DNA from: Eledone cirrhosa
Taxonomy: Eukaryota
NCBI GenBank assembly: GCA_964016885.1
Contig: OZ024742.1
Location: 273,296,001 to 273,360,000, forward strand
Reading direction: 5' to 3'
DNA length: 64,000 nucleotides
Shown here: piece by piece, positions 1-64,000 of the stretch
Layout: every line of letters starts with the position of its first letter
How positions within the stretch are numbered: position 1 is the first letter of the stretch
Notes under the pieces: generated by a model
Told to the model about the DNA's origin: nothing
What the model saw: only the letters and a program-made list of their open reading frames with translations
Databases searched by the model: none
Translations under genes and position numbers: made by a program

Positions 1-1064
1 ATTTTTTAAAATGTTCTCTTTGTTTGAAGTGGCGGACGACCCAATTACATTTATACAAAAAGTATTTATGTGTAAATCCCATAAGTCGAACAGCTCCATA
101 CACTCGGTACCGAAAATATTTGTTGTATTTCTGAATACATAAGCTTTAGCTTTTACTCATTCCTCGAAATGTAACGTTACTTACTATTCGCTTTTAAAAA
201 AAGAACCCTTTCCTGAAATGCTAAGTGCAATCTTCGAGGTTTTATTTAATGTAAGTTTCCCGGTTCCTTTCCATGAATCTTCATTGATTATAGTAATGTC
301 GCTACCTGTATTTAACTGCAATTTAACATTCACATTGTTATTGTTTACATACAGAAATTTCCTTTGAGTCACCTTATTGTTGTATGTTTTTTTTCGCTGA
401 TAATGTGTTTACATAATTTTTCCTGTTGAACCTTTTTCTTGGTTTTGCTTTGAAGTGTGGTATTTTATGTCATATCCTCCCACACTCGAGGGTCTTTAAA
501 TATTTGAATGGACAATCGTATCTGAAGTGCAATCCTCCACATTAAAAACATGGATTATTATTTTTTTTGTTTTCAGTTTTTTACATTAGGTCGCACAGAC
601 TCTATATAACAGCGGTGTCTCTCTTTGATTCTTTCTGTATCGTGTCTCAGATTTATATTTCATTATCAATTCTATTAACTGTTTTTGTTGCAACTTGGGC
701 TAGTAAATCTTCCGTTTAAGAAGTTTCTTTTGTTTTTTTGTTTTTTTTCAAAAAAGTTCTTAAACGTATGCTTTGGATAACTCGTCGCTACTGTTACGAT
801 GGAGTGTTATACCTGTTATTATATCTGTACGAACGAAGGTATAACGAAAGTAGTTTCACCAAACATAATTAAGAACTACGACCGTTATAACTACAGTCAG
901 ACTCCGTAAACACGGTCTACTGGCAGTTCGCTTCAGTTACTATTTATAGATATTTTGCCTAGTGCACTTTTAATCACGCAAAAGTGTTCAGAGTTTTTCT
1001 ATACAAAAGTGATCAAATCGCAAACTACATTGATGTGGAGCAAATTGCTCACAACCCGGTCACA
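1..1064 (-). mobile_element. Gypsy-type LTR retrotransposon 5' remnant (LTR, PBS, decayed gag and protease), running off the window start
   Basis: Minus ORF 184-372 has LNTGSDITII (aspartic protease LDTG-like). A CCHC knuckle CF*CGGLHFRYDC lies at about 515-550. A PBS-like TAGCGACGAG (781-790) follows ..TAACA at 792. The putative LTR 792-1064 has TGT..ACA ends and a TATAAA near 943-948. Confidence 0.75.
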
Positions 1065-2365
1065 AATGTTTTCAATTTATTGTCTCAATGTATTTATCTA
1101 CACTCAAGTGTAGTATATAATTTTTTACAGCACGTCTATAATCGTTTCTTACCTAGATTTTCTCTTTCTGTAATATGATTGGTTGAATTATTTTAGTTTT
1201 GACTTTTTATGTTTGTATTCACCTGTGTATGGCCTAAAATTGAAACTACATCTTTGCTGGCATGACTTTGGTGTGAGGAAGTTCAGCTTACAATATATGA
1301 TTTGCAGATCGACCCCATTCTGTAATATTTGGCATCTGAAATATACCACATTTTCTAGTCGGTTGAAGATAACATGTGTTAATAGACGGCTACCTAAAAA
1401 ACTGGGCCGTTTCCCGTTACGGGGTTGTTGATTTAATACAACCCTTCGTTTACGACTACGAGATTTTACCAGTGTCCATGGAGGTACAATTGAACGTTAC
1501 AGGTCATCATAGAATGATATAGGGTTCTGCCTTTCATCGTCTCATGGATTAATTTAAAGTACAGGATATTTATATCTATCTATATCAGGTTATAATCAAA
1601 TCATCAATTTAAAGGAATACATCTAGTTATACTTACGAGAAAACCAGAAACAGGTAAAAATTATTGTTTTATAACACGATACTCATAAACTAACCTAGAC
1701 AAATGTCATTAAAAACGCTGTAACTGTGTTTGCAACTGGAATGTATTTATGTAAAAGTTTTGTCCCTTGTTTAAAATTGCTCATCAATTAAATCTCCCTT
1801 TTCAATAACATTGGTGAGGGGTTTGAAATAATATACTACCGGCCTATTATAATGATTCATTTAGTATATGAAATGGAAATGTAAGTGATGGGCTCGTGAG
1901 ATGTCTACCAAATGGTTCGGCTTCCTATGGTTTCTATAAGGTTGTATGATCTACATCGGGGTAATGACTCAGCAGAAATGGTTATTTTTAGTATATCCCA
2001 TGATGGAATGCGGGTGGAAATTATTTTTAATAATGAGGTTGAGTATGATTTAGTTTTGTTGGCTTTTACATTCATAAAATATTTTTCACTCGCTCGTATA
2101 ATACTTATAATTCGTGAATATTTTCTTTTATATGAGAATTTTATACGCATGATTTTGTGAAAGCGGCTCAGTTTGATGTGCAACAGTGTTATGGGAAATA
2201 AAAGCGAGATAGTTGAACATAAAGCTATCAGGGTTTATGTTGAACATACTTCATATTGTCTTGCGAGTTTTGTTTATTAATATTTTCAGTATGACAGGAG
2301 AATGTAAGTGGTTGTATGTATATATGAATTAGCTAAAACATCACTTGCATATACACTCACTCATA

Positions 2366-2434
<69 letters not shown>

Positions 2435-2530
2435 TAATAATAATAAATTTGAAGACTAAAATACAAAGAGGGCTTAATAAGGATAAATATATATCAAATA
2501 TATAAGATGAGCAATTTTCAACAAGGACAA

Positions 2531-2566
<36 letters not shown>

Positions 2567-2567
2567 T

Positions 2568-3064
2568 TCGTTTCTGAATTTGTTTAGCAAGATTCTTTAT
2601 GTGAAAACGTGTGTTGAAACCGATATTGTTATACTATGGGAGGGTCATGTTGCCAATAAGAAACACACGCACCAGATGCTTTCACTCCAATTTATTATAA
2701 ATTAAATTTATAAATTTAAGAATTTATAAATTTCCGGTTGGTTGGTAGGTTCCACAACCGGACGGTTGTTCATATATTGTCAAAGTTCTTTCGTCACACA
2801 TTCTTTGACCTCTTCAGTGACTGGGGATTCTTTTCTTTGTTTCTCTCCTTTGTTCTGTCCTACGCCATCTTGTTTTTGTGTGTGTTGTGTGCTTAGTTTG
2901 CGTATGTGTCTCTGTGTGTTTTTATTTGTTTATTTATTTGTTTATTTATATTTTACTGGTTTGTTCTATTTGTATGTATGTTTTCATTTTGTCCTTAATT
3001 GTAAGTTGTGATGTTGCTATTCCATTCATATTTTCTATTTAATTTTGGTTGGAGTTCATTTATG
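2568..3064 (-). mobile_element. Penelope-like element 3' end/pseudo-LTR (family A, same as 34-36 kb element), left member of an inverted pair
   Basis: Reverse complement matches about 35940-36460 (end of the EN ORF, pLTR and 3' extension). Ends in (TA)n. Confidence 0.9.
2778..2822 (-). ncRNA. Minimal type-I hammerhead ribozyme (family A)
   Basis: agtca-CUGAAGA-g-stem II-GAAA-gaac-UU-ugac. Core intact, CUU cleavage triplet, stem II partly mismatched. Confidence 0.6.
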
Positions 3065-3336
3065 TTTATTGCCTAAATAAACAAATAAAAACACACACAG
3101 ACACCCGGATGTAACACATGCGCAAATTAAGCACACAAAACCCACAAAAACAAGATGGCGTAGGACAGAACAAAGGAGAGAAACAAAGAAAAGAATCCCC
3201 AGTCACTGAAGAGGTAACACAATGTGTGACGAAGGAACTTTGACAATATATGAACAACCGTCCGGTTGTGGAACCAGCCAACCAACCAGCCGGAAATGTA
3301 TAAATTCTTAAATTTATAAATTTAATTTATAATAAA

Positions 3337-4286
3337 CTAGCAGTAAAGCCCGGCGTTGCTCGGGGTCGCTCAGTAGCTGTGTTAAAGTACACAATGTTAA
3401 GTTTCTTTTTTGGCTTAAAAACTGAAGTGTCTACTGTGCAGACTTGCATGTGGTGTTTTTGATTAATATTCCCTCAACCAACAATATGCCTTATGAAGTT
3501 AAGAAAACATAACGATAACCCGAATGTTATAACAAAAGAGGATGCTGGGGATAAAAACTGCACTGGTTATTTATTAACAAAGATCGAAAATGTAAACACT
3601 GCAACGCAGAGAAAAACATTAGCGTAACCAAATTATCAGTTATGTCTGTCTGCACGCCTATATCACCTCTCTGTACGACTGTCTGTCTGCACGCATATAT
3701 CACCTCTCTGCACGACTGTCTGTCTGCACGCCTATATCACCTCTCTGCACGACTGTCTGTCTGCACGCCTAACGAAATTTACAGATACATATATTTTAAA
3801 TAAACTTATATAATTTTTGCTTTTTTTTACGAAATATTTGCTTGTTTTACGTAGTCTTTAAATAGACTTGTTTTCAAGTAAAAATATTGTTTTAAAAGGC
3901 TTTTAAATGGAAATGAAGCAAAACGGAAGCTTAGTGTTCGAACTGATGAATTTTGCAGGTCAATATTTTGCTGGCTCGACAACTGTTCGTGTATCGTGTT
4001 AATGTCATTTTAAACGCTGAGAAAGCCAGCGTAATTTTTTACGTAAGACGCTCAATGTAAACATAACAAAGGGAAATAACTCGTCACTTACGCTCAAAAA
4101 TCGATACATTAGATTCGATTTCGTCACATAGGGTGGGTCAATTTGAAATATTTTTTTTCCGATGTCTTCGCTAGCGCTCAATGTACAAGTATAGCAATTT
4201 CGGTGCAATTCCGTCAGAGATTCTAAGAGGAGATGTGTGCCAAAAATCGATAGACAGACAGACAACCACAGTTTTATATATATAGA
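3337..4286 (-). mobile_element. Non-autonomous Helitron
   Basis: Minus strand has 5'-TC (4286-4285) and 3'-CTAG (3340-3337), a subterminal GC hairpin cccggcgttgctcggg (about 3349-3364), insertion between A and T with no TSD, and (GACA)n near the 5' end. Confidence 0.9.
3643..3771. repeat. 37-bp minisatellite, about 3.5 copies, inside the Helitron
   Basis: Unit tgtctgtctgcacgcctatatcacctctctgcacgac starts at 3643, 3680, 3717 and (partial) 3754. Confidence 0.95.
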
Positions 4287-4346
4287 TTGGAGTGAAAGCA
4301 ACTGGTGCGTGTGTTTCTTATTTTCAACATGACCCTCCCAAAGTAT

Positions 4347-4398
<52 letters not shown>

Positions 4399-5329
4399 TA
4401 TGTTCAAAGGTCGTGTTTGAAGCTCTAATCTTTGAAGATACGAAAGTAAATAAGTTTATATATAGATGCGCAGGCGAAAGCAACATCTGTGATTACAGAT
4501 AATTGCTATAAATAGCTTATAAAATAAGATAAATATATTTAATGACAGAAATGAATTATTTAGGTGGCCGCTATTTTATAAGGAGTTCGTTCTTTGTAGC
4601 GGTCGCTGTCAACACTTTTTACATCTGTAAGGGGCCATGCTCGAATTTTTATGAGCTATTTTATAACAACTGACTGAATTTTACTGTATCTGAGCTTTTT
4701 ATATCTTATCAATTTATTTCTTCGGCACTTCGATCATCTTACATGGCACTTTTTATATATTCAAAGCTGTTTAATACAGCTGCTTTTTTTAGGAAATTTC
4801 ATGTCAGTATTTCTCAGCTCAATGTTTGGAGCACCTATCCAAAATCTAAATGATACAGAGTTCGATCATTCGTAGTAGCTACTGTAAACATTTTCCCCTA
4901 TCTAAGTGTCGTTTGCCTAATACTTATGTACTATTTTAGAGCAGCTGAAATTATTTACTCTAACTGGGCATCTTAATTATTATATATATATATATAGAGA
5001 GAGAGAGTCATTAAACTCACAAGAAGTTGTGGAAATATGTAGTCTTGATGAATGCTAAATGCCCAGAATTGACGTGTTGTCGATAAATTCTACCTTCATT
5101 TGCTGAGGTTACTTTTATGATGTTGATTACAACCTTGATTATTCACAGCCAAAGGCTGTCAAATGCGTTTTAAAAAATATCCCTCATATTATAAAAATAC
5201 AACAACAACAACGGGAACAACAATTCATTCGCAGCTGTGTCTGCAAAAAAAAAAAAAAAAGATGTTTCAAGTGAACATTTCGGACAAGGTGCAGCTGTTG
5301 GATCAGGCGTAGAAACTGATTAAGCGAGA

Positions 5330-7050
5330 ATAATCCTGGGCCCACCTAACCATCCCGGACGAATGCCAAGTGGAACTTTGCATTATTGAGGTATTTTAGT
5401 GCAGACACGCAAACTGGAACTCGACACCTAGGCAGAAGTCGAAGCTGCACTGAAATGATTCAAACATGACATGGAGTAAAATGCAAAAGCAAGAAAGTTC
5501 GGCAGCATCTCATTGCTGTTCCAAATCGAGGCCCTTGCTATTAAATAATCAGTGGCCCCCCTGTAGATCGGACCGCATTATGATGTACCTTCCGACATGG
5601 GCAGAAGGACAGTAAAGGCCATCATTCCCAGCATCCCACCAGGACTGAACATACGGTGGCTTCTGAGGTGCATGGTCGTAGAGGGTACCAATAATACTCT
5701 CATAGACATTAGAAACATATCTAATGAGGACAATGTGCGCTTTCATGACGGGTCCAGATGACTGAGCGTAGAGCCTACACTGCTTCGTCTGCGGCGATGC
5801 AATACATCTGCAAATCTTCTGCACTCAGCTCAGAAATGCATTGGGCGCAAGCCTCGGTTGCTGAAAACGCCAGTGCCTGCTGGGACGGAGAGCTCCACCA
5901 ACGCCAACACCTGCATCCCCACCAACAGCCGCAATACCAGTCAAATCACCATCACCACCACCACCACAAAGAGCACCAAAACCAACCCAGGTGCAAAACG
6001 AGGAAACCTCTCCCATCCACCCCCCCCCAAAAAAAAATACACATATTGACACAAACAAACACACACACACAACCAAATACACCTCAGTAGTGAAGACGCG
6101 GTACAAACAAAAAGAGCAAAAAGAAAAAAAAAATGAAAAACACACGAAACAGAAAAAGAAACCTGGAAACATCCCATACCTCAAAACAACTCAACCTGTA
6201 AACGCTACACTCACAACAAACATTCCAACAACAACACCACCACCACCAACACCAACACAATCGCTAAACGCAGGATCCACAACAATCACAAGAACAAAAC
6301 AAAACACACAGCTTCTTGCTATTAAGAAGGGCCAACAAGTATTTCATAGCCTTGATAGCATGAAGGCATGGCACAGAAAGGGAAAGGGGAATTATTTGGC
6401 ACCAGCACATTTCGAGTACCTAGGGACCTATAGATGGCACATGTGTCGCTCGGTGCATACAAACGATATTTCCTCGTAACGTAGGGACCTCCAATATAAA
6501 AACCACTTCAAGACTTTTAAAGGGGTTATCAAAGGAAACCGTACCAACCACAGGCTCCAGGATGGTAAGTAAACCTTTCCTCTTTTCCTTTACCTTGCGA
6601 CCGTTGCTATTCTAAGATTAGGATGTTTAAATGTTCGTGACCTGGGATCGTCATGGAAGCAGGGTCACCTGCTTAACGACCTCAGATCACTAGATATGTA
6701 TGTGATTGCCGTCAGCGAGACCAGAATTTTCGACACTCATGCACTAGCCTACATTTTCGACAATTATCAGATCTTCGCAACTTTTAGCCGGGAATGGGAG
6801 GTGGGCTGGAAGTGCTGTTTATAATTGACCAGGATCTCGAGGTAAGGTCAATCTTCCTAGATCTGCACGGTAAGTTGGTCTACCTGGACCGGAACAGTAG
6901 CGAACATGAAGCATTTAGACTGGTGGCCGGACTTCTCTTGGCGCCTAGAAGCTTCACTTGGAACGTCTCACTCTTTACTATAAGCAGGGGACAGGAATGG
7001 CATCTTAGACTCACTGGGACTGTATAGGAGTCGCTGATAGGTACATCAAC
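5330..7050 (+). mobile_element. Tx1/L1-like non-LTR retrotransposon remnant (ORF1 plus start of the ORF2 AP endonuclease)
   Basis: ORF1 CCHC knuckle CFVCGDAIHLQIFC near 5780. APE N-terminus LGCLNVRDL..DMYVIAVSETR from about 6612 and GDFN-like GDRN near 6990. Homologous to 62760-64000. Confidence 0.8.
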
Positions 7051-7199
7051 AGTTATAGTGGCTTTCATGACATACTTACACACACATGCAAGTGTGTGTT
7101 TTGTGCGTGTAAGACTGTTCACTGTTATTTGCAATGGATTGTGCTAATATTTCTAGTAGATGGAAGTGTCACATACAACCTTTCCTTCTTGCTTCATAT

Positions 7200-7885
7200 A
7201 TATATATACATACATGAGACAGTAGACTGGGATATATATGTCTAACTAAAGTACGGTGATAAACACTCGCACACATATATATGTCTCTAACTTAAGTACT
7301 GTGATAAACACACACACACGTGGCTCTAATTTAAGAACGCCGAGACACAAACGCGTGTGCGTTCACACACACACACACACACACACAGTCTCATTACAAC
7401 TTTTGTGAAAGACAGAGAGAGAGAAAGAGAAGAAACGTTAACAAAGGAGTTAGTTAAGAAGCGTTTAAAAAATAAATAGAAGTTAGTTATCGAACTATGC
7501 TATCATATTTCTGTTTTTTTTCTCTCTTCCCTAATCTCCCACTTTCTCTCTCTTTCTTTGGCTCTCTTTCTCTCTCTCTCTTATCCTCTATCTCCCATCC
7601 AATCTCTTTCTCTCTTATCTCCTCTCTCTCATCCCTCCTCTCCCTTTCTCTGCAGAATGAAGAACAAAATTAAGTTGTTGCCTCGTTTTGGAGGACTGAG
7701 TTGTGGGAGGGAGGGTTTAATGTCCCCAGCGGTTCGCCTATTGACTTTTATAGAAATCCAATTAGATAGTACTGTTCCTGAATATTAGCTTAACATGTGT
7801 GTAAAGTTTAATCAGGATCTGATCACTGGTTTAGACGCCAACTGGTTACTGACAGACAGACATAAATTGCCATTTATATCGTAGA
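7200..7885 (-). mobile_element. Partial non-autonomous Helitron (5' end retained)
   Basis: gacagacagaca..tttatatcgtaga|t terminus resembles the 4286 end. Internal short repeats at 7240-7350. The 3' CTAG end was not located. Confidence 0.45.
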
Positions 7886-8271
7886 TAAGTATGCAATTTA
7901 TTTGCTAAATTTCTTAGCTCTTGATTAAGCATAAATAATCTTATATATAAAGCAAAATAAATAATCTTATATATAAGACAGCAAAATGCAGGCAAAATGG
8001 GTGGACAAACGAACCACTACCAGAGCAAAATCTAACAATATCGTGAGGTGCACTGGAAAACCACTCTAATAATTTTTTAGGCAAGCCAGCATGCACGCAA
8101 CACTACTTCTAGTGATGGCGAGGCTGATGTGCTCAAAAGGTCAAGCGCCTTCAGAAAAATCACCAATTCCCTCGGACAGGGGAGTCGCTATTTACCACAA
8201 TTTACTATTCAATTTAGTATATCTGTATGCATATATATTTGCGTGTAATATCAATATACACACTAAATATG

Positions 8272-8300
8272 CTAGCAGAAAACCGCCCGCAGTGTGGGTT
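8272..8300 (-). mobile_element. Isolated Helitron-like 3' terminus
   Basis: CTAG followed by the hairpin cccgcagtgtggg, with the same geometry as 3337-3364. Confidence 0.4.
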
Positions 8301-8687
8301 TTCTGCAATTCTTTTTTCAAAGAACCAATTGATACAATATCAAGATTGTCTGAAGTCAAAATACATATATGGTTTTAAAAGGAAATGAGATTCAAATGCT
8401 TCATATGCATAATGAAATTTTATTAAAAATAACACGCAAGGGTATCAGGTTACTTGTGTCCCCCCCCCCCAAAAAAAAAGAATTTTAGATTGCACTGAAT
8501 AAACCAAGGTTTATTTATCTAGAAGATTGTTAATGCTTTTCCTTATAAAGGTAAGATAGCTTGTTAATTCGGATATAAGAAAAGATTTTGAAAAACATTT
8601 GGCATTTATATTTAGTTAGTTAGCATACTATGTATGAAATAATATATATAATAAATATAATAAACGTAATCGTATATATACAGTAGA

Positions 8688-8726
<39 letters not shown>

Positions 8727-9846
8727 GAAGTATTTCCGTAGGAAAGGTAAAGGAAAAGAGAGTGCTCTATGTAGTCTACACTTATGTGAGAACGTATACG
8801 TTTACGTACTATTACGTATAAGAGTGTGTGTATGTTAATGTTCTGGATATTTATTTATATATTCTTTTCCCCTCAATTTTTGCCCGTTATTTCAGCCTCA
8901 CTTTCATTTATCCTAAACTTTGTTTTCAAATCCATATTTAATACACATTCCATATTATTCTTTCTGACGACTGATGCCAGAAATAAATATCTGCCTTTAA
9001 GAAACCACTGGTAAATTAATTAATTATCTTATGTTGTTTAATACATAACTATATATATATATATATAATTATAAATCATGTCTACAGAATTATTAGATAA
9101 ACAAAATATATACTCCATTAATGCTCTGAGTATTTAATTTATTAATTCTTCATAGAGCTAAAAAGTGACCGGTTGTAACATATATAAATGTATGTATATG
9201 TAAACCTCTATATTTAATAATCTCCCGTAAGGTTGAGATTAAATTTGGCGATATTTGGCTGCGCTTTCGAGCGACAGGCCTACACGCCGTCAACAGCCAA
9301 TCACATTCTTTCCAACTTGACCACGGCCATAGTGTGATTCTTAGCCATTTTTTAATCCAATTTTGGCGCGATCGGCTTGGAATACTAAGTGTCTATTTTT
9401 GAGTTTATCTCCTGATGATTCCGAACTCAATGGATTTCCTATTAATAGGATATCTAAAAATACGGATGAAACCATGGTAGAGATAGTTACGGTATGTTTG
9501 ATTTTACACCGAATGGCATATGGTTAATTATGTACTTGGTCGATTTATGCATGCTGTCGAAATGTTGGATAAATAACCTGCTGTGGATAACGTGAAGTAC
9601 CCACTCTCGTTTGTTTGTCGGAGATTTCTTCATAGGAGCTTTTATCCCTATGGCTTAGTATAATTGATTTTTTATATGGTTTATTGTGCTGTTTGGCAGA
9701 GGAAATGGAGTATATATTTTGTTTATCTAATAATTCTGTAGACATGATTTATAATAATATATTGCTCTGAGTATTTCATTTAATAATTCTTCATAGAGCT
9801 AAAAAGTGACCGGTTGTAACATATATAAATTTATGTATATGTAAAC

Positions 9847-9894
<48 letters not shown>

Positions 9895-12689
9895 TCCAAT
9901 CTGGTTCGAAAATAAAATAGAATAGCTTCTCTTTTGGAAATGCATTTTAATTATTTTTCAAAGTCATCTTGTTTTAAGCCCAGTTTCAATCAGGCTATAC
10001 AGTTTCTTTTGTCAAAGAATTTAGAGAACTTTGCACGACGAATAAGTTTTAACTGGACCCCTGTGCTTAAGTCACCTGTCTAACAATCACTTTATTTACT
10101 TTGCCTCTTCTGCTTTCAAAATGTTTTCAAATATTGTTTTCTAATTATCTAAAAAAAAAAAAAAAGAAACGAATTGGTTCCCCGTACTTTTTATGAATAA
10201 TTAATTTCTGCTTCGATTTAAATCATATTTAGTTTGAATCTATTTATTTGAATGAATCTATGTATTTGTATTTTTATAGATCTCTATTTTTATAAGCAAA
10301 AAAAATATTTTCTATGTCTGTAATTATATCCCTTGGTATATATATGGTTTAGAAAAAAAATATATTATTGATAAAGATGAAAGATTAATTTTATCGTATG
10401 CCATCGAAGTATTTAAGAAGTGCTCTTATTTTAATTGTATCTAGTTTAGGCTTATAGTGAAAAGATAAATTTTTCCGTTTATATATTTAACTAAACCTTA
10501 GGAAAATAGATTTTATTGGGGTATACATATTTGTATTCCCAAAATGATATAAGGAACGGGAGACTTTATATGTGCTTCGTGTATGTTATATTAAATTATA
10601 TATTCAAGTATTCAGGTTTCAGCTTAAGTGTTTTATAATATTTAAAATTTTCTCTTAAGGATTATTAGTTTTGATTCCAAAAAATAAGACGTAAGTTACA
10701 TCCTTCTCTTCCAGAATGGTATGAATGGGCTACTTTCAGTATCTTCAAGTTAACTGAGTAATCCGTATTGGTCTCTCTATGGTTCCATACATATCTACCT
10801 AAAGCTGGCGAATTATTGAGTTCTTTTTTCGGAAAGAGTGGTGGAGTACATAGTACAAAGCTACTCGAAGTATATGGACATTACTACTATTATTTATGGA
10901 TACAGGCATATGGAATTCTACAGTTACATTTCTTATTGTTGTTAGTATGCCGTAATTTAAGTTTGAATTATGTATATGTAATGGAGTTTGGGAGTCTGGG
11001 GTATTATTGCTACAATTCTTTCTTAGTTCTAGGGTATTTGTAGTAATAGTGGACGGAATATTGTATTTACTTCCCAATTATTACATGATAGTAATTAGTT
11101 AGCGATATTAGGGATAGTATGGTCTTATTAAATATTGCGTGACATCGGTGTGTTGGAGTGATCATTTTCGCTATGATATTAAATAATATCTTTGGTATAT
11201 TGGAGGGAAGGTTCTTGCTGAACTATGTAGTGAATTCCCAGCGATTTATTTATTGTGCATAATTTGTTTTAGGTTTATTCTGTTTGTATTCAAACTCGTT
11301 TGCATTTTTATTACTACAGGGTTTAGATATATGTTTGTATATGGGTCTACTTTATATTTTTGTGTTTATGAGATTGTCACTATGGCTGTTTGTTTTAGTG
11401 TTGGAGTTATACTTTTTTTTCGGTTACTCTTGTTGCTTTCGTAGTTTTAACTATTCGTTCTTTTATATATTAACGGATGCTTTGTGAAGAATTCACTATT
11501 GGCTTACAAGAATAAGAAGCAGAATATTGATAACATTGTTAATGTTAAAAGTCAATTCCACGAGGCAAATTATAATACTTAGTATATTAGGATTCTAGGA
11601 AATATTTCATGGAGGAAAGGAAGTGTTTGAAAATATAATTAAAATATGTGTTTAGATAATCAACGTGTTCGAATTTTTCTGTATGGAACTGCATGTTATT
11701 TGTTTTAGGACGTACGAAAATTAATATTAATATTAATTCATACATAAAAGATTAAAAGAAAGATGATCAAACTTGTTTACATCAGTGAGATAGTTGCTGC
11801 TGCATCCGGGAGGACAGACGATTTATCCCGGGGCTAAATTATGTGTTTTTGGAAACGATGGAAGCGATGTATTTCAAAGTTTATTAATGTAGCTATGTTA
11901 TGCTTAAATGAAAATTAGGTTACATTCTAAATCAACGAGGTACATTCCAAATTTTTCCAAAGTTAGCCACAAATAAATATCCATGTTCAGGTTCGTTATA
12001 TTTTAGGCAACCTGAATACATTTTCCGTTACATCAAACAAGCTTAGATTATTAAAAAATAAACAGATTTCATAATTGATTCAGTAATAATTGATAAGTGA
12101 TTTGTGCGATATGAAAGTTTTAAAGCACAGTCACATGTTTTCAAAAATGTGCAAAACTATCATTCTGGCAAACATTTTTTATTTCATATCAATGGCCTTT
12201 AGAGTATAATGATTAACATCACATTTTTGCAAGATATTTGTTAACAGCATCGTATGTATATTATGATTTGTACACTGAAACTTCATTGCTCAACCAAAGG
12301 CTACATGGTCAGAAACTCTCATAAAAGTGCAAGCAATGTTTGCAAGCTATATAATGAGGCTGATATCTTAAAATATATGTACGAAATTTGACAGTGTGAG
12401 GATACGTAGAGCAACAACAGCGTGTAATTGCTGTAGGGGATAAAACACTGGTATTAAATTATTTCACACTTCAAAAATATCTGGGAAAATATTAATTTAA
12501 ATCCTAATAAATAAAATGTGTCAGTTAGTAATGTGTTCTTGGTTAGAAAAACAAATGTATGACGAAATGGACTTGAGTAATTATAAAAGAGTGAAGCGTT
12601 GCAAAAACAATTGCTGAGGATGTTGTTGTATCATTTCGAGATGTGTCAGGAAAGAGTCTCCTAATAACAGAAAGGATTAGTTGTAAATT

Positions 12690-13830
12690 TGTTGTTCATG
12701 GAATCCAATGACTAAGTTGGCATACGTGGAGCTATCTTTGTGCGGATTGTTGTACCTGAGATTTGTCGGTATGTTGAATCATTGAAAGTAAAATAATTAT
12801 TCTGTAAGATAAATTGGAGCCTGTCAATAATAAAGTGTTTTATGCCTGCTGGTATGTAAGATTGGTGCGTGTGTAGCCAGTACTGGATTTCCGTTATTCC
12901 ATAGTTATGGGGTATGTTTGTGTAAAAATTGACTACATCAAAGGTGCCAAGAATAGTGTCTTCACTTACAATTTTGGGGAGGTGGTTCAGCATGTCACGA
13001 TCATCAGGTATGTAGCTCTGTATATATTTCAATAAGGGCTTTAGTAGGATGTCCAGGAAGTTGCTAAGTCTGTGGGTTTCACACTCAGGGCCTGCTATTA
13101 TTGGTCTGAGTTTTAAGTATTCTGGTGGTGTTAATTGTATGTATTTGTTAGGTGAAGTGTCACAGGCATCGTCTTTGAGTTTACATTTGTGGATCTTCGG
13201 TAAGCTGTAAAAAGTACTTGTTTTACATTTGAAATGGCTTATGCATTCAAATTCTTTTTGTGGTTAGCTTATTGCGATAGTTTTGCTGTAATGCCAAGAG
13301 ATTCCCCTTTGTTTTAGATTGTTTATAGTTTTCTTTTTTTTCGTAGTATTTGTTGTCGTTTAAGATTTTAAGTGCCAGTTCCCAATAGTAGTCAGTGTTC
13401 ATAATGATTACAGTACTCCCTTTATGTACTTATTTGGTGAATGTTTCAGTGATTTGAAGTGTGAATGATTCTTTCAATTCGCGTATAGAGAGGTTCGATT
13501 TCGTGTGTTTATTCGCAATTTGTTCACAGGGAAAGTTGATGATGCCTTCGCAGTAGATGTCCAGTGTTATGTTCCTTCCTTTTTGTGGGCAGAAATCATT
13601 TTTGTTTCTAACTATCGATTCGTATTCAGAGTTGGTGTCGTTGGAGAAGTATTCTATTATTCTAGATTTTCGGCAGAATTCAATGTTGTCATCTTTCATT
13701 TTGGATAAGTTAGAGTTTTATGGTGTGGGCTTAAATTTCAGTCCCTTACTTAATATGTTAATTTGTGCGTTAGTTAGTGATATCTTTAAAAGGTTAATCA
13801 CATTCAGTTTCTTATGAGTGGGGGCAATCG
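12690..13830 (-). mobile_element. Decayed Penelope-like RT (N-terminal half)
   Basis: LLSKGLKF.PTP, RPIIAGPECETHRLSNFLDILLKP, FDVVNFYTNIPH (motif A) and QISGTTIRTKIAP (motif B'), with frameshifts and stops. Confidence 0.9.
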
Positions 13831-14039
13831 TGTGTCCTGTTATTTCAGTCTTTTTTCTAAATATTTAAAATATACCCGCTTTCGATGTATCAGTATGAAC
13901 CATCTTATCAAATGTTGAGAAGACTGAGTCTAAAACGGAGCCATATATTTACAGAGAGTGGTAGTCTTAGTATTAGAAGTAGTGTTGGTAGTTGTGTCTT
14001 TTGCAGAACAAAATTATTTTTAGGAATACTGACAATTGT

Positions 14040-14780
14040 GATAAAGGATTGGTCAAGAGTTAAGATGGGGATTGAAAGACATCATTGATGCCATGCTCTA
14101 TATTTTTTTTAATTTCCCACCACAAAATGAACCGTGACAAAAACCTGACGCACACACACACACATATAAACACGACCACAACCACACTACACGCACACAC
14201 GCACACGCACACGCACACACACACACGCACAAGCACACACACAGACACATACACAGACACATACACACACACACTATATATATATAGGTTTATATACACA
14301 CTCACACATACACTGTCATACTCTGTAAAACCATATTCCTAAAATTGAATTAATTTGAGAGTCCTATTTGCCTCTCTCATTTACCTCTATCCCAATTGTC
14401 TACAGCCTACAACCCCCTCCCTTCACCCCCCCCATTTAAACTCTTGAACAATCATTTACTACAGTTGAGACTATTCCTAAAATTAATTTCGTTCTGTGAA
14501 AAGACAGAACACTACTACTACTACTACTATGACTACGTCTATATATATATACAGTTCCATTTTAAACCCAGTCTTTGCAACAGGAAAGATGAACAGACCT
14601 TTTCAACACTTAATTTAAAATTTAAAAGTTTTAATTCTTTTTAAAGCTTATTAATTGTAATATCAAACATTTCAAAAGATGGTTTACACTGATACACCGA
14701 AACCAGTTATATTTTATAAACATTATAAAACTCCTTTTCTTTAAAAAAAGAATTGTTTCTCTCATTTCTTCAATAATATC
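14040..14780 (+). mobile_element. Probable Penelope-like 3' end (EN tail, CA-rich tract, degenerate HHR-like motif)
   Basis: Degenerate core ..AAGA-tggt..acc-GAAAC-ca-GTT at about 14670-14710. Lies head-to-head with the 13-kb PLE. Confidence 0.5.
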
Positions 14781-16582
14781 ACTTTGACGAATGCGAGAAG
14801 AAAAACGAAAAACATCCTTAAATATATTTACCGAGCTATTTCTAATTCCACCTCGTTTCTCTCAGTCTCTTTCTCTCTCTATCTCTCTGTATATATATGT
14901 GTGTGTATGTGTGTGCGAGTGTGTGTGTGTGTGTGCGAGTGTGTGTGCGTCTGTGTGCAAGTGTGTGTGTGCGTGTAGATGGTGTAGATGGAGAGAGAGA
15001 GGAAGACGTTTGAGAAATAGGGAAGTGAGTCGGTAATGATTTTTCGTAGATAAACGGAAGGGAACACCTGCTGCATTCATGCTGGCTTTCCTCCAAAATG
15101 ATTACAGATGTTACCAGTACTCCTGGCGATAGTGTTTACGCTCTGGTAGCGGTTCATTTGTACACCAATTTTGGCTGTATGTTGGTCTCTGTTGTCCTAG
15201 AAGTGTCTATTACCTACTTGTGTGAGTGTTTCTTTTTCCTTTCGCTTTTCTTCCTTTTCTTATGTTTGTAACTCAATAAATTAAAACTACATTTGGCATG
15301 ATATTTACACAATTGTGAATAAATTAGTAATTGACAATATGCAGAGAAATTGAACGAAAACTGTAATACACTTTCTTTTGTAATCTGTAAAGTAATCCAT
15401 TATACATTTTGAAATCAATATATATTTAATCAGCATCACGGTAAAATGTTATGAAAATGATATAACGAACGCTATCAGTAGTGAATCTTGAAATAGGAAT
15501 ACATTTTGTATATGAGAATGTCTATGTATAATCAGGAGCTAAGAAATTTAGTAGATAAATTATATACTATTCATATGATATATTCAAAGTAATCCAACAT
15601 ATTTTAATAACGTGTTCAGAAAGAAATATCCCTGACACTATCTTGCAGTTCTCCAATAATTATATATTAGAGGTTAAACCTGTAATATATAGAGGTTAAA
15701 CCTCTTATTTGTATTGTTTGTTCTCAATAAAATTTCATGAGGATATTCAATGGAGATATATTCCACCTGTTATGTGGAGAATTTGTAACCGATAATTTCC
15801 AGTTCTTCTGCAAATGGATGTGATATTTTAGCCATATTGAAACGTGCGTGAAAATGAAAGAATATATCAATTCATATGCTTGACATTTTATATATTTTTT
15901 ATTTTTTATTTGATATATACATATATACATATCAGGTCATCCTATAAGGATGACCTGATATGTTTATATTCCTGCTTGAACCCACTTTCGACAGTAATTA
16001 TCATTTTTATAGAGTGCGTCCGTTTCATTACCCTTTAAAAGACAGTTAGAAAATGGAGCCTTACACATTCGGAGCTTTTTTTTACATCAGTCCAACTGGT
16101 ATCTACTTGTTAAGCTTGAAAATGGTTCAAAGTTCCTCTAAATGGAAATGGAAGGGTGCTGACACAGAATTAACTTCTACTAACTCTTTTATAGCTGCCT
16201 GACTCATGTTTCTATAGCAGCATTTAGAAGAAAATGATCACAAGAGGCAGCGCAACCAAAGTTATGGTCATCATCCAAATCTGTGTTCTGTATCGAAATT
16301 TATTGGAATATCGTTGGAACTTACTAGTATTCAAAAGAACACCTTACACATTTTGCCAATTTTGTACAGTATTTGTAGCACCTGTTGTATTTTGTGAAAA
16401 CGTAACGCATGGCGTGTCTTATGTGTTCTTCTGTGACTTTCCATTTTAGGATTAAAACTTATATGACTACAAGCAGGAAATCCTTTGTTTGAAGCTTTTC
16501 TTTCTCCATCGTATTTATTCAGATGTGGAAAACGCGTGCTAAGATAGGCTGGAATATGTTGGACAAGAACAATGTAAAACTT

Positions 16583-16761
16583 TGGCAGTATCGGTAGAGC
16601 GTCAAACACCATGCTTTGCAGCATAGGAGTTATGATCCTTTACTTTCTGAGTTCAAATCCCGCCAAGGCTAACTTTGCCTTTCATCATTACGGGGTCGAT
16701 AAACTAAAGCATCAGTCTTGCACTAGGGTAATTGTTGGGCTCGTGCCAAAAATAGAAACAT
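16583..16761 (+). mobile_element. tRNA-derived SINE (family S1)
   Basis: A-box tggcagtatcgg, B-box gagttcaaatccc, core ctttgcctttcatc..gtcgataaa. Six copies in the window. Confidence 0.9.
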
Positions 16762-17729
16762 TATTTATGGGATGAGATGATAATTTAAAGTGTTAATTTA
16801 AAATAATTTAAAGTGATAATTTAAAATGATAATTTGTGTAATGGACCAAAACTATTTATCAGATAATTAGTGTTTTCTTAAAAATAAAATTTCCTAAAAT
16901 ATCTCTCCTAAAATTGTGCACAGTATTTTCTGTCAAATTTATCGAGTTGTTTCTGAAAGATTTTTGCAAAAATTCATGTCAAATAATTTCGAAAATATTT
17001 CTCAAATTTATCGAATGTTTTCTTCAATTTTTCCCAAAGTTCTATAAAAAAATGTCTAGAAAAACTTTCCTTAAAGTTTTCTACATTATCGATACAATTT
17101 CAGCATTAGCTTTTCATACTCTGAATGTTTTCAATAGTTTCTGAACTTTTTTTAATCTTCATCAAACCTTTTTAAAAACATTACTGAAGATTTGCCCTAA
17201 AACTTCCCCCCATATTTCACCAAACATGTTCATCAAACGATTTTGAAGTATTTTCTTTCAATTTCTTTGTTTGGAAAAAATTCTAGGTCTTTAAATTATA
17301 TATCGGCTGATTAGTCTAATTTGCATACCGAGCAATTTTACGACGTGAAAACGAATCGAATATTATTATCACTTACGAATACATTTGCGTATCCGCTACG
17401 TTGTAGCGAAAAACCGATTTCTAATTTTGTTTTATCAAGATTAATTTTACCGAATTAAAATTCACAAAAAATTCTTTGAATAATTTCATCAATTTTTTTT
17501 TATGTTTTTCTAAATAATTATTTCAAAAACATTTGGAAATGTTAACTAAAATATTTACGGGATTTGTTTCATTTTAGAAAAACCTTGAAAGGAAAGCTTT
17601 GAAAATATTTTGATAAAATTTTCTGGGGAGAATTTGAGAATATTTTGACTAAAATATTTAGAGGAATATTTTAGGAAAACTTTGAAACATTTTTCAGAAC
17701 AATTTTAAATAAAAAAAATTGATGGTGTT

Positions 17730-18400
17730 GGGAAAGAAGCAGCAGAATGAGGAAGAACGGGGGTTCTTGCTCCAAATGAGCCAGGTGGGGCCGATGCTGT
17801 TATCGATGCTATGCTCTGTATGTAACCGGTTTATTGGGAAAGGATTTATGCCTCAATATAACAGACAAACAATTTGGCGTAGCCAGGGCTCATTCTTGCG
17901 GTTCTGAACACCGAAATTAATTGCTCGTAAATCTCACAGGAGAGTGAGAATGTTGCGAGTGAGAACCAATTCTTCTAGGCGGATAATATGTAGTTGGAGA
18001 CCTGAAGATAAAAGACGAGGAGGTGATGGAAGGTCTGGAAGTTTTCGTCTTGAGGAATGATTGTGTAGAACGATTTGATATCAACTGAAATGGATGGGGT
18101 TAGATCAGTTAAGTAGATGAAAATGTAAATACAGAGAGGACGTGGTGTGTGTTTACTAGAAATGCTAAGATTAAGTTTAAGTAATTGGAAATGTGTTCGG
18201 CGGGGAAGCTATAGCTGTTATCGATAAAATGGCCAAGCGTGTGTATTTTAAGGAAGTGGAAATTTGTGGATATGCAGAGTTTATGAGCAATAAGTTTTGT
18301 GGTGGTGTAATAAGATTGAAAATGCGATAAGTTTGCAATACTGGTCTGGATTAGAGGACAGCAGTCGGTAATTGGGTGGGTTATTCAGATGGCAACACGT
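17730..18400 (-). mobile_element. Highly decayed Penelope-like RT fragment
   Basis: Minus-strand patches VDIKSFYTIIPQDE (motif A), LEELVLTRN, RMSPGYAKLFVCYIE (motif B') and IDNSIG (motif C-like) in the correct order. Confidence 0.7.
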
Positions 18401-19184
18401 GTTCAGTATCTTAAGAGTTTATTTTTAAGTGTAAACAACATAATTCTCTACAGTCGGTAATTAACATTGTCTACTTTTGTTGTTAGAAGCACAATTAATC
18501 TTCAGTGGAACGCGTTTCCATTGAAAACTTGAGATCCCGTAAATATTTAATTTGCAACAAGATAAACACGAAGTTAATATTTCGAGTATAAGCTGCGAAT
18601 ATGAGTTAAGTACGTACACCTTTAATTTGTGTCGCCAAGTGAAATCAATATGATCTCACGCTACAAAAGATATGGTAGTAAAACTTACATCAACTAACAA
18701 ACATAACTTTTAAAGAAAGTGAAATGTCACGTTTTCGACTGCTTTCCTAGGCGTAGTCAATGTTAAAAGAGTCAGCTGAGAAACATATTAGAATATAATT
18801 TCAGAGATCTGGTCTGACGCTCGTTGAAAGAAGTGATATTTTGATAAAATGTAATGGAGCTCGCAGGAGCCCGGTCAAACAACAACGCATCAGCCCTTAT
18901 TGGGATTCATTCTTCTGAGTACTGGTATTCATTTGGTCACCTATATACATTTTCTGGATGAGCATTTCTATGTTTTTAACAGAGAAGAATATGCTGTTGC
19001 ACTAAAATAATTTCATATCCTAATGTTTCGGGTTCGTTTATAGCCTCTCATGATCTGAACACTTGGTACCACTTATGCACAGCGGTAATAGAACTCTAAT
19101 TACGTATATGTTTCTTAAGTTGATGATGACGGGCTATTAAAATTAAACACGAATAATTTGGTATTTCATTACACCAGTATATTT

Positions 19185-19366
19185 GGTTTGGCAATATCGG
19201 TAGAAGGTCGGACGCCATGCTTTGTAGCATAGAGTTACGGACCATTAAGGTCTGAATTCAAATCCCGCCGAGATTAACTTTGCCATTCATTTCTACGGAG
19301 TCGATAAAATAAAGTACCAGTAATGCATTGCTATAATTGCTGGTCTTATGCCAAAAGTAGAAACAG
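19185..19366 (+). mobile_element. tRNA-derived SINE (family S1)
   Basis: Aligns by eye with the 23097-23281 copy. Confidence 0.9.
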
Positions 19367-19514
19367 TTATTTGTAAAGCCTGAACATTATTATTCTCGAC
19401 ATCTGGAAATTAAGAGGAACTTAACTTTTTCAACAAACTACTTTACTTATTCATTGAATCACTTATTAGGACAATGGGATTCATGAGTTAATATATGTAT
19501 ACGACAACTACAAC

Positions 19515-20680
19515 GGTGCGCGATGGGGCCCACCCACAGCCCCGTCGGACAGAATGGAGAAGGCAATTCCCCGGAGGACGGCAAGGGAGACGCTCTGGAA
19601 AAGCCACTCAGGGCTCACACCTGCGGCTGGCCTATGGTGGTGAGTAAGGAGGTAGCCCTGGGGCCGAGGACACCAGAAGTCTCCACTACCAGGGGTACGA
19701 CCGCAAAGCTGTCGGAGAGTGACCGGTATTTGAGAAGATTGGCCACCTCAGCCCGACGTGCAGCAGAACCTGGGTCATTCGCAGACTGCACCAGGTTGCG
19801 GTTGCAGAGAGTGTCGGTGCAAGTGGCATCCCAGACGATGGGTTTGCCACCGCGAAACAGGTAGATGGTCATGCCATCTGGCCTTTTGCTGTCCATTCGA
19901 TCCAGCTCCACCGGCTCGAACTGGGAAGGGAAGCCTGCAGCGTCCAAGCCATGCTTAATGACCTCATTGAGGGCAGCCTGACGTGGATGCGGCCGGCACT
20001 GTGGCGACAGGAAAGCGGGTGGAAGCCGAAAGAGTCTTCGGTGGAACCGCAGCGACATTGTTGTGGCTGGCAGATCCGGAGGCCGAGCCTCAGGGAAACG
20101 CTGATTCGCAGGCTATGGTTGTCTAGCTGCGTGCCAGTGGAGAAGGAGGGCAGGGCATGGAGCCAGGAACCACTGTGGGGTTTGGAGACCCACGAAAACA
20201 AGCAAGGCGGTGGTAGTCGAGCTGGCGCGTGAGCCTGTCTGAGGCCAGGCTGCACTGGATGGCATCCCAAGTGCGTTGGGAGGGGGGACTTGATATGAAT
20301 AGGGGGAGAAGGAGGAGGGACGACTACTGGGCTAAGTCCCAGCCGGTCCCACGTCTCACAGGCGGTCTCACGTTCTCTGAACACAAAGGGTTCTGTTGTG
20401 TTTTGAGGAACCCTGCTGACGAGGACGCGGCACGAGGTTACCGACGAAAGATACGCCGGCAAAGCTAGTAAGATCGGGGGTCGGAGACGAAGGCCGCCAT
20501 ACCTGACAGCTAAAGTTGCCTGTTGCCACCCTATGTCGTCAAACTTGACATTGCAACCTCGGCTGCCGTTCGGATACAAGTATCGTGATCAGCGAGGAGA
20601 AATGTCTGGGTGTAGCATGGAGCGCTTCGGAGTGTATAGAGAAGCTTCGGCATGGCGAAGTCAGTTCCTCAGCAGAAAGA
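19515..20680 (-). mobile_element. CRE-like non-LTR retrotransposon 3' fragment with restriction-like endonuclease
   Basis: WQQATLAVRYGGL, WLHALP..GTQLD, CRCG..HPLSC zinc finger, KRPDGMT..WDATCTDT and VPLVVETSGVLG. One frameshift near 19990. Confidence 0.85.
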
Positions 20681-23096
20681 GTTACATCATAATTACTTTT
20701 CCATACAGAATGTCAAATATTTCACTACTCCCATTTGTCCATGAACATCACAATAATAATTCGCTTTCATAGTAATATTCTTTTATATTATGTTTCCAAT
20801 CGGTACCAGGCATAACATGTGTCACTGCTATGCAGTACACTCTATTATCGATACAAGTACATTCTTGGTTATAAAATGTTCGCAGCCATAGGGGTCTTAT
20901 GTATTGTTGAACACATTGATATTTAAAATCATGGCTTACAATTACAAAATTCAATACATACATTGAATTTGCTCTGTACATTTATCTGTTGTAATATACG
21001 GCAACCTTCAATATTCCAGCTTAACACTGATTTTCCCTTCAATTGTTACTAGGCCTTCACATGCTATTCTACTTTGTAAGAATGTAAAAGTAATTTTTTC
21101 GTATTGCAATGTCTAGACATAGCCAATTTATCGTAGATAGTAACTCCCGTCGTGATCATTTTTTTTTTTTCGTTCACGGTAATGTAATATTTCGGAATGT
21201 TATGTTCTAACATTTAAAAGAAGGTTATCACTGTTCATATAATTAAATCATAGCATAATGTTATTTTCTTTAATTACGTATTTCCAATACACTATATTGC
21301 CAATCGTTTAGACAAACAGTCAAGTTGATCAGTCATCATGTACTTTACGTTTTCTTAGATTAAAAAGAAAAACCAATACGGATTTCATCCTTCTGTAACA
21401 TAATTGAACGGAGTAAGATTTGAAATGCTAATGTTATAATACAAAATATCAGTTCTCGTTTTAATATATAAACAAAGTTAATTTCAAGTCTGTCCACATC
21501 TAAAAGATTGAGCAACCTGCTGTTTACTCTGATTTCGTAGACGTTAAGTGAGCGGGAGTACAAGACTAAACGCTCTCCAATGGATGCTAATTCATTGCAG
21601 GCATGGTATCAAGCTGCCGTTGGCTTTAATTATTATCATTTGTTTTTTGCTGAATAGAATAGAGCGACGGATATGGAATCGAACCCTCGAATTTATGATC
21701 ATGAGCCCAACACATTAACAGTTAGTTCATGACTATTCTGTAATATTTAGAGGGGGAATGTGTTTCAATTCTTTAATGTAATAAATTTACTTATTAATAT
21801 TTAAAATATATTAGATAGCGCCCGCTAGTTCAGTGTACGGCAAAGAAAATATGAATAAGCAGGCTTTTATTCCTCATACTCATTCCTGAATTGTGGACGG
21901 CAAGCATACCTGCGTAGTAAAAGAACAATTGATTGAAAATAACAATGTCTTGATTACGACCACATATCGTGTGATATTGAGCAAATATAGTTTACAATAG
22001 GCACAATTACACCCAATCCTTCTGATAGTAATTGTCAGTGAATAACTGTACGAAAGCCCATTAATGAACTGTTCCATTTTGTCACGCTGTTTCTGCTTGA
22101 GTATTACCTAAATATAATGTTTATGTCACGCAGTTGTTCGGAAAACTTGAATGTGTGTTCTTTGAAATCAGTGGAAGATCCATATCACTTTCTTTTTTAT
22201 CATTGGATGTCAAGTGATGTGAACAATTATACATTTTTGTCATCAAACGAATTGACTATTGTTGTTTTTTTTCTTTTGTATCTGACTTAAGATATATCAG
22301 CTACTGTCGTAGGATGGATTTGTTCGATCAGATCTCTGATAGCAACCCTTCTAATCATGTTATACGTTCATAAGATGTTCGTAATCAAAGAGTGCATCTT
22401 TTCATGCATATTAATGATGAACATATGACTGGAGAAATATATGAATTTTATTCATAGCAACGCGTGGACACTTATAGAATTCCTCTCCTTATGTAGTTAT
22501 ATCAGCAGTTAGTTCTGTAAGCGATATAAGATTATTACGTCTTGTGACTAATATTACCAAGATATGGGAAATGTATTCCAACTATGCTTCATAAGTAATT
22601 TCCATATTTCAGGCAGCAGCGAGCAATTTGATTGCATATCGAGAAAACACAGGTTCCCTATTTGCAATTCATAACAGAATTGGCTCGCCTCTTTATCCAA
22701 TTAATGCGTGCTAAACTACCAGGAACAATAGTATGCCGATCTTCAAAGGCCTCAATTGAAATGCGTCTGGGTTCAAACAATAGTGCTTATTACTTTGATA
22801 GCATCCAAACACAATAGATTCTTCGAATTGATAGAGATCTCGAACAATATTCGACCATTTACTTTTCAATTTCAAATCCAGCTCCAATCAATGTTTTACT
22901 TTTATGTTTCCAGTGCCCAAAATATGAGGTAGAATGTTATAATTAACTAATTTCTCCAACCAAAATATCCGCCCTTATGCCTATATTAGAAACAGGTATG
23001 TTCGTAACATCGTATATTGTTGTACAGGAATTTCTTTAAAACGATGTAAAGAGTGCTACAATGATGTGATATTTATGTTAGTTTGAGTGTCATTAC

Positions 23097-23281
23097 GGTG
23101 GATTGGCAGTATCGGTAGAGGGTCGGACGCCATGCTTTCCAGCATAATTACCTCCCTTTGCGGTCTGAGTTCAAATCCCGCCGAGGTTAACTTTGCCTTT
23201 CATCCTTACGGGTTCGATAAAATAAAGTACCAGTAATGTACTGGGTAATTGATGGCCTTGTGCCAAAAGTAGAAACAATTA
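23097..23281 (+). mobile_element. tRNA-derived SINE (family S1)
   Basis: A and B boxes, conserved core and 3' end gtgccaaaagtagaaacaatt. Confidence 0.92.
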
Positions 23282-23659
23282 TGTAAATTAGTTGATTCGT
23301 ATGATCAAGCATATAGAATGTCATGTCCTCAGCTCTCTTACGTTGCCAACAACCACGTGTTATCTACATATTTCATATCACTGCTGGAGTTTCTATCAAC
23401 ATAAATCAGCAACAACTTCAAGGCTCCCTACTTAGTTAGTCGCAAGTACATTGATAGCGTCAGTACTATTACAATGTCGTCATGTTACGTTTACTTGAGT
23501 GCGGGGATGGTTAACGCATCACCACGGCATAGACGAGGGAACTGGCGAGCTTCTTCACATTCGCTCTAGTCAGACGTACTATGATGTCATTGGTGGCTTA
23601 AAAGAATGTCTTTCACTGATATTTACTCCTCAAATATTACAATTCTGTAGCATAATACA

Positions 23660-23985
23660 ATCAGAATGACCCGGCGTTGCTCGGGATTTGCTCAAAGATT
23701 CTTATATATTTCATATATATTTATCCTTCTCAAGCCTCGTGAAGTAAATACGTTTGGTTATATTTTGTTATTGTGTATGCAAAAACATCTGTACACGAAT
23801 ATATTAATAACAGTACAGAGAAGTACGGAATACCTCGGCCTCAGGTTGGTGTCTACATTTTGTGCTTATAAAAAGTTCGTCGTATATTACCAGGGGTTTT
23901 TTCCGTGCGAAGAAAATCAATAGTTTATCGCGATATAAATACGTTTGTTTATATGTGTATACAAACATATCTGTACACGAATATA

Positions 23986-24055
<70 letters not shown>

Positions 24056-24498
24056 TAACAGATTAAAGTTTAAGCAAAGAATCGCTGCTTTCACCCTTAA
24101 CGGGATCTTCTGAAACTAAAGTTTATAAATCTGTGTACGCAGAAGTAAATATTTCGAAAAACGTTACATACTATATATATATATATGTGAACACACACTA
24201 TATATACATACACACACAGACACCCCTATACACCGTGTCATGATGACGTAATGCAGACAGCCAGGCATACATACGGATATTATAAGGGTGCAACGTAATA
24301 TCTATGTATCTATCTAAAAAGAGAGAGATTAATAGAGAGAGAAAGAGATCGCTAAATCGCCTAATGCATTGAACATTAGAAAACATTTGTAGAGTTTACA
24401 TGTGTAAAGTTTGAAAACAGTCGGCCGGTTGGTTCTCGAGTTTTAGTGATTGTACAGACAGACAGACAAACATACATTTTTTGTTTTAGTAATATAGG
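23660..24498 (-). mobile_element. Non-autonomous Helitron related to 3337-4286
   Basis: Identical hairpin cccggcgttgctcggg near 23670, with a decayed CTAG. (GACA)n and ..atatag at the other end. Confidence 0.7.
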
Positions 24499-24499
24499 T

Positions 24500-24664
24500 A
24501 GTTGTTTCTACTTTTGGCACAAGGCCAGCAATTATCCTAGTGCATTTATCGACCCCGTAAGGATGAAAAGCAAAGTTAACCTCGGCAAGATTGAACTCAG
24601 ACCATAAAGGGCCGTAACTCTTTGCTGCAAAGCATGGCGTCCGACACTCTACCGATACTGCCAG
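24500..24664 (-). mobile_element. tRNA-derived SINE (family S1)
   Basis: Reverse complement of the S1 consensus with a small internal deletion. Confidence 0.9.
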
Positions 24665-26879
24665 CTGAACAGAAATAAGCCTTCAAAGTTTAATATATTC
24701 ATGGACCTAAATTCAAATGTACTTTCTTCTTTTTGTTTGTATTTTTCATAACTTTATGCCATGTTTCTAAGTTTACTTTTCTCAGAATAACTCTGTTAAA
24801 TGAATTAAATATCATGGCTTTTTTACCCAAACATTATGATTCGTGAAAATGAAAACAAAATATTGTTTTTAGCCAATTGTGATATGTTATTATGGTTTAC
24901 ACTGATACTGTAAGTGTGGTAGTTCAGAAGTATGACGGGTGATGTAATTAGTTTTACCTTCATAAGTGTATGGACATGTATATACCTACCTAATTTCATA
25001 AGTTTTCAGGTCATTATTTATATCTGCATTTTACAGTTGCATTGTGCTAGGCTCCCAAAATAATAGTTGTCTCTAGACTTTGTACAATTTGATGAGATTT
25101 AAAACATCTTATGGGTGTAGTGAAGGAGTGTAGATGATTGAATAGGGCATTATGTGTGATAGCATGATATATTTCATTCATAATATCCTCACACGTTTTT
25201 CATAAATATAATAGATGTGCAAAAGTAGAGAAAGATAAAAACAGAGGTAAATGCTTTTCACAAATCCATATACTTCCTTCAATTAAAAGAACAAATTAGG
25301 GTCACCAACAAAAACAAACTCACTTCCTTGAGATACAGAGATACTGCACACAATAAATACAATGCGTTCTGTGTTTTGTTATCGGTTTCTCCGAAATGCA
25401 TATGCAGAGGTAAAGGTCCTTTCGCGACACAGTCTATTTTACCAAGAGAATCTGTGAATCATAGTTTATTCTCATAAAGAAATTGTGTTCTGAATGCTTG
25501 CACTGAATTATCTAATAGGCATTAGGGAAAGTTAAAGAAAACGATACATGATGCATCTGTGATTACTTCATATAAACGGAGAATCACGTCCCAATGCAGT
25601 TTAATTGCATAATGTATTGCAGTGACACATTGTTGGTCTTTCCATTTGTCTCCTTTTTAGGTCAACCAGCAGACTTCTTGCGTTTGTGTTTTCATAAACT
25701 ATATATTTGTGTAACTACAATATCCAAATTGAGCATATCAAGGCTGATAAAAATTAAAGAAATCTAAGAAATTTAACAATTTGTGAAAAAGAAAGAAAAA
25801 GAAAAGTAGAAGCAATATATGAACGATGACTGTACGACAAAGAAATAATAAAAATAGGGGAAACAAAAGGAAAGAAAGAAATGGGAAATATAGAAAATAT
25901 AGGAAAGAAAGAAGAGAGAAATAAAGAAGGAAAAATATCGGGAAGAGGAGGGGATGGCAAGAGCTCTGTTGTCGCAGAAGAGTGGGGAGGGGTGAAGGGT
26001 GGTGGTGATTGGGCTTTGGACCTGGGGCAAGAGGGCAGAAATGCTGCGCCCCGCAACAAAGGCATTCCCCCAGAACAAAGAAAGATTTAAAAGATTTATA
26101 TTACAAACGCCTGGAAAGTAATGGTTTCTAACCATGGAACACCTTCCAAAATACTAGAAATTGATAATCAGCAAATTATGACTTATGGCTGCATTAGCAA
26201 GCTGTCGGAAATAAACTGAAATTCAATGTCATATCCAGAGAGAGGCAAAGGCAGATCGGCGATGCCCACGCGTTCACAGCAGCATGGCAGCATAACACTT
26301 GATTACCAAACCGAATTTGTTAAAAATATATTATATTTGTGTCAGTTTCCTGAAAAATCACGAAAGGAATACAATATTATACATATTCCTTTGATTAGCT
26401 TTAAATATATGGCAAGGGATTATGAATATTTATGGAATACAGCAGGTAAAATGCTATAACACCAGAAATATAGATGAAGTCTTGTTGAACTAGTTAGGAA
26501 TTGTAAAGCAACTAACCAGAGAATGTAATCAGATTGCCCAAAATGACTAAAGTGATAGTTAATCAATAATGTGTTAGAGCTGCCAATAGTGAAATTGTGC
26601 CAAAATTGCCTGCATTTCGGTTGAAAATCTACAGGTTTTAATATTGGATTATAAATACTGAATGACAGTCTACGCTCATGTAACAGTTGATGTGTAAACT
26701 ATATTAGTTATAAATAGTGAGTAATGTGTGAGAAACTTTGTGTCATTAACGAATAAAGAGTGCACCATAATTCCCAGAGAGTAACATACTCAAGAGAAAC
26801 GAAATATATCACAAAGTACATTATGACAAATCTAACACATTCACAGACTTGTTTATTTAATCGTCTTGACAGAGCTGTT

Positions 26880-29800
26880 GTGCTAGAGAACGGATCGCAG
26901 GTGGTAGATAGCGATACGGCCAACAGATAGATTGATTAGTTGCTATATAATCGCGCAGCTGCAGGACGTATAAGCAGCCCCAGACCAACAGATGTAACTT
27001 ACTATGTAAATTACTAGGAGCAATGGGTGACACCTGTTGCTCCTCCAAAATCTCTCATCACTCAGTGATGTAAATAAGATGTAGACTAAAATCAACTTTT
27101 AATAAGCATAAACTTTCGCGGGTTTGAGAAAGTAGCAGATTGGAGGTTGGCGCGAATACGACCATTAAAACTGCAATATGGTGAGAAATTCGGAAAAGAA
27201 CCATACCGCATAATCTGTCGCACTGGATAAGAAGGGGTGTGTTCATGCTTTACTCCTTTTTAAAAAATATATTGCATCCTAAATTTCATGACACAGAAAC
27301 TGGCAATGGACCTGCGACCTCTCCTGGGAGGCGTGCGAAGGATGCACATATATTGCGTATCTCGAGAACCTAATGTAGAATGGAAGGGAGCAAACATTGA
27401 TAGTTGGAACCTTACAGGTAAGGAACAGGAACTACTGGAGGAAGCTAGATGGTACCGGCAATATATATTCGGGGTTTCCTCAACAAAATTCCGTGTCTCA
27501 GGTACTGTAGATTTGGATGGAGGACGGAAACGCCACTATTAAGGAGTGGCACCAGAAAAAAACTGCACATGTGGGTTTTGGGATACACACAGTCCTCCGG
27601 CTTTCAGAATGTGTTATGGACTGGATCCCATTAGGAGTGATGATTTGCCTCTTGGAGCTTAGGCCAATATATAGGTATCTGTGGGTGGTGAAAATGTATG
27701 CACTAAACACGGAATCCGAATACTGATCCTTCTTTGATGAAGACACTAGAGCGTTAGATGTAGTTAAGTCTGGGACACAATACGGAAGGGAGACTTCAAT
27801 GTAGAAGTTTGTACTGAGCACCTGATATGCAGGAACGTAATTGGAATGAACGATGACCCAGCTAAAATTACGACTGGAGAAGTCTTTGTAGACTTAATTT
27901 CTAGCAATAGATTCTCTATTACGAACATCTTTTTCCAACACAGACATACACAAATATACATGGTATAAAGTGAATCTGTGACAGAGATCAACATTTTATT
28001 TTGTTTTTGTCTCATGTATCGTCGATGCTGTACTTGATGTTCGTCTTCAGGGCGGGGCTGAGCTATCAAGTTATCACCATCAAATTTTCTGCAACTTGAG
28101 ACTTTAAAGCCAAAAAGCAAACAAACTGGCAGGACCCTTGCGAACTACAGGATAACGTAGGGAGCGTTGGAGGATAAAATTATCAGTACTATGTGTGCAG
28201 ATACACTTTCATTCAAATTCAGAGAACACACTGATAAAACTGAAGACGTTGAGACAGAGTCGAGATTGTTCTGCCTAGCTGTTTCTACTTCAGCCCCTAA
28301 ACGCTGCGGGCAAAGAAGGCTCGGTGTGGCGCCGGATATCAGGAGGACACCTTGGTTTAATCAAGAGATAAAATATGCCAACTGAGCAAAGAAGGAGGCC
28401 TACAAAGATTGACTTGGAAATAAGTCCTCCGCTTTGCACGACGAAACGTGACACAGACAGTAAATGCGGCAGAGAGAGTAATTCATAAGAGAGTTTTGAG
28501 GTTAAACTGGAATCAGACATCAGATCAGCAAATAAAGTGTTCTGGCAGACGATCGGCTAACTTGGTATTTATATATTCTCCTCTAAAGCTGCTATCAAGA
28601 ACGCGTCCTCTCTTCAGTGAGGTGCATCCTCGCAAGGTGATGAGAATGCTTTGCTGATCTAAACCCGACCACAACAGTATCATCTGGTCATGTATACGAG
28701 GTTCATGTTTGGGCGATGACTAATCTCTCGGATGCAGAGGTCTCAAATGCATTTAAAGAGCTCAAATGTTGCAAGGAGCGCTGGTGAGAATGAAATCCGG
28801 CCCATTATTTTAGAAGCATAAATTAGAGAAGGTATTCTCTGACTCGTTCGTGTTTGACATGTATTCTGGGTATCTTGAAGGCTCCTAATCAATGGCACCG
28901 GGGAGTGATAATCACAAAGTTTAAAAGGGGAAACAAGAGACATTGTTCCAATTGCAGAGGGGGCTTATTGTTAAGCCTCCACTGTAAAGTCTATGGTAAT
29001 TGTCTGGCAAAGAAATGTAGAGAGTTTATCGAGTACAAGCTAGCTAATGCAAAGTGTGGTTTTCGACGCAGAAGCAGCAGAGCTGACCAAATATTCACAC
29101 TGCAGCAGGTCTTCGAGATATCATGGGAGTATTGCCAAGAATTATATTTCTGTTTTCTACACCTCGAGAAGATATATAGCTGTGTTCCACAGGACCTGCT
29201 TTGTAAGATTCTGCAGAAGTATGGAGCGATGGTCAACATTGTATGGCCTAATGTCACTATACGAATGCCTGATTATTTGTGTTCGGATAAACGTTGCTGA
29301 ATCAAAACCATTCAATGAGGTAATAGGACTCCGCCAAATGTGGTCATTATCCTCGGGAATAAGATTGACATGCGTAGCTGAGTTGGAACTGGTATCACGA
29401 ATGACAGATGTAACATAAGTCGGTTAAAACTTTCAGACATGATTTTAATTTATTCGACAGAAGGTAATCTCCGATTTGCACCTGATAAGTTTGATGCTGG
29501 GTGCTGCATGGCTGAAATGAAAATAAATGGTGTGAAACTTGAGACAATCGTCCACTCAGGTAAACCTGCGCAGTGCACTCTACATCTGAATGGATGTTCA
29601 CTGAAGCAGGTAGAACAGTTCAAATATCTCACTGTTCACGAGTGATCGAGTGTAGAAGGCTGAATTAAGTGCGAGAATTGCAGGAGCTGATGCACTAATG
29701 TGACAGCGTTCACATTCAGTCATCAGTAGAATGGAAATAAGTATAACAGCCAAACTCGCTATCTTCAGTTCGGTATTCGAGCAAACCAGTACCTATTGTC

Positions 29801-30148
29801 ATGAATTTTGCGAAAGGCCTGGAAAAATAAGATCGTGCATACAAGCGGCCGAAAAGAAACTCCTCCGAAACATTACTCGATAGAGTCCGCAGCTCGGAGA
29901 TCAGTGAATGATTCCGTTGGAGCTGCTAATTCTCTTAATTGAGAGATCACAGTTCCGATACTATCGGGATGGGGTTAGACTGTCCCAGCAATGAATGCTG
30001 GACAGATCTTACGGGCAAAACCACCCTGCAAGAGATTCAGCCGGATCAGTTGGGCACGGTTGCTGCTGACAGGACTCTCTAGAGAGAGTGTTTTAGCACA
30101 CTACCCCAACGCCCCTCTCAGATATATGTGGGCGAAGAAGAAGAAGAA
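26880..30148 (+). mobile_element. Decayed near-full-length RTE-clade LINE (Expander/Rex3-like)
   Basis: APE start SWNLTGKEQELLEE..FGVSST..SGT. RT patches FKRGNKRHCSNCRG..LLS, CGFRRR..DQIFTLQQ and LKQVEQFKYL. (GAA)n tail at 30133-30148. Many stops. Confidence 0.9.
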
Positions 30149-31189
30149 TAGTATTTACTATATAATGTATCCCGGAAACTTCTACTTTATAATAGGCCCC
30201 TACGTCCACACCCAATTCATTTCGGGCTTAAAAATTGAATGAATATTCATTCCGAAGCTTAGTTCGACAATCAAGTACACTTACCCGATCATATGAGCTG
30301 CATAGCGCACAGTAATGTAAACCAATAACTGAAGGATATGCAACGTTTTCGAGTGATATCTTATCGATAATTTTCATCAGCATCATAAAGACGTATTTAT
30401 AATGCATAGCTTCTCATTGTATTTCAGTGGAAAACTTAGTTTTTACGAACACAGATATTCCACAAGTGGTATGACAGATAAAAGCTATATTCGGTGTTTT
30501 AAATTTACCGTAATTACAATAAATTGTCGATACTAATTATTAAATCCTTTATATCTTTTACAACACTCTAATTACCACATATAATTTTATTACCTTATAT
30601 GCATATTCCTATACGGTTGCTTGTTAAATATCTTAAACTTACTTTTTTATAATTAAAGTAGCATTAACAACATTTCTAGTAAATGAGATATACTGTATAT
30701 GCTGTAACCTATATAGTCTACCCAAAGGCAACAACAGTTTAAGTAAAGTGCAATTGTTCGTTGAGATTGCAGTCAATAAATCTTATATAATCTAGATTTA
30801 AAGAAAGAGATATCTCATTAATTCTGTATGAAATGAAATTCTTAACATATCATGTCAAAATCGAAGACGCTAATGCATAGAGATTCAGAGAGCAACGGTA
30901 CAAAATATACAATGTCAAGTGTCATGTTTATTATAAATATCTTAAGGCTGTTGATTTCTAAGTAGGAGATAAGTTGCTCTATTTGGTTGCTCTTTACTAC
31001 TACCACTGATTTGGCGCGATTAGTTGACATACTATTTACATTTTAGACAAAATAGATTTAAGTGTTACAAACGCCTCAAAATAGATTTAAGTGTTACGAA
31101 CGCCTCATACTCAGGTATACATCCTAAACTTAATTGATTACGATTTCATGTTTTTTATGTGTATGTGTGTACATGTGTGAGGTCCGAAC

Positions 31190-32290
31190 CATTATCCTCC
31201 ACTTCCAACTAACTTCCCCTTCACCTTTGCGTTCCGGCTGACAGATGGAGCATATATAGCCCCAGAGACCAGCGAGAGATGTGCGTTGGAACAGCCATTC
31301 TACATTGCGGGGCTCGCACCTGTGAACAGCCAGCTCCGCTCCGATAACTGTGAGCAGGAATGTGGTCCAGTGACCAAGAACGCAGGAAGTGTCCACTGTT
31401 ACTGGCTCTAACACAAACCTATCACAGAGCGGTCGATACTTGAGTAGTTTGCCCTTTTCGGCCTGGTGGGCTGCAGAACCTTGGATGATAGCTGAACGCA
31501 CCAGCTTGCCACCAGGAAAGGTGACACAGAATGTAGCATCGCAGAGGAAAACCTTACATTCGTGGAACAGGAACATGGTCAGGCCGTCTGGCATTTTGCC
31601 TTTCTCACGTTCCCCGCAGTCCATACCATGCTTTCTAATCTGGTTGAGATCAGCATGGTATGAAAGGCGGCCAGCATTATAACGACCTGACAGTGGGTGG
31701 AGACCGAAATCATACTCAGTGGTACCGCAGTGTAATTGGCGAAGCTCACGGAGACGGAGGCTCAGCCTCAAAGAAACCGCGATGCGCAAGCAGACGCTGT
31801 CCAGCTGAGTGCTAATCGCAGATGATGGAACTGCGTTGAACAAGGCATTTATGTGAGGTAGGAGGGCCGAGGGGAATCTGCCACATGGTGCAAGTCGAGC
31901 CGGTGCACATGAGGGTCTTAAATCATTTTGCAAAGGATAGAATCCCATTTGTTTTGGGGTGACTGAATGTTTACGGAGAGGAGAGGTGGATAGACGTTCA
32001 CATGGCTGAGCTGGTTCCGTGTCGCGTAGGGTGCATTGAGTTCCCCGATAACTGTAGGTTCTGTGGAGATTATTGTTGATCAAGACATGGCAGGAGATCA
32101 CATCCGAAAGGAAAGCTGACAGGGAATCTGAGACAAGAGGCAGCAGACTATGGATGCAATATCTGGTGGGTAAGGTGGCATGTTGCTATCTTGTGTCGTC
32201 AAATCGGAAATTGCATATCTCCTCAGCAGGCCGTCCGATGCAGATGTTGAGATCTGTGAACAGAGACGCTTGGCTGTAGCTGGGATACAA
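31190..32290 (-). mobile_element. Second CRE-like RLE 3' fragment
   Basis: ORF 31130-32101 has STQLD..LRIAVSLRL, FGLHPLS, MPDGLT..CDAT and PVTVDTSCVLG. Paralogous to 19515-20680. Confidence 0.85.
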
Positions 32291-32786
32291 TTTACTCGCT
32301 AATGTTATACACAGGAAAATGATATCAATATCTAATTAAATTGCACGATAGTATTTACTAAAATGGTTAACTGATTTTACACGAAATATTATATATATGA
32401 AGATTCATGTTGCAACTAGCAACATCAGTCCTTTACAGAACGTATTGTTTCATTTACCCCTTTTTCATTATATTTCAATTTCAATATAGCCTCTTCAGTT
32501 GATCGTATTTTATACCACTACGTGTGTGTATGTATGAATAACAACGCAAGAGTCAATGCAGACTTTCATATAATAAATAAATTATTTTTTCTCAAATTAA
32601 ATCTACTTATGTGAAACCGGTTATATCCTATATTAACGTGGTCTCCGATGATAGTTGGTTGAATGCATAAATATTTGTTGACATTCTGAGTAACGGTGTT
32701 TTTACTAAAACGATATCGAAACATATTTTACATCTGAAGAGAATCCTCTTTTTCTGGTGTATATAACTGAAAACATAACGTATATA

Positions 32787-32867
<81 letters not shown>

Positions 32868-32904
32868 GAAGGAGAGAGGAGGCTGTGTAGTTGCTGGATA
32901 AGTT

Positions 32905-33365
32905 ATACTTAAAAATAAGAAGATAGCATGAACGGGAGAAAGTTTTCCTTCATCAGTTGTCTGCTGGGGCTCTTGGATATTTCTACGCATTAAAGACAAG
33001 AGATATCGCCCCAGTACGTTCAATAACTAACGTCAGTTGTTTGGAAAAAAGGTAGGGAGAGAAAGAAAATATAAGATGACAGAAGGGAAAAGGAAGAACA
33101 GAGAAAAGAGAAAAACATCGAAAAAAAATGGGAAACAACAAAACGAAAAGTGTGTGAGCAACTCCTTTCTCTTTTCTCAACTTTTCCCTTCTGTTATCCT
33201 ATATTTTCTTTCTCTCCTTCCCAATTTTTCCCAATAACTTACCTTAGTTATTGAACGAACTGGGGCGAGATATATTGTCTTTAATACGTAGAAATATCCA
33301 AGACTCCCAGCACACAACTGATGAAGGAAAACTTTCTCCCGTTCATGCTTTCTACTTATTTTTAA

Positions 33366-33368
<3 letters not shown>
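32905..33368. repeat. About 460-bp imperfect palindrome, probably inverted PLE pseudo-LTRs
   Basis: 32905-33030 is the reverse complement of 33244-33368. The inner purine-rich and pyrimidine-rich halves also pair. Each arm has CTGATGA pointing outward. Confidence 0.85.
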
Positions 33369-33399
<31 letters not shown>

Positions 33400-33767
33400 T
33401 GAGGTGTGACACACGAGTTGTGATATATTAGTAAAAAGGAAAAGAAAAAAATGCTGATACATTTTTCCCAGTGAAAAGTACTTTAATTAGGAATAAGTAT
33501 AAATTAGTAATACGTATTAGTTAGTATTCAGTTTTATATACATAGATTTAAAAATAAGTAGAAAGCATGAACGGGAGAACGTAGCGGCTCGCATTTCGGT
33601 CGCTGTCTTCAAGTTACATGGATGTCTAAACGTAATGTTATAACTCTAAGGTAAAATTCCTTATTGAGTGCATTTGGCTGCACTTCCCGACTGCATTCGT
33701 TAGATTGCCCGCAACCAGAGCTTCGATTATGCTGTACTACCTTCTTGTATTATTATCTCCTAGGAGG

Positions 33768-33952
33768 GCAGTAGATTGGCAGTATCAGTAGAGGGTCGAA
33801 CGCCATGCTTTGACGCATAGAGTTTCGTCCTTGCCATTCTAAGTTCCCGCCGAGGTTAACTTTGCCTTTCATCCTTACTGGATCGATAAAATAAAGTACC
33901 AGTAATGCACTGGGTAATTGCTGGCATTGTGCCAAAAGTAGAAACAATTATT
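33768..33952 (+). mobile_element. tRNA-derived SINE (family S1)
   Basis: Matches the other S1 copies. Confidence 0.9.
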
Positions 33953-34248
33953 ATCTCCTAGACTTAATGATTAATTGATTAATTTAATTAGACAATTATA
34001 TCGATTGGTTAATTGTTTATGTTTGTTTAATAACATCTACTTGAGAGATTTCATTCGGTTTGTGTAAAGGATATAAATCATTTGTTCAAATTCTGAATTT
34101 GACCGCCAGAACCAGGGGTTACATCCCTTCGGATAATCCACGTGACTACTGGCAGTGTTTACTACTAGTCCTTGCAACCGGCGGCGGCAGAACGAAAACT
34201 TGTTGACGAAGTAAATTCCACTGTTCTATCTTCTAAAGACCAATTAAC

Positions 34249-36009
34249 TTGCAAGCCCCTGCAATTGGATTTTGTGACAGCACGGAGGACCTCCTCAGCA
34301 GAATCGGCGTGAGTAACCGATCTGGGGACGTAACAAACTGCATAACAGGCAGTATGGATGTTGTGTCCCTGTATCCATCTATTGACGTGGATTTTGCTGT
34401 GGAGAAATGCGTAGAAATGATCAGTGAGAGCAAGGTTGAGTTCCGTGGGATTGATGCCAGTGAGCTCGGACACCTACTTAAGCTTACGTATAGTAATAGT
34501 TACCTAGACACTTATGACCTTAGCAACCTGTGCCCTACAAGACCAGCAAGAGGCAGACCACCTATCATTACCTCAATGGCCAAGAAAACCCACACAGATA
34601 GATGGAACGGGTAGACCAGAGCCATACGGACACCCGAAAACCACGATGAACTGAAGAAAATGATTGCACATGCGGTAGGGGCCAGCATAAAACTAACCCT
34701 TAAGGAACATATGTTCAAATTTAATGGAAAAACATATGCCCAAGAGGAAGGAGCAGCCATTTGTGTTAGCATTGCAGGCGACATAGCTAACTTATTCATG
34801 GTATGGTGGGACAGTAGACTTAAACTTAAACTTAAAGAACAATTAGAAGACCCCTTAACCCTGATAATGTACTCCCGCTATGTAGATGATATAAACATCG
34901 TAGTTAAGACACCCCCACTAGAGAACAGTCAGGAACTAGAGAAAAACACAATGGAAAGCATCCAGCAAATAGCAAACTCCATCCACCAGAGCATTAGAGT
35001 TACTATAGACTACCCAAGTAAACACGCCAACCATCGATTACCTGTACTAGACACAGAGCTCTGGTTAGATACCATTAACAACAAAAAACAAATCCTCCAT
35101 TCCCATTGTGCCAAACCCATGACTTCCAAACATCTGATCCACCGAAACTCGGCCATTTCGGACCATTACAAAATCAACATACTGATTGCGGATTTGGTAC
35201 GGGTGATGAGAAATGTGTCCCGCATGTGCAACCCCGAAGAACTAGAGAGACACATACAACACTTCATCCACCGTATGCAGTTCTCTGGCTACAATCAGAG
35301 AGATAGAATCAGAGTGTATAGAGGAGCCAGAACCAAATGGGAAAAAATAGTAAATAATGACATAAATGGGACCTGCCCCTTGTATAGGAGCAAATTTTGG
35401 AATAGAATAGAAAGAACTAGGAAAAAGGCTAATAGAATAAACTCATGGTATGATAGCAATAAATACCAGAGTGTAATGTTCATCGATACAACCCCTAGAG
35501 GTGAACTAGCTTACACATTTAGAAGGGCCCTAAATAAACATAAACTCAATATTAAGATAGTAGAAAGACCAGGTACCTCCGTAAAAACACTTATTAGCAA
35601 GACATACCCTTTTCAAATACCCTCATGTATAGATAAGAAATGTGTAACCTGTAAAATAAGCCCCCATATTAACTGTAAAACTAGAAATGTAGTGTATAGC
35701 ATAAGATGTCCTGAAGGACAATGTAGAGACAAAAATATAGTGTACATAGGTGAGACAGCTCGTAGTGTAGGGGAACGGCTAAATGAACACTGGCGAGACC
35801 TTCAAGATAATATAGAATCATCTGTACTCTACCAACATGCTAAGATAGAACACAAGGGTAAATTAGAGAACATAGAAATAAAAATAGAATCTACACACAG
35901 AAAAGACGCAATGTTCAGACAAATTACAGAGGCAATAAACATAAAAGAATTACAACCAAAATTAAATAGAAAATATGAGTGGAACAGCAACATCACAACT
36001 TACAATTAA
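34249..36009 (+). pseudogene. PLE RT-GIY-YIG ORF with a single in-frame stop at 34612-34614
   Basis: Continuous reading frame except for the TAG (possibly TGG>TAG). N-terminus missing. Confidence 0.9.
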
Positions 36010-36209
36010 GGACAAAATGAAAACACACACACACATAGAACAAACAACCAACCAGTAACATGTAATTAAACAAATAGATAAATGAACATAAACACACACA
36101 GACACCCGGATGTGGCGCATGCGCAGACTGAGCACACAAAACACACACAGAAACAAAATGGCGTAGGACAGAACAAAGGAGAGGCACAGAAACAAAGAAA
36201 GGAATCCCC

Positions 36210-36254
36210 AGTCACTGAAGAGGTCACAGAGTGTGTGACGAAAGAACTATGACT
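36210..36254 (+). ncRNA. Minimal type-I hammerhead ribozyme (family A)
   Basis: Stem I agtca/tgact, CUGAAGA at 36215-36221, stem II gtcaca/tgtgac, GAAA, 2-bp stem III with AA loop, CUA triplet. Confidence 0.8.
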
Positions 36255-36458
36255 ATATATAAACAACTATCTGGTTGTGGAACCAACCAACCAACCAGAA
36301 ATTTATAAATTTGTAAATTTATAAATATATAATAAATTGAAGTGAAAGCAACTGGTGCGTGTGTTTCTTATTAGCAACATGACCCTCCCAAAAAATAACA
36401 ATATCGGTTTCAACACACGATTTCAGATAAAGAATCTTGCTAAACAAATTCAGAAACG

Positions 36459-36499
<41 letters not shown>

Positions 36500-36500
<1 letters not shown>

Positions 36501-36684
36501 CCAGCACTCACTGTAAATGAGGTTGGTGTTAGGAAGGGCATCCAGCTGTAGAAATCAAGCCAGATCAGTTCCTGTATGAGCAAGGCATGGTCAGCCGACC
36601 AGACACTGCCCACAACAGGACAACCCGTCTAACCCATGCTAGCGTGGAAGAACGGACGTAAAACGGTGATGATGATGATGATGA

Positions 36685-36687
<3 letters not shown>
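36500..36687 (+). mobile_element. SINE fragment (family S2) with (GAT)n tail
   Basis: ggttggtgttaggaagggcatccagctgtagaaa core, recalled as a widespread mollusc SINE domain, and ..ggacgtaaaacg(gat)n end. Confidence 0.65.
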
Positions 36688-36738
<51 letters not shown>

Positions 36739-36941
36739 ATGTATGTATATTTAAGTATATATGTATATATATGTGCGTGTGTGTGTATGTATATTTATGT
36801 ATATATGTATATATATATGTGTGTGTATGTGTGTATATTTATGTATATATATGTGTGTGTGTGTATGTATGTATATTTATGTATATATATATATATGTGT
36901 GTATATATGTATATATATATATGTATATATATGTATATTTG

Positions 36942-37070
36942 AAGGCGTGTGGCTGATTGGTTAGAGAATTGGATTCGCAATCGTAAGGTTGTGAGTTCGA
37001 ATCCTAGACCAGGCTATGCGTTCTGTCTTTGAGGAAGACACATTATTTCACGTTGCTTCTTCTACCCGGA
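36942..37070 (+). mobile_element. tRNA-derived SINE head (family S3)
   Basis: A-box tggctgattgg and B-box gagttcgaatcct, followed by a non-tRNA core. No paired acceptor stem. Confidence 0.75.
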
Positions 37071-37174
37071 GTTGCGACCGATATATAGTATTAGCAAATG
37101 GAAAGAACAACGGAAACATGGTTTCCGCGGTCCGATTTGACGAAAGTCGATCGTTAAATAAAAAATATATATAT

Positions 37175-37393
37175 GTATTTTAACAAAAGAAATTAAAGAA
37201 ATTATTTAGCCTGATAGTGGGGTTAAGAACCCTCGGAGAAATGGAAAAAGATGCGTATTGACGTACTCGGAGAAATGGAAAAAGATGAGTATTGACGTAC
37301 ATGTACGTCAATACTCATCTTTTTCCATTTCTCCGAGGGTTCTTAACCCCACTATCAGGCTAAATAATTTCTTTAATTTCTTTAGTCAAAATA
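37175..37393. repeat. Spacer-less palindrome with a 34-bp tandem duplication in the left arm
   Basis: Centre acgtaca|tgtacgt at 37301/37302. Arms complementary out to aaagaaattaaag / ctttaatttcttt. Confidence 0.95.
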
Positions 37394-37449
37394 CGGCGAT
37401 AACTTGCATTTCTAATAATTTCAATCCCACTCGCTGTTTCGAAAATATT

Positions 37450-41557
<4,108 letters not shown>

Positions 41558-41559
41558 CT

Positions 41560-41830
41560 TGTAAATAACATTATTTGTTCTTCCACATTGACTTTTTACG
41601 TTCCTCATTATGCACGTTTTCTTTTCCTTTTTCTTTTTTTTCACTTCTTAAACCTTTTTTGTATATAACATTATTCTTTCTGCACCATCTGTTTAACTTG
41701 TGCGACACCACACTAATACATTTCACTATCATTTGATAATGCATATAAATGCTGAAACCGGTAATTGACAATAATTAAATATATAAATAGATAAATACAT
41801 GCCATTTTAAATAATAAATAAATCAACTAA
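41560..41830 (+). mobile_element. Decayed PLE pseudo-LTR with mutated HHR
   Basis: TTGATAA-t-gcat/atgc-t-GAAAC-cg-GTA at about 41733-41763, with palindromic ACCGGT as stem III. Confidence 0.55.
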
Positions 41831-42009
41831 TACCTTAACCCTTCACACAAAGTAAAATATTTCGTTTTAATCATTTTCTAACCCAGAAAAAGAGAGAGAG
41901 AGAAACAAAAAAAGGGAAAACAAATATTTTTCTTCCACATAATCGTCTCTTTCTCCCTGTTTTCTTATATATATATATGTGTGTGTGTGTATATATATAT
42001 GCATATAAA

Positions 42010-42081
<72 letters not shown>

Positions 42082-42212
42082 GATAAATCTACCAAGAGTT
42101 TACGGTAGTGTCCAATCCGTATGAAGAACTCAATGTATTCCGGATATCATGGAAAGAAGAGATGTAATGAAAAACCACTTTCGGTGAAAGATAAACGGTA
42201 TACAGAGTCAAG

Positions 42213-43081
42213 ATAAAATATTAAACAAATAATGAATAAACAATTTCTTATATTAAACAAAAAAGGTTCATTATTTAACGATCGTTTCTAGGATATATAT
42301 GTGTTAGAATTGGTATGCATATTCAACAGATCTATGTACAAAATTATACAAAATTATACAAATTATCAAGATTAAATATACATACCAAACACATATATAC
42401 GCCGTCTTCAGAAATAATGAAGTATATTTATTGATAATAACAACAATTCAAAATTTCAGGTCCGTTTGGGAACAAAAATTGACCAATGAAAACACAAAGG
42501 GTTAAATGCAGTTCGGTGTGTGTATATACATGTAAAACCCTTACACATATTTTACAAAAATGTATGTATAAATTGTATACGCATACTAAAAGGATGGATG
42601 CAAATACAAAATTTCAAGGTTAATGTCTCTGTGAGTTATTGACACTTATGAAGTTAAGTATATAAATATATTTTTTCATACTCACATATATCCGTACAAT
42701 CACACATACACGCGCGTATATGCATAAATATACACATAACCACGAACATACAAACACACACACACCCCCACTCACATTTATATATGTGGATATAAAATCA
42801 TAAGCACATGGATATTAATTCACTCACATAAAACACTGGCATACACATTTTCAGATCAAGATACAGAAATTAGGTGGGAGGGGGGGGGGGGGTCAGTATT
42901 CAACGGTCTGAACAGACTGCCTAATATAAATGTATCTATAAACTAAGAAAAATAAAACAAATAAAACATAATAAATAAAACATTAAGGAGGAAAGAATAG
43001 AAAGAAGAACAGAAAAAAGAAAAAAGAAAAAAGAAAAAAGAAATATATCAAGAAAATAAATATACACATATACACATACAT

Positions 43082-43128
<47 letters not shown>

Positions 43129-43692
43129 TATATATATATATAAAAAAACATACATATATATACACACATAGACACTTACACATCCATACATAAATATACA
43201 CACATATATAAATACATACATACATATACACACATCCACACTAAGAACATACATACACACACATATATAAACATATACATATACACACATACATACATAT
43301 ACACATATACATACAAATACACATACATATATATATACACACATATATATATATATATATATACACATATATATACATACATATGCATATACACGTACAT
43401 ATACACACACATATACATATAATCACACATACTATACAGACACAGATATATATAACCACACACATACATGCAAATATACAACACTTACATACTAATATAC
43501 ATACAGATATACACATACATAGCTATATATACACACAAATATATACAGATTTACATATATACATACAGACAAATACTTACGCATCTATATATCGGTATAT
43601 CCATACTAACACCAACTACACTATCACACAACATAGAAATACAAAGAGAAAGGTATATACCTATACACACATACATATACAAATAGAAAAAC

Positions 43693-43735
<43 letters not shown>

Positions 43736-43762
43736 TACATATACATATATATATATATATAT

Positions 43763-43806
<44 letters not shown>

Positions 43807-44056
43807 TACACATACAAATACACATACATAAACATACAGATATATACACATACATACATGTACACACACACAGAAATATATACGCATACATACATACACA
43901 CATACATATAAAGTCATACACACATATACATCTACACGAACATACACATACACATATATAAAGATATATATACACACACACACACACACGCAACACATAC
44001 ACACATACACATATATATAAAAAATAAATAATAAAGATATATACATATATATATAT

Positions 44057-44099
<43 letters not shown>

Positions 44100-44480
44100 T
44101 ATACACACACACCTAAATATACATACACATACATACATACATAGACATACATGTACATACATATACGTACATCGATATACATATATATATATACATACAC
44201 ACATAGACATATACATACATACACACACAACTTACATACACACATATATATACATGTATATTCATACATAGAATTAGAAATATAATCATACATACATATG
44301 CACTTACTTATACTGATATATACAAATACATACGCATCCATTTATGCGTATATACATAAAAAACACTACAACCTTACCTAACTCAGACATACAAATAAAA
44401 TATTAATAAAAAGGCATATGTATATACATACACACACGCATTAATAGAGATATATATATATACACATACACATATACATA

Positions 44481-44535
<55 letters not shown>

Positions 44536-44647
44536 ACTCATACATATACACATATATATATATATATATATATACAAAGATACCTACACATTCATACCAC
44601 CATAAATACACATACAAACACCCACATATACATATATATACACACAC

Positions 44648-44686
<39 letters not shown>

Positions 44687-44855
44687 AAAAACAGACATGC
44701 ACATATATATATATATTTTTCTACACTTATATATAGACATATTATATACATATACATAACTTCACTTATACACACATACACATAAGTTATATTATAATAA
44801 TAAAAAATAATATATATATATATATATATATAACATATATATATATATACATACC

Positions 44856-44897
<42 letters not shown>

Positions 44898-44957
44898 CAA
44901 ACACATACATACACATATACACACATATGAATATAGATATATATTCACACATAGACA

Positions 44958-45012
<55 letters not shown>

Positions 45013-45586
45013 ATATACACAGACACATATACACACTCACATATATATATATGTGTGCATGCACACACACATATATACATACATACACATATATACACAT
45101 AAACACATATATGTGCATACATGCACATACACACACATATATCACATAGATACGGAGATAGACATATAAATAGAGAGACATACATATATATACAACACAC
45201 ATACACACACATACATACACACGCATATACATATACATATATATATACATATATATATTCCTATATATACACATAACATATATATATACACATATATACA
45301 CATACATACACATATACGTACACACATTCACATACACATACATATATAGATGCATATATACACACATATACATACATACACACACTCATATATACACACA
45401 CAATCTTACATTCATATTTGCATGCACATATATGTATTTTTATATTTAGATATAAATACCCAAACCTATATAGACACCTACCTACATATATATTCATACA
45501 TAGACGCTTACAAATACAGATGATAATAGTATGGGGGAAAAGGGGGGGTTTGGAGAAGGGGATCAAAGTAAATATATGTTTCAAGA
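42213..45586 (-). repeat. Left arm (3.37 kb) of a giant inverted repeat, interpreted as a PLE-type 3' tail
   Basis: Near-identical reverse complement of 46644-50008. Confidence 0.97.
42267..42421 (-). ncRNA. Hammerhead ribozyme with extended stem II (family B), left copy
   Basis: Mirror of 49800-49954. Confidence 0.75.
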
Positions 45587-46073
45587 TGTTTTTATTACAG
45601 ATAATATGTTTAATATGTTTTTATTACAGATATGAATATAAAATATTATGTAATCATAAATTGTGAAAAACCTTTAAATATTACTAATATATACTTAGTA
45701 ATTTAATTTATAGATTAATTTTAATTTATTTAAACCCTTTATTATTTTTATTATAATTCTTTTACAGATAAAATATAACAAAATAATATCGTGTATCCAA
45801 TGACAGAGAAATAATTTTTAGTATTATTGACCTAATTAATATACATTTTAGAAATATATTTATAATTTGGTTTTAGTTTTAATCAACCTAAAAATTTAAT
45901 TTTAATTTGCTTAATATTAGTATCCTTATACAGACGAATTGCAGAATGTCATGTAATCATAGAATGCGATGTGTTTTGGATATATACCTAGTTAATATAT
46001 TCTATGCAATTTTTTGAAAAAGATATGTATATGTATATGTGTATGTGTATGTGTGTGTGTATGTATATGTATA

Positions 46074-46112
<39 letters not shown>

Positions 46113-46643
46113 GTGTATATGTGTATGTGTATGTATATGTATATGTATGCGTATTAATTTTGATTTCTATTTGCATATAATTATATTATGCTATTGATGA
46201 AATACAATATCTGCTTTATGTATTGTATACCTAATTAACATATACTATAGAAATAAATATATAATTTTTAATTTAGTTAACCTATAATTTATATTCTACT
46301 ACCGATGTACTACTTTATTTTATTTGTTTTTTCCCTATTACTAATTTCATTTCCTAATATTGATACCATAACGTTATTAACTTTAATTTAGTTATACTGT
46401 AATTAATACTCTACTACTATTTAACTTCAAAATTCTGCTTCAAATATTATAAACCTAACTAATTTACACCTTAGAAATCAATATGTTAACTATCTTTGGT
46501 TTAGTTAACATATAGTTAATGGTATACTTGTTTATTTTGAGATGCATAGATTTTGCCTTAGTTTTTATTTGTTGTATTTTATAACACTGAAAATATGTAA
46601 AAAAAACATACATTGGATAAAGATACGGAAAATTTTCTATGTT

Positions 46644-47214
46644 TCTTGAAACATATATTTACTTTGATCCCCTTCTCCAAACCCCCCCTTTTCCCCCATA
46701 ATATTATCATCTGTATTTGTAAGCGTCTATGTATGAATATATATGTAGGTAGGTGTCTATATAGGTTTGGGTATTTATATCTAAATATAAAAATACATAT
46801 ATGTGCATGCAAATATGAATGTAAGATTGTGTGTGTATATATGAGTGTGTGTATGTATGTATATGTGTGTATATATGCATCTATATATGTATGTGTATGT
46901 GAATGTGTGTACGTATATGTGTATGTATGTGTATATATGTGTATATATATATGTTATGTGTATATATAGGAATATATATATGTATATATATATGTATATG
47001 TATATGCGTGTGTATGTATGTGTGTGTATGTGTGTTGTATATATATGTATGTCTCTCTATTTATATGTCTATCTCCGTATCTATGTGATATATGTGTGTG
47101 TATGTGCATGTATGCACATATATGTGTTTATGTGTATATATGTGTATGTATGTATATATGTGTGTGTGCATGCAGATATATATATGTGAGTGTGTATATG
47201 TGTCTGTGTATATG

Positions 47215-47274
<60 letters not shown>

Positions 47275-47334
47275 TGTCTATGTGTGAATATATATCTATA
47301 TTCATATGTGTGTATATGTGTATGTATGTGTTTG

Positions 47335-47376
<42 letters not shown>

Positions 47377-47543
47377 GGTATGTATATATATATATATGTT
47401 ATATATATATATATATATATTATTTTTTATTATTATAATATAACTTATGTGTATGTGTGTATAAGTGAAGTTATGTATATGTATATAATATGTCTATATA
47501 TAAGTGTAGAAAAATATATATATATATGTGCATGTCTGTTTTT

Positions 47544-47582
<39 letters not shown>

Positions 47583-47694
47583 GTGTGTGTATATATATGT
47601 ATATGTGGGTGTTTGTATGTGTATTTATGGTGGTATGAATGTGTAGGTATCTTTGTATATATATATATATATATATATGTGTATATGTATGAGT

Positions 47695-47747
<53 letters not shown>

Positions 47748-48128
47748 TATGTATATGTGTATGTGTATATATATATATCTCTATTAATGCGTGTGTGTAT
47801 GTATATACATATGCCTTTTTATTAATATTTTATTTGTATGTCTGAGTTAGGTAAGGTTGTAGTGTTTTTTATGTATATACGCATAAATGGATGCGTATGT
47901 ATTTGTATATATGAGTATAAGTAAGTGCATATGTATGTATGATTATATTTCTAATTCTATGTATGAATATACATGTATATATATGTGTGTATGTAAGTTG
48001 TGTGTGTATGTATGTATATGTCTATGTGTGTATGTATATATATATATGTATATCGATGTACGTATATGTATGTACATGTATGTCTATGTATGTATGTATG
48101 TGTATGTATATTTAGGTGTGTGTGTATA

Positions 48129-48167
<39 letters not shown>

Positions 48168-48417
48168 ATATATATATATGTATATATCTTTATTATTTAT
48201 TTTTTATATATATGTGTATGTGTGTATGTGTTGCGTGTGTGTGTGTGTGTGTATATATATCTTTATATATGTGTATGTGTATGTTCGTGTAGATGTATAT
48301 GTGTGTATGACTTTATATGTATGTGTGTATGTATGTATGCGTATATATTTCTGTGTGTGTGTACATGTATGTATGTGTATATATCTGTATGTTTATGTAT
48401 GTGTATTTGTATGTGTA

Positions 48418-48461
<44 letters not shown>

Positions 48462-48486
48462 ATATATATATATATATGTATATGTA

Positions 48487-48531
<45 letters not shown>

Positions 48532-49099
48532 GTTTTTCTATTTGTATATGTATGTGTGTATAGGTATATACCTTTCTCTTTGTATTTCTATGTTGTGTGA
48601 TAGTGTAGTTGGTGTTAGTATGGATATACCGATATATAGATGCGTAAGTATTTGTCTGTATGTATATATGTAAATCTGTATATATTTGTGTGTATATATA
48701 GCTATGTATGTGTATATCTGTATGTATATTAGTATGTAAGTGTTGTATATTTGCATGTATGTGTGTGGTTATATATATCTGTGTCTGTATAGTATGTGTG
48801 ATTATATGTATATGTGTGTGTATATGTACGTGTATATGCATATGTATGTATATATATGTGTATATATATATATATATATATGTGTGTATATATATATGTA
48901 TGTGTATTTGTATGTATATGTGTATATGTATGTATGTGTGTATATGTATATGTTTATATATGTGTGTGTATGTATGTTCTTAGTGTGGATGTGTGTATAT
49001 GTATGTATGTATTTATATATGTGTGTATATTTATGTATGGATGTGTAAGTGTCTATGTGTGTATATATATGTATGTTTTTTTATATATATATATATGTG

Positions 49100-49142
<43 letters not shown>

Positions 49143-49999
49143 ATGTATGTGTATATGTGTATATTTATTTTCTTGATATATTTCTTTTTTCTTTTTTCTT
49201 TTTTCTTTTTTCTGTTCTTCTTTCTATTCTTTCCTCCTTAATGTTTTATTTATTATGTTTTATTTGTTTTATTTTTCTTAGTTTATAGATACATTTATAT
49301 TAGGCAGTCTGTTCAGACCGTTGAATACTGACCCCCCCCCCTCCCACCTAATTTCTGTATCTTGATCTGAAAATGTGTATGCCAGTGTTTTATGTGAGTG
49401 AATTAATATCCATGTGCTTATGATTTTATATCCACATATATAAATGTGAGTGGGGGTGTGTGTGTGTTTGTATGTTCGTGGTTATGTGTATATTTATGCA
49501 TATACGCGCGTGTATGTGTGATTGTACGGATATATGTGAGTATGAAAAAATATATTTATATACTTAACTTCATAAGTGTCAATAACTCACAGAGACATTA
49601 ACCTTGAAATTTTGTATTTGCATCCATCCTTTTAGTATGCGTATACAATTTATACATACATTTTTGTAAAATATGTGTAAGGGTTTTACATGTATATACA
49701 CACACCGAACTGCATTTAACCCTTTGTGTTTTCATTGGTCAATTTTTGTTCCCAAACGGACCTGAAATTTTGAATTGTTGTTATTATCAATAAATATACT
49801 TCATTATTTCTGAAGACGGCGTATATATGTGTTTGGTATGTATATTTAATCTTGATAATTTGTATAATTTTGTATAATTTTGTACATAGATCTGTTGAAT
49901 ATGCATACCAATTCTAACACATATATATCCTAGAAACGATCGTTAAATAATGAACCTTTTTTGTTTAATATAAGAAATTGTTTATTCATTATTTGTTTA

Positions 50000-50008
<9 letters not shown>
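46644..50008 (+). repeat. Right arm (3.37 kb) of the giant inverted repeat, ending in (TA)n
   Basis: Differs from the left arm by a few substitutions and by microsatellite lengths. Confidence 0.97.
49800..49954 (+). ncRNA. Hammerhead ribozyme with extended stem II (family B), right copy
   Basis: 10-bp stem I ttcattattt/aaataatgaa. CUGAAGA at 49810-49816. Stem II helices tatatatgtgtt/aacacatatata and tggtatg/catacca. GAAAC-gatc-GUU with palindromic AACGATCGTT. Confidence 0.78.
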
Positions 50009-50057
<49 letters not shown>

Positions 50058-50170
50058 CATATACATATATATGTTAATATATATATATAGTTGTGTATAG
50101 TGGTAGCTATGGTGCTTCCATAGGCGGTATGTCAACATTAGCACTCGATATTCATCAGAGTAGAGTGTAG

Positions 50171-50915
50171 ATATTATAAAGGAAACGAAAAATCAGTGAT
50201 GCATCTCGACTTAGTTTATTTCGCGTTACAAATGTTTCGCCGGCATGTAGCTCGTGTTATGGTCCTTGTATGGATTTGGCTGATTCTACTTCTGCGGGTT
50301 CTTTCAGACACGGGTGTTACGTCCGGAGAGAATTTTTTCACTGGGGTGTTATCATCAAAACACACCCTCAAAAAAACCCATTACCACTCTTGTCATGCCA
50401 TTGGCTATTTTTCTCCACTTCATCACAAGTACTGGTCAGTATCTCCTGCCACGCGGTTCATCAACCATTTTCCGTCCGACACATTTCAATGGAGTCATGC
50501 TGGGTTACGTACTTCACACGTCTGCTCACACTTCAGAGTAAGCACCCACACATACTAAAATACACACATACACACACACACATGCAGACACATACGTATC
50601 TATGTATACACACACGTACGCCTACATGCGCAGACACACACACCTCCACATACATACATCAAAGTATATATACGCACACACCCTCTCTCCCTCACTTCCA
50701 CGGACCCATTCACACCCACTTGTTGATACATAACATATCGCCACAAGCCTTCTGACGGCTGCTCACCTCCCGCCCTAGACCAGTTGGGACAAGCATATCC
50801 TACTCCAACATATACATATATACATACATACGCGCGCACATATACATACGCCCAAACTTCTATAGATTTATACATATATATATATATATATATACACACT
50901 CATACACGCACATAT

Positions 50916-50946
<31 letters not shown>

Positions 50947-51297
50947 CACACATGTGTATACACGTATTTATATATATACACACATATACATACATACACA
51001 CATATATATATAAATGTATACTCACACATACAAATAAACATACGTACATAAACATTACCTACACACGTACAAACACACACACAGTTATATATATATATTT
51101 ATATATATATACACATATATTCACACAAGCGAAAAGAGACAACTTAACATGCACCCGTGTCTGAAAGAACCCGCAGAAGTAGAATCGGCCAGATCCATAC
51201 AAGGAACATGACTCGAGCTACATACCGGCGAAACATTTGTAACACGAAATAAACTTAGTCCAGATGCATCACTGATTTTTCGTTTTCTTTATAATAT
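50171..51297 (+). mobile_element. PLE 3' fragment (family C) with an inverted pseudo-LTR copy at its 5' side
   Basis: 50171-50316 is the reverse complement of 51152-51297. The interior has a weak EN-tail-like remnant and a CA-rich tract. Ends in (TA)n. Confidence 0.8.
51156..51246 (+). ncRNA. Variant hammerhead (family C); mirror copy at 50222-50312 on the minus strand
   Basis: Stem I cgtgt/acacg, CUGAAAGA, 61-nt stem II region, GAAAC-attt-GUA. Confidence 0.6.
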
Positions 51298-51313
51298 ATA
51301 TATATATATATAT

Positions 51314-54300
51314 GTACGATATTAAACAAATGGAAACTACATTTATAAAACCATATTTATTTTATTATATATATTTCAGGGATATCATATTAAAAATATG
51401 GTATGCCCTCTTCAGACAAAATACAATATATAGACAGTTTTATAAATAAATTTGACATACCTGAGAATTTACAACTTCCATTTAAAAAGTTGTTACGTTA
51501 GTGAAAATGTTAAGGACGGTTAGAAAGAAAGACGGAGAAAAAAGGAAAAAAGAAAAAAAGAAAAAGAAGGAGAAAAGAAAAAGAAAGAGCGGAAGGTGAA
51601 GAAGATGAAGAAATGTATGTAAAGAGAAAACCACCAAATGAGAGATCTATGAGGGAAGGGGGTACTGTAATTATTCATTTATTTATTTATTTATTTAGTG
51701 TTAAGGATACGGGGAGAAATAAAAATAAAAATAAATAAGGAGAGGTAGATCGAGTGATATCTATTATACGAGGTGGGAGAGATAGGGGAGGGGTGATATA
51801 CAGGAGATAGAGTTAAAATTGCCGATATAAGAGTAGAGGGAGGATGAGAGGAGATATACTTAGAAACAAAAATGATAGTTTTAAAATATTATGTTTCATC
51901 AGTCTATCAATTCCTATGAATTATAATGTAAACATCAATATTCATGAATGAGACACATATCAATAATGTGTGAAAAAAATAATGACTATATGTTTAGTTT
52001 AAAAATTCATAGGTTTATAATCAAAATCTGAGATAAAACCTAAAAAAATACTGGAATACATAAGTATATATGTATTTTCATGAAAAAAGAGAAAAGAGAA
52101 AGAAGAAGAGAAGGTTATCTCAAATTGACATTATAGACACATGTGAGTTTACATGATCAGCTCTGTAAATTTTTATTTCACATGGAAATCTTCATTGAGT
52201 TAAAAAGATGTTACCATACACATAAGTGTACATACATATATATATACATAAAATATACATTATTAATAATAATAATATTCATGCCCTTTCTTACATGATT
52301 ATCGTACAAGCATAGAATAGAACAGATATCAATATATTAAAATATTAAAAACGCCAAGAATAGTTTCCTCCCCAGAATATCTAGGGCCGTTATAAAAACA
52401 CAGTGTGCCCAGCATATCAATCAATCCCTCCAATTTATTTGACAATACTGCCAAGTTTATTAGAAGCAATCAGAGTCAAAAGCAAACAAAACCAAAATTA
52501 TTGACCAAACTATTTAACAGAAATCATTCAAAAAAAACTTTAGGATACTCGGTTGTTCTACAGATGCTCTTATATTTATTATAGAAGTTTATCTAGCTTA
52601 AAAATGTTATTCAATAGATTTGGATCATCACCGTTTTAAGGTAGTTTAATTACATTATTAATTATATATTCATGAAGAAGGTTTAAGGAATTGAAGGAAT
52701 CGAAAGATTTATCGCCAAGTTTTCTAAAATAATTAAAAGTCTTAAGTAAATATACTACATTTTAAACTTATATTTATATTTAAAAGTTGAGTTCAATCTA
52801 TGTCTGCAGCAACTGAATAAATTGGTCCGTAAATTAAGGGAAGTTTTAGATTTTAGTATAAAGAATATCTCCTCCGCGCAGAGGTCACATGTCTCAGAGG
52901 AGGAGTTAAAAGGAATCCCTCTTGAGACTATATTCCAAACCGTCGAATATCCAACGTTATCATGTTTAAGTTGCCAGAGTAAGCCTGATAGTGATGTTGA
53001 AGATTTTTTGTTTGGATCTGTGAAAGAATTCTTGTGATTATTATAGCGAAGTTTAAATTCTGTCGAGGTGGAACCAACATAATTAAAAGAATTTAAGTCA
53101 GTTTTAACATTACAGTTGTATATTATAGTTTTAACTAAGCAATTGTTATATAACGGGCATTTAGATCTATCTCTACAGTTACAGTTGTTTACTTGAATAT
53201 TGTTTATGCTATTATCGGTATTTTGGCTAGGTTTTAGATTCCTATTATTTATTCTATTAATATTTTGTGCTAAATTTTTGGTGGACGAGTAGGTTAATTT
53301 TATAGTATGTCTATTGAAAATTGAGTGATACTTATGTGTTCTAGGGAATCGTTTGTCAAGAGCATTAAAAAATAATTTAGCGATGTGGGTTTTAATGTTT
53401 AGTGAGAAAGGGGGGGGGGGGCAAACCAAATTATGTTTCCAGTTCTATTTCTTTTCTGGTTTTTGGAATTATTGTAATTCTTTCTATTATAGTTGTTAAA
53501 GTTGTTACCGTAATTAAAATTGTTGTTATTTTGGTTAGTTTGATATTATTATCGATGTACATAATTTTATCATTATATCCTGCTCTAGCTAACGCTTCAT
53601 TGTAATAGTGGGCTTTTTGGTCGAAAATATTTTTATTAGATGAGATTCTAGAGATACGTTTTTGAACAGAGTTCACTATAGTATTTTTAACAGATCTGGG
53701 GTGGTTGGAGTTAAAGTTGACATAATTCAAGTTTTCATTTAACTTGTGAAATGGATAATGAAGACATGTGTTGAGATTTAATGTTACATCTAGGAAATTG
53801 ACTGTTCTATGGTTATTCTCAATTTCTATTTTTAGATTAAGGTAATTAAAAAATTGTATAATTTGTTTTCTTTTTCTATTTAGTTCAGAGTTATTATTTT
53901 CAATAAGTAAAAGCATGTCATCTCGATATAATCCTCCGGTAGCACCGGGTATTTTCCTATGCAGCGAATTAATTATGAATAGGCCCACAAGGTCTGTTAC
54001 CTGAGCTGAGTCAGATGATCCCATAGTAATGTCAAAATTGCTATCCCTATCTGCCCTAGTCCATAGTTGGTTATTAAATTCTATCAATGTTTTTCTTGCC
54101 GATAGTATAATGTGCATTTCATTGCTAGTTAGGTCTGTATGTTTGAATGCATAATTTAGTGCCTTATTTAGCAGGTTAGGGGTAATAGATGAATAGTAGT
54201 TAGCAATATCTAGTTGAATAAATTTATTATTATTGTTATATTTAATATCTTTAAACCACTCAATAACCTCTCCAGTTCCCTTCCACAAGCTTAAGTTAGG

Positions 54301-54470
54301 TGAACAATTCAAGTTCTTAATTTGCTGTATCACCCTGTCTAGAATGTTTTTGCTAAGTTTACCCAGGTCAGATTTTGAAGGTGCAATCAATCTGATTGGC
54401 AAGTCGTTTTCAAAATTTCTTTTGTGATCTTTCATATTGATCTTGGGTTTCCTGGGCATGAAAGGTTGTG
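51314..54470 (-). mobile_element. Penelope-like element family D, 5'-truncated: RT (YRDD type), GIY-YIG and 1.4-kb 3' tail with HHR
   Basis: [41 protein letters not shown] and IIYNC..YVGST..FKLRYNNH. Frameshift at a G run near 53410-53421. Confidence 0.95.
51358..51423 (-). ncRNA. Type-I hammerhead ribozyme (family D)
   Basis: Minus strand reads tattttgt-CUGAAGA-ggg..catatt-ttt-aatatg..ccc-u-GAAA-u-auau-AUA-ataaaata. Palindromic stem III, AUA triplet. Confidence 0.8.
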
Positions 54471-54489
54471 TTTTGTTCTCAATATACGT

Positions 54490-55118
<629 letters not shown>

Positions 55119-55371
55119 TGAGTGTATAAATATAAATTCAGCGAGAATCGCATTTCTACGGGTAGAAAAAGCGAAACGAAGCGCAAAAATCAGAATTATG
55201 CTGGCAAGCGCTTCATAGTTAAAAACCCAGAGCTAAATAATGTTAACACGCCATACAAATCTGAAAAAGTGATCAAGAAACCATCATCCACCTAAGTGAA
55301 AAATCAAAACAAGATGATCAGGTCAAAACAAAATAAAGGCTAAAAAACATATATATATATTTGTATATATA

Positions 55372-55459
<88 letters not shown>

Positions 55460-55554
55460 GTGTAATGAGTTCAAATGTCAAGCATTTCTTTACAATGAAA
55501 ATAGCTCAAAGAAAAGAATATTTCTGAGCCGTGTAATAAATATAAATCAATATG

Positions 55555-56179
55555 TATGATGAAACACAGATATCAACATATATTTGTGTTTATATTGCAA
55601 AAGGAATAAGTTAGCTAGATTGAAATATACTAATTATAATATTACAGCCTGCCTACATCGATTTAAAATAATAAATCAACGCAAACAAGCAGTATTGGCA
55701 AATGGCTATGGTGTTTAGACAAATTTAAATTTCAAAATCAAACCTGTTCCGTTGGTAAGTTTAAACTTTAAAATCCAAATATGTTTCGAGGTAAATAAGT
55801 GTAAGGATATCAAGTCCTGCTCTCTTCAGTAATCACCCATTACACTTAATAAAATTGCTCCAAAATTATTTGGAAGTGAAGCATATCAATTTGTCTTGGG
55901 TGTTTACTGAAGAGAGCAGGACTTGATATCCTTACACTTATTTACCTCGAAACATATTTGGATTTTAAAGTTTAAACTTACCTACGGAACAGGTTTGATT
56001 TTGAAATTTAAATTTGTCTAAACACCATAGCCATTTGCCAATACTGCTTGTTTGCGTTGATTTATTATTTCAAATCGATGTAGGCAGGCTATAATATTAT
56101 AATTAGTATATTTCATTCTAGCTAACTTATTCCTTTTGCAATATAAACAAAGATATGTTGGTATCTGTGTTTCATCATA
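55555..56179. mobile_element. ORF-less inverted pair of pseudo-LTR-like units (family E)
   Basis: Arms 55555-55839 and 55897-56179 with a 57-bp spacer. Each arm carries an outward-reading HHR motif. Confidence 0.85.
55902..55977 (+). ncRNA. Putative type-I hammerhead (family E); mirror copy at 55759-55834 on the minus strand
   Basis: Stem I gttta/taaac, CUGAAGA at 55907-55913, stem II gag/ctc, GAAAC..GUU with a 16-nt loop III. Confidence 0.6.
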
Positions 56180-56254
56180 TATATTTATTATATATATATA
56201 TATATAGTGTGTGTATATATATATAGTGTGTATATATATATATATATTCATTAA

Positions 56255-57955
56255 GTTAATGAACAATTAGAAGACAGCTTAACCCTGATAATGTACTCCC
56301 GCTACGTAGATGATATAAACATCGTAGTTAAGACACCCCCACTAAAGAACAGTCAGGAACTAGAGAAAAACACAATGGAAAGCATCCAGGAAATAGCAAA
56401 CTCCATCCAGCAGAGCATTAGAGTTACTATAAACTACCCAAGTAGACACCCCAACCATCGATTACCTGTACTAGACACAGAGCTCTGGTTAGATACTATT
56501 AACAACCAAAAACAAATCCTCCATTCCCATTATGCCAAACCCATGACTTCCAAACATCTGATCCACCGAAACTCGGCCATTTCGGACCATACCAAAATCA
56601 ACATACTGATTGCGGATTTGGTACGGGTGATGAGAAATGTGTCCCGCATGTGCAACCCCGAAGAACTAGAGAGACACATACAACACTTCATCCACCGTAT
56701 GCAGTTCTCTGGCTACAATCAGAGAGATAGAATCAGAGTGTATAAAGGAGCCAGAACCAAATGGGAAAAAATGGTAAATAATGACATAAATGGGACCTGC
56801 CACTTGTACAGGAGCAAATGTACAGGAGCAAATTTTGGAATAGAATAGAAAGAACTAAGAACAAGGTCAATAGAATAAACTCATGGTATGATAGCAATAA
56901 ATACCAGAGTGTAATGTTCATCAATACAACCCCTAGAGGCGAACTAGCCTACAAATTTAGAAGGGCCCTAAAGAAACATAATCTCAATATTAAGATAGTA
57001 GAAAGACCTGGTACCTCCGTAAAAAACACTTATTAGCAAGACATACCCGTTCCAAAGACCCTCATGTATAGATAAGAAATGTATAACCTGTAAGATAAGC
57101 CCCCATATTAACTGTAAAACTAGAAATGTAGTATATAGCATAAGATGTACTGAAGGACAATGTAGAAACAAAAATATAGCGTACATAGGTGAGACAGCTC
57201 GTAGTATAGGGGAACGAATAAATGAACACTGGCGAGACCTCCAAGATAGTAAAGAATCATCTGTGCTCTACCAACATGCTAAGATAGAACACAGGGGTAA
57301 ATTAGAGAGCATAGAAATAAAAATAGAATCCACACACAAGAAAGACGCAATGTTTAGGCAAATTACAGAGGCAGTAAGCATAACAGAATTAAAACCAAAA
57401 TTAAATAGAAAATATGAGTGGAACAGCAACATCACAACTTACAATTAAGGACAAAATGAAAACACACACACACATAGAACAAACAACTTACAATTGAAAA
57501 CACACACAAAATGAAAACACACACAAGACAAAATGAAAACACACACACACATAGAACAAACAACCAACCAACAATAAATAAATAAATAAACAAACAAATA
57601 GAAAAAAATATAAATAGAAAAATAGAAAAATGAACACAAACACACACAGACACCCGGATGTGGCGCATGCGCAAACTGAGCACGCAACCCACACACAAAC
57701 AAAATGGCGTAGGATAGAAGAAAGGAAAGGCACAGAAACGAAGAAAGAAATCCCCAGTCACTGAAGAGGTCACAGAGTGTGTGACGAAAGAACTATGACT
57801 ATATATAAACAAATATCTGGTTGTGGAACCAACCAACCAACCAGAAATTTATAAATTTGTAAATTTATAAATATATAATAAATTAAATTGAAGTGAAAGC
57901 AACTGGTGCGTGTGTTTCTTATTGGCAACATGACCCTCCCAAAGTATAACAATAT
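56255..57955 (+). mobile_element. Penelope-like element family A, second coding copy, 5'-truncated just before RYVDD
   Basis: Highly similar to about 34835-36402. Frameshifts from a 14-bp duplication (tgtacaggagcaaa, about 56805-56832) and an extra A near 57021. Flanked by (TA)n. Confidence 0.97.
57756..57800 (+). ncRNA. Minimal type-I hammerhead ribozyme (family A)
   Basis: Identical to 36210-36254. Confidence 0.8.
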
Positions 57956-57958
57956 ACT

Positions 57959-57995
<37 letters not shown>

Positions 57996-58759
57996 TGAGC
58001 GAGAGAGAGAGAGACATAGATATATTTAATTTCAATACATAGAGCACTATATGTGTGTGTGTGTGTGTTTGTGCGTATAGTGTGGGTAATACAATGAAAT
58101 ACTGGTGTTGGTAACCTATCAAGCACCCTATGCACATGCAGTGTGTATATAACAGTGAAAAAAAACAAGGAACTTTTGTTTGCATATAAAATATATTCTT
58201 TGTGTATCAACTTGTAACGCATATTTCGCAGAGGATTGGCTCTATTTTCATCACATCACCACTTTGAGTAGTATATCGAACGTGGAGTCGGGTCTATAAC
58301 TCTTATGAGCTACCTTGAGGCTAGTTTCTGTAAAACGCGTGTTAAAGATTAATACACAATAAATATATTTTATGTGCATACGAAACTTTTCCTCTTTTTC
58401 TATAATATGTGTATATATGTATATATAAATTGTTGTGTGTGCTTTTATTTGTGTAGCAACACACCCAGCCACACACGCACACACACATACACACATATAC
58501 ACACACACACTAACACACACACACACACATACACATATATATATGTGTATATATATATATAAAGATGTATATGACGAATGGTTGATGTCATTTATTTCCA
58601 TATACTGTTCAAACTAGTACAACCTTGGGTAAAATTCAACGTATCAATTAGATGTTTTTACCATCAATATGCCAAATATGGAACTGAAAAGAAATCCAAT
58701 AAACATAAAGATGGCACCAGTAATAATAACATCGCTAGTAAGAACGACAACAACTCCAA

Positions 58760-59080
<321 letters not shown>

Positions 59081-59301
59081 ACACGCATTAGTTGTATTTC
59101 TTTTTCTGTTCATATAGATTGTTGTATGTATTTTTTTATATATTAGTGAACGTTGAAAATATTTTCGCTTCTTTTCTGTTAGGTATGAAATTATTTCTTA
59201 CAAAATTATGGATTGAATTTTGAAAACAGAACTGCTTCAGGGTAAATGATCTGATGGTATTTAAACAAATATGCACATACGCATACAACCCCAACAGATT
59301 C

Positions 59302-59342
<41 letters not shown>

Positions 59343-59959
59343 TGGGCATGTATGTCTGTGTCTGTGAGTTATATGCACGTGTATTCGCATGAATAATTCA
59401 ACATACATGTGCTTTTTTAATTTTCTTTCTTTCATTTCTATTTCATATTGATCTTATTTATCTTTTTATTTCTCCCTTCATTACTCCTTGCCTATTCTGA
59501 TGAGAGATTAGTTCCGAAACTTTAAAACACTTTTCATACTAAACCAATTGCTAAACAACTAGATATTATCATTGACTATAGATTTTGCTTTGCTCTTTTC
59601 TGTTGGCATTTCAACAGTACTGGCAACACTGATATATTCATAGAGGAAAATAGAGAAAAATAATAATTTCGCTAAGAAAAAAAATGTTTCTTTGATAGTG
59701 AGCTAGGCAAATATTCATTTGCAAATAGTGCGAAGGTGGAAGGTTATATTTAATTGGCAGTAGTGATATGACAATTTTCTAAAACGATAAAGTTATAATT
59801 GAAAGCAGATATAAACATATACTATGCGTTTAACGTATAGTATATGTTTATACCCCCTAACATTTTGTTTCGAAGCTCAACATGTCTTAAATGAGATATG
59901 AACAAAAAAAAACTATGTCTCGAAACTAAGAGATTACTGGACGCTAGTAGTTAGATTTG

Positions 59960-61335
59960 CATCAGAAATCGAAGAGAAAGCTCACTCTATCAGCCCCTTC
60001 AAGTGTGATAATTTCCTGCTGATCCCTATACATAGCCAAATATGTAACAAAAGTTACAGTAAAAGTAACAAAATGTTCCGCTTAAGATGAAAATCCCCTA
60101 GCTAGTAGCAGCCATCGTGTAGGACGTAGCAGATATTGAAAAGGTCCTCCAACTTCAAACATCGTGTCAGGAGAGCTGGGGTGATTTGGGGGGTGAAACT
60201 TCTGCTCCAAATGAATCAGGAAAAGCTAAGAAAGACTCCTGATATATTGAGTTGCCAAATGGCACACAACTGTTTATAGCTCTGGATTGGAGATGGCCAC
60301 GATGTTAAATATACACTAAACAAGGAATAAAAAAACGCCAATCCACACTATTAATAACAACTAAACCGCAGCAACAACACCAACAACAGCAACAAACACG
60401 ACAGAGCCTGAAGCCGCAGCAACACTACCAGTATCAACATCCATGTGCGTGGAAAGCATGCCCCTACACGACGTCACAGAATTTGATACAAATCATGAAG
60501 AGGGTGAGGAGTGGAATACTGTCTTTCACAATAACAAAAAGAGAAAGATATTTCTGATTTCACCCTCCAAAAAGGAAAGAAAATTAACCTACCGACATGA
60601 GAAAACATGTTACCAACAACAGCAACATCACCAGCACAATAATCCCCACTTCCACCACCAGCACCACCACAACCAGCACCCCCACCACCACTATCAACAT
60701 AAACACCAGCAAGCCCGCAACCACTATGATTAACACGACCACCGACACAACAGACACTAAAATAATTCCAAACAGAACTAAATCAACACGCTGAACAACA
60801 AAAGCAAATCCAACAGAAAGATTCAACCTGCACACAACAATAAACCTGAACAAACAAAATTTAATCAACTATATAAAACATAACACAAGCATTTCAGAAA
60901 TACATCATATAACACCCAAATCAGTCACACCACCACACACATAAAAAAAATATAAGCATACACAAATATAAACATACACAAAACGTACACAAATCTAAAA
61001 ACAAAATTTCCCGAGGAGTTGGTGAATAGCGACGGACACTCAAGAAGGATATAGGGAAACATATTTGCAAACTTTCTTTCAAGAGAGGCAGTGTACATGC
61101 ACGTGGCCTGGGATCGTTTTGGAAGCAGGTTCACCTGCTCAACTACTTCAGATAACTAAACTTAGATGTGGTGGCCATCAGCGAGACCACAGTTTCCAAC
61201 GCACGAACATTTGCACCCTTCTTCGGCGGCTACGTGATGTAAGCATCTCAAATCCATCCTGTACCTGGGGGCGGATCGCTGTGCTATTTCGGAAATGCCT
61301 GGATCTTGCAATACCTTCCATCTTCGTAGAGGGTA
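59960..61335 (+). mobile_element. Tx1/L1-like remnant (decayed ORF1, low-complexity linker, APE start)
   Basis: GSFWKQVHLLN..LDVVAISET..GRIAVLFRK at about 61110-61300, homologous to the 6650 and 63700 regions. Confidence 0.7.
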
Positions 61336-61339
61336 AAAA

Positions 61340-61830
61340 TCAACATCTTTCGGTTTTTGTTGAACATGCTATTTTGACTATACTGATTAACTCTACTCTC
61401 ATATCATTTGGTTTTTGCACTTTTCGCTGACACAATGTTTTAGTTCCTCTATTACAACATTTAGCTTTGTCCTCTTCGTTGTATTTCCTTGTCAATCTAT
61501 CCCTAGTATCTACGTTTTGCAGTGTCCTATTAAATAGAGACTCAACTTTTCCGATGTCCATTCTGTTCTGTGTTCATTGATCTGACCATTTAGCCGCCTC
61601 TTCCAAAAAGATTCTGCCTTCTCTCTTCTATTTTCACTCGTCTTGATACCGAGCAATAGTTTCACCACATTTTTGGCTGCTTTATGGATGTCGTTGCACT
61701 GGTAAACATTCATCTCCTCCATTTTGTTCAATTCATTCGTCGAGTTGGTTCTTGACTCGTTCATTCTTCTTCCTCCGAAAACAGCAGTTGTTGGATGACA
61801 ACTGGGTCTCTGCTGCTGGGTCAGGGAACG
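61340..61830 (-). mobile_element. R4/Dong-like non-LTR retrotransposon N-terminal fragment
   Basis: IHKAAKNVVKLLLG..FWKRRLNGQINEHR.DIGKV resembles the recalled WKRRL..I..LR.DI motif upstream of the RT in R4/Dong elements. Confidence 0.6.
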
Positions 61831-61882
61831 CCTGTCGAGTTAGAGCCCTTTGTTATTACTATTATCATTATTATTATTATTA

Positions 61883-62075
61883 AGGGCGATGGATTGGCAG
61901 TATCGATACAGAGACGGACATCATTCTTTGAAGCATAGAGTTATGTCCCTTTATCATCTGAGTTCAAATCCCGCCGAGGTTAACTTTGCCTTTCATCCTT
62001 ACCCGGTCGATAACATAAAGTACCAGTAATGTACTGGGTAATTGCTGGTCTTGTGCCAAAAGTAGAAACAATTAT
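61883..62075 (+). mobile_element. tRNA-derived SINE (family S1) in a (TAT)n tract
   Basis: Matches the other S1 copies. Confidence 0.92.
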
Positions 62076-62759
62076 TATTATTAATATTGGTCGATGAAAC
62101 GAATGGATGTATTATCACGAGCTTGAATAACTTTGTGATTTCTTTGAGTTAAATTCCTTTTGTTATTAATATTTTTGTTGTAAAAGGGCATAAGACTTTA
62201 GACTTAACCCTCAAGAAACGACTCCCAATAGTATGTGGGCTTTTTTGTCACAAATGTTTAATCTTTGTGAGCTAAAATAGATTTATCGAGAAAAACATAT
62301 GCTGGAGCAAACGCTCCCCGTTGCTTTGAGTTTGCTGTCGTGCGACAAATGCTCAAACGTTGAGGCTTATAATGCTGCCCCTCCCCAAATACCTTTGAAA
62401 TGTAACACCACATTAGGCATTATGCTAACGACAGCACCAACAATAACAAAACCAACAACAGTGAGAACAGGAATATAAAAAAAATGACAACACAAACAAC
62501 AGCAGCAACAGTGACACCATTACTAACAGCAACACCAACAACAGTAAAAACATTTTCGTGAACAAAACCGGCAACAGAACAATTAACAACATCTACAACA
62601 ACAGCTGCCATAAGGACAACAAAAAAGAATAATACCAACCACAACATAGTTAACGAAAAACAGCAAAAGACCAACAACAAAAATATCGACAACAGCAACA
62701 ACATCAACAAAAAGAGTAGTTTCGCGGCCCCAGTAGAAAAAGGCTAAACGCTGAACGAT

Positions 62760-64000
62760 TTTGAACTTACAGAGAAATAGGAACTTTTGGCCCAAGCGGA
62801 GAAAATCATTAGAAGAGAGGAAAGCTGTGTCAATTTTCCTCTCCTTTGCTGTCAGGAGTATTGACAGCAAAGGAGAGGAAACTCTAAAATATCGATGGAT
62901 TTCAGTCAGATCTCGAAAGGCCGAGAATAACTCCAAAGGACAGGTAGAGGCAACACCGAAAAGCGTCGATAATGAAAACATAGACCATATAACAAGGGTA
63001 AAAAGATTTGGGAGCATCTTGGTGCTTTTGAAAATTGAGGCCCTTGCTATCAAGCATTCTGTGGTCCCCTACAAAACGGACCAAATAATTTTATAACCGT
63101 CCTACATGGGGAGGTGGACAGTAAGCGGCAATGTTCCCAGGATTCCACCAGGACTGGATTTATGATGGCTCCTGGGTCGCATGGCGGTAGAGGGCCCTGA
63201 CACCCTCCTCGACGTTAACTTCACAAAGAGAGAGACACAGGTGGTACGAGACAGGTTTGGGATTTTCTCCAAAGCTGACCTGAAGATATAAAGAACATCG
63301 CGGACCACATCAAGCTAGGCAAGGAGGGTAAACGGCTGCACTATTTTGTGTGTGGTGAAGTGACACACCTGATAGACATTTGCCCCCAAATGAAATCTGC
63401 CGGGAGCTGCAATCCACCGTTGCTCGCAATACCTGTGCCGGGACGAGGGACAACACCAGCAGCAACAACAACAAAACTAACAGTACCAGCAGCACCCTCA
63501 GAGAGCCACAATCACTGCAATTGGTGTGGATGCCAATACAACCGTATAAAATATTAGGTAGAGCTTCCCCTACGACGTGTGGACCCCTAAGGTAAAAGGC
63601 CCGAGTAGACTCCTAAGGGGGTTCCGAATGGAAAACTAACAAACAAACAAACCGACCCACACAAGACCCTGGGATGTAAGTAAACCTTTCCCCCGAGTTT
63701 GCCTGGAAGCAAGGTTATCTGCGCAACGACCTCAGGTATCTAGATATGGATGTAATTGCCGTCAACGAGACTAGGATTTCTGACACGCACGCACTAGTCC
63801 CAAATTCCGAGGACTATAAGATCCTCCCATCTGTTAGTCATCTGGATATAGGAGGTGGGGTGGCAGTGCTGTTTAGGAAAGGCTATGCTCTCTAGGTAAG
63901 TTCGATCTTCCGGAATGCGGAGGGTGAGTTGGTGGTCCTGGACATGTACCACAGCAAAGGTTATGCCTTTAGACTGTTGGCCGCCTACCAGTGCCGGACG
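62760..64000 (+). mobile_element. Tx1/L1-like element (ORF1 plus APE start), running off the window end
   Basis: FGSILVLLKIEALAIK, CGEVTHLIDICP knuckle and WKQGYLRNDLRYLDMDVIAVNETR..GGGVAVLFRK. Confidence 0.85.

Follow-up and report, generated by a model that had tools for sequence, protein, structure and literature searches.

A palindromic insertion with 3.4-kb non-coding arms and outward-facing hammerhead-like motifs in Eledone cirrhosa, very probably made by a Penelope-like element

Background

In a window of 64,000 nucleotides of the Eledone cirrhosa assembly GCA_964016885.1 (contig OZ024742.1), a palindrome of almost 8 kb has a hammerhead-like motif close to each of its outer ends. How was this structure made, and what are its long non-coding arms? 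A palindromic layout is already known for Penelope-like elements (PLEs) and would not surprise a specialist; what is unusual here are the 3.4-kb non-coding arms and the long one-sided tail. The formation of PLE inverted structures has been listed as an open question (PMC8557442). We argue that the stretch 42079-50008 is, with high confidence, a PLE-made insertion. The full reading, a single insertion of this kind with captured host cargo, stands somewhat short of an even chance.

Results

The palindrome and its boundaries

The initial annotation had described two near-identical inverted arms around a 1057-bp spacer, and self-BLAST confirmed them: the left arm (42213-45586) and the right arm (50008-46644) were 99.11% identical over 3382 columns. 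In a global alignment of both arms the differences amounted to 13 events, namely 5 substitutions (at 43123, 44315, 45004, 45055 and 45529) and 8 indels, all of the latter within dinucleotide runs or a G run. Two of the substitutions, 44315 G/C and 45529 G/T, were distant from run edges, and the arm difference at 45529/46701, pointed out before, is real in this alignment. The bounds first given, 42213-50008, held at the right end, which abuts (TA)n, but not at the left one, where the unit continues for 134 bp beyond the arm until it reaches (TA)38. The whole unit is therefore 42079-50008, 7.9 kb long and flanked by (TA)n on both sides (Table 1). Since both ends lie inside (TA)n, a target-site duplication is unreadable; the left and right flanks are different unique sequence. 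Neither the outer end nor the tail was found as a direct repeat within the window, hence there is no direct pLTR and no partial tandem.

Table 1. Features of the palindromic unit (positions in the window)
Feature	Position	Strand	Basis or remark
(TA)38 run, left half of presumed target site	42003-42078	.	
Tail: 134-bp one-sided 3' extension, family sequence	42079-42212	-	right arm without counterpart
Left arm: shorter, inverted 5'-truncated copy	42213-45586	-	self-BLAST, global alignment
Type I hammerhead-like motif, predicted cut after 42277	42267-42421	-	relaxed type I descriptor
Inversion junction: 29-bp two-copy stutter across arm/spacer join, 8-nt microhomology	45574-45632	+	
Spacer, 1057 bp, about 80% AT	45587-46643	+	
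Right arm; with the spacer, the longer 4.4-kb copy	46644-50008	+	stops at short 3' end, tail-less
2.3-kb degenerate TG/TA microsatellite tract	46830-49168	+	mirror at about 43056-45400
Type I hammerhead-like motif, predicted cut after 49944	49800-49954	+	relaxed type I descriptor, folding
(TA)n run, right half of presumed target site	50009-50050	.	

Regarding the composition, 43 of the 67 50-bp bins of the arm were low-complexity and all 8 longest ATG ORFs of each arm copy were microsatellite translations, in agreement with the earlier description of low-complexity arms that lack a real ORF. The long tract resembles the ordinary host microsatellite DNA of the same window. The spacer contains diverged internal repeats (69-76%) and a 137-bp TG/TA tract, and it probably continues the right arm in the 5' direction, because its strand skews match that arm. 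If it belonged to the left arm instead, a fold-back of the first cDNA would explain the structure without twin priming. TRF scored the junction stutter as 2 copies of period 29 at 93%. The left arm has a tail that is absent from the right one and the stutter marks the left join as new, therefore the left arm is not a simple DNA copy of the right.

The hammerhead-like motifs

A hammerhead-like fold about 55 nt from each outer end had been noticed from the letters, and we found that each motif faces outward and stops 54 nt short of the end of its arm. The right-hand motif (49800-49954) has a 10-bp helix I, an intact core and a GUU site, a helix III of 2 bp with a self-complementary loop, and, as helix II, a 116-nt domain with a C.A mismatch at its base (10.1-11.1 unpaired). 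The core letters, the NUH site and helices I and III agree with type I. The self-complementary 10-mer at helix III has a predicted duplex energy of -11.8 kcal/mol. When the outer 838 bp were shuffled 2000 times by mononucleotide, the descriptor matched once. The predicted hammerhead-like fold (-44.6 kcal/mol) lies 3.2 kcal/mol above the minimum-energy fold (-47.8 kcal/mol), which pairs part of the hammerhead core.

Rfam gave 0 hits at the gathering score in the searched sequence and, down to E=10 over 49700-51500, the 57 rows included no hammerhead, only microsatellite-driven miRNA-like rows. None of the 16 matches of a short-helix hammerhead pattern fell in the arms; this pattern missed both arm motifs because their helix II is too long. 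A 26-nt hammerhead pattern gave no match in metagenome and viral contigs, and the arm motifs were not found among the motifs of the published supplement. Both C.A and U.U are known at this position in published PLE motifs, and Hydra-clade and other PLE hammerheads show mismatches at the base of helix II as well as a U at the cut site. From sequence and folding, we class the arm motifs as type I hammerhead-like, with predicted cut sites.

Coding content and neighbouring elements

Two PLE profile HMMs, which do detect the other PLE ORFs of the window, gave no domain under iE 0.5 in 42079-50008, and tblastn with 135 queries yielded over the unit one weak match of 20 aa (E 0.017). The unit, having no ORF with RT plus GIY-YIG, is not an autonomous copy. 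A decayed Hydra ORF in the spacer or the inner arm was rejected too, as HMM and tblastn found no remnant of a PLE ORF. Pfam matches occurred in 2 of the 118 complex ORFs of at least 70 aa, and both were transposon domains, which gives no hint of a host transcript running through the palindrome, although such a search would overlook short exons.

Three more, smaller palindromes with outward-facing hammerheads lie in the window, with arm identities of 90-96%; two of them are flanked by (TA)n on either side and extended on one side by about 77-79 bp, and in the palindrome next door the arms enclose microsatellite DNA. In the neighbouring Hydra-type element the 3' UTR measures 1.4 kb, from the end of its ORF (about 52758) to its hammerhead (51423-51358), with a similar polypyrimidine tract. 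Similarity to its 3' end is weak (z 3.2, 1 of 300 shuffles, the best of 9 ends tried) and is absent over the rest of this UTR. No encoding partner was linked to the unit.

The outer end belongs to a repeated family

We judged the family status from 42085-42990 only, on the contigs of four sequencing runs (X1, X4, X5 and X6; 3 organism labels, 3 studies) out of the 16 that carry part of the stretch. All four are assembled contigs, from which RNA ends and levels are not readable. Contigs matching 42085-42990 at 80% or more numbered 2493, 369, 325 and 416, and the outer 0.9 kb thus belongs to a family that is highly repeated in independent octopod-like runs and most dense at its 3' end. The initial annotation had named a single-locus hammerhead end as evidence against a PLE-type origin; this end is multi-copy in all four runs. 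In X1 the summed contig depth, which is not a copy number, was 1.1e5-9.0e5 over 42085-42456, 0.9e4-4.1e4 over 42457-42704 and 2.8e3 at 42953-42983, having dropped about 100-fold by 42983. Depth falling inward from the 3' end is the polarity expected of 5' truncation. A peak at 42736-42797 was disregarded, as it is a CA repeat common to unrelated loci. Family sequence extends at least 770 bp inward from the short end, and the many variant contigs over 42085-42990 fit 5'-truncated copies that would be dispersed.

The tail had a high summed contig depth in three of the four runs and only one copy in the window, and the end of a variant contig passes from the tail into TA repeats. In X4, the tail is covered as far as 42240 by a contig of depth 43, and a second contig, of depth 106, starts exactly at 42213; from this one run we take the family to have two 3' ends, with a branch at the short one. 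By the 31-letter rule no contig bridging tail and arm was listed, the arm-side letters being 28, 19 and 10 in three runs. Little or no cover of the tail and of 42426-42642 in X6 carries no weight.

At five sites (42246, 42265, 42687, 42842 and 42852) both arms have the same letter and at least 99% of the X1 depth has another one, and these shared non-majority letters point to one source for both arms. At 42842 and 42852 the letter of the window is in no X1 contig, so the runs are probably without this very copy; the differences at the five sites may partly reflect species or population. A sequencing-run search with 49230-50008 returned no RNA run among the matches listed, which has no bearing on expression. 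The family may already be in the Octopus vulgaris repeat library (PMC13282606).

Discussion

Proposed origin

Of what had been suggested, the PLE-type origin and the recent inverted pair are supported, as is a multi-copy family at the hammerhead end. Most likely the event was recent and two cDNAs of one ORF-less template were joined head to head. In one retrotransposition event, a PLE RT/GIY-YIG protein would have acted in trans on an RNA that had stayed uncleaved, measured at least 4.5 kb and came from a single source copy without an ORF. The 3' part of this template would be the family end (at least 0.8 kb, with hammerhead and 134-nt tail) and its 5' part about 3.6 kb of microsatellite and AT-rich DNA, most likely host read-through from upstream. 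The endonuclease would cut the (TA)n run, and reverse transcription would begin on both cut strands, at the two start sites of the family, which lie 64 and about 198 nt beyond the ribozyme site in the 3' direction. Two cDNAs would result, one of 4.4 kb without tail and one of 3.5 kb with it, and their truncated ends would be joined via microhomology, leaving the 29-bp stutter. In vitro, reverse transcription by a PLE protein has two start sites, one at each border of the tail; both strands are cut and extended, and uncleaved RNA is a substrate (PMC11167929). What we observed is the palindrome with its motif, (TA)n on either side, an outer 0.9 kb (tail included) that belongs to a family, and no ORF; a single event, an RNA intermediate, two priming events and host capture are what we infer.

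That the inner 3.6 kb is captured host DNA is suggested by precedent and composition, and we hold it as slightly less probable than its opposite. The same PLE-made insertion may instead consist entirely of a giant non-autonomous, ORF-less, PLE-dependent family, with the whole of at least 4.4 kb as its body. The 4.4 kb without ORF remnant, the family sequence that continues inward from the short end for at least 770 bp, the likewise microsatellite-enclosing adjacent palindrome and the size of young Penelope-like insertions in Octopus vulgaris (336 insertions, 1,829,278 bp, thus 5.4 kb on average as calculated from the table row of PMC13282606) speak for it; nevertheless, the family data reach only 42990, with the depth already so low by 42983, and the tract resembles the ordinary host microsatellites of the window. 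We regard it as unlikely but far from negligible. A quite unlikely variant is an autonomous PLE with a 3' UTR longer than 4.4 kb, truncated before its ORF. It would have a smaller parallel in the 1.4-kb 3' UTR and polypyrimidine tract of the Hydra-type neighbour, but the 27 listed Hydra-clade consensuses total 1.1-3.0 kb each, and no trace of an ORF appears even at the 5' end of the spacer.

Two further explanations have low odds. A DNA-level inverted duplication, in which a replication template switch copied an older PLE end already resident there together with its flank, is very improbable: junction microhomology and stutter also fit DNA repair, microsatellites favour template switching and the arms share non-majority letters, but the second breakpoint would have to hit exactly the short 3' end of the family and (TA)n, and the scarred junction sits on the tail-bearing arm. 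An assembly mirror from a fold-back or chimeric read might be suspected, as the contig data cover the outer end only and most arm differences are repeat lengths, possibly sequencing errors. However, the two substitutions off run edges, the different unique flanks, the templated stutter, an asymmetry that coincides with the family branch point and the three other palindromes at 90-96% arm identity make such an artefact highly improbable.

Comparison with known systems

The closest likeness is to the inverted insertions of EN+ PLEs (PMC8557442 Fig. 2; PMC3846280), especially Penelope-13_HM of the Hydra clade (3045 bp, inserted in (TA)n, its inverted copy being 966 bp long and both strands carrying hammerheads). 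Shared are the head-to-head 5'-truncated inverted copy, the outward hammerheads on opposite strands, the tail at one end and the (TA)n target. Here, in contrast, the arms are 3.4 kb long, 4.4 kb lack any ORF, there is no direct pLTR, the tail of 134 bp is about 4x the usual 30-40 bp (PMC8557442), and helix II is a 116-nt domain, whereas the listed canonical motifs have short helices. Targeting of (TA)n, common to the Hydra clade, is also found in Naiad and others and hence is not diagnostic; Hydra-clade elements total under about 3 kb, while here the non-coding copy alone has 4.4 kb. The clade is otherwise marked by protein motifs (CxCx5C linker, RWK, DKT), and the unit has no ORF to carry them.

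In Adineta vaga, PLEs captured host DNA next to pLTRs, with Pen1 spacers of 0.9-1.5 kb, non-coding cargo and an NRPS gene mobilised by Pen3a (PMC3846280), so that ORF-less or host sequence was likewise moved in trans. There, however, what was moved is either 0.9-1.5 kb of sequence or a gene, flanked by direct pLTRs and with a TSD that can be read, whereas here the cargo is itself mirrored and its capture is inferred. The dual minimal hammerheads of Schistosoma (PMC4209133) are also opposite-strand pairs linked to truncated PLEs, with a palindromic helix III suited to dimer folding as here; their spacing is about 100-700 bp against about 7.4 kb, and their conserved G10.1-C11.1 is C.A here. Animal non-LTR retrozymes (PMC7229834; bioRxiv 10.64898/2026.07.22.740005) are also non-coding, with a type I hammerhead and a proposed dependence on PLEs, but they are tandem head-to-tail monomers of 150-450 bp that give circular RNAs, and ribozymes on opposite strands cannot free a monomer from one transcript. 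With one motif per arm and no tandem period of 150-450 bp, the retrozyme-like label first given to the locus had to be dropped. Our literature search, which did not extend to Repbase or most subscription papers, listed nothing on this family or on PLE arms that are non-coding and several kilobases long.

Implications

The asymmetry of the unit (long start site with the shorter arm, short start site with the longer arm, a scarred join, one source) is what two primers predict, and octopod copies with long tails and arms make the formation of inverted insertions countable. Were the inner 3.6 kb cargo, PLEs would be moving and mirroring microsatellite DNA by the kilobase, which would be one route toward a repeat-rich genome in octopods. 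As family sequence, it would instead make this a non-autonomous PLE derivative of about 10x retrozyme size. A bolder and rather unlikely joint reading is that octopods carry abundant giant (at least 4.5 kb), ORF-less, microsatellite-filled PLE parasites, with a 134-nt tail and a 116-nt helix II, which land as multi-kilobase palindromes by two priming events of a dimeric RT. The initial annotation had proposed that this locus, if transcribed through, would form dsRNA and be a candidate ADAR or small-RNA substrate. If the wider reading is true, such insertions would keep supplying hairpin RNA, very long and perfectly paired, in a lineage whose A-to-I editing is extreme.

Structure and extent of the palindrome

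As the initial annotation had claimed, 42213-45586 and 50008-46644 are near-identical inverted arms (99.1%) around a 1057-bp spacer. Low-complexity sequence fills 43 of 67 bins, roughly two thirds of the arm. Comparing arm with arm we found 13 difference events, including two substitutions away from repeat edges. The insertion is young, because 2-5 substitutions separate the arms in 3.4 kb, unless they were homogenised later. The G-C skew of the spacer TG tract (+0.93) matches the strand of the right arm (+0.71; left arm -0.70); therefore, the longer copy (4.4 kb) probably consists of right arm and spacer together, and the shorter, inverted copy (3.5 kb with its tail) would be the left arm. 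The left inner junction has a 29-bp stutter in two copies, which takes in 13 bp from the arm and 16 bp from the spacer, as well as an 8-nt microhomology. Within the spacer, at 45815-46530, an AT-rich unit occurs in three diverged copies.

Regarding the outer end, four public sequencing-run contig sets (X1, X4, X5 and X6) were aligned to 42085-42990, where 2493, 369, 325 and 416 contigs were placed, with all identity bands represented. Summed contig depth in X1, which is not copy number, stood at 1.1e5-9.0e5 for the outermost 370 bp, at 0.9e4-4.1e4 for 42457-42704 and at 2.8e3 for 42953-42983. In one run single unitigs reached a depth of 4133 alongside others at 6-18, which suggests a family of hundreds of copies or more. 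The left 134 bp, previously assigned to the flank, are instead a tail of deeply covered family sequence: in X1 and X5 their depth equals that of the arm end, X4 covers them too, and a variant contig ending in this region continues into TA repeats. A tail contig in X4 (depth 43) ends in overlap with another (depth 106) whose start is exactly 42213, and this overlap reads as a putative branch between long and short 3' ends. The evidence is good but not formal, because no contig bridges the tail/arm point with 31 letters on each side (28, 19 and 10). Since the tail is family sequence and X4 has this putative branch, the insertion is 42079-50008, between two (TA)n runs, with the tail confined to the left arm.

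In five places both arms share letters absent from at least 99% of the X1 depth, a pattern that fits one source copy; the contig runs probably lack this exact copy. At 42637-42640 other family copies carry around 21-28 extra bases (contigs with 21 gaps, loose ends), therefore both arms have a common deletion relative to them.

The hammerhead-like motif

The outward hammerhead-like motif proposed for each arm was confirmed as type I, ending 54 nt inside the outer arm end, with a helix I of 10 bp, an intact core, a GUU site and a helix III of 2 bp. The type I descriptor matched in 1 of 2000 shuffles, and against shuffles the 155-nt motif is far more stably folded (z -7.3). C.A closes helix II, a domain of 116 nt. 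Relative to the best fold the hammerhead fold is 3.2 kcal/mol less favourable. Rfam did not detect a hammerhead here. The long C.A-closed helix II, the fold energy and the Rfam miss count against a working ribozyme. Among the best-supported family differences listed for 42085-42990 there were no core variants. Mismatches at the same position occur in published Penelope-like element (PLE) motifs, C.A in PLE-X1_cBra and U.U in several Penelope_HM entries (PMC8557442 supplement). The helix III loop belongs to a self-complementary 10-mer, and self-complementary helix III is described as the hallmark of metazoan hammerheads that fold as dimers (PMC4209133).

Other elements in the window

The window is octopod DNA rich in transposons and microsatellites. 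Pfam matches were found in 2 of 118 complex ORFs, both transposon domains, and the best named matches of two retroelement proteins were from Argonauta hians (47%) and Octopus vulgaris (67%). A dispersed repeat of around 185 bp, probably a SINE, has six copies.

Besides the main palindrome we examined six inverted pairs, three with hammerhead cores and three without. The former are outward-facing, with arms 90-96% identical. Two of them have (TA)n at both ends and a one-sided extension, of ~77 bp in 50091-51300 and ~79 bp in 55457-56199. That three different families have tails of 77-134 bp suggests that long tails are general in this genome.

A Hydra-clade-type PLE lies at 54486-51310 (-); a frameshift near 53430 breaks its reverse transcriptase (RT) and endonuclease frames. 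It has a CxCx5C linker, and in both linker and endonuclease its motifs agree with the Hydra alignment of the PMC8557442 supplement. A 650-bp TA/TG tract either replaces or interrupts its 5' part. Its 3' UTR of 1.4 kb, followed by a hammerhead (51423-51358), is long for the Hydra clade, listed in that supplement with a total under ~3 kb. A second PLE family, which encodes RT and GIY-YIG and has its best named match in Octopus vulgaris (67%), is present in four pieces: two hold long ORF parts (94% identity) and one is an inverted pair.

Coordinates of features in the window
Feature	Position	Details
AT-rich spacer unit	~45817, 46152-46300, 46375-46528	69-76% identity
Outward hammerhead pair	2539-3336	arms 264 bp
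Outward hammerhead pair, beside main palindrome	50091-51300	arms 149 bp (93%), spacer 835 bp with microsatellite DNA
Its cores	50307 (-), 51161 (+)	hammerhead-like, one extra A in both arms
Outward hammerhead pair	55457-56199	arms 305 bp (96%), spacer 57 bp
Its hammerhead cores	55829 (-), 55907 (+)	
Inverted pairs, no core detected in arms	9061-9762, 13901-14591, 32904-33370	68-210 bp, 76-94%
Lone hammerhead cores near core-less pairs	8964, 9413, 32498, 32734	
Second PLE family	34237-36460, 56253-57980, 2539-3336, 4272-4379	
~185-bp repeat	16581-16766, 19184-19372, 23096-23282, 24545-24663, 33771-33954, 61887-62078	79-88% identity

Origin of the palindrome

The locus is real with high probability; a mirror artefact is a very remote prospect, because it would not halt at the short end of the family. 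PLE insertions often have a tail of 30-40 bp on one side and a 5'-truncated copy in inverted orientation (PMC8557442), and the unit 42079-50008 works alike. In vitro, a PLE protein cut and extended both strands, with two start sites bounding a tail and uncleaved RNA as substrate (PMC11167929). We propose that a PLE protein acting in trans would cut (TA)n and prime twice on RNA from a single source without an ORF. The short start site lies 64 nt 3' of the ribozyme site and the long one about 198 nt 3' of it; each would be used once, and the two cDNAs would then be joined head to head. Both arms include sequence on either side of the predicted ribozyme cut, and therefore the template was uncleaved there. 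Copying the right arm at the DNA level would leave the tail of the left arm without a source. Should the spacer belong to the left arm, however, fold-back on the first cDNA would serve equally well. The antisense self-priming model, as presented in PMC3846280, expects a palindrome at the junction, but this is absent and a 1-kb spacer lies there.

No PLE ORF remnant was found inside the insertion with profiles that did recover the remaining PLE ORFs in the window. An autonomous PLE copy was rejected as its identity, as it has no ORF, and we assign it to no particular PLE clade; the retrozyme-like label was not borne out either, since there are no tandem monomers (definition in PMC7229834). For the inner 3.6 kb we tentatively favour captured host DNA, at somewhat less than even chances, because host-DNA capture by PLEs has precedent (PMC3846280) and this tract resembles other microsatellite DNA in the window. 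A giant non-autonomous family is rather unlikely, and a very long 3' UTR is less probable still, although the adjoining Hydra-type element has a UTR of that 1.4-kb size; the 3' end of this neighbour resembles that of the palindrome weakly.

Significance

Penelope-13_HM lies in (TA)n and combines a 966-bp inverted copy with hammerheads on both strands (PMC8557442 supplement), and opposite-strand hammerhead pairs are published at 100-700 bp spacing (PMC4209133). The architecture is therefore already known and what is new is the scale, namely 3.4-kb non-coding arms, a 134-bp tail and a 116-nt helix II. Cephalopods edit RNA heavily, and this palindrome, if read through, would by its geometry form dsRNA.
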